Assembly: GCA_963731805.1 (NCBI GenBank)
Contig: CAVSWY010000020.1
Coordinates: 709,318 to 773,317 of the forward strand
Reading direction: 5' to 3'
DNA: 64,000 bases
Source: an uncultured Alphaproteobacteria bacterium
GTDB lineage: Bacteria; Pseudomonadota; Alphaproteobacteria; Rhizobiales; Xanthobacteraceae
The notes beneath the pieces are model-generated. The model made no database searches. It was not told where the DNA came from and saw nothing but the letters and a program-made list of their open reading frames with translations. Below are positions 1 to 64,000 of this stretch, piece by piece. Position numbers and translations under genes: made by a program. Position 1 is the stretch's first letter. Each line of letters starts with the position of its first letter.

Positions 1-67
1 TAGCGGACAGCGCGTCGAGATTGATTTCAAAAACCGGCAGCGAGGCTTGCGACAAGGATTGCGGCAT
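1..67 (-). CDS. DUF1993-like protein, N-terminal fragment (gene runs off the left edge)
   Basis: The ATG at 67 on the minus strand opens MPQSLSQASLPVFEINLDALSA... This resembles DUF1993 N-termini as I recall them. Only 22 codons are visible. Confidence 0.35.
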   Translation of the reverse strand, partial: MPQSLSQASLPVFEINLDALSA

Positions 68-102
68 GGATGGATCCGTTGGCTGAACTGTCAGGCGATC
101 GA

Positions 103-375
103 TTACGACGCCGCGGTCGGCACGTCGTCCAGGATGGTGTTGGTGTTGTCGACGCTGTCATAGACCGACACCTGAACGATCGGGTAGCCCTTCTTGATCA
201 CCATTGCCGCCGACTGCGCGGCTTCCACCGTCGTGTAGGAGCCCTTGGTCTGCCGGTCGACCTGGAGCAAATACCGGCCACGTTCCGGCCGCTTCTGTTG
301 TGAGAACACCTCATCGGGTGCTTTTTCTTTTCCGGAATCGTCCTTTACCGGCATTTTCATTTGGCGCGGGGCCAT
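103..375 (-). CDS. small protein of unknown function (90 aa)
   Basis: Track ORF with AAGGAG 7 nt upstream of the ATG at 375 and GC-rich third codon positions. No family recognised. Confidence 0.55.
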   Translation of the reverse strand: MAPRQMKMPVKDDSGKEKAPDEVFSQQKRPERGRYLLQVDRQTKGSYTTVEAAQSAAMVIKKGYPIVQVSVYDSVDNTNTILDDVPTAAS

Positions 376-530
376 TCGATGCTCCTTGATAGGGGGAAGG
401 GGCTCTATTTAGGCGGTTCGGGCCCCGAACGCCAGAGCCATGATGATGCGGTCTTCAGGTGCCGCCCGGCCCCCTATAGTAACAATTTAAGAGCCAATGG
501 GACGATCTCGTTGCTCAACGGGTAGTAGGC

Positions 531-830
531 TTACAGCCGCTCTAGCGTCGCCGGATCGGCCTTGCCGCCGTAGAATTTATCGAGCGCATCGATGAAATCC
601 TTGTTGTCGTTCGCCACGGCGGCAAACAGCGCCAGATAGGCCTGTGCTTCCGCGCGCGAGGCGATGGCGAATTTGTTCGCCATCGGGCTCGAGCCGAGGC
701 CTTTGATCTGCGGGAAGATAAACCACATCCAGTGGCTCGCTTTCCGTCCCTGACGCAACTCCGCAACGACGCGTTGATAGACTGGCGCTTGGGCGTCAAC
801 GAAGCGCTCTAGGTCATAGGGTTCGTCCAT
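531..830 (-). CDS. DUF1810 family protein (short variant)
   Basis: The N-terminus YDLERFVDAQAPVYQRVVAELRQGRKASHWMWFIFPQ and the C-terminus FYGGKADPATLERL match the DUF1810 pattern. It is only 99 aa. It lies 15 nt downstream of the preceding gene, so probably in the same operon. Confidence 0.7.
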   Translation of the reverse strand: MDEPYDLERFVDAQAPVYQRVVAELRQGRKASHWMWFIFPQIKGLGSSPMANKFAIASRAEAQAYLALFAAVANDNKDFIDALDKFYGGKADPATLERL

Positions 831-845
831 CAGCGGGCACGTCCG

Positions 846-1418
846 TTACTCCGCTTCGGACTCCGGCACCGGCACGTTGAAGCCGTTGAGCGTCACCGAA
901 ACGAGGCAATACAGGCCGACGAGATAGATCAATTCGGCGGCGCCGTGCACGCCGAAAGCTTTTACGGCGGCGCGGTAGCTGAGTTCCGGCAAGGTGCCGT
1001 GATGCAGCAGCGATGAGGCAACGTCATAGGCGACGCCTTCCTCGTGCGTCAGGTCGGTCGGACGCTGGCCGGAGACGATAGTGGCGAGCTTGTCGTCGGA
1101 CAGCCCTCTTTTTTCGCCCGCGATGACGTGGGCATAAAGCTCGTAGGCGGAGTGAAAGGTCGCGCCAGTGACCAGGATCGCCACTTCCCGCACCGGGCGC
1201 GGCAGCGACGGCGACACGGAGAGCGCCAAGGTCAGGTCCCAGATCGGCTTGCCGAATTTCGGCTCGTGCAGCCAAGGATTCCACGGTCCGATCAGCGCGC
1301 CGTTCTCGGCGATGGTCTTGAAACCGGAAAAGTTCTTCTCGATGCCGGCTTTCATGTCGTCGTAAACCGGTCGCTGTTCGGGCGTGAGTTCGGTGGGCGG
1401 GATCAAGGGCAGGCGCAT
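846..1418 (-). CDS. carboxymuconolactone decarboxylase (AhpD-like) family protein
   Basis: 190-aa ORF with AAGGAGA upstream of the ATG at 1418. The sequence pattern is typical of the CMD/AhpD-like helical family. Confidence 0.7.
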   Translation of the reverse strand: MRLPLIPPTELTPEQRPVYDDMKAGIEKNFSGFKTIAENGALIGPWNPWLHEPKFGKPIWDLTLALSVSPSLPRPVREVAILVTGATFHSAYELYAHVIAGEKRGLSDDKLATIVSGQRPTDLTHEEGVAYDVASSLLHHGTLPELSYRAAVKAFGVHGAAELIYLVGLYCLVSVTLNGFNVPVPESEAE

Positions 1419-1573
1419 GAGGTTCTCCTTGCGTGGATGCGGCCCCGGCGTACCGACTATGTGTGACAGATTTAGCGAAAGGGTAGGGCGGATCAGCTGA
1501 AAGCGTTATCCGCCGCTTGCTTCTTCATCACCCACGCTGGATTAGGGCCTCCCAAATCCGACCTGTGGAGAAT

Positions 1574-2800
1574 TTAGAAAAACGCCTGAATACCGGTCTG
1601 CGCACGGCCCAACACCAAAGCGTGGATGTCGTGGGTGCCCTCGTAGGTGTTGACGGTCTCCAGATTACAGAGCACGCGCATGACATGATATTCCTCGGCG
1701 ATGCCGTTGCCGCCGTGGATGTCGCGGGCGAGGCGGGCGATGTCGAGCGCCTTGCCGCAATTGTTGCGCTTGAGCATCGAGATTGCCGGCGGCGAGGCGG
1801 TGCCGGCATCGATCATGCGGGACAGCCGCAGCGCCGCGTGCAAGCCGAGCGTGATCTCGGTCTGCATGTCGGCGAGCTTCTTCTGCACCAGTTGGTTGGC
1901 GGCGAGCGGCCGGCCGAATTGCTTGCGGTTGAGCGCGTAATCGCGGGCGCGATGCCAGCAGAATTCCGCCGCGCCGATGGCGCCCCAGGCGATGCCGGTG
2001 CGCGCCACATTGAGGCAGCCGAACGGACCGGCGAGGCCGGAGACATTCGGCAGAATATTGTCTTCCGGTACCACGGCGCCGTCGAGCACCAGCTCGCCGG
2101 TGATTGAGGCGCGCAAGCTCAGCTTGCCGTCGATCTTCGGCGTGGACAGGCCCTTTGTGCCGCGCTCGACCAGAAAGCCGCGGATCTTGCCGTCGAGCTT
2201 GGCCCAGACCACGCAAATATCGGCGACCGGCGCGTTGGTGATCCACATTTTGGCGCCGGTAAGGCTAAAGCCGCCTGGCACCTTCTCGGCGCGCGTCACC
2301 ATAGAGCCGGGATCGGAGCCGTGGTCGGGCTCGGTCAGGCCGAAGCAGCCGACCAGTTCGCCGGTGGCAAGCTTCGGCAGATATTTGCGGCGCTGCGCCT
2401 CGCTGCCATAGGCATAGATCGGATGCATGACCAGCGACGACTGCACCGACATCAAGGAGCGGAAGCCTGAATCGACGCGCTCGACCTCGCGCGCGATCAG
2501 GCCGTAGGACACATAGCCCAGCCCGGCGCCGCCATACTCCTGCGGAATGGTCGAGCCGATCAGGCCGAGTTCGCCCATCTCGCGGATGATGGCCGGGTTG
2601 AAGGTCCCTTCGCGGTTGGCGGCGAGCACGCGGGGAAATAGCTTCTCCTGCGCATAATCGCGCGCGGTGTCGCGCACCATGCGCTCTTCCTCGGTCAATT
2701 CGCCTTCGAGATCGAGCGGATCCTCCCATTTGAACGCGGCGTCCTTGATTTGGGCCGTTTTCGCCTCGCGCCGCTCCGCCTTTTCCGCAAGCTGGGACAT
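1574..2800 (-). CDS. gcdH: glutaryl-CoA dehydrogenase (acyl-CoA dehydrogenase family)
   Basis: Acyl-CoA dehydrogenase motifs are present ([18 protein letters not shown]-terminal YEGTHDIH), and the overall pattern is that of GcdH. I moved the start to the ATG at 2800, which has GGGAGA 7 nt upstream; the track ORF begins at 2827. Confidence 0.85.
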
Positions 2801-2905
2801 CGCGTTTCTCCCTGAAATCCTGTCCAATCAGCTTAGGAGCCGCACCCGCGTGCGGCAAGCGCCCGCCGTTGCCGCAATGCCCGGCGTTCGCTATCTAGGC
2901 GACAC

Positions 2906-2982
<77 letters not shown>

Positions 2983-3045
2983 GGTATCAATGAAACCCCC
3001 ACAATTCCTGAAAGAATAGCGTTCTCAGGTGCTTCGACCTGCCGC

Positions 3046-3059
3046 ACTGGTATCAAGCG
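3046..3059 (+). repeat. 14-bp direct repeat ACTGGTATCAAGCG, candidate integrase arm-type site (left)
   Basis: An exact copy lies at 9269..9282. This copy is 64 bp inside attL and the partner is 61 bp inside attR. Confidence 0.4.
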
Positions 3060-3071
3060 GTGGGATCATCT

Positions 3072-4880
3072 ATGCGCGTTGCTATGGGCATCATCCGAAA
3101 CCAGCACGGCGTGTTCCATCTGCGCAAGAAGGTGCCAAAGAAGCTCGAAGAGGCCGTTGCTCTCGTAACCGGCTCAGCGAAGCGGCGGGTGGCTTGGCTC
3201 AAAAAGACGCTCGGCACAAAGGACCATAAAGCCGCAAAGGTACGTGCTGCTCCGGTACTAATGGAGTTCGACCGCATCCTCGCCCAAGCCGAGGCGCGCA
3301 ATAGTGAGCGGCCGCTGCTGACGAGCCTCAGCGACAACGAAATCGAGCGTATCGCTCAATACCACTTTGCCTCCGTGTTGGCTGAAGACGACGAAATGCG
3401 CCGCAATGGAACTGGGTCAGAGCCCCTGTTCCAAAGCATCGCTCAGCAACTCGCGGAAGCGGGAGTAGAGTTCTCAACGCAGTTCGATGTTGGTTCGGTC
3501 CCGGAGTACGGCCTCAGTGAGCGTGAAATGGCTAAGCACGCCGCTGACCTGGAAACCTACATCGGGCTCGCGCAGCACGCTCTCGCCCGTGGTGACATTT
3601 CGGCCATACGTGAGCAGATGGAAGAGCTTCTGTTCATCTTCCGGCGGAACCTGGACCCGAAATGCGCGGATTTCCGTAAGCTTGGGTTGGCGGTTCTCCG
3701 AATGGACTTAGAGGCCCTTCGCGCGATTGAACAACGACACAAAGGCGAGCCCATTAAGACACCAGAACTTCCGACGGTCGATGCTCAGGCTCCTTCGGGC
3801 GGCGAGACTATAAAGGCAGCACTTGAAGGCTGGAAGAAATCAAAAAACCCAAGACCCTACGCACTTCGCGAGTTCACATACGCTGTTGGTCGCTTCAACG
3901 AACTTCATGGCGACATGCCGGTACAGGCAATTACCCGGAAGACCGTTAGGGAGTTTCGCGAGGCACTTCAGCAAATGACGCTGCGACGCGCCGGGGACCT
4001 CCGACGAGCTACACTTCCTGAGCTTGTGGAATGGTCTAGACAGCACCCGGAAACACAAAAGCTCTCCGCCGCAACCGTCAATAAGCTCCTTGGTGGAGTT
4101 CAGGCGGTCGCAGTCTGGGCTAGAGATAACGGATTAATTCCCGACGACGTACCTTGGGCCGATCCGTTCTCGAACATGCGACTGGAGGAAGCCGAACCGG
4201 AGCGCGAACCTTGGGAGGTGTCCGAGCTTCGAGTGCTGTTTGGTTCTTCGGTCTTCACTGAAGGCCGCCGCCCGAAGGCCGGAGGTGGCGAGGCTGCATT
4301 CTGGCTGCCGCTACTGGGTATCTTCACCGGAGCGCGCCTTGGTGAACTCGCGCCTTTAACTGCCGCGGACGTGATTGCCGACGAAGCTACCGGCATTCTG
4401 ACAATTTCTATCATTGAGGATGCGGAAGCGGGCAAGCGCCTTAAGAACCGCGGTTCGCGGCGCGTCATTCCAGTCCACCCCGAGCTTGTCCGCTTAGGTT
4501 TCATTGAGTTTGTAAAAGAAGAAGGACGTGAGCGTGGAAGCGACGCACGACTATTTCCTCTGCTCAATCCGGGGCCGCGTGGCGGGTTTGGCGAGGGCTG
4601 GTCCAAGTGGTTCGGTCGAAATATCCGCAGCCTCGGAATTACGAACAAAGACCGAGTATTTCATTCGTTCCGTCATGGGTTCAAAGACGCGTTGCGCGCC
4701 TCTCGTGTCAGCGAGGATATAAATGATGCGCTGACGGGACATACGGGAAGCGGCTCGGTCGGGCGGAGTTATGGAGCAAAGGATATGATGCGCCGCTTCG
4801 GCCTCCCCGCCCTGGCCGAGGCTGTAAGTAAGGTCGCGTATCCGGGACTGAACCTGTCCCACATCCAACCGCGCACCTAA
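3072..4880 (+). CDS. tyrosine-type site-specific integrase with long N-terminal extension
   Basis: The C-terminal catalytic region has TGARLGE (Arg), HSFRHGFKDALR (H-x-x-R) and LTGH...GRSYG (His/Tyr). The N-terminus GVFHLRKKVPKKL resembles the DUF6538-type integrase N-domain. The start could be 3060 (GTG), 3072 or 3084. Confidence 0.85.
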   Translation: MRVAMGIIRNQHGVFHLRKKVPKKLEEAVALVTGSAKRRVAWLKKTLGTKDHKAAKVRAAPVLMEFDRILAQAEARNSERPLLTSLSDNEIERIAQYHFASVLAEDDEMRRNGTGSEPLFQSIAQQLAEAGVEFSTQFDVGSVPEYGLSEREMAKHAADLETYIGLAQHALARGDISAIREQMEELLFIFRRNLDPKCADFRKLGLAVLRMDLEALRAIEQRHKGEPIKTPELPTVDAQAPSGGETIKAALEGWKKSKNPRPYALREFTYAVGRFNELHGDMPVQAITRKTVREFREALQQMTLRRAGDLRRATLPELVEWSRQHPETQKLSAATVNKLLGGVQAVAVWARDNGLIPDDVPWADPFSNMRLEEAEPEREPWEVSELRVLFGSSVFTEGRRPKAGGGEAAFWLPLLGIFTGARLGELAPLTAADVIADEATGILTISIIEDAEAGKRLKNRGSRRVIPVHPELVRLGFIEFVKEEGRERGSDARLFPLLNPGPRGGFGEGWSKWFGRNIRSLGITNKDRVFHSFRHGFKDALRASRVSEDINDALTGHTGSGSVGRSYGAKDMMRRFGLPALAEAVSKVAYPGLNLSHIQPRT

Positions 4881-5720
4881 CTAAGCTCGCCCATTCACTC
4901 TTGTGATGAAGTGCTTGGTGCTGATTTTATTTCCTGCCCTTTCCTGCACAGTTTTCAACTGAACGTCCAGTAGATCCCCATGACGAAAACTTTCTTCGCC
5001 ACCTGATACTCGTTGTCGATAATCTTGATCCAGGAGTTTAGCGGTCAGCGTCATGCGACCTAACTTAAATCTCCAAACGCCTTCCCCTTCAAAAACCGGA
5101 GCTATAATTTCGACAATAGCTTTTATTTCACTCTCAAGCGGAGTGTCCGCAGGCTTAATCGGCCGAAATGACGACAAGTCATCAACGCTGTATGTGCCGA
5201 TCCTGCGTTTGCCCCGATAGAGTTCCATTTGTTTTGCTCCGCGCTTAGTCGGCACGTCTAACTTTGCGGCATCACGCCCAACATTGTTGAATATGAACGT
5301 ATTGTAGACATTGCCGTTAACAATCTGAATTTCACCGGAAGCGCTTTCAATTTGAACCGCATTACCGTTGTCGACGTGTTGGATAACCTTGGCGGGCTCT
5401 CCCTTGAGGAATTTTAGCAGGTCAAACCACCTCTTTATTAGCTCGGGAACGTCCCTTACCCCGAAAGACAGCAGTGGCATGAGAGCAAACGCCGGCTGCA
5501 AACCGGCGATAAGTTCAATAAAACCCTCTATACTTATTGTGCCGCTCTGGACGTGGATAATTCGGAACGACGCTCGGGTTTCTGCACCATATGTTGTTTG
5601 GCACGCCTTCATCGAAATGCGCGTGAGGGCGGAGAGTGTCTGGATTAGCTCATGGGCATCTAGCGACTGAGGTCTCACTCCAATATAGCGGATCGTAAAT
5701 GGTGGCTCCTTATCAGCCAT
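4881..5720 (-). CDS. hypothetical protein, 279 aa, island cargo
   Basis: Uninterrupted ORF in a markedly AT-richer stretch, with a G-rich SD-like run upstream of the ATG at 5720. I recognise no family or motif. Its stop abuts the integrase stop. Confidence 0.6.
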   Translation of the reverse strand: MADKEPPFTIRYIGVRPQSLDAHELIQTLSALTRISMKACQTTYGAETRASFRIIHVQSGTISIEGFIELIAGLQPAFALMPLLSFGVRDVPELIKRWFDLLKFLKGEPAKVIQHVDNGNAVQIESASGEIQIVNGNVYNTFIFNNVGRDAAKLDVPTKRGAKQMELYRGKRRIGTYSVDDLSSFRPIKPADTPLESEIKAIVEIIAPVFEGEGVWRFKLGRMTLTAKLLDQDYRQRVSGGEESFRHGDLLDVQLKTVQERAGNKISTKHFITRVNGRA

Positions 5721-5836
5721 TTCATAACCCCCCGCCTTTTAATCTCCTGGCCCGTCTAAGTTGTCATACAGTAGGGAGCGAGGGAAGGCGGGCCAGTACG
5801 TATCCTATCAGTTGTTTTGTCGCGGATCGGCGTTGT

Positions 5837-6195
5837 TTATTTGCTTGTGCTGAAAAAGGCCCTAATCACCCAGCCTGCAACGATCCAGCAGAGGATGGGA
5901 AAGGAGAGAACCGCGTAAGCCTTCCATGCCAGCGCAGCAAAAATCCAGGGGCCCTCAGGACTATACTGTCGCCATTCCATGAAGCCCCATAAAAGGCCGC
6001 CGCACGCGACAAGTAAAAGCAGAGTGCTCCTCTACCGTCACGCTTCGCCTGCCTGATCTGGGCCAAGTACAGGCCCGGATTTTTGCTGCGTAAAGATCGC
6101 CGTGCGCGAATATCGCTATAAGCGAAGTATCCCAGCGCAAGCACTAAGACAGCTATGAGAGCGCTTATCTCGAGGGGATCAGTTATCGGGGACAT
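5837..6195 (-). pseudogene. small membrane protein, apparently frameshifted (or two short ORFs)
   Basis: GGAGGTG lies 5 nt upstream of the ATG at 6195. The first frame gives one TM helix (EISALIAVLVLALGYFAY) followed by a basic loop. From about 6030 a different frame encodes two clean TM helices (LLLLVACGGLLWGF..., PWIFAALAWKAYAVLSFPILCWIVAGWVI) and ends at TAA 5839..5837. Confidence 0.35.
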
Positions 6196-6224
6196 TGCTC
6201 ACCTCCATCCTTAGTGTCGCGCGC

Positions 6225-6848
6225 TTACGCACGCCAAAAATTCTTAAACCGTGTCGGCGATAGCTCGGTGTACCGAACAGTATGCTGGATATTGCGGTGG
6301 CCTAGGTAGGCTTGCAGCGCCCTCGTGTCGTGCCCCTTATTCGCCAGCGCGTACCCGCAGGCGTGCCTGAGCATGTGCGGATGAGCCTTAAAGCCAAGCC
6401 TCGCCTCAGTGCCAGCCCGTTCAACCATGCGGGCGAAGCCGGCCGTCGTAAATGGCGCGCCGCGTTCCGACGTGAACACGAAGGGGCTTTTGGGCTCCTG
6501 TTCCCGCTGAAGCCGCCGCAGGGCGCGTAGCTCGTCACCGAGGACTGGGTGAGTGGCGGGGGTGCCTCTCTTGACCCGGCGGACGTGCAGCGCGCCAGAG
6601 GCGAACTCGACCTGATCCCAACGCAGATCGACAAGCTCCGCAGCCCGGAAGCCATGCCGGTAGGCCACAAGGATCATGGTGGCATCGCGATGCCCCCAAC
6701 GGTTCTTCCGGGCAGCGGCCATCAGCCGTTCGATCTCGGCCTCGGTCAGGTGCTCGCGGGTGCGCAGGTCGGCGTTGGGAAGCCGCTTTGGTGTGACTGT
6801 TCGTTTTACGGTGGCTGGAGTGACCAGCTTGAGGTGCGATTGTGCCAT
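6225..6848 (-). CDS. FimB/FimE-family tyrosine recombinase
   Basis: About 207 aa. HGFRAAE, RVKRGTPATHP and HPHMLRHACGYALANKGHDTRALQAYLGHRNIQHTVRYT track E. coli FimB/FimE closely. The start is set at ATG 6848, which has a GGGAGGG SD; the track ORF begins at 6911. Confidence 0.85.
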   Translation of the reverse strand: MAQSHLKLVTPATVKRTVTPKRLPNADLRTREHLTEAEIERLMAAARKNRWGHRDATMILVAYRHGFRAAELVDLRWDQVEFASGALHVRRVKRGTPATHPVLGDELRALRRLQREQEPKSPFVFTSERGAPFTTAGFARMVERAGTEARLGFKAHPHMLRHACGYALANKGHDTRALQAYLGHRNIQHTVRYTELSPTRFKNFWRA

Positions 6849-7115
6849 GTGTTTGGCCCTCCCACTCTGAATGACTGTTCGGACAATGCTCTTTCTTCGG
6901 ACAGTGTGCAATACAAACGTGGGGCATTCTTTAATTGTGGCGGCAGTTCAGAGCAGTATCCCGATGCCAAGAGCAACTGTGAAAACGAACAACGACTTGA
7001 TGACCCATGCGCCAGCCCGTTTACAGCCACGGCGTGAAGCGTGTCGGTGGGCCGCGCCGGCTTACGTCCGCCCGCATATCGCAATCAACCACCGCAGAGG
7101 CGAGCGGGGGCCAAC

Positions 7116-7490
7116 ATGCGCTGTCTTCTGATATGCTCGATTGTTACAGCGGCACTTCTCGCTGTCGGCTCCTCAAGCGCGCAAGCACAGAGGTGGTACA
7201 ATCAGTCAACTGGCCCGGGGGGCGGTTTGTCGACGGGACCTGGCGGCGGGTTATCAACTGGACCGGGGGGCGGTCTATCGACCGGCCCGGGCGGTGGACT
7301 TTCAACTGGTCCTGGCGGCGGCCTCTCGACTGGACCGGGTGGCGGATTATCCACGGGTCCTGGCGGTGGCCTGTCAACAGGTCCAGGCGGTGGCATGTCG
7401 ACTGGGCCCGGGGGCGGCTTATCGACAGGCCCAGGTGGAGGACTATCCACAGGCCCTTGTGGTGGCCTTTCGACCGGGCCGGCCTGCTGA
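7116..7490 (+). CDS. secreted glycine-rich repeat protein, (S-T-G-P-G-G-G-L) x 11
   Basis: The ATG at 7116 follows a G-run. The signal peptide is MRCLLICSIVTAALLAVGSSSAQA with an AXA cleavage motif. It is followed by 11 in-frame octapeptide units and a Cys-containing C-terminus. The opposite strand lacks any such start context. Confidence 0.65.
   Translation: MRCLLICSIVTAALLAVGSSSAQAQRWYNQSTGPGGGLSTGPGGGLSTGPGGGLSTGPGGGLSTGPGGGLSTGPGGGLSTGPGGGLSTGPGGGMSTGPGGGLSTGPGGGLSTGPCGGLSTGPAC
7206..7469 (+). repeat. 24-bp tandem repeat x 11 (coding, codon-scrambled)
   Basis: Eleven consecutive 24-nt units encode STGPGGG(L/M), with one unit reading STGPCGGL. No two units are identical at the DNA level. 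All six Leu codons are used. Confidence 0.9.
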
Positions 7491-7847
7491 TTTGGAAATT
7501 AGCTCCGTTTAGGCTGACGCGCCTGAGTAAGAACGAAGGCTCGCACTCCCCCTGATCGTATAGGCACATTTGATACTGGGTTTAGGTTTTCAGAAGAGCG
7601 GCTTGCGGCGCGTTCAGCGTCTCATCCGAGCCCCCCTAATGCCGTTACAGTGGTCTGTGGTGGACTGCTCGGACCCCGCGTCCCGTTCCCGTGCGGTAAA
7701 CCAGCAGAATGCTTACGAGCCAATGCTTTAGGGAGCGCAATAAACCGCAGAATGCGGACGGCGGTTTACTTAGAGGCTCCAAAGACCCGAAAGGCCAATG
7801 TTCGCATAAGGCTAGGACGGCTTACCGCAGCTTGAGGCATCTGGGGG

Positions 7848-9107
7848 TCACAAGTCCGCGCCAGACGCGACCGTCGCTTCATCCGGCTCCGGCGGCTCTG
7901 TAATCCAGTCCGAGGACGGTCGGAGAGGCGGTGCTGTGCTGCCCCTGTCTCGTCGGTATTTGCCCTTGGCAAACCCGTGGCTCACGTTGTCGATAGTCCA
8001 GATACCAAGACGGATACCTTTGTCGAGATACTTCCGCGCCATCGGCTTCGAGACACCGTATTGGTCTGAGATTTCCTTTTGATTGATAAACTGGCCGTCG
8101 ATCAACCGTTCCTTTATGTCATCGAGCCGTTCGAGTTCCTCGGCCTCGAACTCCCACGTCAGCCGATCCGGCTCATTGAACTGTTCCTCACTGGTGAGTT
8201 TCGCAACAATGTCCCGAACCTTGCGTTTCGGCCCTCCCGCACGGACCTTATCCCATCGAACACGAAACTGAGCCGCGCCGTGCTCGGCTTCTTCCCTAAG
8301 TCGCTCAAGCAGGATGATCGTCTCGAACGTTGCGGCGAGTTTGCTAGAGCCTCGAAAGTCCCCGCCTGTCTTATTTGCATGATGGACGAGCATCGTGGCG
8401 ACGCCTTGGACCTTTAGGTTCAGCAGGAACTGCTGGATAGCATTGAAGCTCGATGCGGCGTTCTCGTCCTCCACTTCCCCAAGGGTAGAGAAGTTATCCA
8501 AGACGATGAGGTCGAATGGTCCCTTCCGTACTCGCTCCCCCATAAATGCCATCCCATCCTGCTCCGTAATCGATGGGAACAAAGCGCGCGGCGCTTGGTG
8601 CTGACGCGCCAAGAAGCAAAGGTTTTCGCCAACTCTCTCGCGGTTTAGCCCTGGCACAGCATTCAGCAGAAGACGTGCGCGCTCCTGAATGTCGGTAATG
8701 TGCATTTCACCGTCGACGTACAGCACTCGCCAGCCGTTGCTGGCTTTCCTCTCCTCCGGCTTCCAGCCGAGAAACGCCCCACCTCCCGCAATTGCCAAAG
8801 CCGCCGAAAGTGCAAACATGGACTTCCCGACACCCGTAGCCGAATAGACCATGCAACTCTCCTGCTCCCTCAGCCAAGGAAAGAGTAGATGCTGACGATC
8901 TTTGAAAGTGCTCGCGAGAAGCTGATTAAGACTGGGTATCTTCAACGTGGAAGTCTGTAGCTTCGACGGTACAGCCGGAGAGGCCCCCGAAGGGGTCCAA
9001 ACAATCGTGGACGAACCGTCCGGGGCATCTGCGCCCTTTCTTTGGTTCCCCCAATCAGGAACGACGCTGGTTCCGGGGGGCGGATTAGCAGGCGTGGCTC
9101 CCGTCAT
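7848..9107 (-). CDS. RepA/DnaB-like AAA_25 family ATPase with C-terminal HTH-like region
   Basis: Walker A is SATGVGKS and Walker B is LIVLDNF, with HHANK downstream, a pattern typical of RecA-fold RepA-like ATPases of integrative elements. GAGGA lies upstream of the ATG at 9107. Confidence 0.75.
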   Translation of the reverse strand: MTGATPANPPPGTSVVPDWGNQRKGADAPDGSSTIVWTPSGASPAVPSKLQTSTLKIPSLNQLLASTFKDRQHLLFPWLREQESCMVYSATGVGKSMFALSAALAIAGGGAFLGWKPEERKASNGWRVLYVDGEMHITDIQERARLLLNAVPGLNRERVGENLCFLARQHQAPRALFPSITEQDGMAFMGERVRKGPFDLIVLDNFSTLGEVEDENAASSFNAIQQFLLNLKVQGVATMLVHHANKTGGDFRGSSKLAATFETIILLERLREEAEHGAAQFRVRWDKVRAGGPKRKVRDIVAKLTSEEQFNEPDRLTWEFEAEELERLDDIKERLIDGQFINQKEISDQYGVSKPMARKYLDKGIRLGIWTIDNVSHGFAKGKYRRDRGSTAPPLRPSSDWITEPPEPDEATVASGADL

Positions 9108-9268
9108 GTTTCATCCTCGAAATTGCAAGAGAGTTCGGCGCGGTCCCCGAGGGGCAGAGAGCGGGGGGTGCTAGACAATGCGGAATGCACACCGACGATG
9201 CACTCGAACGCTGCCCATTGCCACCGTTCCGCGCGACAGACTGGAAAGCTTGCGCGGTGGTATGCTTG

Positions 9269-9282
9269 ACTGGTATCAAGCG
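9269..9282 (+). repeat. 14-bp direct repeat ACTGGTATCAAGCG, candidate integrase arm-type site (right)
   Basis: Exact copy of 3046..3059 in the same orientation. Confidence 0.4.
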
Positions 9283-9342
9283 CTCGGCAGGAAAAGACAA
9301 ATTCTTCAGGGGTTACAGTGCTTTCGTAAGGTCTCTGGGGCC

Positions 9343-9359
9343 TCCCTTCGGGCGCGCCA
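9343..9359 (+). repeat. attR core (TCCCTTCGGGCGCGCCA)
   Basis: Exact copy of the tRNA-Arg 3' end (2966..2982), with no tRNA body upstream of it. Confidence 0.8.
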
Positions 9360-9381
9360 AGTTTCCCGCCAAGTCTCCGGC

Positions 9382-9813
9382 TCAGACGATCCGCGCCAAG
9401 ACCTGTTCCAGCTTGGTAAAAAACTGCTGCCACCCCGCCTTGGCGCCGCCATAGGCCTGCTTCTGATCGGTGCGGAAGCCCGTCTGCTCCATGCGCAGGC
9501 GGGTGCCACTGCGCGTCGGGGTTAGCGTAAAGGTCACCACGCTCTGGAGATCAAAGGCCGCATCGGCATACGCAAAATTCCAGGTGTAGGAGAGCGTTTT
9601 GTTCGGCTCGACGGCGAGCACCTCGCAGTCCAATACGCCGCCCCATTCGCCGCGTAGATTGAAGCAATGGCCGACGACGGCATCGAAGTCGTTCTTCATC
9701 AGCCATTCCTCGATCAAATTCGGTTGCGTGAGCGCGCGCCAAATCTTTTCCGGCGGAAAAGGGATGTCCCGCTCGACAACGACGGAGCGCGTGTCGGCCG
9801 CGCTATCATTCAT
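9382..9813 (-). CDS. SRPBCC (Aha1/START-like) domain protein
   Basis: 143 aa. ERDIPFPPEKIWRALTQPNLIEEWLM is a typical SRPBCC/AHSA1 N-terminus. It is the last gene of an ArsR-VOC-SRPBCC operon. Confidence 0.8.
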   Translation of the reverse strand: MNDSAADTRSVVVERDIPFPPEKIWRALTQPNLIEEWLMKNDFDAVVGHCFNLRGEWGGVLDCEVLAVEPNKTLSYTWNFAYADAAFDLQSVVTFTLTPTRSGTRLRMEQTGFRTDQKQAYGGAKAGWQQFFTKLEQVLARIV

Positions 9814-9835
9814 CGATCAAGTCTCCTTGTCTGCC

Positions 9836-10228
9836 CTACCAGCGCGCCAACTGCGTGACTTGAACGAGGTTGCCGCAGGTGTCGTTGAGCTGGGCGATAG
9901 TCGAGCCGGTGACGTCGGTCGGCGGCATCTTGAATTCGCCGCCGCGGGCTTTGATGCGCTCGTAGTCGCCCTTGACGTCATCGGAAAAGAACATGACCGC
10001 AGGCTGGCCCTCCTGGAACAGGGCCTGCTGGTAGGCCTTGGCCGCCGGGTTGTCGTTGCGCGCCAGCTGCAGCTCGGTACCATCGGGCTCGTCGGGCGAG
10101 GTTACGGTTAGCCAGCGATATGGCCCGTTGCTGAAATCGGTCTTCTTGGTGAAGCCCAGCACATCGGTATAGAAGCGCAGAGCCTTGTCCTGGTCGTCGA
10201 CGTAGACACTGGTCAACTTGATCTTCAT
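9836..10228 (-). CDS. VOC (glyoxalase/bleomycin-resistance) family protein
   Basis: 130 aa. MKIKLTSVYVDDQDKALRFYTDVLGF is a typical VOC beta-alpha-beta-beta-beta start. Confidence 0.8.
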   Translation of the reverse strand: MKIKLTSVYVDDQDKALRFYTDVLGFTKKTDFSNGPYRWLTVTSPDEPDGTELQLARNDNPAAKAYQQALFQEGQPAVMFFSDDVKGDYERIKARGGEFKMPPTDVTGSTIAQLNDTCGNLVQVTQLARW

Positions 10229-10281
10229 TGGTATTTCCTCGGTTTGTCAGATAGGTGCGCGTACTCCGCACTCCTTGCCGC

Positions 10282-10605
10282 TCATTGGTCCATTCTCTTG
10301 AGCAGATCTTCGAGGCGGTCGAACCGGTTTTTCCAGAATCCGGCCATCTGGCTAGTCCAGTCGATCAGCGGCGCGAGTGCGCCGAGATGCGCGCTATAAT
10401 GCGTCTGGCGTCCTTCGTGGCGGTCGCGTACCAGCCCGGCCTCTTTTAAGAGCGCAAGATGCTTGGAGACGGCGGGCTGCGATATCCCGGCCTGCGCTGT
10501 GAGTGCCCCGACCGTCTGCTCGCCTCTGCGGCACAGGCGTTCGAACAGCGCCCGCCGCGTCGGATCGGCCAACGCCCTGAACAGCATGTCATTTGGGTTA
10601 GGCAT
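10282..10605 (-). CDS. ArsR/SmtB family transcriptional regulator
   Basis: FRALADPTRRALFERL followed by the wHTH segment VGALTAQAGISQPAVSKHLALLKEAGLV. The ATG at 10605 is preferred over the TTG at 10614. Confidence 0.85.
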   Translation of the reverse strand: MPNPNDMLFRALADPTRRALFERLCRRGEQTVGALTAQAGISQPAVSKHLALLKEAGLVRDRHEGRQTHYSAHLGALAPLIDWTSQMAGFWKNRFDRLEDLLKRMDQ

Positions 10606-10609
10606 CGCG

Positions 10610-10629
10610 ATCAATAACCAATAGGCTAT
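10610..10629. promoter_or_regulatory. candidate ArsR-type operator, copy 1 (ATCAATAACC-AATA-GGCTAT)
   Basis: It lies directly upstream of the arsR-like start. It shares 16 of 20 positions with the palindrome at 11189..11212. Confidence 0.45.
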
Positions 10630-10667
10630 AGAAAAACTAATCCCGGCCGGGAATTGAATCCGCGAGA

Positions 10668-11066
10668 CTACCTTTGGGCTCTGGTCTTGTTCAGGGTTAC
10701 GGCGGCGCGAATGAGAGTCTTCAGCGCCTTCTCATCTATCTTCTCGCCCTCGTGGAAGTCGATGGCGCGCCTTGTGTTGCCTTCAAGACTGGAGTTGAAG
10801 AGGCGCGAAGGATCCTTCAACGCCGCCCCTTTGGCGAAGGTCATCTTCACGATGTTTTTATAGGTCTCGCCGGTGCAGATCATTCCCTCGTGCGACCACA
10901 CCGGAACTCCACGCCACTTCCACTCTTCCACGACTTCGGGATCGGCTTCCTTGACCAAGGTTCGCAGCCGGCTGAGCATCTTGCCCCGCCAATCGCCGAG
11001 CTCCTCGATTCGCGCGTCGATCAGTTGAGAAGGGGATTTGTCTTTCCGCAGGCCGTCCTTCTTCAT
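10668..11066 (-). CDS. DUF1801 (YdhG-like) domain protein
   Basis: The pattern ...LGDWRGKMLSRLRTLVKEADPEVVEEWKWRGVPVWSHEGMICTGETYKNIVKMTF... is typical of DUF1801. The start is set at the internal ATG 11066. Confidence 0.7.
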   Translation of the reverse strand: MKKDGLRKDKSPSQLIDARIEELGDWRGKMLSRLRTLVKEADPEVVEEWKWRGVPVWSHEGMICTGETYKNIVKMTFAKGAALKDPSRLFNSSLEGNTRRAIDFHEGEKIDEKALKTLIRAAVTLNKTRAQR

Positions 11067-11188
11067 GCCTGTTTCCACCGCTGGATGCCGAGGTTTTGAT
11101 AAATAGCGGACATCGCCAAAAGAGCCTTGCCGGGAGAGCCTGCGGAGGCAGATCGACAAGCGGGCATGTCGCGGGCGTTCAGCATCAC

Positions 11189-11212
11189 AATCAATAACCT
11201 TATGGCTATTGA
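11189..11212. promoter_or_regulatory. candidate operator palindrome, copy 2 (ATCAATAACC-TTAT-GGCTATTGAT)
   Basis: ATCAATA and TATTGAT form inverted arms. It lies about 120 bp upstream of the DUF1801 gene start. Confidence 0.4.
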
Positions 11213-11391
11213 TTTATAGTCGTTGAGATATCCGTGAGTCAAGGCGGCCGCCAGCCGCCAACCGCAGCCGCGAGCCAAACTGCGGCGTTAATCTTAACTC
11301 CGCACCACCGCCGACATAGTTTAGCCGCGCGATCGCGGCTTTTGCCGGCTAAGCCCTGTCGGTGCTAAGCTGCGGCGTCGGGGGACGGATT

Positions 11392-12282
11392 ATGAGTCGG
11401 CGCGAGCCTGGGACAGCAAGCAGGACCATTCTGCTATTCGCAGGATTTCTCTGCGCTGTTGCAATCTTTCCGGCGACGCTGCACGAGCAGTCCGATGCGG
11501 ATATCGTTCAATCAAATTCGTTCCGGCGCGGCGATAAAGAACGCCCGAAACTGGAAAGCATCGCCGCTGTATTTTCACAAATAGAACAGGCGGCATCGCG
11601 GGTCGCCCACTCCTTTGACTTGACGCCGCGCCCGAAGGATCTCTCCTACCTCGCCGATTATGCTTATTCCGAAGTTCCACCCGACACGAATCCGGCGGAA
11701 ATTGTTTTGCAGTCGCTTGCGGACATTCCAGTCGGAACGCCGATCGACGAGATCAAGCTGGCATCGGACGCTTTCGGCCTGGATTTCACCTTCATGAAGG
11801 CTGTCGCCAGGATCGAATCCGACTTCGATCCCAAGCAGCGGACCGGTTCCTATATCGGGCTTTTTCAGCTCAGCAATTACGAGTTTGCCAGGTTTGGTTC
11901 CGGCGACATCACCAGCCCGCGCGACAATGCCGTAGCTGCGGCCTACAAATTCGCCACCGCGGCCGCCCTGTTCAAAATCGACACCCACATCAAGCCGACG
12001 TTGTTCGATCTCTATTTGATTCACCAGCAAGGATGGCAGGGCGCGGCAGAGCACATCAGCCATCCCGAGCGCATTGCCTGGCAGTCGATGTGCGCGACCG
12101 ATGAAGGCCACGACAAGGGTGAGAAATGGTGCAAGCGCGCCATTTGGCAAAATACGCTGCCCGACATCAAACGAATCTATAAGTCGGTCGAAAATCTCAC
12201 CTCGGGCGCCTTTACCGACATGTGGCGCCAGCGGCTGGCGATGTTTTATTCGCGCTATTCGGAGACGGTTTCCGCGAAATGA
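11392..12282 (+). CDS. membrane-anchored lytic transglycosylase-like (SLT-type) protein
   Basis: N-terminal hydrophobic anchor ILLFAGFLCAVAIF. VARIESDFDPKQRTGSYIGLFQLS resembles the SLT catalytic block (E-S...G-L-x-Q). GGGGACGG lies upstream of the ATG at 11392. Confidence 0.5.
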   Translation: MSRREPGTASRTILLFAGFLCAVAIFPATLHEQSDADIVQSNSFRRGDKERPKLESIAAVFSQIEQAASRVAHSFDLTPRPKDLSYLADYAYSEVPPDTNPAEIVLQSLADIPVGTPIDEIKLASDAFGLDFTFMKAVARIESDFDPKQRTGSYIGLFQLSNYEFARFGSGDITSPRDNAVAAAYKFATAAALFKIDTHIKPTLFDLYLIHQQGWQGAAEHISHPERIAWQSMCATDEGHDKGEKWCKRAIWQNTLPDIKRIYKSVENLTSGAFTDMWRQRLAMFYSRYSETVSAK

Positions 12283-12352
12283 ATTGACGGCACCGTGACG
12301 CCGAACTTCGCGTCCGCGGCGCTGCCATCTACCGGTAAATAATCGATGCCGG

Positions 12353-13161
12353 CTAGCCGAGCAGGAAGCCGCCGTCCACGGTCAACGATGCACCGGTGGT
12401 ATAGGCGGAACGATCCGAACAGAGAAAAAGCACCGCCTCGGCGATCTCTTAGGCACTGCCGATGCGGCCGAGCGCGATATTCGCCACGATGGATTGCGTG
12501 TTGAATGCCGAGCCCGCCGCGGCGGCCTTGCGTAAGAATCCTTCGAGCATCGGCGTCTTGGTCGGTCCGGGCGCCACTTCATTGACGCGGATGCGGTATT
12601 TTGCGGTTTCCGTGGCCGCGGTCCGCGCGTCAGCGAACGCGCAGCGCTCTTGCTGGCGTTATACAGACTGTTTCCCAAATCGGTCATTTGCGCCGCCACC
12701 GATCCGACATTGACAATGGCACCGCCTGTCTTGCGCATCGCCAGTATCTCGTGCTTGAGGCAGAAGAAAAGCCCCCTGACATTGGGATCGAATATCGCGT
12801 CGTAGTCGGACTCGGAAAATTCCGTGAGCGCCTTGGCGATGTCATTGCCGGCGCAATTGGCCGCGCAGTCGAGCCGGCCGTAGCGGGACATGATCTGGCC
12901 GACGACGCCTGCGACCTCGCTTTCGACGGCAATATCGAGCGGGAGAAATATTCCCTCGCCGCCGTCGGCCCGGATCAGGTCGAGCGTCTCGGCGCCCTCT
13001 TTGGCACGGCGTCCGGTGACAACGACCGTGGCTCCCTGTTTGCCGAAGGCGACGGCGGTCGCACGGCCAATGCCCGATGTAGCGCCAGTAACCAGCGCAA
13101 CTTTACCTTGAAATAGTGTCACGCGGATACCGTGTAATGCCGGCGGACCTAAAAGTGCCAT
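12353..13161 (-). pseudogene. short-chain dehydrogenase/reductase (SDR), disrupted by a frameshift and an in-frame TAA
   Basis: The N-terminal two thirds are intact (GKVALVTGATSGIGRA, NVGS, YNASKSA). Near 12621..12633 the SDR-like sequence (TAATETAKYRIRVNEVAPGPTKTPM...) continues in another frame. That frame then hits TAA at 12451..12449, inside IGSA*EIAEAVLFLCSD. The original stop is at 12355..12353. Confidence 0.75.
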
Positions 13162-13359
13162 CGGCAGCTTTGCCGCGGGCGGCGTGGCGAAGCAAGAGCG
13201 CAAGATTTAGGGTCAAGGGAGCGTTAGCAAGATGCGCAAAACAGCGGCGTCACCGGAGACATTAACGTTTGACCTCGCCGACCATTCGACGATCGGTAAC
13301 GCTTGACCGGTAGAAGGCTAGGCGGTGGGCGTTGCCCGCAAGCCACGACCTAGGCGGCC

Positions 13360-13680
13360 ATGAATTTGGACGATGTAGACGACGGTGCGGATCGCAGGGA
13401 CGTGCAGCGCACCAAGGTGCTGCGCAACGCCAAGATCATTGCGCCACGGCATGCCTCGGTCATTCATTGCACAGTGCAGAACATCACCTCCGGCGGCGCC
13501 TGCCTCAAACTGGCCAACACCTACGGCGTGCCGGAAAGTTTCGAACTTACCTTCGAGCACGGGCGCACTCGACGTCCCTGCCGCGTTGTCTGGCGCACGC
13601 CCGATTTGCTGGGCGTGGCCTTCATCCCTGAACCGGCGGGACCGGTGATCGGCGCGATCACGCTGCGTAACCCGGGTTGA
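13360..13680 (+). CDS. PilZ domain protein
   Basis: 106 aa. RRDVQR (RxxxR) followed by NITSGGACL (D/N-x-S-x-x-G-like) is the c-di-GMP-binding PilZ signature. Confidence 0.7.
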   Translation: MNLDDVDDGADRRDVQRTKVLRNAKIIAPRHASVIHCTVQNITSGGACLKLANTYGVPESFELTFEHGRTRRPCRVVWRTPDLLGVAFIPEPAGPVIGAITLRNPG

Positions 13681-13868
13681 GCAGAGCGAAAGTCGGGTAC
13701 GGATCGCCACGCTTTCAAACCGCTCCCGGGTTCGCTGCGCCGAAACCCGGCATCAGGTGACGGTTTTTAAGCCTTCCGGCCAAGCGACCAAGATGTTCAC
13801 CGCGACCGATCTGCGGTACTCTTGCGCGGCCGCACGGCCCGGGTATTCGCTGACCAGGAAAAACCACG

Positions 13869-14069
13869 ATGACCAACGGCAGTTCGCTTTCGCTCCCCGA
13901 ACTCGAAGACCGCATCGCCATTCTGCGCGACAATATCCGGCAGCTGATCGAGCAGGCGGCGGCCTTCTCCGGCGCCGAGGACGAGGATCGCAATGCCGAC
14001 CGTCTCGCGCGGCAAAACGAAGAGCTGGAACGGCTGACCAAGCAACGGGACGCGCTGCTGAAGAAGTAA
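13869..14069 (+). CDS. small coiled-coil protein of unknown function (66 aa)
   Basis: The ORF has strongly GC-biased third positions and a heptad-like charged sequence. No family recognised. Confidence 0.5.
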   Translation: MTNGSSLSLPELEDRIAILRDNIRQLIEQAAAFSGAEDEDRNADRLARQNEELERLTKQRDALLKK

Positions 14070-14073
14070 TTCA

Positions 14074-14097
14074 CCTCTTCCCGCAAGCGGGGAGAGG
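14074..14097. terminator. GC-rich hairpin between convergent genes (CCTCTTCCCGC-AA-GCGGGGAGAGG)
   Basis: Stem of about 10 bp sited between the stop at 14069 (+) and the stop at 14106 (-). There is no clear U-tract. Confidence 0.4.
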
Positions 14098-14105
14098 GAG
14101 ATAGC

Positions 14106-15083
14106 TCACTCGGCGTGCAGGCCGGCGTCTTTGATCACCTTCGACCACGTCGCCATTTCCGACTTGAAGAACGCTTCGCATTCCTGCGGCGAATTGCCGA
14201 TGCCCACATAGGCCATCGCCGCCAGTTTCGCTTTGATGTCCGGCTGCGCCAGGCCGGCGACGATCAGGTTGTTAAGCTTGGCGACGATGTCCTTCGGCGT
14301 CCCCGCCGGCGCCACCACCGCGGTCCAGGTCGCGCCCACCACTTCGGGGAATCCCGCCTCCGCCATGGTCGGGACGTCGGGCAGCGTCGGCGCGCGCTCT
14401 TTTCCAGTAACGGCGAGCGCGCGCAAGCCGCCGCTCTTGATCAGCGGTAGCGCCGGCGCCAGCGCGCCGAACGAGATCGGCGTATGCCCGCCGACCGTAG
14501 CCTCGACTGCCGGCTCGCCGCCGCCGAACGGCACATGCACGAGATCGAGATTTAACGCATGCGCAAACAGCGAGCCGACGAGCTGCGGCGGCGTACCGGT
14601 GCCCGGCGACGCGAAACTGTATTTGCCTGGATTGGCCCTGATCAGATCGACCAGTTCCTTGACTGTGTGCGCCGGCACCGACGGATTGACCGCCAGCACC
14701 ACGGGCGTCGATGAACCGAGCGTGACCGCGTCAAAATCCTTTAGCGGATCGTAGCCCGCGTGACTGAACAGATACGGGTTGTTGGTGATGTTGCCGCCCG
14801 TCACCAGAAACGTGTAGCCGTCCGGCGCCGACTGTGCCGCGCGCACCGCGCCGACATTGCCGCCGGCGCCGGGCACGTTCTCGATAAAGAAATTCTTGCC
14901 GGTCTGGGCCGTGAGGCTTTGCGCGATCAGCCGCGCGAACAGATCAGTCGGGCCGCCCGGCGCGAAGCCGACGATCAACTTCACCGGCCGCGCCGGCCAG
15001 GCGTCGGCAAGAGCCGTATTCGTGGCCGCGCCCGCGAGTCCGGCCGCAATCAGGCAAGCCGCCAAAACGATATATTTTCTCAT
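14106..15083 (-). CDS. Bug/TctC family tripartite tricarboxylate transporter substrate-binding protein
   Basis: 325 aa with a signal peptide. WPARPVKLIVGFAPGGPTDLFARL is the characteristic Bug-family start. Confidence 0.85.
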   Translation of the reverse strand: MRKYIVLAACLIAAGLAGAATNTALADAWPARPVKLIVGFAPGGPTDLFARLIAQSLTAQTGKNFFIENVPGAGGNVGAVRAAQSAPDGYTFLVTGGNITNNPYLFSHAGYDPLKDFDAVTLGSSTPVVLAVNPSVPAHTVKELVDLIRANPGKYSFASPGTGTPPQLVGSLFAHALNLDLVHVPFGGGEPAVEATVGGHTPISFGALAPALPLIKSGGLRALAVTGKERAPTLPDVPTMAEAGFPEVVGATWTAVVAPAGTPKDIVAKLNNLIVAGLAQPDIKAKLAAMAYVGIGNSPQECEAFFKSEMATWSKVIKDAGLHAE

Positions 15084-15111
15084 GTGATGTCCCCTCCCAA
15101 CGCCTTGTGCG

Positions 15112-15459
15112 TTACCTCAACCTATAAAGCGCATGCTGCCGGTTGCGGGTGAACGGCCGCACCTGACTGGGCCATCGTCCCGCTTCGGCGGCCTTCGCCC
15201 ATTCCGGGCTCACCAAGACATGCGGACCGTCGATCTCATAGAGCGCGCTGTGGCGCGGGCCGTCATGCGGAATGCGCTTGTCCTCGCCGCCGATGCTGAT
15301 CGCGAATGGCTCACCCTCCATGCGCGCAACCGCGTGCACGCCCGGCACCTTCAGCAGGTTGGGCACGTGCTCGGTGTCGTAGACCTCGTTGAACAGCGCC
15401 TCCTTGTCGGGATCGACATCCATCGAGGCGACGAACAGATATTTGGATTTGATCGGCAT
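15112..15459 (-). CDS. small alpha/beta (EthD/DUF4286-like) protein
   Basis: 115 aa. YLFVASMDVDPDKEALFNEVYDTEHVPNLLKVPGV resembles dimeric alpha/beta-barrel families. The family assignment is tentative. Confidence 0.5.
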   Translation of the reverse strand: MPIKSKYLFVASMDVDPDKEALFNEVYDTEHVPNLLKVPGVHAVARMEGEPFAISIGGEDKRIPHDGPRHSALYEIDGPHVLVSPEWAKAAEAGRWPSQVRPFTRNRQHALYRLR

Positions 15460-15509
15460 GGCACACCATTTGTTTTCAGTAGCCCGGATGAGCGCAGCGA
15501 CATCCGGGA

Positions 15510-16400
15510 TCAGAACGGCCGGTCGCCGAGGATCGTGCAGCGGCGCATCACGCGCTTCAAACGGGCTTCATCGAAGCCGGTGGCGCGATGCAAGAGGCAG
15601 CGGTTGTCCCACACGATGCACTGGCGCGGCGTCCAGCGATGGCTGTAGACGCGCGACGGCGGCGTGATCATCTCGTTCAACTCCTCGATCAGCGCGCGAC
15701 CCGCGTCGTAAGCCATGCCCTCGATGGATTCGGCGTGGTCGCCGAGAAAAATCGCTTTGCGTCCGGTCTCGGGATGGCTGCGCACGATCGGATGCGCGAC
15801 CGGCGGCACCTTGGCCTTTTGCTGCGCCGTCAGCGGCGCCTCGCCGTGCCGCCGGGTGCGCGAGAAGTCTAAATTATGGATGGCGCGCCGGCCGTCGATC
15901 CGCGACTTCATCGCGGCGGGCAGTAAATCGTAAGCCGAATACATGTCGGCGAATTGCGTTTCGCCGCCCACCTCCGGCACGATTTCGGAATACATCATCG
16001 TGGCCTGCCCGGTGTGCTCGCGCCAGGAGCCGTCGGTGTGCCAAAACAGCGTGCCTTTGTCCGGATGCCTGCCACTCGGATTGCCGTCGGCGTCGAGGTT
16101 GGACAAGAAGTAGATTTCCGGATGGTCCTTGGTGCCGTAATGCTCGCTGAGCACGTGGACCTGCACCTCGCCGAAATTGCGCGCGAAGGCGACCTGCGTC
16201 GCCTGCGGCAGGTCGACGTCGCGGAACAGAATGAGCTGATAGTCGAGGAAGGCCTCGTAGACCTTGGCGAACAGCGCCGGCGACACCGCCTGTTCCAGCG
16301 TGATGCCGGCGATCTCGCAGCCGAGCACCGGATGCAGCGGCTTGACCTGGAACGGCCAATCGCGTGCCGCGCCTTGCGGCTTGAGCTGGGCCTGCGCCAT
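15510..16400 (-). CDS. TauD/TfdA family Fe(II)/2-oxoglutarate dioxygenase
   Basis: WHTDGSW (H-x-D) and a C-terminal ...HRATGF.. block are present. GGAGGAGG lies upstream of the ATG at 16400. Confidence 0.85.
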   Translation of the reverse strand: MAQAQLKPQGAARDWPFQVKPLHPVLGCEIAGITLEQAVSPALFAKVYEAFLDYQLILFRDVDLPQATQVAFARNFGEVQVHVLSEHYGTKDHPEIYFLSNLDADGNPSGRHPDKGTLFWHTDGSWREHTGQATMMYSEIVPEVGGETQFADMYSAYDLLPAAMKSRIDGRRAIHNLDFSRTRRHGEAPLTAQQKAKVPPVAHPIVRSHPETGRKAIFLGDHAESIEGMAYDAGRALIEELNEMITPPSRVYSHRWTPRQCIVWDNRCLLHRATGFDEARLKRVMRRCTILGDRPF

Positions 16401-16762
16401 GACCTCCTCCCCGGACAATTTTGGCGATTATGGCCTGCCCTCGCACTCCCTTCCTAGCAGAATCCGCCTTTTCGACGGGCGATCTCCCCCGCGCGTTAAC
16501 CATTGAGTGCAATTTCCGGGGCGTTTCCACCCCAAGAATGCCACGGAGCCGCCCATTTACTGCCGCTTAAGATTAGCATTGCATTGAGGATTAGCGTTGC
16601 ATTCTCGCATCAGGGGTCACGGGTGGTGAGGGACAGATGAGGACGGCGAAACGGGGTTCGCGGGCGTTCAAACTCTTTAAGCGGGCACGATCGGGTGGCC
16701 TCCCACGGCCGCGGCGCACCGCGGCTTTCCGCTAAGCAATCTCAGCAACGTAACACACAGCC

Positions 16763-18004
16763 ATGACGTTTGTGGCCGCGCCGCGTTCCGGCGTCACTGC
16801 ATACGACCATCGCCGCGCTTCGGCCGGCGTCGATTATCGCCGCGCGATCCGCCGCGCCGGTGTGGGTATCGGCACCTTGACCGCCGCCAGCGGCACCGCC
16901 GGCGCGGTTACGCTGACCGCCGCCTGGATGATCGCCGCGGCGATCAGCGGCGCGCCGCATCCGCCCGGTCTGCCGGCTGCCCAGGACAAAATTGCGCTGA
17001 GCCCGCCGAGCGGCGGACTGGCCGGACGGATGATTGCGGATTTTGATGCGGTCGCCGGCGCGGCCGCCAATCTCTCCCGCGCTACGCCCTCGCGGGAAGC
17101 AGAGCAGGCCAAAAGCGCGCGGCTCGACGCGCAGGTCCGCCGCGTGCCGTTCCCGCGCGCCCGATTCGCTGCCATGCACGCGGATGAGGGCGCGAGAGAA
17201 GAGGCGATGCTGGAATCGATGGCGCCCGCCGGGAACATCAGTGCACCGGCACAGGCCGCAGCGACTCTGCCTTCGGGCTATGTGGCCGCGGCATTCGATT
17301 TGTTCGATCCGCAGCCGACGGTTGCCGCTGGGCTTTCTGTCATGCCGCGGGTCGTCCCGCAGCAGCAGCCGGCGCGCGTTGTCGCACAAGCCAGCGCGGC
17401 GCCGCCATTGGTAAGGCAATCCGATAGCGCGCATGTAGCAGCGCCGCTGGAGCTCGCTTATGCCGACGCGGCACCGACATTGCCGCCGGCCGGAGACACG
17501 GCATCCGAGCCGCCGCATTCGGCGCTGACCGGCTTCCTGCACAAGCTCTTTGGCCGGCAGCTCGCCAGCGCCAGTCCGGATGTCGCGCCGGCTGTCGGTA
17601 GCCACACCGCGATCTACGATATCGAAGCGCGTACGGTCTATATGCCCAATGGCGAGAGGCTCGAAGCGCATTCGGGGCTCGGCGCCCTGATGGACGATCC
17701 GCGCTATGCGAGCAAAAAGGATCGCGGTCCGACGCCGCCCAATGTCTACGATCTCGTGCTGCGCGAAGGCTCTTTCCACGGCGTGCAGGCGATCCGGCTC
17801 AAACCGGAGAACGACGACAAGATGTTCGGCCGCGCCGGCATCCTGGCGCATCCTTACATGCTCGGCGCCTCGGGCCAGTCGTTCGGCTGCGTGTCGTTCA
17901 AGGACTATCCGCAGTTCTTGAAGGCATTCGAAGACGGCGAGGTCAATCGCCTCGTCGTGGTGCCCTCGCGCGGCGATTATCCACGCTACGCGGCGAACGA
18001 TTGA
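16763..18004 (+). CDS. DUF2778 / L,D-transpeptidase-fold (Tlde1-like) domain protein with Ala/Pro-rich N-terminal region
   Basis: The C-terminal 150 aa, GRAGILAHPYMLGASGQSFGCVSF, carries the H...S-x-G-C catalytic pattern of the YkuD-like fold. The start codon is uncertain because there is no SD at 16763. Confidence 0.65.
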   Translation: MTFVAAPRSGVTAYDHRRASAGVDYRRAIRRAGVGIGTLTAASGTAGAVTLTAAWMIAAAISGAPHPPGLPAAQDKIALSPPSGGLAGRMIADFDAVAGAAANLSRATPSREAEQAKSARLDAQVRRVPFPRARFAAMHADEGAREEAMLESMAPAGNISAPAQAAATLPSGYVAAAFDLFDPQPTVAAGLSVMPRVVPQQQPARVVAQASAAPPLVRQSDSAHVAAPLELAYADAAPTLPPAGDTASEPPHSALTGFLHKLFGRQLASASPDVAPAVGSHTAIYDIEARTVYMPNGERLEAHSGLGALMDDPRYASKKDRGPTPPNVYDLVLREGSFHGVQAIRLKPENDDKMFGRAGILAHPYMLGASGQSFGCVSFKDYPQFLKAFEDGEVNRLVVVPSRGDYPRYAAND

Positions 18005-18337
18005 TTACCTGAACCGTTCGGACGGTGGCGCGATCTCGGTGACGAGATCGCGGATCAGCTTCTTATTGGGCAGCGGCGTGAGTGTCATTTCGCGCGGCTC
18101 GAGGCGGGCAGTGCAGGCATAGACCGTCTCGCCGTCGAGCTGCATCATGCATTCCTTGCAGGCATTGGCGTTGATGCAGGAGTAGCGCACGGCTAGCGAC
18201 GGATCCTTGTTGACGCGCAGCCAGCGCAAGCCGTCGAGCACCGACTGGCCCTCTTCGAACGGCACGTCATGGGTCTCGAAGCGGCCGGCGTCGCGCGCAT
18301 CGCCGCGCCAGATTTTCAGGGTGGCGATCGCACTCAT
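18005..18337 (-). CDS. 2Fe-2S subunit (SdhB/FrdB N-terminal-domain-like)
   Basis: About 110 aa. LKIWRGD...RYSCINANACKECMMQLDGETVYAC matches the 2Fe-2S domain of succinate dehydrogenase/fumarate reductase Fe-S subunits. Its ATG at 18337 overlaps the upstream stop (ATGA). Confidence 0.75.
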   Translation of the reverse strand: MSAIATLKIWRGDARDAGRFETHDVPFEEGQSVLDGLRWLRVNKDPSLAVRYSCINANACKECMMQLDGETVYACTARLEPREMTLTPLPNKKLIRDLVTEIAPPSERFR

Positions 18338-20025
18338 GCCATCGCCTCGGCGGGCGCGCCGGCGAGATGCATCATACCATCGCGCCAATTCATACGCTGA
18401 TGCACCTGCCATTGCGGCAGCATCGCGGGGAAATCCTCCCGCTGATGCGCACCGCGGCTTTCACTACGATTGAGCGCGGCTTGCGCGACCGCCTGCGCCA
18501 CGGCGATCATGTTGCGCAGATCGAACCAGTCGAGCCGCTGCAGATCGAAGGCGGAAGCCGATCCCGCCGGCCGTTCACCCAGCTCTTCTTTGAGCGCGGC
18601 AAGGCCTGACAGCGCGCGGCGCAGTTTTGCGCCGGTGCGGAACGGCCCGACGTCGTCGGCCATGATGGCTTGCAGACGCGCGATCATCGCCGCCGTATTG
18701 GGAGCATCGTGGCCGGATGCCCGCGCGCCCACCAAATCGAGCGCGGCGCGGCAGTCCTGCGGGCGCAATTTTTGCGGCTGCGCCGCCTGTGCGGCGGCGC
18801 TCCGCCCGGCGCGGCGGCCGAACACCAGCGCTTCGGTGATGGCGTTGCCGGAGAGCCGGTTGGCGCCGTTGGCGCCGCCGACCACTTCGCCCGCCGCATA
18901 AAGACCGGGCAATTCGCTCATCATGCGAGCGTCGGCCTTCACGCCGCCCATGTGATAATGCGCGATCGGCGCGACCTCGACCGCCGTCTTGGTGAGATCG
19001 ATGTGGTTTGCCGCCAGCCGATCGATCACTGGTCCGAATGCCTGGCGCAACGCCGCCGCGCTGCAATGCTCGAACGAGAGGTAGGCGCCGCCGTGCGGCG
19101 AGCCGCGGCCGGCCTCGACCTCCTTGGTGATGGCGTAGGTCGCGAGATCGCGGGTGAGCACGTATTTGCCGTCCTCGTCGGAGCCGTATTTTGACGTAAA
19201 TTCTTCTTTGGAGCCGTTGAGGAGCCGGCCGCCGAGCTTGTAGCGGAACGGATCCCACATGATCGGGTCCATGCCGACGAGCCGCGGCGCCAGATGCCCG
19301 ATCGGAAAAAACTGGACGAATTCCATGTCGATCAAGGAAGCGCCGGCGCGCAAAGCGAGCGCGTAGCCGTCGCCACCCATATTGGCCGAGGCGCTGTTGC
19401 GGCGGTACAGCCGCGTCAGCCCGCCGGTCGCCAGGATCGTGGCCTTGGCCGCGATGACGACTGGCGCGCCGGAGCCGAGATGATAGGCGACCGCGCCGGT
19501 GACCTCGCCGCCGCCGACCGCAAGATCGACGATGCACAGATCGCCGGCTTTGCGGATCGATGGGTTGCGCGCCATGTGCATGCGCAGCGTCTTCGACACC
19601 GCCGGCCCGGTATTGATGAAATCGACATAGACGCAGCGCGGCCGGTCGTGACCTGGCGCCTGCGTCGCGGTGATGTGCCCATCTTTACGCGCCCAGCCGA
19701 CACCCCAGGCATCGAGCTCGCGGATGCAGTCCGGCGCGTCCTCGCAGAGCAGCTCGGCCAGCGTCTCGTCGCACAGCCCACGGCCGGCGGCGATGGTGTC
19801 GGCGTAATGATGGCCCGGATCGTCCGGCGTCTCTTCGCCGAGCGCGACCGCGACTGTCATCTGCGCCATGACGGTGGCGCCGCCGCGGCCGATGAGGCTG
19901 CGGTCGACAAGCAAGACTTGCGCGCCGCGCCGCGCCGCTTCGATCGCTGCATACATGCCCGCGGCGCCGGAGCCGATGACCAGCACATCGGTCTCGACGG
20001 AGACGGGTTCGAGCGCGCTCGTCAC
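18334..20025 (-). CDS. FAD-dependent oxidoreductase (succinate dehydrogenase/fumarate reductase flavoprotein-like)
   Basis: DVLVIGSGAAGMYAAIEAARRG dinucleotide fold, HYHMGG, and RSESRGAHQRED. The GTG start at 20025 overlaps the coxG-like stop (GTGA). The upstream 284 codons of the 847-aa track ORF are out-of-gene. Confidence 0.85.
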   Translation of the reverse strand: MTSALEPVSVETDVLVIGSGAAGMYAAIEAARRGAQVLLVDRSLIGRGGATVMAQMTVAVALGEETPDDPGHHYADTIAAGRGLCDETLAELLCEDAPDCIRELDAWGVGWARKDGHITATQAPGHDRPRCVYVDFINTGPAVSKTLRMHMARNPSIRKAGDLCIVDLAVGGGEVTGAVAYHLGSGAPVVIAAKATILATGGLTRLYRRNSASANMGGDGYALALRAGASLIDMEFVQFFPIGHLAPRLVGMDPIMWDPFRYKLGGRLLNGSKEEFTSKYGSDEDGKYVLTRDLATYAITKEVEAGRGSPHGGAYLSFEHCSAAALRQAFGPVIDRLAANHIDLTKTAVEVAPIAHYHMGGVKADARMMSELPGLYAAGEVVGGANGANRLSGNAITEALVFGRRAGRSAAAQAAQPQKLRPQDCRAALDLVGARASGHDAPNTAAMIARLQAIMADDVGPFRTGAKLRRALSGLAALKEELGERPAGSASAFDLQRLDWFDLRNMIAVAQAVAQAALNRSESRGAHQREDFPAMLPQWQVHQRMNWRDGMMHLAGAPAEAMA

Positions 20026-20483
20026 GGCGCGGGCGCCGCCGGCTCGGCAAAGGCCGCCGCCAGCCGCGCGGCGAATTGCCGTTCCATCTCTTTCGCCTTG
20101 GAGCGAAGCACCGGCTGGCCGAGGCTGCCGAGCTTTCCGGTCAAGGCCGCCTCGATCTCGTAGTCGATCTTGGTCTGGTCGCCCAGTTCGGTAAGCCGTG
20201 TCAGAGAGGTTGCCGACAGCCGGCCGACGATGCCGAGCGGAGTGCCCTCGACTTTGGCTTCGATCTCGCGCGGCGGCTCGGCGCGCGTCACCTGCACCGT
20301 CACCTTGAACTTGAACTTCATGTAGGCGACCTTGGTCTCGAACACCGCCGCATAAGTGTCGGGCGCGGTCTCCGCCAGTTCGCTGACGCCGTCGACGCAA
20401 GAGGCGAAGAAGCGCGCATCGCGCACCTTCTCGTAGACTTGCGCGCGCGGCGCTTGGACCGTCAGCTCTCCGGAAAATTTCAT
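20022..20483 (-). CDS. CoxG-like SRPBCC protein (carbon monoxide dehydrogenase subunit G family)
   Basis: 153 aa. MKFSGELTVQAPRAQVYEKVRDARFFASCVDGV is a typical CoxG start. Confidence 0.8.
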   Translation of the reverse strand: MKFSGELTVQAPRAQVYEKVRDARFFASCVDGVSELAETAPDTYAAVFETKVAYMKFKFKVTVQVTRAEPPREIEAKVEGTPLGIVGRLSATSLTRLTELGDQTKIDYEIEAALTGKLGSLGQPVLRSKAKEMERQFAARLAAAFAEPAAPAP

Positions 20484-20507
20484 GCGCTGTTCCGCTTGGA
20501 CGAACGC

Positions 20508-21020
20508 TCAGGCGCGCAGCGCCGTCAGCATGTCCTTGATATATTCGTCGGCGCTGGAAATCACGAGCATCATGGCGTGCGGCCGCAGCTGCGCCAGCAT
20601 CTTCGACAGCGTCTCGTCGCTCGAGCCGGCGCCGCCGAGGATCAACGCCGTCGTCATCACGTGCTTGACGCTGCAAGCTTCGCCGATGAGGCTCGCCGCC
20701 GCGGCGCTCTCGCCGGCGGTCGCCACCATGACCACGAGATCGGCGGTCTCGACTTCGTCGACCAGGTTCTTGGTGCGGCCGGCCAGATCGTTGAGCCAGC
20801 CGCCCATCGAGAAGCGTTCGCCCTGCCGCGGCGCGCCGGAGAATGCCGACGCGGTGAGGAACGTCGCGCGCTGCCAAGGTACGGCCGCCAACTCCTTGAC
20901 GATGCGCTCGCTCGGGGCGTCAAGCGCGATCACCTTGATGGCGCGGGCCTGCGAATTCGGCCGATCGATGCGGAACCTCGCCTCCGCCGCCGAACTCATC
21001 CGGGCCGATTCGCTTTGCAT
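20508..21020 (-). CDS. hypothetical protein with degenerate FtsZ/tubulin-like N-domain pattern
   Basis: First gene of the operon, with GGAGAG 7 nt upstream of the ATG at 21020. IKVIALDAPSERIVKEL, ADLVVMVATAGESAAAASLIGEACSVKHVMTTALILG and LRPHAMMLVISSADEYI line up with the FtsZ blocks [54 protein letters not shown] and LSKHVDSLITIPNDKLL. Confidence 0.5.
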   Translation of the reverse strand: MQSESARMSSAAEARFRIDRPNSQARAIKVIALDAPSERIVKELAAVPWQRATFLTASAFSGAPRQGERFSMGGWLNDLAGRTKNLVDEVETADLVVMVATAGESAAAASLIGEACSVKHVMTTALILGGAGSSDETLSKMLAQLRPHAMMLVISSADEYIKDMLTALRA

Positions 21021-21140
21021 GATCCGCTCTCCTGACGCCTCCTTCCCAATATAGCGAATGGCCAAGAATATTCCATTGCGCGCTCCGTTTAGTATAACGG
21101 CGCTCCGTCCCGCAGGTTCTTAAGAGGATAAGAGAGGGTC

Positions 21141-21458
21141 ATGGCCGGCGAAGCAAAACGCCTCGAATTGTGCAGCACCGCCGACGTCGCGCCGGGCGCC
21201 GCTCTCAAGGTCGAGATCGAGGATCTGGCGCTCGCGGTATTCAATGTCGGCGGACAGTTCTACGTCACCGACGACGCTTGCACCCATGGTCCGGGCTCGC
21301 TGTCGGAAGGCTATATCGAGGACGACGTTGTCGAATGCAACTTCCACAACGGCCAGTTCAACATCCGCACCGGCGAAGTGGTGTCGCCGCCCTGCATGGT
21401 GCCGGTGAGGACCTATCCGGTCATGGTCGTCGACGGCAAGGTGACGATCGAGGTGTGA
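21141..21458 (+). CDS. Rieske-type [2Fe-2S] ferredoxin
   Basis: 105 aa. CTHG...(17 aa)...CNFH is the Rieske C-x-H / C-x-x-H motif. GAGAGGG lies upstream of the ATG. Confidence 0.85.
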   Translation: MAGEAKRLELCSTADVAPGAALKVEIEDLALAVFNVGGQFYVTDDACTHGPGSLSEGYIEDDVVECNFHNGQFNIRTGEVVSPPCMVPVRTYPVMVVDGKVTIEV

Positions 21459-21580
21459 GACCGGCATAACCCCCCGCAATGGGACCCGGCCCATCAATCG
21501 GCCGTGCGTAGTTTTGCAGTTGACGAAGCGCGCGGCGGCGGCTTGTTAGATGCCAACAAATTTCATGGAGGATCGCCCCG

Positions 21581-22684
21581 ATGCCGAGAACCAAACCGCC
21601 GTTCCGCGCCGACGTGGTCGGCTCAATTCTGCGCACCGCGGCGCTGAAGGACGCGCGCGCCAAGCGTGAAAAGGGCGAGATCAGCGCGGCGCAGCTCAAG
21701 GAGGTGGAGGACCGCGAGATTGAGAAGATCATCAAGAAGCAGGAGGAGGTCGGGCTGCAAGTCGCCACCGACGGTGAATTCCGCCGCTCGTGGTGGCATT
21801 TCGATTTCTACGGCATGCTCGACGGCGTCGAAATCCAGGAACTCGACCACGGCATTCAATTCCAGGGCGTGCAAACGCGGCCGCGCACCCCGCGCATCGT
21901 CGGTAAGCTCGGTTTCTCCAATCATCCGATGCTGGAGCATTTCAAGTTTCTCAAAGCCCATACCCGCGTGACGCCGAAAATGTGCATCCCGAGCCCGGCG
22001 ACGCTGCATTTCCGCCTGGAGCCGGACGCCGTCAAGATCAAGGATTATGCCGACCGCGACGCCATCTTCGACGATCTCGCCAAAACCTACCGGCAGGCGA
22101 TCCGCGGCTTCTATGACGCGGGCTGCCGCTATCTGCAGTTCGACGACACGGCCTGGGCCTATCTGTGCTCGCAGGCCGAGCTGAAAAAGGCGCGCGAGCG
22201 CGGCTTGAATGCCGACCGCCTGCAGCAAGACTACGCCCGCGTCATCAACGGCGCGCTCGAAGGCAAGCCGGCCGACATGACGGTCACGACGCATGTTTGC
22301 CGCGGCAATTTCCGCTCGACCTGGATTTCCGAGGGCGGCTACGAGCCGGTCGCCGAGATCATGCTCGGTCAATTGAACTACGACGGCTATTTCCTCGAAT
22401 ACGATACCGCGCGCGCCGGCGGTTTTGAGCCGCTGCGCTTTTTGCCCAAAGGCAACAAGATCGTGGTGCTCGGTCTCGTCACCACCAAATCGGGCACGCT
22501 GGAGAAGAAAGCGGACGTCAAGCGCCGCATCGAGGAGGCGACGAAATTTGCCGCGCTCGATCAGCTTTGCTTGTCGCCGCAATGCGGCTTCGCCTCGACT
22601 GAGGAAGGCAACGTGCTTGCCGAGGAAGAGCAATGGGCGAAGCTGCGCATGATCGTCGATCTCGCCAACGAAGTGTGGCACTGA
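21581..22684 (+). CDS. MetE C-terminal-domain-like (cobalamin-independent methionine synthase II family) protein
   Basis: 367 aa. FRADVVGSILR at the N-terminus, HVCRGNF, and the LSPQCGF Zn-ligand region are typical of the single-domain MetE-like family. Confidence 0.8.
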   Translation: MPRTKPPFRADVVGSILRTAALKDARAKREKGEISAAQLKEVEDREIEKIIKKQEEVGLQVATDGEFRRSWWHFDFYGMLDGVEIQELDHGIQFQGVQTRPRTPRIVGKLGFSNHPMLEHFKFLKAHTRVTPKMCIPSPATLHFRLEPDAVKIKDYADRDAIFDDLAKTYRQAIRGFYDAGCRYLQFDDTAWAYLCSQAELKKARERGLNADRLQQDYARVINGALEGKPADMTVTTHVCRGNFRSTWISEGGYEPVAEIMLGQLNYDGYFLEYDTARAGGFEPLRFLPKGNKIVVLGLVTTKSGTLEKKADVKRRIEEATKFAALDQLCLSPQCGFASTEEGNVLAEEEQWAKLRMIVDLANEVWH

Positions 22685-22872
22685 GGCGCCCGCCGACAGG
22701 GCGGCGCGCCAGCATTGAATCGGCGCCGGGCTGCCAAGATAAGTCTCGCGGGAATTGACCTAGGTCAAATCCGGCTCGCGGGGAATTTCGTATCAAATGG
22801 CGTGAAGCGGATGTCGCTATGCTCGGTGCATAGCGCAACGTTAGACCACGGCATGAAGCGAGAGTGCAAACC

Positions 22873-24057
22873 ATGACACAGTCGCGTCCGAGCATTGTGA
22901 TCGTCGGCGGCGGAATTGGCGGTTTGTTCGTGGCCAACGCAGTGGTCGCCCAAGGCCTGCAGGTCGCGGTTTACGAGCAAGCCCCCGCGTTGGGCGAGGT
23001 CGGGGCCGGCGTCTACATCACGCCGAACTGTGTACGCCAGTTGCAACGGATCGGCTTGGGCCCGGCAGTAGAGAAATTCGGCGCCAAGGTCGGCGGCAAT
23101 TCGCGATACTTCCACCATGATGGAAGCCTTATCGCGCCGGTGCAGGTCACGGACTCATCGGGCTGGAACGCGACCTATGGTATGCATCGGGCGGACCTTG
23201 TCGAGATGCTGGCCAAAGCCCTGCCGGCCGGGGTGGTGCATACCGGGTATCGCTGCAACGGCTTCGAGCGGCAGGGCGAGGTGGCCCGCGTCACCTTCGA
23301 AAACGGCGCCAGCGCCGAGGGCGACGTCGTGATCGGCTCGGATGGAATTCACTCGGTGCTCCGGCAATATGTCTATCCCGCCTCCCGCGCGATTTTTTCG
23401 GGGACCGTCGCCTATCGCGGCGCCGTCCGCTCCGAACTGGTGCCGGAATGGCCGGCCGAAAGCTGGCTGATGTGGCTCGGCAAAGGCAAGCACTTCCTGA
23501 CCTACCCGCTGCGTGGCGGAACGCTCATCAATTTCGTCGGCTTCGTACCGGCCGACAAGGAGATGCAAGAGTCATGGTCGGCCGCCGGCGATCCCGACGC
23601 GTTACGCCGCGAGTTCGCCGACTGGGACCCGCGAATCGTGTCTTTATTGCGCCAAGTTGAGACGACGTTCCGATCTGCGCTCTATGATCGCGATCCGCTG
23701 CCGTCCTGGACCCGCGGACGGCTGACGCTCCTTGGCGATGCCGCGCACGCAATGCTGCCGCACCTCGGACAAGGCGCCAACCAGTCGATCGAGGACGGCA
23801 TGGCTCTGGCAACCATCCTGACCAATACCGACCGCACGACCGTGCTGGCCGCTCTTCTCGCTTACGAGCGGCTCCGTCGCGAGCGAACCGCGAAGGTTCA
23901 AACCGGTGCGCGCGCCAACGGGTTGCGCTACGATACTTTTCACGGCGACATCGAGATCCGTGATGCCGAGATCGCCGCGCATGCCGAATTCCGCAAGCAC
24001 CTCTACGATCACGACGTCGTTCCGGAAGCACGTGCCGCGGCACTAGAGCTGGTCTAG
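22873..24057 (+). CDS. FAD-dependent monooxygenase (salicylate hydroxylase-like)
   Basis: IVIVGGGIGG, GSDGIHS and LLGDAAHAMLPHLGQGANQSIEDG are class A flavoprotein monooxygenase motifs. Confidence 0.85.
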   Translation: MTQSRPSIVIVGGGIGGLFVANAVVAQGLQVAVYEQAPALGEVGAGVYITPNCVRQLQRIGLGPAVEKFGAKVGGNSRYFHHDGSLIAPVQVTDSSGWNATYGMHRADLVEMLAKALPAGVVHTGYRCNGFERQGEVARVTFENGASAEGDVVIGSDGIHSVLRQYVYPASRAIFSGTVAYRGAVRSELVPEWPAESWLMWLGKGKHFLTYPLRGGTLINFVGFVPADKEMQESWSAAGDPDALRREFADWDPRIVSLLRQVETTFRSALYDRDPLPSWTRGRLTLLGDAAHAMLPHLGQGANQSIEDGMALATILTNTDRTTVLAALLAYERLRRERTAKVQTGARANGLRYDTFHGDIEIRDAEIAAHAEFRKHLYDHDVVPEARAAALELV

Positions 24058-24073
24058 TCCGACGACGCCTACT

Positions 24074-24814
24074 TCATCGTTCGACGGAAAGCGCGGTGCG
24101 CGGGGCTAGTCTCTCCCGGCTAAGCCGCTTGTGCACTTTCACCATCAAGGCCATGGCGAACAGCGGCGTCGCCAGGTTGACGATCGGGATGGAGACGAAA
24201 GCGGCGATGAACAGGCCGGCGATGTAGACCGTCATGGCGTTGCGCTTGCGAAGGAGCTTCGCTTCGGCGGGCGGCCGAAAACGCATGGCGGCAAGCTCGA
24301 AATATTCGCGACTGAGAATGTAGGCGGTGGCGAGGAAGAAGATCACCGCACCGAAGCCGGCGAACAGCAACAACGGCGCGGCGCACAGATAAATCAGAAC
24401 CGCAAGCAGCGCTGTCTTGCCGCCTTCCCACATCGCGAGCCAGAGCGGCAACGCCTTGCCCGGCGGATCGCGGGGATATTGCGCGCGCTCGACTTCCTCG
24501 CCGATGCGGTCGGCGAAAAAGCTCGCAACAACGGCTGTGACCGCCGGCATCAGAAACACGCCGCCGACGATGATGCCGAGGCTGGCGGCGATCGACAGCA
24601 ACCAGGCGATGGCGTCGACCGGCAGATGCGCGTGCGGCCCGACCGCGGTCTCCATCGAGACGCCGCAGACGTTCACCAGGTGCACGATCAGCCGGTCGAG
24701 CGCGATGCCGAGGACGACGATCAGCGCCAGTGCCAGCAGGATCGATTTCCACAACACCGCGCGTAGTGGCGGCGAGACCATCTGGGTGAGCGCGCTGATG
24801 ACGTCGCCGAGCAT
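24074..24814 (-). CDS. EI24/CysZ-like (DUF540) membrane protein
   Basis: Multi-pass membrane protein. GGAGG lies 7 nt upstream of the ATG at 24814. The sequence pattern resembles the CysZ/EI24 family. Confidence 0.6.
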   Translation of the reverse strand: MLGDVISALTQMVSPPLRAVLWKSILLALALIVVLGIALDRLIVHLVNVCGVSMETAVGPHAHLPVDAIAWLLSIAASLGIIVGGVFLMPAVTAVVASFFADRIGEEVERAQYPRDPPGKALPLWLAMWEGGKTALLAVLIYLCAAPLLLFAGFGAVIFFLATAYILSREYFELAAMRFRPPAEAKLLRKRNAMTVYIAGLFIAAFVSIPIVNLATPLFAMALMVKVHKRLSRERLAPRTALSVER

Positions 24815-24945
24815 TTTCAGCCTCCGCGGAACGGCTGAAGTAACGACGTTCATCATCGCGCACAAGATGCGGTCACGCCACGTAGCGTTTGCCCGTTGTG
24901 CGCACTTCGGGCAATCTGCGGGGAGCCGAAAGCGTTTTGGAAGCA

Positions 24946-26427
24946 ATGCCGGGCAAACCTCTGCAGTTCAGTCGTCGTTCGTTCCTCGCCGCCTCGGCCG
25001 CGCTGGCGGCCCGTCCTGCTGCTGCCGCGACGGCGCCTTCGTCTGGCCCGTTCGATGTCGTCATCGTCGGCGCCGGTGCCGCCGGGATCGCCGCCGCACG
25101 CCGGCTTGCCGCCGCCGGCCGGCGTTATGTCGTGATCGAAGCGACCGATCATGTCGGCGGCCGCTGTGTCACCGATATGAAGAGCTTCGGCGTGCCGTTC
25201 GATCGCGGCGCGCGTTGGATGTATTTGCCGGACTCCAATCCCGTGACCAAGCTCACGCCGGTGCGCGGCATCGACATCTATCCCGCGCCGCAAAGCCAGA
25301 AGGTGCGGATCGGCCTGCGTTATGCCCGCGAGGGCGAGCTGGAGGATTTCCTGACCGCCCAGGTTCGCGCCACGCGCGCCATCGACGAGGTGGCGCGCAA
25401 AGCCGACATTCCCTGCGAGCAGGCCATGCCGACCGATCTCGGCGACTGGCGCGCGACCATCGAATTCATGCTTGGCCCCTACACCTGCGCCAAGGATTTG
25501 CCGCAGGTGTCGTCGTTCGACTTTGCGCACGCTCGCGAGCGCAATGTTGCGACCTTCTGCAAGCAGGGATTCGGTGCGCTGGTCGCCGCGCTCGGCCAAG
25601 GCCTCAATATTCACCTGGCGACGCCGGCAACGGTGGTCGACACCAGAAGCGGCATCACGGTGGAAACCGCCAAAGGCGCGATCAACGCGCGCGCCGCCAT
25701 CGTCACCGTGCCGACCAATGTCGTCTCCTCGGGCGGGCTCAAGTTCAGCCCGGAGCTGGGCCATCATGAGATCGACGCCTTCGGCCGCATGTCGCTCGGC
25801 AGCTACGATCACATTGCGCTCGAGCTTCGCGGCAATCCTTTGGGCCTCGAAAGCGATGATCTGGTGTTGCAAAAATCGACCGATACGCACACCGCGGCGC
25901 TGCTTGCCAACGTATCCGGCACCGAGCTCTGCCTCGTCGACGTTGCCGGCGCATTCGGCCGCGATCTCTCGGCGCAAGGCGAGGCCGCGATGATCGATTT
26001 CGCCATCAATTGGCTGGCCGGGCTTTACGGCTCGGAGGTCAAAAGCGCGATCGGCCGCAAGCATGCTACACGCTGGGATGCCGAGCCCTATGCGCTCGGC
26101 GCTTGGTCGGCCGCCGTGCCCGGCAGCCAGTTCGCGCGCCGGCAATTGCTTGAGCCGATCGCCGACAATGTCTGGTATGCCGGCGAAGCCGCGCATGAAA
26201 CGTTATGGGGCACCGTGGGCGGCGCCTGGGAATCCGGCGAACGCGCCGCCGATGCGGTGCTGCACCAGATCGGCCCGGCCCGAGCGGCAGCGCCGGTGGA
26301 AGCTGAGGCAAAGCCGAAGCCGAAGCACAAGCCGGTTCACGCGCGCGCCGAACGCCGCGAGCCGCGCCATGAAAGCGAGCCGCAATATTACGGCGGCACG
26401 CCTAGCATCATTGCGCCGGAACGGTAA
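24946..26427 (+). CDS. Tat-exported flavin amine oxidase family protein
   Basis: Twin-arginine motif SRRSFLAASAALA, followed by DVVIVGAGAAGIAAARRL and the C-terminal YAGEA...GTVGGAWESG of the amine oxidase fold. Confidence 0.8.
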   Translation: MPGKPLQFSRRSFLAASAALAARPAAAATAPSSGPFDVVIVGAGAAGIAAARRLAAAGRRYVVIEATDHVGGRCVTDMKSFGVPFDRGARWMYLPDSNPVTKLTPVRGIDIYPAPQSQKVRIGLRYAREGELEDFLTAQVRATRAIDEVARKADIPCEQAMPTDLGDWRATIEFMLGPYTCAKDLPQVSSFDFAHARERNVATFCKQGFGALVAALGQGLNIHLATPATVVDTRSGITVETAKGAINARAAIVTVPTNVVSSGGLKFSPELGHHEIDAFGRMSLGSYDHIALELRGNPLGLESDDLVLQKSTDTHTAALLANVSGTELCLVDVAGAFGRDLSAQGEAAMIDFAINWLAGLYGSEVKSAIGRKHATRWDAEPYALGAWSAAVPGSQFARRQLLEPIADNVWYAGEAAHETLWGTVGGAWESGERAADAVLHQIGPARAAAPVEAEAKPKPKHKPVHARAERREPRHESEPQYYGGTPSIIAPER

Positions 26428-28854
26428 TTAGGCCCGCAGCTCGCCGCCGGTGCGCTTGTTGACCTCGCCGACGATTTTCGCCGCCAGCGCTTCGATCTCC
26501 GCATCGGTCATGGTCTTGTCGCGCGGCTGGATTGTCACGGCGATGGCGATGGATTTCTTGCCCGGCTCGATGCCTTGGCCCTCGTAAACGTCGAACACAC
26601 TGACGCCCGCGACGAGCTTGCGATCGGCCGATTGCGCGGCGCGCACGATATCGGCGGCTTTGACATTGCGGTCGACGACAAAGGCGAAATCGCGCTCGAC
26701 CGGCTGGAAGGGCGAGAGGTCCAGCGCCGACTTGGCACGCGTACCTTTCGTCTTCGGCTCGGGAATGCGCTCGAGGATCACTTCGAAGCCAACCAGCGGA
26801 CCTTTTGCATCGAGCGCTTGCAACGCGTTGGGATGCAGTTCACCGAAATGGCCGAGCACGTTCTGCGGCCCGATCTGAATTGTTCCGGAGCGCCCGGGGT
26901 GAAACCACGCCGGTCCGCCCGGCACCACTTGCAGCGCCTGCGGCGAAGCACCGGCCGCGGCGAGCACCGCGAGCGCATCGGCTTTGGCGTCGAAGGCGTC
27001 GACCTCGTTATTGAGATCGCGCTTCGACCACTGCCGACCGATTCCGGATGGCTTTGCCAGCGCGCGCCGGATGGCGGCGGCGGCGGTCAGCTGATCCTCC
27101 GGCCGGTCGCCGCGGAATACCTGCCCGACTTCGAACAGGCCAACGTCGGGGAAGCCGCGGTCGGCGTTCTTCTGCGCGGCAGCAACGAGCCCTGGAATAA
27201 GGCTTGGCCGCATATCGGAAAGGTCCGCCGCGATTGGATTGGCAAGCTTAAGCTCCGGCTTGCCGCCGCCGAACAGTTCGGCCGGTTTCGCGGGAATGAA
27301 CGACCAGGTCACCGCCTCGACCAGATTGCGCGCGGCGAGCGCGCGCTTGGCCTTGCGGGTGCGTAGTTAAATCGGCGTGAGCACCGGCTTGCGCGCCGCC
27401 TCGCCGCGCGGAAACGGCGTCGGCGGCACGCGGTCGACGCCGAGGATGCGCACCATCTCCTCGACGATATCGGCATTGCCTTCGACGTCGGGCCGCCACG
27501 ACGGCACCGCGATCTTGACGCGCTCGCCTTGCCCGGCGACGAAAAAACCGAGGCGTTCGAGCACGCGGCGCAATTCGGTGAGCGTCACGTCGAGCCCGGC
27601 GAGGCGCTCGAGCTCGGACTGCGGAAAATCGATGACATGCTCCAGCGGCTCGGCGCTGCCGGCGACGACGACTTCCGACGCCGCGCCGCCGCACAAATCC
27701 ATCACCATATGCGTCGCCAGTTCGAGGCCGGGCAGCATGAAGGCCGGATCGACGCCGCGCTCGAAGCGGTAGCGGGCGTCCGAATTGACGCCAAGTCTGC
27801 GGCCGGTCTGCGCAATGTTCATCGGCTGCCACAGCGCCGACTCGATCAAAACGTCAGTGGTGGTTTCCGAACAGCCGGTCTTTTCGCCGCCCATGATGCC
27901 GGCAAGCAATTCCACGCCGTCGTCGTCGGCAATCACGCACATGGTGTCGTCGAGCGTGTAGGTCTTGCCGTCGAGCGCCAGCAGCGTTTCGCTCAGCCGC
28001 GCGCGCCGTACCGTAAGATTGCCGTGCACCTTCGCGGCGTCGAACACGTGCAGCGGCCGGCCGCGGTCATAGGTGACAAAGTTGGTGATATCGACCAGCG
28101 CATTGATCGGGCGCAGGCCGATCGCAGTCAGCCGCTTTTGCAGCCATTCTGGCGACGGTCCGTTCTTGACGCCGCGCACTAGGCGTAGCCCGAAGGCTGG
28201 GCACAGCGACGGCGTCGAACCGAAATCGAGCGTGACCTTCACCGGACAGGGAAACCCACCTTTGACCTGCTTGATTGCCGGATCGATGAACTTGCCCATG
28301 TCGGCGGCGGCAAGGTCGCGCGCGATGCCGTGCACGCCCGTGGCGTCGCCGCGGTTCGGCGTCAGATTGATCTCGATCACCGGATCGTCGAGCCCGGCAT
28401 ATTTGGCATAAGGCTCGCCGATCGGGGCATCGTCCGGTAGATCGATAATGCCCTCGTGGTTATCGGAGATTTGCAGCTCGGCTTCCGACACCAGCATGCC
28501 GCGGCTTTCGACGTCGCGGATCTTGCCGACGCCAAGCGTGATGTTCTTGCCGGGAATGAAGGCGCCCGGCGGCGCGAACACGCTTTTCATGCCGGTGCGG
28601 GCATTGGGCGCACCGCAAACGACCTGGACGGGATCACCAGCGCCAGTATCGACCATGCATACCCTGAGACGATCCGCATTCGGATGATGCTTGGCGTCGA
28701 CCACACGCGCAATGACAAATGGCGCAAACTGCTTTGCCTTGTCCTCGATGCGCTCGACCTCGAGCCCGATCATGGTCAGCTTGTAGGCAAGCTCGCCGAG
28801 CGGACAATCGGTGTCGAGATGCTGCTTGAGCCAGGCGAGGGTGAATTTCATCAT
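26428..28854 (-). pseudogene. pheT: phenylalanine--tRNA ligase beta subunit, interrupted by one in-frame TAA (27369..27367)
   Basis: Track ORFs 27367..28854 (N-terminal 495 aa, [14 protein letters not shown]...) and 26428..27312 (C-terminal part) are in the same frame. The junction reads [33 protein letters not shown]. This may be a true split or a sequencing error. Confidence 0.7.
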
Positions 28855-28858
28855 GGCA

Positions 28859-29941
28859 TTACGGGCTCAATCCTCCCGCCAGCGTCGGGAAATCGAGCGG
28901 GCGGAAGCCGTAATGGTTGAGCCAACGCACGTCGGCCTCGAAGAAGGCGCGCAGGTCCGGCATGCCGTATTTGAGCATGGCGACGCGATCGATCCCCATG
29001 CCCCAGGCAAAGCCTTGATATTCGTCGGGATCGAGCCCGCAATTCTTCAGCACGTTCGGATGCACCATGCCGCAGCCGAGGATTTCCAGCCAATCGTTGC
29101 CTTCGCCGAAGCGGATTTCGCCCTTGTCGCGGCGGCACTGGATGTCGACTTCGAGCGACGGCTCGGTGAACGGAAAGAATGATGGCCTAAAGCGCATGCC
29201 AACGCGGTCGACCTCGAAGAACGCTTTGCAGAATTCCTCGAGGATCCATTTCAGATGGCCGAGATGCGAGCGCTTGTCGATGACGAGGCCCTCGATCTGG
29301 TGGAACATCGGCGTATGGGTCTGATCGCTGTCGCAGCGATAGGTGCGGCCGGGGATGATGACGCGGATCGGCGGCGTCTGCGTCAGCATGGTGCGCACCT
29401 GCACCGGCGAAGTGTGCGTGCGCAACAGCAGCCGCGAGCCGTCCGGCTTCGGATTGAAGAAGAACGTGTCGTGCATCGCCCGCGCCGGATGGTCTTCCGG
29501 AAAATTCAGCTTGGTGAAATTGTAATCGTCGGTCTCGATATCGGGACCCTCGGCGACGGCAAAGCCCATGTCGGCGAAGATCGCGGTGAGCTCGTCGACG
29601 ACCTGCGTAATCGGATGGACGCGGCCGATCTCGAACGGCGCGTCTCGCACCGGCAGCGTGACGTCGACGCTCTCGCTATTGAGCCGCTCGTTCAGCGCCA
29701 GATCCCTGAGCGCGTCGCGGCGAGCGGCAAGCGCGGCATTGACGCTATCCTTGAGTCCGTTGATGAGCGGACCCTGCGTTTTGCGCTCCTCGGGCGGTAG
29801 CGTGCCGAGCGTTTTCAGAAGCGCGGTGACCGAGCCGTTCTTGCCGAGCGCCGCCACCCGCACGGCTTCGAGCGCGGCTTCGTCGCCCGCAGCCGCGACC
29901 GCGGTGAGGGTATCCTGTTCGAGCTGCGCAATGTCGGCCAT
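28859..29941 (-). CDS. pheS: phenylalanine--tRNA ligase alpha subunit
   Basis: 360 aa with class II aaRS motifs ([22 protein letters not shown]). It lies immediately upstream of pheT. Confidence 0.95.
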
Positions 29942-29959
29942 CGTTGCTGGTCTCGGCGG

Positions 29960-30460
29960 TCAATCCGGCATGAACGGCAAATCGGTATCGGACGGTCGGC
30001 CGCCGGCCTGGGTCAGCATACCGTGCACCTGGCCGCGATGGTGGGTCTGGTGATTGAACATATGCGTGACAAGGACCCAGCGCGGCCGCGTCCATTCCCG
30101 CTTGGTGGCGCCGGAATAGTAGCTTAGATCGGCCGCCAACCAGGCATCGTCAACGGTATCGGCCCAGTCGAGAATTTTTTGGTCGAAGGCCGCGCGCTCG
30201 GACTTCAAATTCTCCCAGTCCGGATAAAGCGACACCGAGTCCGGGATGCCGACCGTCGGCCGCGGCAGATCGGTGAAGCGGCCCATCCAGCTGCGGTCGC
30301 CCCACAAGATATGGCTGAGCGTCTTATGGATGGAGCCGAACCACGCGCCGCGCTCGCGCCGCCGCTCTTCGTCAGGCAACCGGTCGGCAACGCCGTACAG
30401 GTTCTCGTTCTGCCAGCGATTGTAGCGCGCCATACGCTGCACATAGGCACGATCGATCAT
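29960..30460 (-). CDS. DinB family protein
   Basis: 166 aa. YNRWQNENLY...HILWGDRSW...HMFNHQTHHRGQV is the DinB/YfiT-like His triad pattern. It is inserted between rplT and pheS. Confidence 0.8.
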   Translation of the reverse strand: MIDRAYVQRMARYNRWQNENLYGVADRLPDEERRRERGAWFGSIHKTLSHILWGDRSWMGRFTDLPRPTVGIPDSVSLYPDWENLKSERAAFDQKILDWADTVDDAWLAADLSYYSGATKREWTRPRWVLVTHMFNHQTHHRGQVHGMLTQAGGRPSDTDLPFMPD

Positions 30461-30516
30461 GACGGTCCCTCTTAGCCGTCATGGCCGGGACAAGACCGGG
30501 CATGACAGCAGAGCAG

Positions 30517-30873
30517 TTATGCCAGCGCCGACTTGGCCTGTCCGACGATGGCCTCGAAAGCCGCCGGCTCAGTGATCGCGAGATCGGACAACACCTTGCG
30601 ATCGATCGTGATGCCGGCCTTGGCCAGTCCGGCGATGAAGCGGCTGTAATTGAGCCCGAAGGGGCGCACCGCCGCATTGAGGCGCTGGATCCACAGCGCC
30701 CGGAATGTGCGCTTGCGCCGCTTGCGGTCGCGAAAGGCGTATTGGTTCGCCTTCTCCACCGCCTGCTTGGCGATGCGGATGGTGTTCTTGCGGCGGCCGT
30801 AATAGCCCTTGGCGGCCTTGAGCACCTTCTTGTGCTTGGCATGGGATGTGACGCCGCGTTTGACGCGAGCCAT
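30517..30873 (-). CDS. rplT: 50S ribosomal protein L20
   Basis: [30 protein letters not shown] is the canonical L20 sequence. Confidence 0.95.
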
Positions 30874-30921
30874 GATCGATCTCCTTATAGAAAAAGTAGG
30901 ACGGAATGCCGGCGGCAGCGA

Positions 30922-31122
30922 TCAGCCGTTCGGCAAAAAATACTTTTTGATGTTGTCGCCGTCGGTCTTGAACAGCACATTGGTGCCGCGCAGCTGGCGG
31001 ATCTGCTTCTTGGTGCGCTTGATCATGCCGTGGCGCTTGCCCGACTGGGCGTAGAGGACTTTGCCCCCGCCGGTCACCTTGAAGCGCTTTTTAGCGCCGG
31101 ATTTGGTCTTGATCTTGGGCAT
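30922..31122 (-). CDS. rpmI: 50S ribosomal protein L35
   Basis: [22 protein letters not shown] is the canonical L35 sequence. Confidence 0.95.
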
Positions 31123-31344
31123 TTGGCTCTCCTTGGCCGCAAGCGCGAGCGCTCGGCAGGCCGAAAATGCTCAAAAATGAGCGGGTGTGCTTGGAGCACG
31201 TCGCGCCGCCACGGCAGCCCTTAATCAGCCGGGCGGCGAGAGGGCGCGGTTATGGCAGAGGGCGGGGATGAACGCAACACATTGAAGGTAATCGCAAAAG
31301 GCTGCGGGTTAACGGGGAGCAGCCCTGGCGAGGAACGACGCCGC

Positions 31345-31884
31345 TCAGCGCGGCGCCAGAACCATGACCACCTGGCGACCTTCGAAGCGCGGTTCCTGCT
31401 CGATCTTGGCGATTTTGACCGTATCGCCTTTGACCCGATCGAGGAGCTTATAGCCGAGCTCCTGATGCGCCATTTCGCGGCCGCGGAACCGCAGCGTCAC
31501 CTTGACCTTGTCGCCCTCCTGGAAAAAGCGCTCCATGGAGCGCATTTTCACGTCGTAATCGTGATCGTCGATCATCGGCCGGAGCTTTATCTCCTTGATC
31601 TCAACGACCTTCTGTTTCTTGCGCGCCTCGGCGGCCTTCTTTTGCGCCTGATATTTGTATTTGCCGTAATCGAGGATTTTGCAGACCGGGGGTACCGAAT
31701 TCGGCGCGATCTCCACCAGATCGAGCCCGGCCTCCTGCGCCATGGCGATGGCGGCGCCAATTTCCGTGACGCCCTTGTTGGCGCCGTCTTTATCGATGAG
31801 TTGGACCTCGCGAACGCGGATCTCCTCGTTGATGCGCGGCCCTTCCTTGGCGGCGGGCTGCGGCAGTCTGATGGGGCGACGAAT
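31345..31884 (-). CDS. infC: translation initiation factor IF-3 (ATT start)
   Basis: The track ORF starts at an internal Met. The frame stays open upstream through [39 protein letters not shown], which is the IF-3 N-domain. The ATT at 31884..31882 lies 9 nt after AAGGAG (31899..31894). Confidence 0.9.
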
Positions 31885-32062
31885 GGGCCTTATCTCCTTT
31901 AAATCGTTGCTATGAACGGCGGAGGATCGAGAGTTTTTCGCTTCAAGTCAACGACAATGAGCGATGCAGGGCAGGTGTCGCATGGGCACGACGCTGGCTA
32001 GATAGGCCATGCCCGGATCATGATTTATGTTCGGTTGCTCCGGCTTGCGAATGTGGACCCCC

Positions 32063-32857
32063 ATGATCGATAACGGCCTGAAATTCCTGCATATTGGCGA
32101 GGGGGCCGAGCGCCGCGCAATCGCCGTGCGCGCGCAGGAGGGCGCTCCGCCGGGGCTCCTGTGGCTTGGCGGCTACAAATCCGACATGAAAGGCGAAAAG
32201 GCGCAGGCGCTCGCCGACTGGGCCGCGCAACAGCGCCGCGCCTGCATCCGGTTCGACTATTCCGGCCACGGCGAATCCGAGGGCGCGTTCACCGACGGCA
32301 CGATTGGCCGCTGGCTCACCGAAAGTCTCGGCGTTTTCGACGCCTGCAGCCACGGCCCGCAGATCCTGGTCGGCTCGTCGATGGGCGGCTGGATCGCGCT
32401 CCTTCTGGTGCGCGCGTTGCAGCGCCGCCGCGCGCTCGCGGCGGTGGGTACCGTGGCGCCGGCCAGCATCACCGGCCTGGTGCTGGTCGCCCCGGCGGTG
32501 GATTTCACCGAGGAACTAATGTGGAAGCGGTTCACGCCGGAGATCAAACGCGAGCTTGCCGAGACAGGCGTCTGGGCGCGGCCGTCGCAATATGCGCCGG
32601 AGCCCTATCTCGTCACCCGGCAATTGATCGAGGAAGGCCGCAATCATCTTCTTCTCGGTGGCATGATCGAATGCGGCTGCCCGGTGCGCATTCTGCAAGG
32701 CGTCGCTGACCCCGACGTGCCATGGCAGCATGCCAAAGCGCTGGTGGCGCGGCTCGCCTACGACGACGTCGTGCTCACGCTGGTCAAGGACGGCGATCAT
32801 CGGCTGTCCCGGCCGGAGGACATCGAGCGGCTGATCCGGGCGGTGGCGGAGTTTTAG
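32063..32857 (+). CDS. alpha/beta hydrolase
   Basis: GHGESEG and the nucleophile elbow GSSMGG, with a C-terminal DGDHRL. The start could be 32027, 32051 or 32063. Confidence 0.75.
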   Translation: MIDNGLKFLHIGEGAERRAIAVRAQEGAPPGLLWLGGYKSDMKGEKAQALADWAAQQRRACIRFDYSGHGESEGAFTDGTIGRWLTESLGVFDACSHGPQILVGSSMGGWIALLLVRALQRRRALAAVGTVAPASITGLVLVAPAVDFTEELMWKRFTPEIKRELAETGVWARPSQYAPEPYLVTRQLIEEGRNHLLLGGMIECGCPVRILQGVADPDVPWQHAKALVARLAYDDVVLTLVKDGDHRLSRPEDIERLIRAVAEF

Positions 32858-33034
32858 ACGCGCTCAGCCACGCCCGCCGCCATCTCTTCTTTGCAACACG
32901 ATCGGCCTCCGAAGGGCGATAATGACTTCGGCAAAACTCAGGCGCGGACGCGTGCCGTGAACAGGTTTGCCCGTCCACGCATCTACCGGGAAGGAAGATT
33001 GACAGACCGATAACGGCCAGCGCAAAACGCCCCT

Positions 33035-33136
33035 CTAGACAACGATCCGATCGAATTGAATCGGATCACTGTCTAGATGTTTTATTGGAGCATGATCTTT
33101 TCCGAAAACCGGTTTCCACTATTCGGGATCATGCTC
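33035..33136. repeat. REP/MITE-like nested palindromic intergenic element
   Basis: Hairpin 1 is CTAGACAACGATCCGAT-cgaattga-ATCGGATCACTGTCTAG (33035..33076). Hairpin 2 is GAGCATGATC...GATCATGCTC (33088..33136), enclosing the palindrome AAACCGGTTT. Confidence 0.55.
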
Positions 33137-33153
33137 AATCACCGGGATCATCA

Positions 33154-34674
33154 ATGAGCACAGAACGAAAGCCGGTTGTGTTTGGCGATTTACGCGGCTG
33201 GATAAAGGCGCTCGAAAGCGCCGGCGAATTGCAGCAGATCGACGCCGAGGTCGATTGGAATATCGAGCTCGGCACCATTGCGCGGCTGGCGCAAGGCGCC
33301 GGTACCGGTCCGGCGCTGCTGTTCAATAATATCCGCGATTACGGCGCCAATGCCCGTTGCCGCCAGGTGTTCACCGGCGGCCTGTCGAGCGCGCGCCGCG
33401 TCGCCATGATGCTCGGCCTGCCTCCCGACACCCATGCGCGCGAGCTCGTCAAAATCGGCCGCACGCTGCTCACCGGCAGCGTGCCGCCAAAGCTGGTGAA
33501 GACCGGTCCGGTGAAGGAGAACATCGTCAAGGGCGACGATGTCGATCTCTTGGAGCTCCCGGTGCCGCAATGGAATCGCGCCGACGGCGGCCGCTACATC
33601 ATGACTTACGGCGGCGTCGTCACCAAGGATCCCGATTCCGGCGTGATGAATGTCGGCATCTACCGCGGCATGGTCGGCGGCAAGGATCTGATCCCGATCC
33701 TGATGTGGCGCGCGCAGCATATCGGCCACCACGTCACCGCCTGGCAGCAGAAGGGCCACAAGGAAATGCCGATTGCTGTCGCGATCGGCTGGGAAGATTC
33801 GCTCGGTTTTGTCGCCGGCTCGCCGGTGCCGAAGGGGCTGTGCGAATACGACGTGATCGGCGCCGTGCGCGGCGCGCCGGTCGATCTCGTGCAATGTGAG
33901 ACGGTCGATCTGCAGGTGCCGGCCACGGCCGAGATCGTCATCGAAGGCTATCTCGGCCTCGATCCCGAAAGCTACGTGATGGAAGGCCCGTTTGCCGAAG
34001 TCACCGGCTACATCGCCGGCGACCGTTCGCCGAAACCCGCCATCCGGGTCACTTGCGTCACCCATCGCAACAAGCCGATCTTCCGCGGCACCATCGAAGG
34101 TTCGATGCCCGGCTGCTTTTCCGAGAACGGCGTGTGCTCGTCGATCATGCGCGCGGCGACCGCGTGGAACGTGCTCGATCGCGCCGGCGTGCCCGGCATC
34201 ACCGACGTGTGGTGTCCGCCGGTGCAGGCCGGCGTCAACATCGTGGTGCAGATCAAGCAGAGCTATCGCGGCCAAGCCAAGCAGGTCGCCAATGCGCTAT
34301 GGGGCTCGTCGGCCGGCCACGTCCGCTACAAGCACGTCACCGTGGTCGACGACGACATCGACATCCACGATTACGCCGCGGTCGATTGGGCCATCGCCTA
34401 TCGCGTTAATGCCGGCGAGGACGACATCGTCATCATGCCGGCGACGTTCGGGCTCGGCCTCGATCCATCGACGCGCAAGCGCGATCGCAATACGTCGCTA
34501 TACGGCACCGGCAAGTGGAATCGGGTTCTGATCGATGCCACCATGAATCTCGATTACGACCCCGATCCGGATTTCGGCGGCGCACGTTTCCCACCGATGG
34601 TATGGCCGACGCCCGAAGACATGGCCGCCGTCAAGGCACGCTGGAGCGAGTTGGGGCTGGATAAGAAGAAATAA
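33154..34674 (+). CDS. UbiD family decarboxylase
   Basis: About 506 aa. DLRGWIKALESAGELQQIDAEVDWNIELG is a typical UbiD N-terminus, and the similarity runs the full length. The start is set after the palindromic element. Confidence 0.85.
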   Translation: MSTERKPVVFGDLRGWIKALESAGELQQIDAEVDWNIELGTIARLAQGAGTGPALLFNNIRDYGANARCRQVFTGGLSSARRVAMMLGLPPDTHARELVKIGRTLLTGSVPPKLVKTGPVKENIVKGDDVDLLELPVPQWNRADGGRYIMTYGGVVTKDPDSGVMNVGIYRGMVGGKDLIPILMWRAQHIGHHVTAWQQKGHKEMPIAVAIGWEDSLGFVAGSPVPKGLCEYDVIGAVRGAPVDLVQCETVDLQVPATAEIVIEGYLGLDPESYVMEGPFAEVTGYIAGDRSPKPAIRVTCVTHRNKPIFRGTIEGSMPGCFSENGVCSSIMRAATAWNVLDRAGVPGITDVWCPPVQAGVNIVVQIKQSYRGQAKQVANALWGSSAGHVRYKHVTVVDDDIDIHDYAAVDWAIAYRVNAGEDDIVIMPATFGLGLDPSTRKRDRNTSLYGTGKWNRVLIDATMNLDYDPDPDFGGARFPPMVWPTPEDMAAVKARWSELGLDKKK

Positions 34675-35259
34675 TTACTCCACCGGCAGCAGCGGCCTGC
34701 CTTCCGCAACCTGCATGTCAAATGCCGCGAGCAAAATTGCGGTGCCGGCGTAATTGCCCATCAGCAGAACGAGATCGACCAGCTTGTTCGGCGCGAACAA
34801 AGCTTTCAGCCGCGCGAAGGCTTCGGACGTCACCTTGTGCTTGCCGACCACCTGACGGCCGAATTCGATGATCGCGGCGTCGAGTTCGCTCAAACCTTCC
34901 GTGCTCTTGCGATACTTGATCACGTCAACGACATTCTGCGGAACGCCGACCGTCAGCGCTTCGGGCTCGTGCGCCGCCCATTCGAACCGGCTATCCATCT
35001 CGCGCGCCACCGTGAGGATCGCGATTTCACGCAGTTTGGGATCGAAGCCGGCCTCGTGGCGCAGATAGTGGTTGATGGTCGTATGCGCCTCGACCGTCTT
35101 GGTGCTGTAAAGGTGAAGGCCCGCCGGGCCGCGCAGGCCGACGATGGTTTTGCCCGGCGTATTGGCGCGGTCGTAGGCGCGTTTGCCGACCTCGTCCAAA
35201 TCCTCGCGCTTGCGCAGCGGCAGGCGGCAGCCCGATTGCGGATTGATGTCTGACGGCAT
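34675..35259 (-). CDS. carboxymuconolactone decarboxylase family protein
   Basis: 194 aa with an AhpD-like helical pattern. It is a paralogue-like relative of 846..1418. Confidence 0.75.
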   Translation of the reverse strand: MPSDINPQSGCRLPLRKREDLDEVGKRAYDRANTPGKTIVGLRGPAGLHLYSTKTVEAHTTINHYLRHEAGFDPKLREIAILTVAREMDSRFEWAAHEPEALTVGVPQNVVDVIKYRKSTEGLSELDAAIIEFGRQVVGKHKVTSEAFARLKALFAPNKLVDLVLLMGNYAGTAILLAAFDMQVAEGRPLLPVE

Positions 35260-35387
35260 TTCACTCCCCGATTTCGCTTCAGTGGCGTTGCGGCACGAAC
35301 GGCGAGTTTATCGCGAGCGAATGCGATGTTGCCAGCCTGTTGCGTTTACGGGATCATCCGCCGACAAAAACGGATGAGGGAGGTTGA

Positions 35388-36296
35388 ATGTTCGAGAATT
35401 TCACCCACACGGAAATCAAAACCAGCGGCGCGCGCATCGTCACGGTGCATGGCGGCAAAGGGCCGCCGCTGTTGCTGCTGCACGGCAATCCGTTCAGTCA
35501 TCTGTCGTGGCACAAATTCGCGCCGCGCCTGGCCGAGGAATTCACCGTTGTCGCCACCGATCTGCGCGGTTACGGCGATTCGGAAAAGCCGCCCGGTGGC
35601 GAGGATCATTCCAACTATTCGTTCCGCGCCATGGCACAGGACCAGATCGAGGTGATGGCCGCGTTCGGCCATGAACGCTTCTACGCCGCCGGCCACGATC
35701 GCGGCGCCCGTGTGCTGCACCGCATGTGCCTCGATCATCCAGACAAGGTCGTCCGCGCGGCTATCCTCGACATCGTTCCGCAGCATCATCTGTTCAATAA
35801 TATGACCAAGGCCTGGGCGACGTTCTCATGGCATTGGTTCTTCATGATCCAGCCGTATGATTTTCCCGAGCATCTGATGAGCGCCGATCCGGATTTTTTC
35901 ATCGAGAAGAAGCTCGCCAAGACGGCACAAGGCTTGAGCTTCTTCGATCCGCGGGCGCTTGCCGAATACAAGCGCTATATGCGCAATCCGGCGACCGTCC
36001 ACGCTATGTGCGAGGACTACCGCGCCACCGCCACCATCGACTTCGCTATGGATACCAAGGACTTCGAGGCCGGCCGAAAGATCACCTGTCCTGTGCTGCT
36101 GTTGTGGGGCGCGACCGGCGGCGTCGGCCGCAATCACAAACCGGGTCCGGGCGAAATCTGGCAGCGCTACGCGACCGACATCCGCGGCACCAAGGCGCTG
36201 CCGTGCGGCCATTACCTCTCGGAGGAGGCGCCGGAGGAAACCTACAGGGAACTGAAGGAGTTCTTTACCTCGGGGGAGCCGGCGAAACGCGAATAG
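35388..36296 (+). CDS. haloacetate (fluoroacetate) dehalogenase-like alpha/beta hydrolase
   Basis: LLLLHGNPFSH, nucleophile GHDRGARV, FSWHWFF and MCEDYRA closely follow the fluoroacetate dehalogenase/epoxide hydrolase subfamily. Confidence 0.8.
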   Translation: MFENFTHTEIKTSGARIVTVHGGKGPPLLLLHGNPFSHLSWHKFAPRLAEEFTVVATDLRGYGDSEKPPGGEDHSNYSFRAMAQDQIEVMAAFGHERFYAAGHDRGARVLHRMCLDHPDKVVRAAILDIVPQHHLFNNMTKAWATFSWHWFFMIQPYDFPEHLMSADPDFFIEKKLAKTAQGLSFFDPRALAEYKRYMRNPATVHAMCEDYRATATIDFAMDTKDFEAGRKITCPVLLLWGATGGVGRNHKPGPGEIWQRYATDIRGTKALPCGHYLSEEAPEETYRELKEFFTSGEPAKRE

Positions 36297-36428
36297 CCGT
36301 TATCCGCGGGGGTCCTGCGGGGTGGGACTCTTCGGCACTCGCGCCGATTTGGGACATCTGCTAGTGGGGGCCGGTTCGCGTGGTTGGGCTGGCGGATTCG
36401 CGGGCTGTTGGGCGAAACGGGATTCGCT

Positions 36429-37457
36429 ATGGATGCGCAAACAACCGGTCCGGAACGCGGCATGATCACGCGATTGCGCGCCGGCATGCGCTTCCTCGAA
36501 CGCAAGATTGGTTGGAGCCGGATCGGCTTTGCGCTCAGCCTGACCATCATCGTGGTCGCGATCGTGGTGCTCTATCACATCCTGCGCGACCTCGATGCCG
36601 ACGAGCTTCTGCGCGCGCTGAAAGCAACCGATTGGCGGACGCTTATTATCGCCGGCCTGTTCGTCGCCGCCGGCTATGCGACCTTGACGTTTTACGATCT
36701 GTTCGCGCTGCGCACGATCGGGCGCAACGAGATACCGTATCGCATCGCTGCGATCGCCGGCTTCACCAGCTATGCGATCGGACACAATGTCGGCGCCAGC
36801 GTGTTTTCCGGCGGTGCGGTGCGCTATCGCATCTACTCCGGCTGCGGCCTTTCCGTCATCGAGGTCACCAAAATCTGCTTCGTCGCCGGGCTGACCTTCT
36901 GGCTCGGCAACGCCACGGTGCTTGGCTTGGGCATTCTCGATGCGCCACAGGCCGCTCGCGCGCTCGATCAGCTGCCGCTATCGGCCAACCGCGTCATAGC
37001 GCTGGTCATTCTCGCGCTGTTGGCCGCTTATGTTGCCTGGGTCTGGGTCAAGCCGCGGGTCATCGGACGCGAGGGTTGGGAGGTGCAACTGCCCGGCGGG
37101 CCGCTGACGCTCGTCCAGATCGCCATCGGCATCGTCGATCTCGCCTGCTGCGCGGCCGCCATGTACATGCTGGTGCCGGACGATCCTCACGTCGGCTTCG
37201 TGACAGTGGCCGTGATTTTCGTCGCTGCGACGCTGCTTGGCTTTGCCAGCCACGCGCCCGGCGGTCTCGGCGTATTCGACGCCGCCATGCTGGTGGCGCT
37301 GTGGCAATTCGATAAGGGCGATCTGCTGGCCGGCCTGCTGCTGTTCCGGCTGTTGTATTACATCATTCCGTTCGTGCTCGCGCTCGGCCTGCTGGCGGCC
37401 AGGGAAGCTGTGCTCAGCCGCGCTGCGAGGCGCCTAGGCCATCATCGCCGCGGCTGA
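36429..37457 (+). CDS. YbhN/UPF0104 (lysylphosphatidylglycerol synthase TM-region-like) membrane protein
   Basis: Polytopic membrane protein. The N-terminus WSRIGFALSLTIIVVAIVVLYHILRDLD and the overall pattern resemble the flippase-like domain family. Confidence 0.65.
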   Translation: MDAQTTGPERGMITRLRAGMRFLERKIGWSRIGFALSLTIIVVAIVVLYHILRDLDADELLRALKATDWRTLIIAGLFVAAGYATLTFYDLFALRTIGRNEIPYRIAAIAGFTSYAIGHNVGASVFSGGAVRYRIYSGCGLSVIEVTKICFVAGLTFWLGNATVLGLGILDAPQAARALDQLPLSANRVIALVILALLAAYVAWVWVKPRVIGREGWEVQLPGGPLTLVQIAIGIVDLACCAAAMYMLVPDDPHVGFVTVAVIFVAATLLGFASHAPGGLGVFDAAMLVALWQFDKGDLLAGLLLFRLLYYIIPFVLALGLLAAREAVLSRAARRLGHHRRG

Positions 37458-37516
37458 TGGCCAAAATGGAGTGAGCCTGGCGCAGGTCAGGCCAAATCGG
37501 CAGTCGGGCGAGGGAT

Positions 37517-37547
37517 AAAAAAAGAGGCCGGATTTTCATCCGGCCTC
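37517..37547 (-). terminator. rho-independent terminator downstream of pstS
   Basis: On the minus strand the stem GAGGCCGGA-tgaaaa-TCCGGCCTC is followed by TTTTTTT. It lies 26 nt after the pstS stop. Confidence 0.75.
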
Positions 37548-37572
37548 GACGCAAACTTCAGAGACGTAGTCC

Positions 37573-38605
37573 TTACTTCTCCGCGGTTTTCCAGGCGCCC
37601 GGGATTTCCTTGGCCCAATGCGCCTCGATCTGCTTGACCACGTCGTCAGGCAGCGGGACGTAATCCAGCGCTTTGGCCTGGTCCTGGCCCTTCTTGAGGG
37701 CCCAGTCGAGGAACTTGAGCGCCATATGATTTTGATCCGGCGCGCTGTCCTTGCGCAGCAGCATGTAGGTCGCGGCCGTAATCGGCCAGCTCTTGTCGCC
37801 GGGTTGGTCGGTGAGGATCAGATAGAAATCCTTCACTTTGGTGAAGTCGGCATTCGCCGCCGCGGCCTGGAATGCTTCCATGGTCGGCGACAAACGCTTG
37901 CCGGACTTGTTGACCATGTCGGTGTAGACCAGCTTGTTCTCCATGACGTAGGCGTATTCGACATAGCCGATGGCGCCGTCGACTTGCTGAACGTAGGAAG
38001 CGACGCCGGGATCGCCTTTGCCGCCGACGCCGTTCGGCCAGTTGACCGCGGTGCCTTCGCCGACTTGGCTCTTCCACTCCGGGCTGACCTTCGACAGATA
38101 GTCGGTGAAGTTGAAGGTGGTGCCGGAACCGTCGGATCGATGGACCGTTGTGATCGCCTGATGCGGCAGCGTGACGTTCGGATTGAGCTTTTTGATCGCC
38201 GGGTCGTCCCATTCCTTGATCTTGCCGAGATAGACGTCAGCCAGGGTCGGACCATCGAATACGAGCTCGCCGGGCTTGATGCCCGCGAGGTGCACGACCG
38301 GCGTGATCGAGATGATCACTTGCGGGAACTGCACTAGATTGTTCTTGGCAACGTCGTCCGGCACCAGCGGCATGTCGGTATTGGCGAACAGAACCGTGCC
38401 CGATACGATCTGCTTGATGCCGCCGCCGGAGCCGATGGCGTGGTAATTGATGGTGTCGCCGGTCTCCTTGGCATTAGGTGTCGGCCCACTTGGACGGGAC
38501 CGGGTAAATGGCCGTTCCGCCGGCGCCCGTTAGGCTGGCGGCACGTGCGCTCATGGTGAGCGAAACGGTTGCAGCCACCATGGCTGCAACGAAGTGCGTT
38601 CGCAT
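37573..38605 (-). pseudogene. pstS: phosphate ABC transporter substrate-binding protein PstS, +1 frameshift
   Basis: AGGAGG lies upstream of the ATG at 38605. The signal peptide plus SLTGAGGTAIYPVPSKWADT run into TAA (38476..38474). The PstS sequence continues as (P)NAKETGDTINYHAIGSGGGIKQI... in the next frame. Deleting one A restores ADT-Y-AKETG. Confidence 0.8.
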
Positions 38606-38927
38606 GCAGTACCTCCTGCTATAGTGGGGTCTTGTGGGCTCGATCGCCGGCCCATGACCCGCTGCGCGCATCAGCAGGATTATTTCAATTTGGTGACGGT
38701 CGCGGCGGCAGTTCTCCGGCTGGCTAACCGAAACGAGGACTTCGGCAAGAATTATTAAATGGAATCAAAGCCTTCTGGGCTCAGACGGCACGGCCAAAAA
38801 GTTTTTTCAGACACGCTGGAGCCATGACAGAGTCGGCAGGACGATGATTATCCGCTTACCCGCGTGAAGCTTGCTCCGCTGCGCCGTCCGCCGTATCGCT
38901 CAATGACGCCGCATATGAGCTTGCCCG

Positions 38928-40214
38928 ATGAGCCTGAATGAGGATCGAGGATTGCTTGCAACGAGACCGCACCGCGGGGTGCTGCTCGTCATTGCGGCGA
39001 CGGCGATTGTGTTTGCAGGATTGGCTGCAGCGGGCACGCTCGCCGCGGCCTATGCGATTGCCGGTTTTGCGATCGTCGCTGCGGCGGCTCTGGTGTCGAT
39101 GCGTGCGGTTGAGAAGAACGAGGGACTGGCGCGCCCCGTCGCTATTTTTGAGCGCGGCGACAACGACCTCCTGCGAGCCTTGGTCGCCGGCCTGCCAGAT
39201 CCGGTCGTCGCTCTCGACCGCGACGGTCGGGTGCTGGCGCTCAACGAGCGCGCCCGCGCGCTGGCGCCGGCGTTGCGGCAAGGCGAACCGGTCGCGTTCG
39301 CGCTGCGAATGCCTGAATTGATCGAGGCCATCAGCCGCGCGGCGACGGAGGGCGAAGAGCAGCGCGTTGTCTATTCCGAGCGCGTGCCGATCGACCGTTG
39401 GTTCGAAACCGTCGTGATGCCGGTCAAACGCGCGCCGGACGCAACGCAGTCCGATTTTGTGTTGATCACCTTTCACGACCTCACGCCGCTGCGCCGGGTT
39501 GAGGAGATGCGCGCCGACTTCGTCGCCAATGCCAGCCACGAATTGCGCACGCCGCTTGCCGCGCTGCTCGGGTTCATCGAGACGCTGCAAGGCTCGGCGC
39601 GCGACGACGCCAAGGCGCGACAGCGCTTTCTCGCCATCATGCAGGAGCAGGCGCGCCGCATGGCGCGCTTGATCGACGATCTGTTGTCGCTGTCGCGCAT
39701 CGAGCTCAACGCGCATCGCCGGCCCGATACGCCGGTTGATCTGGTTCCGATTGTCCGTCAGGTCGTCGACGGTCTCGAAACGCTCGCGCGCGACCGCGGC
39801 GTGACCGTTCACATTGACGGGGCGAATGCGCTGTCGGTTCTGGGCGATCATGATGAACTGGTCCGCATCTTCGAGAATCTGATCGAGAACGCGCTCAAAT
39901 ACGGCGCCGCCGGCCGACGGGTCGACATCAAGATCGTGTCCGGATCATCCGCCGATGGCGTGCCGGAAGCGCAAGTGAGCGTGCGCGATTATGGCCCGGG
40001 CATCGCTCCCGAACATCTGCCGCGGCTCACCGAGCGTTTCTATCGCGTGGACGTCACCGAGAGCCGGGCTCAGGGCGGCACCGGACTCGGCCTTGCGCTC
40101 GTTAAACACATCCTCAATCGTCACCGCGGCCGGCTGACCATCGATAGCGCCCCGGGCGAAGGCGCTACTTTCACCATCCATCTGCCCACCGCGGCGCCGG
40201 CGCATTCGAGATAA
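38928..40214 (+). CDS. phoR: phosphate regulon sensor histidine kinase PhoR
   Basis: Two N-terminal TM segments, a PAS-like region, the H-box FVANASHELRTPL, and the N/G boxes (ENALKY, GGTGLGLALVKH). Confidence 0.9.
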   Translation: MSLNEDRGLLATRPHRGVLLVIAATAIVFAGLAAAGTLAAAYAIAGFAIVAAAALVSMRAVEKNEGLARPVAIFERGDNDLLRALVAGLPDPVVALDRDGRVLALNERARALAPALRQGEPVAFALRMPELIEAISRAATEGEEQRVVYSERVPIDRWFETVVMPVKRAPDATQSDFVLITFHDLTPLRRVEEMRADFVANASHELRTPLAALLGFIETLQGSARDDAKARQRFLAIMQEQARRMARLIDDLLSLSRIELNAHRRPDTPVDLVPIVRQVVDGLETLARDRGVTVHIDGANALSVLGDHDELVRIFENLIENALKYGAAGRRVDIKIVSGSSADGVPEAQVSVRDYGPGIAPEHLPRLTERFYRVDVTESRAQGGTGLGLALVKHILNRHRGRLTIDSAPGEGATFTIHLPTAAPAHSR

Positions 40215-40239
40215 TATCTTTGTTATTCAAGGCCTTGCA

Positions 40240-40257
40240 CTGTCATCTAATTGTCAT
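40240..40257 (+). promoter_or_regulatory. Pho box (CTGTCAT-CTAA-TTGTCAT) upstream of pstC
   Basis: Two 7-bp direct repeats with a 4-bp spacer match the PhoB-binding consensus CTGTCAT-N4-CTGTCAT. A -10-like TAGAAC lies 10 nt downstream. Confidence 0.6.
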
Positions 40258-40433
40258 GCGCCGCTCATAGAACATTGATGTGCCAAACCTAAGCCATCCG
40301 CGCTGCGCCGAGTGCCCTTATCTCAAAGGTCGGCGGTCCGAGTGTCGTGCATCGGCTGATCGATCATCTGACCGGCCGCATCAGCTCCTTCTTACAGGAG
40401 TGCGGTCGGTGTTCCCCCAAGCGGAGGCGTTCC

Positions 40434-41798
40434 GTGGTTGACGTTGCATTACCGCAGGGATCGGCCATTTCGTCCGCGGGCGCGGTACGCGCCAAGGCGC
40501 TCGATCGGCTGCGTATCGGCGATGTCATTTTCCGCCATCTCACCCGTTCTGCGGCCTTCGGCGTGCTGCTGCTGCTCAGTGGCGTCATCATCTCGCTCCT
40601 TTGGGGCTCGCTGCCGGCTTTTAGAAAGTTTGGCTTCGGCTTCATCGTCAGCGAGCAGTGGAACCCGGTCACTGACGATTTCGGCGGGTTGGCGGCGATC
40701 TACGGCACGATTGTCACCTCGTTCATCGCGATGCTGATTGCGGTCCCGGTTGGCTTGTTGATTGCCTTTTTTCTCACCGAATTGTGCCCGCCATGGCTGC
40801 GCCGACCGATTGGCATCGCCATCGAGCTGCTCGCCGGCATCCCAAGCATCATCTACGGCATCTGGGGGCTTTTCATTTTCGCCCCGATCCTCCAAGCGAC
40901 GCTGCAGCCGTTCCTGATCGACACGCTCGGCGACGTGCCCGGGATCGGCTTACTATTCGCCGGTCCGCCCTTCGGCATCGGCATGCTCACCGGCGGACTC
41001 ATCCTCGCCATCATGGTGCTGCCTTTCGTCGCGTCGATCTCCCGCGACGTATTCGAGGCGGTGCCGGTCGTGCTCAAAGAGGCGGCCTATGGCGTCGGCT
41101 GCACGACCATCGCGGTGCCGGTCGGCTTGATGATCGCGTTCTTCCTGACCGAGCTGTGCCCGCCAATTCTGCGCCGACCCATCGGTATCGCCATCGAGCT
41201 GCTGGCCGGGATTCCGAGCATCATTTATGGTATCTGGGGCTTGTTCGTATTCGCCCCGTTCCTCCAGCAAACGCTACAGCCGTTTCTGATCGACACGCTC
41301 GGCGACGTGCCGGGCATCGGATTGCTGTTCGCTGGGCCGCCCTATGGCATTGGCGTGCTCACTTCGGGCTTGATCCTCGCGATCATGGTGCTGCCGTTTG
41401 TCACCGCGATCACGCGCGACGTCTTCGAAGCGGTGCCGGGCGTGCTCAAGGAGGCCGCCTATGGTGTCGGCTGCACGACTTGGGAAGTGGTGCGCAACGT
41501 CGTGCTGCCCTTTGCCAGAGTAGGCGTTATCGGTGGGATCATGCTCGCGTTGGGTCGGGCGCTAGGCGAGACCATGGCGGTCACCTTCGTCATCGGCAAC
41601 GCGCATCGCATCGCAGCATCGGTGATTGCGCCCGGCACCACCATCTCCGCCACCATCGCCAATGAGTTCACCGAGGCGGTCGGCGACCTCTACACCTCCG
41701 CTCTGATCGAGCTCGGCTTGATCCTGTTCGTCATCACCTTCATCGTACTCGCCATCGCGCGTTACTTGCTGATGCGCATCGAGCGCCGGATCGGATAA
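40434..41798 (+). CDS. pstC: phosphate ABC transporter permease PstC carrying an internal tandem duplication
   Basis: PstC-like throughout, including the EAA-loop region [21 protein letters not shown]. The GTG at 40434 has GGAGG 6 nt upstream; the track ORF begins at 40347. A 124-aa block occurs twice in tandem. Confidence 0.85.
40737..41480 (+). repeat. in-frame tandem duplication, 2 x 372 bp, within pstC
   Basis: Copy 1 is 40737..41108 and copy 2 is 41109..41480. By my manual codon-by-codon count there are about 69 differences in 372 nt and 12 in 124 aa. Confidence 0.9.
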
Positions 41799-41802
41799 CG
41801 CC

Positions 41803-42645
41803 ATGGACGTTCGTTACGCCGTTCGTCGACACCGCAACACCGCAGCGACGGCGATGGCAATGGCCGCTACGGCGCTCGGCCTGGGCTGGCTGGCGCTCAT
41901 CCTCGGCTCGCTGCTGTGGCACGGCTTCAGCGGTTTGTCTGTCGCGGTGTTCACGCAAATGACGCCGCCGCCCGGCTCGGCCGGCGGGTTGCTCAACCCG
42001 ATCTTCGGCAGCCTCGTTCTTACGATCATCGCTGTGGTGATCGGCACGCCGATCGGCATCCTGGCCGGCACCTACCTGGCCGAATACGGCCGCTACGATA
42101 AGCTGAGCAGCGTGGTGCGCTTCATCAACGATATTCTGCTCAGCGCGCCATCCATCGTCGTCGGCCTGTTTATCTACGAAATCATGGTCGCGCCGATGGG
42201 GCATTTCTCCGGCTGGGCCGGCGGTGTTGCGCTCGCGGTGCTCGTCATCCCGGTGGTCGTGCGTACCACCGAAGACATGCTGACGCTGGTGCCGAATGCA
42301 TTGCGCGAGGCGGCGACCTCGATCGGCCTGCCGCGCTCGCTGGCGATTAGGCGCATCGGCTATCGCGCGGCGCGCGCCGGCATGGTGACGGGAGTGCTGC
42401 TGGCGGTCGCCCGGATCAGCGGCGAAACCGCGCCGCTGCTGTTCACCTCGCTCAACAACCAATTCTGGAGTACCGATCTCAACCAGCCGGTCTCCAGCCT
42501 GCCGGTTGTTATCTTCCAGTTCGCGCTAAGCCCCTATCACGACTGGCAGGCACTGGCCTGGACTGGCGCCCTTATCATCACGCTCGCGGTGCTTGCCCTG
42601 AGCATCAGCGCGCGCGCCCTCGTTCCATCGGGAAAACAGTCATGA
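41803..42645 (+). CDS. pstA: phosphate ABC transporter permease PstA
   Basis: 280 aa, six TM segments, and an EAA-like [19 protein letters not shown] loop. It follows pstC. Confidence 0.9.
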
Positions 42646-43463
42646 GCATGAGCGTAGCCTCCGTTAGCGTTCCGCCCGTCAGCCACGCCCCGATCGACCG
42701 GACTGGTCTGGCGGAGAAGATCACCATCCACGATCTCAATTTCTTTTACGGCCAGACAAAGGCGCTGAATTCGATCAGCCTGCCGCTCTACCAGAATAAG
42801 GTCACCGCCTTCATCGGTCCGTCGGGCTGCGGCAAATCGACCTTATTGCGGGTGCTCAACCGGATGTACGACCTTTATCCGCGTCAACATGCCACCGGCG
42901 AAGTGTTGTTCGACGGCGTCAACATCCTTTCGCCGAAGCAGGACCTCAATCTGCTGCGCGCGCGCGTCGGGATGGTGTTTCAGAAGCCGACGCCGTTTCC
43001 GATGTCGATCTATGAGAACATCGCTTTCGGCATTAGGCTGTATGAGCGGTTGCCGAAATCCGAGCTCGACGGGCGCGTGGAGACCTCGCTGCGGCGTGCG
43101 GCCCTATGGGAAGAAGTGAAAGACAAGCTCAATGCTAACGGCCAGAGCCTGTCCGGCGGCCAGCAGCAGCGCCTGTGCATCGCCCGCACCGTCGCCGTGC
43201 GCCCCGAGGTGATCCTGTTCGATGAACCCTGCTCGGCGCTCGATCCGATTTCGACCGCCAAGATCGAGGAGCTGATCGACGAGCTGACGGACGATTATAC
43301 GATCGCGATCGTAACCCACAATATGCAACAGGCCGCGCGCGTGTCGGAATTCACCGCTTTCATGTATCTCGGCGAACTGATCGAATACGATTCGACCAGT
43401 AAAATGTTCACCGCGCCGCACGACCAGCGGACGCAGGACTATATCACCGGCCGCTTCGGCTGA
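42642..43463 (+). CDS. pstB: phosphate ABC transporter ATP-binding protein PstB
   Basis: Walker [10 protein letters not shown], signature LSGGQQQRL and Walker B ILFDEP. Its start overlaps the pstA stop. Confidence 0.95.
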
Positions 43464-43491
43464 CCGCCGACCAGGACGCAGGTAAAAGACA

Positions 43492-44226
43492 ATGACCGAA
43501 ATCACCACGACACGAGTCGATCACACCGCCAAGGCGTTCGACACCGACCTGCAGGAAATCACCCGCAAGGTCGCCGAAATGGGCGGTCTTGCCGAGCGGC
43601 AGATCGCCGATTCCGTGCAGGCGCTGGTCGACCGCGACGTCGAGCTCGGCGAGCGCGTCATCGCCATGGATCCAGCGATCGACACGCTGCAGCGCGAGGT
43701 CGAGGAGAAAGCCATCCTCACTATCGCCCGGCGACAGCCAATGGCGATCGACCTGCGGGAATGTGTGAGCGCCATGCGGGTGGCCAATGATCTGGAGCGG
43801 ATCGGCGACCATGCCAAGCATATCGGCAAGCGCGTCGTCGCGCTCGACGGCGACTTCTATCCGCAAAAACTGATCCGCGGCGTCGAGCATATGTCGGCGC
43901 TGGTCCTGGCACAGCTCAAGCAGGTGCTCGATTCCTATGCCAGCCGCGACTTGACGGCGGCGCTCGCGGTGTGGAACGGCGACGAAGAAGTCGATGCGAT
44001 GTGCACGTCGCTGTTCCGCGAGCTCCTCACTTATATGATGGAGGATCCGCGCAACATCACCTTCTGCATGCATCTGATGTTCTGCGCCAAGGATATCGAA
44101 CGCATCGGCGACCATGCCACCAATATCGCCGAAACCGTCTATTACATGATTGAAGGCCGTCCGATTACCGACCAGCGTCCAAAGGGTGACACCACGAGTT
44201 TCCCGGCAGGTTTGCTGCAGAAATAG
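43492..44226 (+). CDS. phoU: phosphate signaling complex protein PhoU
   Basis: Two PhoU repeats with the conserved E(R/D)IGD motifs (DLERIGDHAKHI, DIERIGDHATNI). Confidence 0.9.
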   Translation: MTEITTTRVDHTAKAFDTDLQEITRKVAEMGGLAERQIADSVQALVDRDVELGERVIAMDPAIDTLQREVEEKAILTIARRQPMAIDLRECVSAMRVANDLERIGDHAKHIGKRVVALDGDFYPQKLIRGVEHMSALVLAQLKQVLDSYASRDLTAALAVWNGDEEVDAMCTSLFRELLTYMMEDPRNITFCMHLMFCAKDIERIGDHATNIAETVYYMIEGRPITDQRPKGDTTSFPAGLLQK

Positions 44227-44236
44227 GAGCCCCTGA

Positions 44237-44992
44237 ATGGGTGCCAATATTCTGATCGTGGAAGACGAGGAGCCGCTAACTACCCTGCTGCGCTATAACC
44301 TCGAAGCCGAGGGCTATGAGGTGGATGCCGTCGCCCGGGGCGACGATGCCGACACCCGGCTCAAGGAAACCGCCCCCGATCTTGTCGTGCTCGACTGGAT
44401 GCTGCCCGGCCTCTCGGGCATCGAACTGTGCCGCCGCTTGCGGGCGCGGCCGCAGACGCAATCGCTGCCGATCATCATGCTGACCGCGCGCGGCGAGGAA
44501 AGCGAGCGCGTCCGCGGGCTCGCCACCGGCGCCGACGACTACATCGTCAAGCCGTTCTCAGTGCCGGAACTGCTGGCGCGGGTGCGTGCGCTCCTTCGTC
44601 GCGCCAGCCCCGAGCGGGTCGCCATGGTGCTCTCGATCGGCGACCTCGAGCTTGACCGCGAGAAAAAGCGGGTGTCGCGCGCGAACCGTCCGGTCGATCT
44701 CGGGCCGACGGAATTCCGCCTGCTCGAGTTTCTGATGGAGCGTCCAGGTCGGGTGTTCTCGCGCGAGCAATTGCTCGACGGCGTCTGGGGCAGCGACGTC
44801 TATATCGACGAGCGCACCGTCGACGTCCATGTCGGGCGCCTGCGCAAAGCGCTCAACCGCGGCCACGCCACCGATCCGATCCGTACCGTGCGCGGCGCCG
44901 GTTACTCGCTCGACGATCGCTTCGGTAAGGACGAACGCGTCGTCAAGGACGATCGCGTTGTCAAAGACGACCGCCTCGGCAAGGTCGGCTGA
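44237..44992 (+). CDS. phoB: phosphate regulon response regulator PhoB with repeat-containing C-terminal tail
   Basis: Receiver domain (ILIVEDE, DLVVLDWMLPG) plus an OmpR-type wHTH (TVDVHVGRLRKAL, RTVRGAGYSL). An extra charged tail of about 20 aa follows. Confidence 0.9.
   Translation: MGANILIVEDEEPLTTLLRYNLEAEGYEVDAVARGDDADTRLKETAPDLVVLDWMLPGLSGIELCRRLRARPQTQSLPIIMLTARGEESERVRGLATGADDYIVKPFSVPELLARVRALLRRASPERVAMVLSIGDLELDREKKRVSRANRPVDLGPTEFRLLEFLMERPGRVFSREQLLDGVWGSDVYIDERTVDVHVGRLRKALNRGHATDPIRTVRGAGYSLDDRFGKDERVVKDDRVVKDDRLGKVG
44912..44983 (+). repeat. 18-bp tandem repeat x 4 at the 3' end of phoB
   Basis: The units are GACGATCGCTTCGGTAAG, GACGAACGCGTCGTCAAG, GACGATCGCGTTGTCAAA and GACGACCGCCTCGGCAAG. 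They encode DDRFGK-DERVVK-DDRVVK-DDRLGK. Confidence 0.85.
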
Positions 44993-45011
44993 AAACAAAT
45001 CGCTGACGGTT

Positions 45012-45509
45012 TTACCGCTGCGGGCGCTTGTCCCGGCGACGGTCGCTGGCCGGCTGATAGGCCACCCGCGAATGATAGGCGCAATAGGGCACGCCCGCGA
45101 GCGTACTGCCGCCGCAGAAGAAGAACTCTGTACTGCCGGGATCCCCGACCGGCCAGCGGCAGGTCTGTTCGTTGAGTTCGAGGAGCGTGCGGCGCTGGCC
45201 GATCGGGATGATGTTGTCGATCAGTTCCGGCTCGGCTTCCGCCTCCATCTCGTAGGCATGCGCCAGCGCGGTATTGCCGCGGATCGCGGCGCGTCCGATG
45301 CGCAACATATGCGACGGCGCGCGCGCCTTGCGCGGGCGCGGCGAGGCGCTCGACGTGCTCTTGGCGCGACCGGACAGACCGAGGCGATGCACCTTGCCGA
45401 TCACGGCATTGCGCGTAATGCCGCCAAGCTCGGCGGCGATCTGGCTCGCGGAAAGGCCGTCCGACCAAAGTTTTTTGAGCAGCTCGACCCGCTCGTCCGT
45501 CCACGACAT
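45012..45509 (-). CDS. gcrA: cell-cycle transcriptional regulator GcrA
   Basis: MSWTDERVELLKKLWSDGLSASQIAAELGGITRNAVIGKVHRLGL is the canonical GcrA N-terminus. AGGAGG lies upstream of the ATG at 45509. Confidence 0.9.
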   Translation of the reverse strand: MSWTDERVELLKKLWSDGLSASQIAAELGGITRNAVIGKVHRLGLSGRAKSTSSASPRPRKARAPSHMLRIGRAAIRGNTALAHAYEMEAEAEPELIDNIIPIGQRRTLLELNEQTCRWPVGDPGSTEFFFCGGSTLAGVPYCAYHSRVAYQPASDRRRDKRPQR

Positions 45510-45789
45510 GCCCAAACCTCCTTGCATGTGCGCGAAGCTCCTTTTCCAGATCGCTATTTGTGAGAATCCCCCACCGAGCCAGGAAGCGTGTCTCGCCGCC
45601 CAGCACGTACTCAGAACGCCAACGCTTTAGAAGACTGTCCGCCGCACGATATGTCGTACTTGACAATCAAAAGGCTACAATATGGCCGGAGTCTGACGCA
45701 AGAGTTCGTCTAAAATGAGTCCACACATTCCTGCTTTGGTGTGGATGAAGTGGGTACAAACGGAGTTCGCGACGCCTAATTATCCTGTG

Positions 45790-45817
45790 TTGACAGTGCT
45801 GCGCGCCGAAATAGAAT
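45790..45817 (+). promoter_or_regulatory. sigma-70-like promoter (TTGACA-16 nt-TAGAAT) upstream of argD
   Basis: Near-consensus hexamers at 45790..45795 and 45812..45817 with a 16-nt spacer. Confidence 0.45.
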
Positions 45818-45914
45818 GGTGTTCGGTGCCGCCCGGAAGAGGCGGCACATTTCGTTTGAACTGCGCCATTGCTGCTGCGCAGCGTTGACGGGCTCAGCCG
45901 TGACATCGCATCTG

Positions 45915-47104
45915 ATGCCGACATTCGCGCGTGTACACCTCGCCTTCGAGCGGGGCGAAGGCGTATGGCTGCACGCCACCAACGGCGAGCGCTATCTCGA
46001 CTTTACCTCGGGTGTCGCCGTCAACGCGCTGGGCCATGCGCATCCGCATCTGGTCGCGGCGCTGGCTGAGCAATCGCAGAAACTCTGGCACGTCTCCAAC
46101 CTCTTCGAAATTCCGGAAGCCGAGCAGGCGGCGGCGCGGCTGTGTGCCGCAAGCTTCGCCGACGTCGTGTTCTTCTGTAATTCGGGCGCCGAGGCGGTGG
46201 AAGGCGCGATCAAGTGCGCGCGCAAATATCAGTCGGCAAACGGCGCGCCGGAGCGCTATCGCATCATCACCTTCGAAGGCGCCTTTCACGGCCGGACGTT
46301 GGCGACGCTCGCCGCCGGCGGCCAGAAGAAGTATCTCGATGGTTTCGGGCCGCCTGTCGAGGGCTTCGATCAGGTTCCATTCGGCGATCTCGATGCTGTC
46401 AAGCGCGCAATCGGCGACGAGACCGCCGCCATCATGATCGAGCCGGTAATGGGAGAAGGCGGTGTGCGCGCCGTCGAGCCGTCGTTCCTGCGCGCGCTCC
46501 GCGAGCTGTGCGACGAGCACGGCCTCCTCCTGGTGTTCGACGAGGTCCAAAGCGGCATGGGCCGCACCGGCGAGCTGTTCGCCTATCAACGCACCGGGGT
46601 CACGCCCGACGTGATGCCGCTCGCCAAGGCGCTCGGCGGCGGCTTTCCGGTCGGCGCTGTGCTGGCGACCGAGGCGGCAGCCAAGGGCATGACCGCCGGA
46701 ACCCATGGCTCGACTTTTGGCGGCAACCCGCTGGCGATGAGTGCGGTCAATGCCACACTCGACGTCATGTTGGCACCCGGCTTCTTCGAGCACGTGCAGC
46801 ACGTCGCGCTTCTGTTCAAGCAGCGGCTGGCGGAGATCAAGGATCGCTATCCGGCGCTGGTCGCCGAAGTGCGCGGCGAAGGGCTCCTCGTCGGCTTGCG
46901 CATGCTGGTTCCGGCGGGCGAGCTCGTCGACGCGACGCGCGCCGAACACATGCTCACGGTGGGCGCCGGCGATAATGTCGTCCGCTTGCTGCCGCCGCTC
47001 ATCGTCAGCGAGCAGGAGTTGGCCGAAGGCGTGGCTCGGCTCGACCGCGCTTTGGCGCGGCTCGCCCGCGCGCACGGCCACGGCGGCAAAGCGGAGAGCG
47101 CCGG

Positions 47105-47108
<4 letters not shown>
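45915..47108 (+). CDS. argD: acetylornithine aminotransferase (class III aminotransferase)
   Basis: [40 protein letters not shown] and [11 protein letters not shown]. It is followed by argF. The start codon is uncertain, possibly further upstream. Confidence 0.85.
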
Positions 47109-48034
<926 letters not shown>

Positions 48035-48089
48035 CCGACGGATCGGCTGAGGCCTCCCAATCGCGCCGCCGTCACCTATATTGGGCGCG

Positions 48090-49115
48090 ATGACCAATCC
48101 CGATTTCGCCAGCCCGGTTCGTGCACCCGCTCAGACGGGGCTCGACGACACCATCCTGCCGTTCGCGGTCAAGGCGCTTGATCTGCGCGGCCGCATCGTG
48201 AGGCTCGGGCCGGCGGTCGACACCATTTTGGGGAGCCACGATTATCCGACGCCGGTGGCGAAATTGCTCGGCGAGGCGATCGTGCTCACGGTGATGCTCG
48301 GCTCGGCGCTCAAGATCGACGGCCGCTTCATCCTGCAGACCCAGAGCGACGGACCGGTGCGTATGGTGGTGGTGGATTTCACCTCGCCCGGCAAAGTCCG
48401 GGCCTGCGCCCGCTTCGATGCGGCGCGCGTCGATCAGGCGATTGCCAATGGCGCAGCGGCGCCAGGTCAATTGCTCGGCCGCGGCCACCTGGCGATGACC
48501 ATCGACCAAGGCCCGGAGATGAGCCGCTACCAGGGCTTGGTGGCGCTCGAAGGCGGCGATCTCGAAGCGGCCGCGCACGAATATTTTACGCGCTCGGAGC
48601 AAATTCCGACGCGGGTACGTCTCGCCGTCGCCGAGGAGTTTCGCGCCGGTGAAAACGGCGCGCGCCGTCACTGGCGCGCCGGCGGCATCATGCTGCAATT
48701 CCTGCCGGCTTCGCCGGAGCGCGCGCGGCAGGCCGATCTACATCCGGGCGACGCGCCGCCCGGCGCCGCGCTGCATATGCTGCCGGAGGACGAAGCCTGG
48801 GTCGAGGGCCGCGCGCTGATCGATACGGTCGACGATCTCGAACTCCTCGATCCCGATCTGTCGAGCGAGCGGTTGGCTTACCGGCTGTTTCATGAACGCG
48901 GCGTGCATGTCTACCGCGACGCGCCGGTCAATGCGCAGTGCTCGTGCTCGCGCCACAACGTCGAGAACATGCTCAAGAGTTTCACGCAGGCGGATCGCGA
49001 CGACATGGTCGAAAACGGCCGCATCACCGTGACCTGCGAATTCTGCAGCTCGACTTATGTGTTCGCGCCGGATGACGTGGCGGCGCAAAGGTCGGCGTCG
49101 GAGCTTAAGGCCTAA
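48090..49115 (+). CDS. hslO: Hsp33 family redox-regulated chaperone
   Basis: The C-terminal Zn-binding CSCSRHNV...CEFCSSTY (CxC...CxxC) and the overall Hsp33 pattern are present. Confidence 0.85.
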   Translation: MTNPDFASPVRAPAQTGLDDTILPFAVKALDLRGRIVRLGPAVDTILGSHDYPTPVAKLLGEAIVLTVMLGSALKIDGRFILQTQSDGPVRMVVVDFTSPGKVRACARFDAARVDQAIANGAAAPGQLLGRGHLAMTIDQGPEMSRYQGLVALEGGDLEAAAHEYFTRSEQIPTRVRLAVAEEFRAGENGARRHWRAGGIMLQFLPASPERARQADLHPGDAPPGAALHMLPEDEAWVEGRALIDTVDDLELLDPDLSSERLAYRLFHERGVHVYRDAPVNAQCSCSRHNVENMLKSFTQADRDDMVENGRITVTCEFCSSTYVFAPDDVAAQRSASELKA

Positions 49116-49127
49116 GACTTTTGCTAA

Positions 49128-49520
49128 CTAATTGATCGTGCGCTTGTTCTCGACGCTGTCGAGCGAAAAGGCCGGTACATCGATGTCGAAATGCTCGCCG
49201 CTTCCGCTCACCATGCCGTAACTGCCGGTCATGAAGCCCGACGGCGTCTGCAGCGGCACGCCGCTGGTATATTCGAACAACTCGCCTGCCTTGAGCACCG
49301 GCTCCTCGCCAACCACGCCGGCGCCGCGCACTTCCTGGCGGCGGCCATTGGCGTCGGTGATGCGCCAGTGCCGGGTTTTCAACTGCACCGTTTCGGTGCC
49401 GTTGTTGGTGATTGAGATGGTGTAGGCCCAGAAAAAATAGTTGTTCTCCGGCGACGACCGATCGGCGACGAAACGTGGCATCACCACGACTTCGATATTG
49501 CGGGTTACCGCGCGATACAT
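49128..49520 (-). CDS. apaG: ApaG (DUF525) protein
   Basis: 130 aa. FFWAYTISITNNG...RHWRITDANG...GVVGEEPVL...FEYTSG is the canonical ApaG pattern. Confidence 0.9.
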   Translation of the reverse strand: MYRAVTRNIEVVVMPRFVADRSSPENNYFFWAYTISITNNGTETVQLKTRHWRITDANGRRQEVRGAGVVGEEPVLKAGELFEYTSGVPLQTPSGFMTGSYGMVSGSGEHFDIDVPAFSLDSVENKRTIN

Positions 49521-49758
49521 GACGCCGTTCTTGCTCCCCCATAACAGGCCCGGCTGTTGCCGGCTTCATCGTATGCCGCGCCAGTGCCGCATCCGAGTTC
49601 CACGCATAAGTGAACAATTCCCGACAAAAGTGAATAATGCCATGACCATGAGTTGCAATAACCATGCGGGCGCGCTTACTCAAGCCATACTGCCGGGCTA
49701 GATTTGAAATACGGCGAAGGCCCCGCCGCCGCGGCCAACGGAAGCGATCGTCAAGCAG

Positions 49759-50979
49759 ATGTCCGCCAAGCAATCGTTTACCGGAGAAACACCGGTCACG
49801 GCGTGGCCGATGGCCGCGTCGCTCCCGGCCGCCGGCGAGCGCGATTTGCGACTCGATCTGTTCCGCGGCCTCGCGCTGTGGCTGATTTTCCTCGACCACA
49901 TTCCGCAAAACGTCGTCAACTGGTTCACCATCCGCAATTACGGCTTTTCCGACGCCACCGAGATCTTCATCTTCATTTCCGGCTACACCGCGGCCTTCGT
50001 CTATGGCCGCGCCATGCGGGAACGCGGCATCATCATTGCGAGCGCCCGCGTGTTGCGGCGCGCCTGGCAGATTTACGTCGCCCACATCTTTCTGTTCACC
50101 ATTTTTATGGCCGAGATCGCCTATGTCGCGGCGACGTTCGACAATCCGCTTTACGCCGAGGAAATGAACATCCTGGATTTCCTCAAACAACCGGACATCA
50201 CGATCTTTCAGGCGCTGCTGTTGAAGTTCAAGCCGGTCAACATGGACGTGTTGCCGCTTTATATCGTTTTGCTGGTGTTGTTCCCGCCGATGCTGTGGCT
50301 GTTGTTGCGACAGCCCGCCTTCGCACTTGCCGGCTCCGCCTTGGTCTATGTATTGGCCTGGAATTTCGATTGGAATCTGCCGGCCTATCCGAACGGCGTC
50401 TGGTTCTTCAATCCGTTCGCATGGCAATTGCTGTTCGTATTCGGCGCCTGGTGTGCGCTGGGCGGCGCGCAGCGCCTGTCCGGCCTGCTGCGTTCGCGCG
50501 TCGTGCTCACCATCGCGGTGGCTTATCTCCTGTTCGCTTTCGCCATCACCTTAACCTGGTATATCGAACCGCTTGGGCGCTTCGTGCCGGTCTGGCTGAG
50601 CGCCTGGATGTATCCGATCGACAAGACAAATCTCGACGTGCTGCGTTTCGCCCATTTCCTGGCGCTGGCGGCGGTCACCGTCCGCTTCGTGCCGCGCGAT
50701 TGGCCGGCGTTGAAATCGCCTTATTTGGCCCCCGCCATCCGCTGCGGGCAGCATTCGCTGGAAATCTTCTGCCTGGGCGTTTTCCTGGCCTTTGCCGCAC
50801 AATTCATCATTAGCGAATGGTCGGGGGGTCCGTTAATTCAGATCATAATCAGCTTGGTCGGCATATTGATCATGATTGCCACGGCGAACCTGATATCGTG
50901 GTACAAGCGTATGGAAGGCCGGGGCGCGACGACGCGGGTTAAACCGCCGGATGCAGACCTCGCCGGGGGAGACGCATGA
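49759..50979 (+). CDS. OpgC-like membrane acyltransferase (acyltransferase_3 superfamily)
   Basis: RLDLFRGLALWLIFLDHIP...FSDATEIFIFISGY is the OpgC N-terminal signature. About 10 TM segments. Confidence 0.75.
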   Translation: MSAKQSFTGETPVTAWPMAASLPAAGERDLRLDLFRGLALWLIFLDHIPQNVVNWFTIRNYGFSDATEIFIFISGYTAAFVYGRAMRERGIIIASARVLRRAWQIYVAHIFLFTIFMAEIAYVAATFDNPLYAEEMNILDFLKQPDITIFQALLLKFKPVNMDVLPLYIVLLVLFPPMLWLLLRQPAFALAGSALVYVLAWNFDWNLPAYPNGVWFFNPFAWQLLFVFGAWCALGGAQRLSGLLRSRVVLTIAVAYLLFAFAITLTWYIEPLGRFVPVWLSAWMYPIDKTNLDVLRFAHFLALAAVTVRFVPRDWPALKSPYLAPAIRCGQHSLEIFCLGVFLAFAAQFIISEWSGGPLIQIIISLVGILIMIATANLISWYKRMEGRGATTRVKPPDADLAGGDA

Positions 50980-51743
50980 AACTTGCCGCCGCCGTCCTGG
51001 CGACCATTGCGTTGGTTATCGTCGGTCCGAGCGGCGCCGCGCGCGCCGCACCGCCCGAACAATGTGATGCGCCGCAATCGCTGGTCGATGGCGATGCCGA
51101 CCTCAGCCGCGTGATGGAGGCATTCAAGGCCAACCATCGCCTCTCCATTACCGTGATCGGCTCGGGCTCGTCGGGGCTTCCCGGTCCCGAAGGCGTGCAT
51201 GCGGCCTATCCGGCGCGGCTTGAGGCCGCCCTCAAACAAGCCATGCCCGGCGTCGACATCAGGGTCGCCGCGCATGTCCAGTCGAAGGAAACCACCGCCA
51301 CCATGGTCGCAGGCCTCGACCAAATCCTGGCCGCTGACAAGCCGACGCTGGTGATTTGGCAGGCCGGCACGGTTGATGCCCTCGACGGCGTCGAGCCGGA
51401 GGATTTCCGCAACAGCCTCAGCGACGGGGTCGCCAAGATCCAGGCTGCGGGCGCCGATGTCATTCTGATGAATATGCAGTACAGCCCGCGCACGGCATCG
51501 ATGCTCGACGTTTCGGTCTATGCCGACGTCATGCGGGCGATCGCGGAGCAGCAGGGTGCGTTGTTGTTTGATCGCCTGGCGATCATGCAATACTGGAACG
51601 ACGCCGGCACCTTCGACCTCTATACCGCAACAAAGAAATATGATATGGCGCGTCGTGTTCACGACTGCATTGGCTGGGCCTTGGCGTCGCAGATCGTAGC
51701 TGCTGCTCATCTCGACGCCACGAGAATGCAAACGACGCAATGA
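50976..51743 (+). CDS. SGNH/GDSL-type hydrolase family protein (exported)
   Basis: Signal peptide, and block I-like VIGSGSSG. The start overlaps the opgC-like stop (ATGA). Confidence 0.65.
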   Translation: MKLAAAVLATIALVIVGPSGAARAAPPEQCDAPQSLVDGDADLSRVMEAFKANHRLSITVIGSGSSGLPGPEGVHAAYPARLEAALKQAMPGVDIRVAAHVQSKETTATMVAGLDQILAADKPTLVIWQAGTVDALDGVEPEDFRNSLSDGVAKIQAAGADVILMNMQYSPRTASMLDVSVYADVMRAIAEQQGALLFDRLAIMQYWNDAGTFDLYTATKKYDMARRVHDCIGWALASQIVAAAHLDATRMQTTQ

Positions 51744-52738
51744 CTGCCAAAAAATCAATGATCATCGCCTGCATCAAGCGGGGCGTGATTGCCGCCGCGG
51801 TTGTTGCAGTGCACATTGCTGCACTGCACGGTGCCGCGCATGCGCAAGTACCTGGCGAAATGCTGGCGGTTGAAACGCCCCTCGCGGCGCTCTCAATTCA
51901 TCCCGATGTCACTCCGGTAGCGGCGCCGGCCGGCTCGCCCGCTGTGATGCCGGCCGTCGCTCTGCCGGAAGGCCGCTCAATTCCGCCAACCATGCTCAAG
52001 CCGGTTTCACCGCAGTCAGCGGTTCCGCCCGCCCAGGCCGCATGCAGCGCGTCGGCCGAGCTGGCGCATTTCGACCGTCCCTTGCTGCACACCATGCGGC
52101 GCTTGGCGAGCGGTAAGCCGCTCACCATCGTCGCCATCGGCTCGTCGTCGACCGCCGGCGCCGGCGCGACTTCGCCTGCCGCAACTTATCCCAGCCGGCT
52201 CGCCGTCGAGCTCAGGGCGCGCTTCCCCGGCCACGACATCACGGTGCTCAATCGCGGCGTCAATGGCGAAGAGACCGACGACATGATGGCGCGGTTTACC
52301 AACGACGTCTTCGCCGCGCACCCGCAGCTGGTGCTGTGGCAGGTCGGCACCAATTCCGTGCTGCGCGACCATCCGCTCGGTTCGCATTCGATCGAGCTGC
52401 GCAAAGGCATCGAGGAGCTCAAGGCGGTCACCGATGCCGACGTGGTGCTGATCGATCCGCAATATGCGCCGAAGGTTCTGGCAAAGGCGGAGACGCCGGG
52501 CATGGTCGAGCAGATTGCGCTCGCAGCCAAGGAAGAGAATGTCGATCTGTTCCGGCGCTTCGAGGTGATGCGCGACTGGCATGACCTGCAGCACCTAGGT
52601 TTTGGCGTTTTCGTATCGCCGGACATGCTGCACATGAACGACTGGGGCTATGCCTGCTGGGCCAAGCTCATCGGCGTAGCGATCGCCGACGCGGCGACCC
52701 GGCCGATCGCCGCGGCCTCGGCGCATCCGGCGCACTGA
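51740..52738 (+). CDS. SGNH/GDSL-type hydrolase family protein (exported, Pro/Ala-rich linker)
   Basis: Block I-like IVAIGSSSTAG, VLNRGVNGE, WQVGTNS, and a C-terminal D..HMN. The start overlaps the preceding stop (ATGA). Confidence 0.7.
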   Translation: MTAKKSMIIACIKRGVIAAAVVAVHIAALHGAAHAQVPGEMLAVETPLAALSIHPDVTPVAAPAGSPAVMPAVALPEGRSIPPTMLKPVSPQSAVPPAQAACSASAELAHFDRPLLHTMRRLASGKPLTIVAIGSSSTAGAGATSPAATYPSRLAVELRARFPGHDITVLNRGVNGEETDDMMARFTNDVFAAHPQLVLWQVGTNSVLRDHPLGSHSIELRKGIEELKAVTDADVVLIDPQYAPKVLAKAETPGMVEQIALAAKEENVDLFRRFEVMRDWHDLQHLGFGVFVSPDMLHMNDWGYACWAKLIGVAIADAATRPIAAASAHPAH

Positions 52739-52745
52739 ATAAACG

Positions 52746-53936
52746 TCACGCCGCGTCGAGCGCGGCGATCACGTCTTCGATGATATCGTCGGGGTGTTCA
52801 AGTCCGACCGAGACTCGCACCAGCCCATCGCTGATGCCGAGTTCGGCGCGTTGCGCCGGCGTGAGCCGCTGATGCGTCGTCGTCGCCGGATGAGTTATCA
52901 GGCTCTTGGCGTCGCCGAGATTGTTGCTGATGCGCACGAGCTTGAGCGCGTCCTGAAACCGGAACGCGGCGCGCTTGCCGCCCTTGATCTCGAACGCCAC
53001 CAGCGTCGAGCCGCCGCGCATCTGCTTTTGCGCGATCGCCGCCTGCGGATGGTCGGGCCGGCCCGGATAGATCAGGCGTGAGATTTTCGGATGCTCGGCG
53101 AGCGCCACCGCGAGCGTCGCCGCACTGTCGGTTTGCCGCCGCACTCGCACCGCGAGCGTCTCCAAACTCTTGAGCAGCACCCAGGCGTTGAACGGCGACA
53201 TCGACGGGCCGGTCTGGCGCAACAACGTGTGAATATTGTCCATGATGAACTTCTGTGAGCCGAGGATGACGCCGCCGAGACAGCGGCCCTGGCCGTCGAT
53301 GTGCTTGGTCGCCGAATAGACGACGCAGTCGGCGCCCAGCGCGAGCGGGCTTTGAAACAGCGGCGTGGCGAACACATTGTCGACGACCAGTGTCGCGCCG
53401 GCTCCGTGCGCGATCTTCGCCACCTCGGCGATGTCGATCACGTCGAGGGCCGGATTGGTCGGGCTTTCCAGAAAGAAGGTCTTGGTGTTGGGCCGCACCG
53501 CGTTGCGCCAGGCGTCGAGATTGCAGCCGTCGACCAACGTCGAAGTGACGCCGAAGCGCGGCAGATAGTCCTCGACGACATAGCGGCAGGAGCCGAACAT
53601 CGCCTTCGAAGCGATGACGTGATCGCCAGCCTTGACCTGGCCGACCAGCGATAAAGTGACGGCGGCCATGCCGGTCGCAGTCGCGCGCGCCGCTTCGGCG
53701 CCTTCGAATGCCGCCATGCGCCGCTCGAACATGTCGATGGTCGGATTGGCGAAGCGCGAATATTGATAACCCGGGTCCTCGCCCTTAAACCGCGCCTCGG
53801 CCTGGGCGGCGGTGTCGTAGACATAACCCTGGGTGAGAAAGAGCGCCTCGGACGTCTCGCCGAACGGCGAGCGCAGCGTGCCGGATTGCACCAAACGGGT
53901 TTCCGGGCGGTAAGCCTTCTTTGCGGACGCGGACAT
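52746..53936 (-). CDS. metZ: O-succinylhomoserine sulfhydrylase
   Basis: Cys/Met-metabolism PLP enzyme (VYSATKHIDGQGR with the Lys). The N-terminus RPETRLVQSG and overall pattern resemble MetZ. AAGGAGGG SD. Confidence 0.85.
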   Translation of the reverse strand: MSASAKKAYRPETRLVQSGTLRSPFGETSEALFLTQGYVYDTAAQAEARFKGEDPGYQYSRFANPTIDMFERRMAAFEGAEAARATATGMAAVTLSLVGQVKAGDHVIASKAMFGSCRYVVEDYLPRFGVTSTLVDGCNLDAWRNAVRPNTKTFFLESPTNPALDVIDIAEVAKIAHGAGATLVVDNVFATPLFQSPLALGADCVVYSATKHIDGQGRCLGGVILGSQKFIMDNIHTLLRQTGPSMSPFNAWVLLKSLETLAVRVRRQTDSAATLAVALAEHPKISRLIYPGRPDHPQAAIAQKQMRGGSTLVAFEIKGGKRAAFRFQDALKLVRISNNLGDAKSLITHPATTTHQRLTPAQRAELGISDGLVRVSVGLEHPDDIIEDVIAALDAA

Positions 53937-53953
53937 GAGGCCCTCCTTTGGCC

Positions 53954-53992
53954 AAACAAAAACCCGGCCGGGAGGAAAATCCTCGGGCCGGG
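53954..53992 (-). terminator. intrinsic terminator in the metZ leader (riboswitch expression platform)
   Basis: On the minus strand the stem CCCGGCCCGAGG-atttt-CCTCCCGGCCGGG is followed by TTTTTGTTT. It sits between the SAM-II-like element and the metZ SD. Confidence 0.6.
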
Positions 53993-54007
53993 CTCACGCG
54001 TCCCCGG

Positions 54008-54061
54008 CCTTTTAGCGACTTATTTTACGTGGCTGCAAGCCGGCCGGCTCAAATGACCACG
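54008..54061 (-). promoter_or_regulatory. SAM-II (SAM-alpha) riboswitch candidate
   Basis: The minus strand reads CGUGGUCAUUUGAGCCGGCCGGCUUGCAGCCACGUAAAAUAAGUCGCUAAAAGG. P1 is CGUGG/CCACG. The loop AUUUGAGC can pair with the 3' GCUAAAA tail to form an H-type pseudoknot. The GGCUUGCAGCC and GCUAAAA blocks match my recollection of the consensus. Confidence 0.5.
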
Positions 54062-54149
54062 GGATAAAGCGGCTTATACGACGCAAGCGTCTTTGCGTCA
54101 AACCGGACGTCAGGTTAGATCGCCGACAAACGCGCGCGGTGATCAGGTG

Positions 54150-55277
54150 ATGCTGACTTTTGCCCCTTCCGAGCAGGGAATTTTGCCCGACCGCATGATC
54201 GCGGCGCTGGCCGAGGCCGGCGGCATTCGCGCGCACTATCCGTTCGCTCCCGGCCAGATCCAGCCGGCGAGCCTCGACCTGCGGCTTGGCGCCATCGCCT
54301 ATCGCGTGCGCGCGAGCTTTCTGCCCGGACCCGGCACCACCGTCGCCGACCGGCTCATCGAACTGAAGCTGCACGAATTTTCGCTGACCGGCGGCGCGGT
54401 CTTGGAAACCGGCTGCGTCTATATCGTGCCGCTGATCGAGCGGCTCGCTTTGCCCGCCGATATCGCCGGCGCCACCAATCCGAAAAGCTCGACCGGCCGG
54501 CTCGACGTATTCACCCGCGTGATCGCCGATGAGACGCGCGGCTTCGATCGCGTCCAGGCCGGTTACAACGGCCCGCTCTATGCCGAGATCAGTCCGAAGA
54601 CGTTTCCGATTCTGGTGCGCGAGGGCACGCGGCTGTCGCAATTGCGCTTGCGCCACGGCGACGCCGCGCTCGGCGCCGAGGATTTGCGGGCGCTGCATGC
54701 GCGCGAACGGCTGGTCGATCGCACCGAAGCGGTGATGGGGGATGGCGTCGCGGTCAGCATCGATCTCTCGGGCAGCGGCGTCCACCACGATGGTGCGGCA
54801 AGCGCCAACGGCATCGTCGGCTATCGCGCCAAGCGGCATACCGCGGTGATCGAGGTCGAGCGCCGCGCCGCCTACGAGGCCGCCGATTTCTGGGAACCGA
54901 TCGCGGCCCGCGCTGATCGCAGCCTGATCCTCGATCCCGACGAGTTTTACATCCTGGCGTCGACTGAGGCGGTGCAAGTGCCGCCCGACTACGCCGCGGA
55001 AATGGTACCGTTCGATCCGCTGGTCGGCGAATTCCGCGTCCACTATGCCGGCTTCTTCGACCCCGGCTTCGGCTATGCCGGCGCCGGCGGCTTGGGCTCG
55101 CGCGCGGTGCTCGAAGTGCGCTCGCGCGAAGTGCCGTTCATCCTCGAGCACGGCCAGATTGTCGGCCGACTGGTCTATGAGAAGATGCTGGCGCGACCCG
55201 ACCAGCTTTACGGCACCGGCATCGGATCGAACTATCAGGCGCAGGGCCTCAAACTGTCGAAACACTTCCGCGGCTGA
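54150..55277 (+). CDS. dcd: 2'-deoxycytidine 5'-triphosphate deaminase (long two-domain form)
   Basis: GILPDRMI...IQPASLDLRLG...NPKSSTGRLDVF and a second dUTPase-like half. About 375 aa, typical of alphaproteobacteria. Confidence 0.8.
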   Translation: MLTFAPSEQGILPDRMIAALAEAGGIRAHYPFAPGQIQPASLDLRLGAIAYRVRASFLPGPGTTVADRLIELKLHEFSLTGGAVLETGCVYIVPLIERLALPADIAGATNPKSSTGRLDVFTRVIADETRGFDRVQAGYNGPLYAEISPKTFPILVREGTRLSQLRLRHGDAALGAEDLRALHARERLVDRTEAVMGDGVAVSIDLSGSGVHHDGAASANGIVGYRAKRHTAVIEVERRAAYEAADFWEPIAARADRSLILDPDEFYILASTEAVQVPPDYAAEMVPFDPLVGEFRVHYAGFFDPGFGYAGAGGLGSRAVLEVRSREVPFILEHGQIVGRLVYEKMLARPDQLYGTGIGSNYQAQGLKLSKHFRG

Positions 55278-55437
55278 ACGGTTGTCCGCGGGTGGCGACG
55301 CCTGAGCCAAGTCGACGACGCGCTCCGGGATTCACAGCGCCGTCCACCGGGCAAAATACTTGTGGCATTTTGGCAGGAACGGCGTTCTTCTGTAGTGGGG
55401 GACGCGAGGGGACGGCCGGGAATTCGAGGTTGTCGCA

Positions 55438-55995
55438 ATGACGCGGGCACTCCTGGCGGGTTTGGCGGGGCTCATTTTCTCCGTCGCGGGCGCTGTCGCG
55501 CCCGGCACGAATTCCGCTTTGGCCCAGTCCGGATACGATCGGCCGGGCGGCGATTATGCCAGTGGCCCGGTCCAGAGCGGCGATCCCGCGGTATGCGCAA
55601 ACCGCTGCGAGCGCGAAAAGAACTGCCGCGCCTGGAGCTTTTCCTATCCCTCTCCGTCAGGCACCCCGGCAATGTGCTTTCTCAAGCGCGAAGTGGCGCC
55701 GCGGACGCAATCGAGCTGCTGCGTATCGGGTGTGCGCGGCGCCGGCGTGATCGAGCCGCGAGCCGGCGCCATCGAATATTCGATCGACCGCTATGGCGGC
55801 GATTACAAGGCATTCGAGACGCCGCCGGATCCCAAGGGCCAAGCTTGCGCCGATGCCTGCCAAGGCGAGAAGCGCTGCCGGGCTTGGACCTATCGCCGGC
55901 CGGGTTACGGCTCACCCGCCGCGCACTGCTTTCTCAAGGAGACGATCAAGCCGCCGCGGCATCGGCCGTGCTGTATTTCGGGCGTGGTGCGGTAG
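55438..55995 (+). CDS. secreted protein with two PAN/Apple-like cysteine-patterned repeats
   Basis: Signal peptide ending ALA-QS. Two copies of R(P/Y)GGDY...C...C..EK.CRAW(S/T)(F/Y)...P....CFLK......CC(V/I)SGV. Confidence 0.65.
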   Translation: MTRALLAGLAGLIFSVAGAVAPGTNSALAQSGYDRPGGDYASGPVQSGDPAVCANRCEREKNCRAWSFSYPSPSGTPAMCFLKREVAPRTQSSCCVSGVRGAGVIEPRAGAIEYSIDRYGGDYKAFETPPDPKGQACADACQGEKRCRAWTYRRPGYGSPAAHCFLKETIKPPRHRPCCISGVVR

Positions 55996-56025
55996 CGCAC
56001 CGAGCTTAGAGGCGATCCGACAAAG

Positions 56026-56766
56026 TTAGTGTACCGCGGAGAAAAACCGCGACAGGCGCAGGTCCGACGGCCAGTCCCACACCGGCCGGCCTTTGGCGGC
56101 AGCCATGTCCCAGGAGCCGACCAGCGCGTCGACGCGCCCGACGAGATCGGAAACCGGCAACAGTCCGACTCCGCCGGCGTTGAGCGGCACCCGGCTGTCG
56201 GCGGAATCGTCGCGGTTGTCGCCCATGACGAACAAGCGGTTCGGCGGCACCGTGACTTCCGGCATATTGTCGAGCATGCCGAACACCTGCTCCTTGAAGA
56301 TGGTGTGCTGACGGCCGCCGGGCAGCGTTTCGGTGAAGCGCGACACCGGCTGCCGGGCGCCGGTCTCGTCTTCGGCAAAGCCCACGCCGTCGGCCTGCAG
56401 TTCGACCGGCGCATCGTTGATCCATAGCCGTCCGTTTTTCATCGCGATGCGGTCGCCGGGCAGACCGACGACGCGCTTGACCCAGATCTGCGAGCGGTTG
56501 CCGGGCCAGCGGAACACCACGATGTCGCCGCGCTGCGGCAGTGCGCCGAGGATGCGCTGGGTGTTGGGCAGCGTGATGAAGATCGGCAGCGAGGCGGAGC
56601 TGTAGCCATACGGATATTTGGTCGCCAACAGCTCGTCGCCGATCTGCAGCGTCGGCTCCATCGAGCCGGACGGCACATAATACGGCTCGGCTATGGCGGT
56701 CTTGCCGGCGATCACGATCAGCACGATGACCACCACGTCAAAGACGCTTTTGAACCAGCCTCTCAT
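56026..56766 (-). CDS. lepB: signal peptidase I
   Basis: PSGSMEPTL (catalytic Ser), GDIVVFRWP, KRVVGLPGD (Lys) and GDNRDDSADSR boxes. Confidence 0.9.
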   Translation of the reverse strand: MRGWFKSVFDVVVIVLIVIAGKTAIAEPYYVPSGSMEPTLQIGDELLATKYPYGYSSASLPIFITLPNTQRILGALPQRGDIVVFRWPGNRSQIWVKRVVGLPGDRIAMKNGRLWINDAPVELQADGVGFAEDETGARQPVSRFTETLPGGRQHTIFKEQVFGMLDNMPEVTVPPNRLFVMGDNRDDSADSRVPLNAGGVGLLPVSDLVGRVDALVGSWDMAAAKGRPVWDWPSDLRLSRFFSAVH

Positions 56767-56807
56767 GCCACGAAATCTCCGCGCAGCTTTGCGCCCAGGT
56801 GATCGGC

Positions 56808-58232
56808 TCAGCCGCCGGTGCCGCCGACGGTGATGCGGTCGATGCGCAGCGTCGGCTGGCCGACGCCAACCGGCACGCCCTGGCCGTTCTTGCCGCAGGT
56901 GCCGATGCCGTGATCGAGCGCGAGATCGTTGCCGACCATGGAGACGCGATGCAAATCGGTCGGGCCGTTGCCGATCAGCATGGCGCCCTTGATCGGCGCG
57001 CCGACTTTGCCGTTCTCGATGCGGTAGGCCTCAGTGCACTGGAACACATATTTGCCCGAGGTGATGTCCACCTGGCCGCCGCCGAAATAGGTGGCATAGA
57101 CGCCGTTCTTGACCGAGGCGATGATCTCGCCGGGATCGCGCGTGCCGGCCGGCATGTAGGTGTTGGTCATGCGCGGCATCGGCACGTGGCCGAAGCTTTC
57201 GCGCCGGCCGTTGCCGGTGGGCTTCATGCCCATCAGCCGCGCGTTTTGCCGGTCCTGCATATAGCCGACCAGAATGCCGTCCTCGATCAGCACGGTGCGG
57301 CTGGTGGGCGTGCCTTCGTCGTCGATCGACAACGAGCCTCGGCGCTGTGACATGGTGCCGTCGTCCACCACGGTGACGCCCTTGGCCGCGACCTGTTGTC
57401 CCATTAACCCGGCGAACGCCGATGTCTTCTTGCGGTTGAAGTCGCCTTCGAGCCCGTGACCGACGGCCTCGTGGAGCATGACGCCGGGCCAGCCCGGCCC
57501 CAGCACGACGTCCATTTCGCCCGCCGGCGCCGGCACCGCGTCGAGATTGACCAGCGCCTGGCGGATGGCGTTGTCGACCGCGCCCTGCCAGGCATTGGTG
57601 GCGAGGAAGCGTTCGTAGCCTTCGCGGCCGCCGTAACCGTCGCTGCCGGTTTCCTGGCGGTCGCCATCGCCGACCACGACCGAAACGGACACCCGCACCA
57701 GCGGCCGCACGTCACGATAGGTCTCGCCGTCGCCGCGCAAAATCTCCACCGCCTGCCAGGTCGCGGCGATGCTCGCCGTCACCTGGCGCACTCGCGGATC
57801 CTTGGCGCGGGCGTAGGCATCGATGGTCTGCAGAAGCTGCGCTTTGGCTTCGAAAGACGGCGTGGCGAGCGGACTTTCGTCGCCGTAAAGCTTCACATTG
57901 GTTCGCGCCGGCGGCTCGGCATAGTGGCCGGCATAGCCGCCCTTGACCGCGCGCACTGCGTCTGCGGCGCGTTCGATTGCCGCCTCCGATACGTCGGAGG
58001 CCTGGGCATAGCCGACCGCCTCGTCTTTCACCGCGCGCAAGCCGAAACCTTGGGAGGTATCGTAAGTCGCCTGTTTCAGCCGCCCGTTGTCGAAGGCCAG
58101 CGCTTCGCTTTGGCGATATTCAAGAAAAAGCTCCCCATCGTCGGCGCCGTCGAGGCCGCGGGAGATGATTTTGGCAAGCCGCGGCCGGTCTAGTCCGGCG
58201 CGGTCGACGAGCGAGATGGGGGTATCGGGCAT
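56808..58232 (-). CDS. tldD: metalloprotease TldD
   Basis: HEAVGHGLEGD zinc motif with full-length TldD similarity. AGGAAA lies upstream of the ATG at 58232. Confidence 0.9.
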   Translation of the reverse strand: MPDTPISLVDRAGLDRPRLAKIISRGLDGADDGELFLEYRQSEALAFDNGRLKQATYDTSQGFGLRAVKDEAVGYAQASDVSEAAIERAADAVRAVKGGYAGHYAEPPARTNVKLYGDESPLATPSFEAKAQLLQTIDAYARAKDPRVRQVTASIAATWQAVEILRGDGETYRDVRPLVRVSVSVVVGDGDRQETGSDGYGGREGYERFLATNAWQGAVDNAIRQALVNLDAVPAPAGEMDVVLGPGWPGVMLHEAVGHGLEGDFNRKKTSAFAGLMGQQVAAKGVTVVDDGTMSQRRGSLSIDDEGTPTSRTVLIEDGILVGYMQDRQNARLMGMKPTGNGRRESFGHVPMPRMTNTYMPAGTRDPGEIIASVKNGVYATYFGGGQVDITSGKYVFQCTEAYRIENGKVGAPIKGAMLIGNGPTDLHRVSMVGNDLALDHGIGTCGKNGQGVPVGVGQPTLRIDRITVGGTGG

Positions 58233-58750
58233 GGCGGCTTTCCTGGTGCGGTCCGCCCTACATAATGCCTTCGCCGTCATCCGGCGAGGGGCGCTTCGCC
58301 GCGCGCCAAAGAAGCAGGTTGAGGTGTCGGTCTCAGGGTCGCGGTGCTGAAGATTTGAGCGCCGTGCGACCGACGGCAGTTTTGTGAAACGCCTCCGCTG
58401 TGGCCATGCCGCAACAGTAAGTTCCCGCCGGGACCGCTAATGTCTGCAGTGCAGCGCGCAACGCGATCGATTTCGGCGCACTTGTGCACGAATATTGGCA
58501 AGAGGCGTCTGCAGGCGAACCGCTCAATCGACAATTCAAGAAAACTCCGGTTGCTGCAGCGCTGGCGCGACCCGGTCGATGGCGTGGTGTACTACATTTA
58601 TCTTGATCACCGCGGCGCATTCCGCGCCGACGGCGGCCGGCTTCGTCGAATACGGCGCCAACGTCATCGGTTCGATCAGTTGCCTGCCGCCGCAGCCGGA
58701 AGAAAAGCGGCCGCCGGCGCCGGCCCAGCGTCATTGAACCAAGCGCGGCC

Positions 58751-59746
58751 TCAATCCCGTTTCGGAATGCCGGCCTTGTCGATCACCGCGCCCCATTTGG
58801 CGATATCGGCCTTCAGCCGCGCGGTCATGTCCTCCGGCGTGCTCCAGCGCATCTCCATGCCCATCGCTTGCGCCTTGGCCTGGATGTCCGGGTCGGGCAT
58901 GACCGCTTTCATCGCGGCGTTGAGCGTGTCGATGACCGGCTTCGGCGTCTTGGCGGGGACCGAGAGCCCGTTCCAACTGGCGACGTCGTAGTCCTTGATG
59001 CCGCTTTCCATGACGGTCGGGACGTTCGGCAGATAAGCGGTGCGCTTTGTGCCGGTTGACGCCAACACCACCATTTTCTGACTGTCGAGGAAGCCGTGGA
59101 CGGCCGCGAAAAATTCGAAGGCGACGTCGACATCGCCGCGCAGCACCGCATTGGCCATGTCCGGCGAGGTGCGGAAGGTGACGACGGTCGCTTTGATGCC
59201 CGTGGTGCTGTTGAACAGCAGAGCGGCGAGGTTCTGCGTGCTGCCGGGAACGATCGTGCCAATATTGAGCTTGCCGGGATTGGCTTGCGCCGCCTTGATC
59301 AGGTCGCCGACCGTATGCAGCGGCGATCCGGACCGCGTCACGATCAATAGGTCGAAGAAAGAGGCGGTCGAGACCGAGGCGAAATCGGTCAAGACGTTGA
59401 ACGGTAGCGACTTGAACAAGGCCGTGGCGATCGCGGTGTTGTTGCCGGTCATCAACAGCGTATAGCCGTCGGGCGCGGCGTCGGCGCCAGCCTTGGCGGC
59501 GACAATCCCGGCCGCTCCCGGCCGGTTCTCGATGACGAATTGCTGCTTCAGCCGGGTCGAGAGCTTGTCGCCCAAAAGCCGCATGCCGACATCGGCGACG
59601 CCGCCGGGCCCGTAGGGCACGATCAGCACTACGGGATGATCCGGATAATGGTTTTCCGCCCGGCCCACCGTTGCAGCCAATAGGGCGATAGCGACCACCG
59701 AGAATGCGGCGCCGATCGCCGCCACGACGCGACCACGTGCGCGCAT
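58751..59746 (-). CDS. Bug/TctC family tripartite tricarboxylate transporter substrate-binding protein
   Basis: Signal peptide followed by YPDHPVVLIVPYGPGGVADVGMRLL. GGGGGAG lies upstream of the ATG at 59746. Confidence 0.85.
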   Translation of the reverse strand: MRARGRVVAAIGAAFSVVAIALLAATVGRAENHYPDHPVVLIVPYGPGGVADVGMRLLGDKLSTRLKQQFVIENRPGAAGIVAAKAGADAAPDGYTLLMTGNNTAIATALFKSLPFNVLTDFASVSTASFFDLLIVTRSGSPLHTVGDLIKAAQANPGKLNIGTIVPGSTQNLAALLFNSTTGIKATVVTFRTSPDMANAVLRGDVDVAFEFFAAVHGFLDSQKMVVLASTGTKRTAYLPNVPTVMESGIKDYDVASWNGLSVPAKTPKPVIDTLNAAMKAVMPDPDIQAKAQAMGMEMRWSTPEDMTARLKADIAKWGAVIDKAGIPKRD

Positions 59747-59817
59747 GAACTCCCCCTGCCGTTTCTTGGCGGTGAAAGTACGCATTGGCGTCGATGCGTC
59801 AATTGTCTGCAGGTGCG

Positions 59818-60366
59818 CTATGGCAGCGCGTCGTAACCTTCGCCGAAACCTTTGAGGCTCATCGGAAAGCCAATGCCTTCCTCGGGCGTCTGGAAAATGA
59901 TGAAGGTCGAGGTTTTGCCGGTGCGCAGCTTATTGATCAGGTTGTCGTCCATGACGACTTCGGCGACGCAGCCGTTGGGCAGGCAGCGCACGAAGCCGGC
60001 GCGGCCGACGTCCTGGTCGTCGATCTTCAGCCCGAGCCCGGATGGCAGCAGCACCCCGAGCGGCGCCACCACGCGCATGAGCCGGCTCTTCTGATCCGAC
60101 GTCTTGAGCACGATGACGGTCAGTCCGACATTGGGCCGGTCTTCCGCCGTCACGCTTTGCATCAGGGCGCATTGCTGGGTCTGGGCGCCGGGCGGGGTGT
60201 CACAGCGAATCTGCCAGTCGCCATGGACCGACTTGACCGCGCCTTGAGCCAAAGCCTCACCAATCAAGGCAGGGCCGCTGAATGCCGCCAGGGCCAGCAT
60301 GAAAGCGATGCCGGCGACGGCGGAGACGAATGGCCGCATCCGCCTGCCGCCATCGAAATTGGCCAT
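59818..60366 (-). CDS. invasion-associated locus B (IalB) family protein
   Basis: Signal peptide, then HGDWQIRCD...QQCALMQ...FVRCLPNGCVAEV, which is the typical IalB pattern. GAGGAA lies 7 nt upstream of the ATG at 60366. Confidence 0.8.
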   Translation of the reverse strand: MANFDGGRRMRPFVSAVAGIAFMLALAAFSGPALIGEALAQGAVKSVHGDWQIRCDTPPGAQTQQCALMQSVTAEDRPNVGLTVIVLKTSDQKSRLMRVVAPLGVLLPSGLGLKIDDQDVGRAGFVRCLPNGCVAEVVMDDNLINKLRTGKTSTFIIFQTPEEGIGFPMSLKGFGEGYDALP

Positions 60367-60841
60367 ATTCATGTTCCTCTGACCAATCGCCAAAAGCCGC
60401 CCCGCGCAGGCTTGCACACCGCGCCAACCCTGACGCGAATCACCCGCACGGCCGGCAGGCCGCGCGAGGCTTGCGTACATGGCGAGCCCGCAGTGTCAAG
60501 TTGATCCAAACCAAGCCATTATGGCTACGCCAAGGTGGACACGGCGTGCTTTCCATCGCCGCGGCGGCGTCCGATTGCCGCTGTCCACGGTCCGGGAAAG
60601 CGCGGATGACGAGTGCATTGCAGCAGCCCCCGATTTGTGGTTTGGAGAAACCGGGATTCCCCTATCCCGCCGATGCCTGCCAAGGACTTGAGAATAGCGG
60701 TGCAAGTCCCGCCGGAAGCAGGCGGCGCCATGCCGTTGCGATCTGTGTGCAACCGGACCTTTGCGCTCTTCGTGGACGGTAATTTGGGCGGTAGACTTGG
60801 GCAGCGTCGGCCAAGATCAGAAACAGGGAGCTAAACGGGAC

Positions 60842-61696
60842 ATGAAAGTGTTCTCACGCCTAACCGCCATCGCGGTGATTGCCGGCGCCTTGCTGGCAAG
60901 CGCGGGGGTGGCGTTTGCCGGCCTCGGCCATCCGTCGCCCTGGCAAATGGATCTGCAGGCCTCGGCCACGCCGGTGATGGATGAGATCTCCGGATTCCAT
61001 TACTTCCTGCTCTGGGTTATTGGGGTGATCTCGGTCTTCGTCCTTGCGCTCCTCCTGATCATCATCGTGCGCTTCAATGCGCGCGCCAACCCGACGCCGA
61101 CACGCACCACCCACAACACGCCGCTCGAAATCATCTGGACCATCGTTCCGGTGATCATCCTGGCGGTGATCGCGGTGCCGTCGTTCCGGCTGCTGTTCGT
61201 CGAGCTCGACGTGCCGCATCCCGATCTCACCATCAAGGCGACCGGCAAGCAGTGGTTCTGGAGCTACGCCTATCCCGATAACGGCAATTTCGAATTCGAC
61301 TCGCTGATGGTCCAGACCAAGGACCTCAAGCCCGGCCAGCCGCGGCTTCTCACCGTCGACAACGAAGTGGTCGTGCCGGTGAACAAGGTCGTGCATGTGC
61401 TGGTGACCGGCGCCGACGTCATCCACTCCTTCACCGTGCCGTCGTTCGGCATCCGCATCGACGCCGTACCCGGCCGCATGAACGAGACTTGGTTTAAGGC
61501 CACCAAGACCGGGATGTTCTACGGCCAGTGCTCGGAACTGTGCGGCAAGGATCACTCCTTCATGCCGATCGCCGTGCATGTGGTGAGCGAGAACGATTTC
61601 AATGCCTGGGTGGCCCAGGCCAAGCAGAAGTTCTCCGCCGAGAATGGCGTGCCGCCGAATACATTCGCGGCGGCAAGCGGACCCTCGTCACGGTGA
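60842..61696 (+). CDS. coxB: cytochrome c oxidase subunit II (aa3-type)
   Basis: Two TM helices plus the CuA site HSFTVPSFG...CSELCGKDHSFM. Confidence 0.9.
   Translation: MKVFSRLTAIAVIAGALLASAGVAFAGLGHPSPWQMDLQASATPVMDEISGFHYFLLWVIGVISVFVLALLLIIIVRFNARANPTPTRTTHNTPLEIIWTIVPVIILAVIAVPSFRLLFVELDVPHPDLTIKATGKQWFWSYAYPDNGNFEFDSLMVQTKDLKPGQPRLLTVDNEVVVPVNKVVHVLVTGADVIHSFTVPSFGIRIDAVPGRMNETWFKATKTGMFYGQCSELCGKDHSFMPIAVHVVSENDFNAWVAQAKQKFSAENGVPPNTFAAASGPSSR

Positions 61697-64000
<2,304 letters not shown>

Follow-up and report, generated by a model that had tools for sequence, protein, structure and literature searches.

A diverged in-frame repeat in pstC of an uncultured soil Xanthobacteraceae bacterium is very probably one join of two pst-locus alleles

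The in-frame repeat in pstC of this uncultured Xanthobacteraceae bacterium is almost certainly the product of one join between two diverged alleles of the pst locus, not of a duplication in place. Rather than a new eight-helix transporter, the structure represents either a scar of recombination or an error of assembly. It lies within the window, the 64-kb stretch of DNA that was analyzed, and consists of two 372-bp blocks at 40737-41108 (copy 1) and 41109-41480 (copy 2), which abut in frame and without gaps. The initial annotation had described a 124-amino acid block repeated back to back, with about 69 nucleotide differences (about 81% identity) and 12 amino acid changes. Its coordinates are exact, and a recount gives the same figures: 69 of the 372 nucleotides differ (81.5% identity), 13 of them at first, 5 at second, and 51 at third codon positions, and 12 of the 124 residues are changed. 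Tandem Repeats Finder independently returned the same array (period 372, 2.0 copies, score 1026) and found no second long-period tandem repeat in the 64-kb window. The open reading frame that reads through both blocks occupies 40434..41798 on the forward strand, where all features described here lie unless the reverse strand is named. It encodes 454 amino acids, with a likely GTG start at 40434 and the sequence GGAGG at 40423-40427. The exact product is found on one contig only, of 1,222,978 bp, in the public protein collection. The 454-amino acid PstC is already deposited in NCBI and ENA.

Three conspecific metagenome contigs (L081, L082, and L083) have a normal single-copy pstC of 330 amino acids with pstS just ahead of it. 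The order of their locus, called A-type here, is pstS (a pseudogene on the reverse strand), phoR, an MFS remnant, pstS, pstC, pstA, pstB, phoU, and phoB. Copy 2 is 100% identical to the corresponding block of all three contigs, and copy 2 together with everything downstream shows 99.97-100% identity to them, while the best match of copy 2 among 80 species loci is 84.1%. The downstream region includes the native 3' part of pstC (41481..41798; second half of the EAA motif, TM5, and TM6) and pstA, pstB, phoU, and phoB (41803..44992), all intact and identical to those of the conspecific contigs. On the other side, phoR (38928..40214) forms the left flank of both locus types and is the same as in the conspecific contigs through base 40213, the second base of its stop codon. 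The sequences diverge at the third base of that codon, which is TAA in the window and TAG in L081. Identity to L081 over 33973-40213 is 99.97%, and contig_60641 of ERZ25039519 is collinear with the window over 11581-64000 at 99.92-100%. Across more than 52 kb there is only one structural difference from the conspecific contigs: where these have 3,064 bp containing a degenerate MFS fragment, pstS, and the first 303 bp of pstC, the window has 895 bp (40214-41108). Six exact-protein look-ups (PhoR, the products of the 21581 and 58751 open reading frames, PstB, the 35388 hydrolase, and GcrA) returned only A-type contigs and L088, L089, and L092, which are short contigs ending before the pst locus.

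The 895-bp segment (40214..41108) is of a different locus type, called B-type and also found in the sister-species MAGs L001 and L002. In these, a Pho-box region and then a single-copy pstC come immediately after phoR. The segment contains the phoR-pstC intergenic region, the 5' end of pstC, and copy 1 (40737..41108; second half of TM2, TM3, TM4, and first half of the EAA loop). It is 88.8-90.9% identical to L001 but only 76% identical to the pstC 5' region of L081. Along the gene, nucleotide identity to L001 is 89.7% in the N-terminal flank, 90.9% in copy 1, 82.5% in copy 2, and 86.3% in the C-terminal flank, and the copy 1 protein sequence is 99.2% identical to that of L001. The segment is a clean open reading frame whose differences from L001 are nearly all synonymous (dN 0.004, dS 0.44), and it is therefore considered well-supported sequence. 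It differs from L001 by about 10%, as much as the flanking core genes do. A Pho-box-like direct repeat, CTGTCATCTAATTGTCAT, was found by pattern matching at 40240..40257 in the B-type intergenic region and is conserved in L001. It is a probable PhoB-dependent promoter of pstC, a role that we presume from the Escherichia coli Pho-box consensus. Between sister species the region from pstS to the 5' end of pstC has 69-81% nucleotide identity and its flanks 86-93%; because this region is so much more diverged than its surroundings, it has the appearance of an allele-replacement hot spot. Judged by these alignments, which the initial annotation had proposed as a way to find the native copy, copy 2 is native and copy 1 came in along with the 303 bp that precede it in the gene and the Pho-box promoter region.

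The ancestry of the copies also points to two sources. In a neighbor-joining tree of 83 blocks with 200 bootstrap replicates, copy 1 clusters with L001 and L002 (bootstrap 0.995), and the two copies are monophyletic in 0 of 200 replicates. By the NG86 method, dN between the copies is 0.070 and dS is 0.852, giving the dN/dS ratio that had been suggested as a check, an omega of about 0.08. The dS of 0.85 is larger than the 0.44 between copy 1 and L001, and therefore the split of the copies predates the species split. The omega falls within the range of orthologue pairs for the block (0.008-0.16), indicating ordinary orthologue divergence rather than selection after duplication. The divergence of the copies thus accumulated in two separate single-copy genes. 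The initial annotation had proposed that both copies evolved under purifying selection within the gene. That proposal is undercut by the omega value, by the lack of monophyly, and by the complete identity of copy 2 to a conspecific single-copy gene; the alternative it offered, import of one copy from a diverged pstC by recombination, is favored by the data.

The two alleles meet at a single novel junction (41108..41109), a blunt join of GGCTGCACGACC to ATCGCGGTGCCG. There is no microhomology at this point, with no base shared on either side when L081 and, as a proxy for the donor, L001 are compared. Two possible sequence causes were considered and rejected. A microhomology or internal repeat behind the 372-bp offset is represented only by a shared 7-mer, GTCGGCT, close to both ends but away from the junction, and a drop in similarity between the A-type and B-type alleles does not coincide with the junction, as similarity runs across both block boundaries. 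The junction 30-mer has no exact match in JGI metagenome contigs. When 167 short candidates from a search with the 71-amino acid junction peptide were scored, none contained the junction, and matches covering 77-83% of the query were spurious extensions. The duplication is absent from the 80 species loci, each of which has the block once, from the three conspecific contigs, from the best 120 of 8,000 proteins, and from the best 150 representatives of 1.84 billion. The junction was not seen in any independent assembly among those compared. An Rfam scan of 38600-41600 gave zero matches. These comparisons show that the join is chimeric in ancestry, recent, and unique among the sequences compared.

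The product of the chimeric gene clearly classifies as PstC by curated equivalog cut-offs. It scores 571 bits against NCBIfam NF008435 (cut-off 502) and 438 bits against TIGR02138 (cut-off 196), and it scores 47 bits against Pfam PF00528 (BPD_transp_1; cut-off 26.4). The PstC profile is matched in two stretches and not in a single pass. Kyte-Doolittle analysis finds nine hydrophobic segments, in contrast to the six transmembrane helices of canonical PstC, whose N and C termini are both cytoplasmic. One of them, at residues 217-246, is newly made at the junction and has a stretch of about 20 residues above the transmembrane threshold. The EAA motif (EAA-x3-G-x9-I-x-LP) is intact across copy 2 and the C-terminal flank. 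In copy 1 it is cut after GCTT and followed by the residues IAVPVGL of copy 2, in agreement with the earlier observation that the junction splits this motif. The suggestion of an eight-helix PstC is weak, as it needs a cytoplasmic half-helix, yet the junction creates a segment that passes the transmembrane threshold. AlphaFold2 gave a mean pLDDT of 42 and a pTM of 0.25 for the 454-amino acid protein from a 74-sequence alignment that is too shallow, and the 330-amino acid single-copy protein, run as a control with the same homologues, was equally poor (pLDDT 50, pTM 0.29).

The same join removed a gene for the binding protein component PstS. The locus has a divergent pstS on the reverse strand (37573..38671), and the frameshift reported for it in the initial annotation is present: it is a pseudogene with a 1-bp insertion at GACACCTAATGCC. 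The frameshift is common to the window, L081, and L083, while this gene is intact in the relatives L009, L002, and L024. The forward-strand pstS of the conspecific contigs is deleted in the window, leaving the frameshifted copy as the sole pstS at the locus. Because the divergent reverse-strand pstS is a shared pseudogene, the join removed the only intact pstS. The initial annotation had stated that an inactivating context, such as loss of pstA or pstB, would point to a decaying gene. An inactivating context does exist, although the lost gene is pstS, and both pstA and pstB are present beside the chimeric pstC. The pstS on which A-type strains rely would be gone, and pstC would gain a surplus TM3-TM4 hairpin, a truncated half of the EAA motif, and an additional hydrophobic segment where the two alleles meet. 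Most likely, then, the Pst importer of this strain is inactive.

The chances are about even that the join arose in a living cell by illegitimate recombination. An A-type cell would have received a fragment of DNA from a B-type strain or from a sister lineage. On the left side of this fragment homologous recombination would have taken place in or upstream of phoR, and this would be traceless if the donor was conspecific. The broken right end would have been attached illegitimately within pstC at a point shifted by 372 bp, so that B-type sequence extends from the stop codon of phoR through the whole block (40214-41108) and A-type sequence begins again at the start of the same block (41109). This would be an event of the type known as homology-facilitated illegitimate recombination (HFIR), coupling a gain of 895 bp to a loss of 3,064 bp. 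HFIR has been described in Streptococcus pneumoniae, Acinetobacter baylyi, Pseudomonas stutzeri, and E. coli conjugation (PMC3240628). By analogy, the kilobase-scale insertion and deletion with one homologous end match the published outcome of HFIR, and an alignment of the strains shows a variable segment of the "insertion coupled with deletion" kind. The left boundary is at the end of the shared phoR, as expected for one homologous and one illegitimate end, and the DNA gained is foreign or allelic while the DNA lost is resident. An origin in the cell is also supported by the locus being the sole structural difference from near-identical contigs, and by the phoR-to-pstC arrangement that is shared with L001 and L002, where the gene is single-copy. 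The hot-spot character of the region, the clean reading frame of the B-type segment, and the lack of any second long tandem repeat in the 64 kb speak for it as well.

Other observations speak against an in vivo join. Most HFIR junctions have 3-10 bp of microhomology (PMC3240628), unlike the blunt junction in the window, where the donor was compared by proxy. The donor sequence, homologous with 19-24% divergence, was attached out of register and leaves a duplicated overlap in frame, not a stretch of unrelated foreign DNA. HFIR has been observed in experiments, while the event in the window is known here from its sequence. No identical B-type donor was found (best about 97% amino acid identity among the listed cluster members), no conspecific B-type strain is on record, and a 25-mer of the B-type intergenic region that is conserved with L001 has no exact match in JGI metagenome contigs. 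The product, on a single contig, is probably deleterious, with no pstS and a garbled pstC, and yet it must dominate its sample. In addition, the sequence is an ONT metagenome consensus with residual errors, and alleles lying side by side also fit a mis-join within a strain mixture. A real join would be a natural case of one-sided illegitimate recombination between variants of this locus within a population of uncultured soil Xanthobacteraceae, and the strain would probably be Pst-null.

A strong competitor, rated a little short of even, is that no cell carries this gene and that the assembler collapsed two sources, an A-type population and either a B-type strain or a sister species, into one path. 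The path would have taken a short B-type bubble branch and re-entered A-type sequence 372 bp too early, and polishing would be unable to remove an insertion of such size. Going by the contig names, the assembler was probably metaFlye (ONT/Flye). No verified assembler step can be named that yields such a join, which counts against this reading; imprecise projection of graph nodes across the 2.2-kb length difference may be the route. In favor of an assembly error, the copies are two adjacent alleles, joined bluntly at a point without a sequence feature, and the left boundary is exactly at the end of A/B homology, the expected site of a bubble node. The structure is on one contig among at least four conspecific assemblies, 80 species loci, and billions of proteins, and its outcome looks biologically damaging. 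B-type organisms are common in soil metagenomes: the closest B-type cluster (P0121) has 46 members, one of them present on 53 contigs, and the 15 listed members have at most 96.9% amino acid identity over the 225-residue N-terminal part. The ONT consensus also has systematic G-to-A errors at GANTC sites, including a false stop in the essential gene pheT. That stop codon was considered as a sign of a decaying genome and rejected as a basecalling error.

False duplication of diverged haplotypes is a documented class of assembly error. Heterotype false duplications were described from assemblies of diploid vertebrates, where gaps or a halved read depth usually accompany them (Ko et al. 2022, PMC9516828). 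The window shares with them two diverged alleles of one region placed next to each other, specificity to one assembly, and the mimicry of gene gain or internal duplication. It differs in being part of a gap-free contig from a bacterial metagenome. The initial annotation had excluded an assembly artefact on the ground that the copies differ, but adjacent diverged alleles are the signature of this error (PMC9516828), and the GANTC errors weaken that exclusion further. Against an assembly origin, a 372-bp event is far below the read length and would normally be constrained by reads that span it. The sequence is cleanly polished within the B-type segment and purely A-type in its flanks, which needs a particular balance of coverage between the populations, and there is no further anomaly of this kind in the 52 kb compared. 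An artefactual join would point to a type of long-read metagenome error that inflates calls of novel domain architecture in MAG-derived protein catalogues.

The remaining explanations are improbable. There is only a slim chance that the join is real and the 454-amino acid PstC functional, with the junction segment cytoplasmic, the surplus TM4/TM3 an accessory hairpin outside the core, for which the natural insertion in the PstC representative P0405 is a precedent, and PstS encoded elsewhere. If true, it would be a snapshot of an ABC-importer permease gaining helices through out-of-register recombination of alleles. Many Alphaproteobacteria have more than one pst operon, and the part of the genome inspected is 64 kb, so copy 1 and its upstream sequence might have come from a paralogous pst locus of the same genome by ectopic recombination or gene conversion. 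This is slightly less probable still, as in L001 and L002 the B-type intergenic region starts immediately after the stop codon of phoR and is thus the allele of this same locus, the divergence from L001 is that of core genes, and there is no second copy within the 64-kb window. An old in-place tandem duplication with both copies kept by purifying selection in a functional eight-helix PstC can be dismissed as hardly credible: the low omega, the intact reading frame, a topology that is formally possible if the junction segment is cytoplasmic, and the extra helices that the TM3-TM4 loop of PstC representative P0405 can take are in its favor, but it is refuted by the conspecific identity (with flanks at 99.97%, the event must be younger than that divergence), by copies that are not sisters in the tree, by a dS between them twice that of copy 1 to another species, by its absence in every relative examined, and by the loss of pstS in the same event.

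These results call for caution in reading repeats of this type. A diverged in-frame tandem repeat with low dN/dS resembles an old duplication maintained by selection. An out-of-register join of two orthologous alleles, whether made by a cell or by an assembler, produces the same pattern instantly. A comparison to near-identical genomes decides whether a repeat is a duplication or an allele join.

Canonical PstC, the permease of PstSCAB systems recognized by NF008435, TIGR02138, and PF00528, has about 330 residues (expected 300-340), and the 120 best cluster representatives among 8,000 proteins all have 377 or fewer, compared to the 454 residues encoded in the window. The chimeric protein has an extra, truncated EAA half-motif, and its locus keeps no intact pstS, unlike canonical systems. 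It shares with them one intact EAA motif followed by TM5 and TM6, and the pstC-pstA-pstB-phoU-phoB operon with a Pho-box-like promoter upstream. Natural insertions in the periplasmic TM3-TM4 loop are found in the PstC representatives P0405, P0459, P0440, and P0480, which, as representatives of 50% clusters, may be established lineages. No self-similarity was found in these proteins, and so their insertions do not represent PstC duplications; they also lack a second EAA fragment, unlike the protein in the window. In P0405 (420 amino acids) the insertion is a hydrophobic hairpin of about 80 residues between TM3 and TM4, apparently two helices. A loop of the P0405 type thus tolerates extra sequence at the place where the surplus hairpin of the chimeric protein formally fits.

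The long repeat in pstC is real in the sequence, yet comparison with related loci indicates a chimeric join between two alleles. Two adjacent units of 372 bp (copy 1, 40737-41108; copy 2, 41109-41480) follow each other in frame and without gaps. They differ at 69 nucleotides (81.5% identity; 13, 5 and 51 differences at first, second and third codon positions), and 12 of 124 residues are changed; NG86 gives dN 0.070 and dS 0.852, for an omega of about 0.08. The coordinates and counts of the initial annotation (about 69 of 372 nucleotides and 12 of 124 residues) are all reproduced by this recomputed comparison. Tandem Repeats Finder also recovers the array (period 372, score 1026), as the only long-period tandem repeat within the 64 kb. 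A further array at 7206-7482 has about ten copies with a 24-nt period, scores at periods of 48 and 72 too, and in one possible frame its unit encodes a putative Gly-rich octapeptide like TGPGGGLS. The most likely pstC start is the GTG at 40434, seven bases past GGAGG, giving a product of 454 aa that matches PstC profiles in two stretches (NF008435, 571 bits; TIGR02138, 438 bits). The junction sequence agrees with the anatomy first described: the EAA motif of copy 1, the cytoplasmic loop that docks PstB, is truncated, and copy 2 keeps only the second half of TM2.

Copy 2 is the native sequence, and copy 1 comes in a foreign segment. Searching for exact copies of PstA, PhoR and further window proteins identified conspecific contigs in ENA assemblies with Flye-style names, including ERZ25039519, ERZ25039501 and ERZ25039593. 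Contig_60641 of ERZ25039519 is collinear with window positions 11581-64000, essentially gapless at 99.92-100% identity, and the pst locus is the sole structural difference over this range. The conspecific contig L081 matches the window at 99.97% over 33973-40213, and the match resumes over 41109-52645. Between them lie 895 bp (40214-41108) in the window, compared with 3,064 bp in L081 and two other conspecific contigs, L082 and L083. Within the 3,064 bp are the frameshifted remnant of an MFS transporter, a + strand pstS that is intact (342 aa; NF008171, 405 bits) and the initial 303 bp of a normal pstC encoding 330 aa. Alignment with orthologues shows that copy 2 is 100% identical to the single-copy pstC from three other samples. 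Because the window resumes the L081 match at 41109, copy 2 and all downstream sequence form the native gene body. Copy 1 lies inside the foreign 895-bp unit, preceded there by an intergenic region and the ORF's first 303 bp.

The foreign segment is related to the pst locus of a sister species. Its identity to the conspecific pstC 5' part is only 76%, compared with 88.8-90.9% to L001 and 85-89% to L002, two sister-species MAGs where this intergenic region comes right after phoR and leads into a single-copy pstC. We call this phoR-to-pstC locus B-type and the pstS-containing locus A-type. A Pho-box-like repeat, CTGTCATCTAATTGTCAT, occupies 40240-40257 within the B-type intergenic region. A neighbour-joining tree built from the 372-nt block of 83 sequences places copy 1 with L001/L002 in 99.5% of bootstraps, and the two copies are monophyletic in 0 of 200 replicates. 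The block dS is 0.44 between copy 1 and L001, 0.85 between the copies, and 0.70-0.82 between copy 2 and any relative. Since omega of ordinary orthologue pairs spans 0.008-0.16 for this block, and given these dS values, the low dN/dS between the copies, which falls within that range, is the normal mark of two single-copy orthologues and carries no information on selection upon the duplicated protein. Copy 2 has not yet diverged from the single-copy allele, which leaves no time for any such selection to have acted. The L081 match, the tree and the dS values refute the main proposal of the initial annotation, in which an old duplication left two copies that are each under purifying selection and may form a functional 8-TM PstC. 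Its alternative, import by recombination, is supported by the grouping of copy 1 with L001/L002, with the correction that copy 1, the 5' end and the promoter are incoming while copy 2 is native.

Several other features of the two locus types were observed. The donor was not found: among the matches listed, no B-type protein exceeds 96.9% identity, and neither of two scans of JGI metagenomes gave a hit. The 60 nt just 5' of the pstC start (40328-40387) are 100% identical to L001 in surroundings of about 90%, have no Rfam match, and could represent a leader or regulatory element conserved among B-type loci. The MFS remnant (L081 6243-7611, between phoR and pstS) consists of two overlapping ORFs with a slightly sub-threshold PF07690 match, and it is confined to the A-type locus of the window's own species. 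The whole A-type cassette of pstS and the pstC 5' part has 69-81% nucleotide identity to every relative and is more diverged than its flanks, suggesting that it was itself gained by an earlier replacement.

The chimeric join is very recent or artificial, occurs in one contig only, and is coupled to pstS loss. No PstC of the duplication's size is present among the best 120 of 8,000 scored proteins, which are all 309-377 aa. The block is present once in 80 of 80 loci from GTDB species representatives, and it is repeated in none of the best 150 representatives out of 1.84 billion. Some long proteins among these 150 match the block a second time at 20-30% identity, about 350 aa further downstream, as would be expected of PstC-PstA fusions; the remaining long ones have unrelated insertions in the TM3-TM4 loop. 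In the public collection (NCBI, ENA) the exact 454-aa sequence occurs in one contig of 1,222,978 bp. On its left, the foreign segment begins with the last base of the phoR stop codon, which is TAA in the window and TAG in L081. Homology between A-type and B-type ends at this point, so the left boundary is not necessarily a recombination junction. The single novel junction is at 41108/41109, where GGCTGCACGACC meets ATCGCGGTGCCG. This join is blunt, with 0 bases of microhomology to L081 (recipient side) and L001 (donor proxy), and it lies at no sequence feature, since A/B similarity is smooth across both block boundaries. The prior of an in-frame outcome is 1 in 3.

Both origins of the join require a B-type population related to the window's species. 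We give recombination in vivo about an even chance. Homology-facilitated illegitimate recombination (HFIR) produces one homologous end, an insertion of about 1 kb and a kilobase-scale deletion (PMC3240628), and the geometry of the pst event fits this outcome. The region of pstS and the pstC 5' part behaves as a hot spot of allele replacement, with 69-81% nucleotide identity to sister species compared with 86-93% in the flanks. The B-type segment is of high sequence quality (dN 0.004 to L001), and no second such anomaly occurs across the 52 kb compared.

An assembly mis-join is a serious possibility, somewhat short of even. The junction is blunt, the structure is in a single assembly, and the outcome appears biologically damaging. 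False heterotype duplications place two alleles side by side (PMC9516828), and the pstC repeat shows this pattern. The contig is also demonstrably an ONT consensus with errors at GANTC sites. Compared with the conspecific contigs, nearly all window-private substitutions change the G of a CcrM motif (GANTC) to A (27369, 27908, 31901, 49279, 49616 and 51895), and an adjacent GA/AG swap at 12536-12537 is also at a GAATC. One such change gives the essential pheT (26428-28854, - strand) a premature stop at 27367-27369 in the window only. These changes were rejected as mutations, as their signature is that of methylation-related nanopore basecalling errors. A graph assembler that projects node positions over the 2.2-kb difference in length could return to A-type sequence a few hundred bases too soon.

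We infer that this genotype probably lacks an active Pst. The divergent pstS (37573-38671, - strand), intact in relatives, has a 1-bp insertion (GACACCTAATGCC compared with GATACCT-ACGCC in relatives). The frameshift was noted from the window initially, and it is confirmed by L081 and L083, which have the same insertion (L083 with one more indel), which makes it a genuine species-level pseudogene and not a read error. Takeover by the + strand pstS presumably made its loss tolerable; with that gene gone, the window locus has no intact pstS. By hydropathy, the 454-aa protein has nine hydrophobic segments compared with six expected, one of them (residues 217-246) created by the junction. If this segment is membrane-inserted, the intact EAA loop and TM5-TM6 would be inverted and PstB docking lost; if it remains in the cytoplasm, a topology of eight TM helices is formally possible. 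P0405, a natural PstC representative of 420 aa, is a partial precedent, as its TM3-TM4 loop contains a hydrophobic hairpin of about 80 aa that is unrelated in sequence. AlphaFold2 models made from one shallow alignment were uninformative: pLDDT was 42 for the chimera and 50 for the single-copy control. A working PstC caught while gaining helices is very improbable. The P0405 insertion resembles two extra hydrophobic helices parted by RRVAQG and is not duplicated PstC sequence; P0459, P0440 and P0480 also have long TM3-TM4 insertions.

The repeat tail of phoB in the initial annotation is shared with close relatives. Its 3' end (44912-44984; 18-bp repeat, 4.1 copies) encodes an 18-aa tail with three DDRxxK-like hexapeptides. 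The closest species (L001, L005 and L009) keep the tail, with a PhoB of 251 aa, and other relatives have PhoB of 233 aa without it. It is a stable lineage marker and not a local slippage artefact.

Overall the pstC repeat is best read as a chimeric join of two alleles, and both of its candidate origins, an HFIR-type scar and a heterotype false duplication, are already known phenomena.
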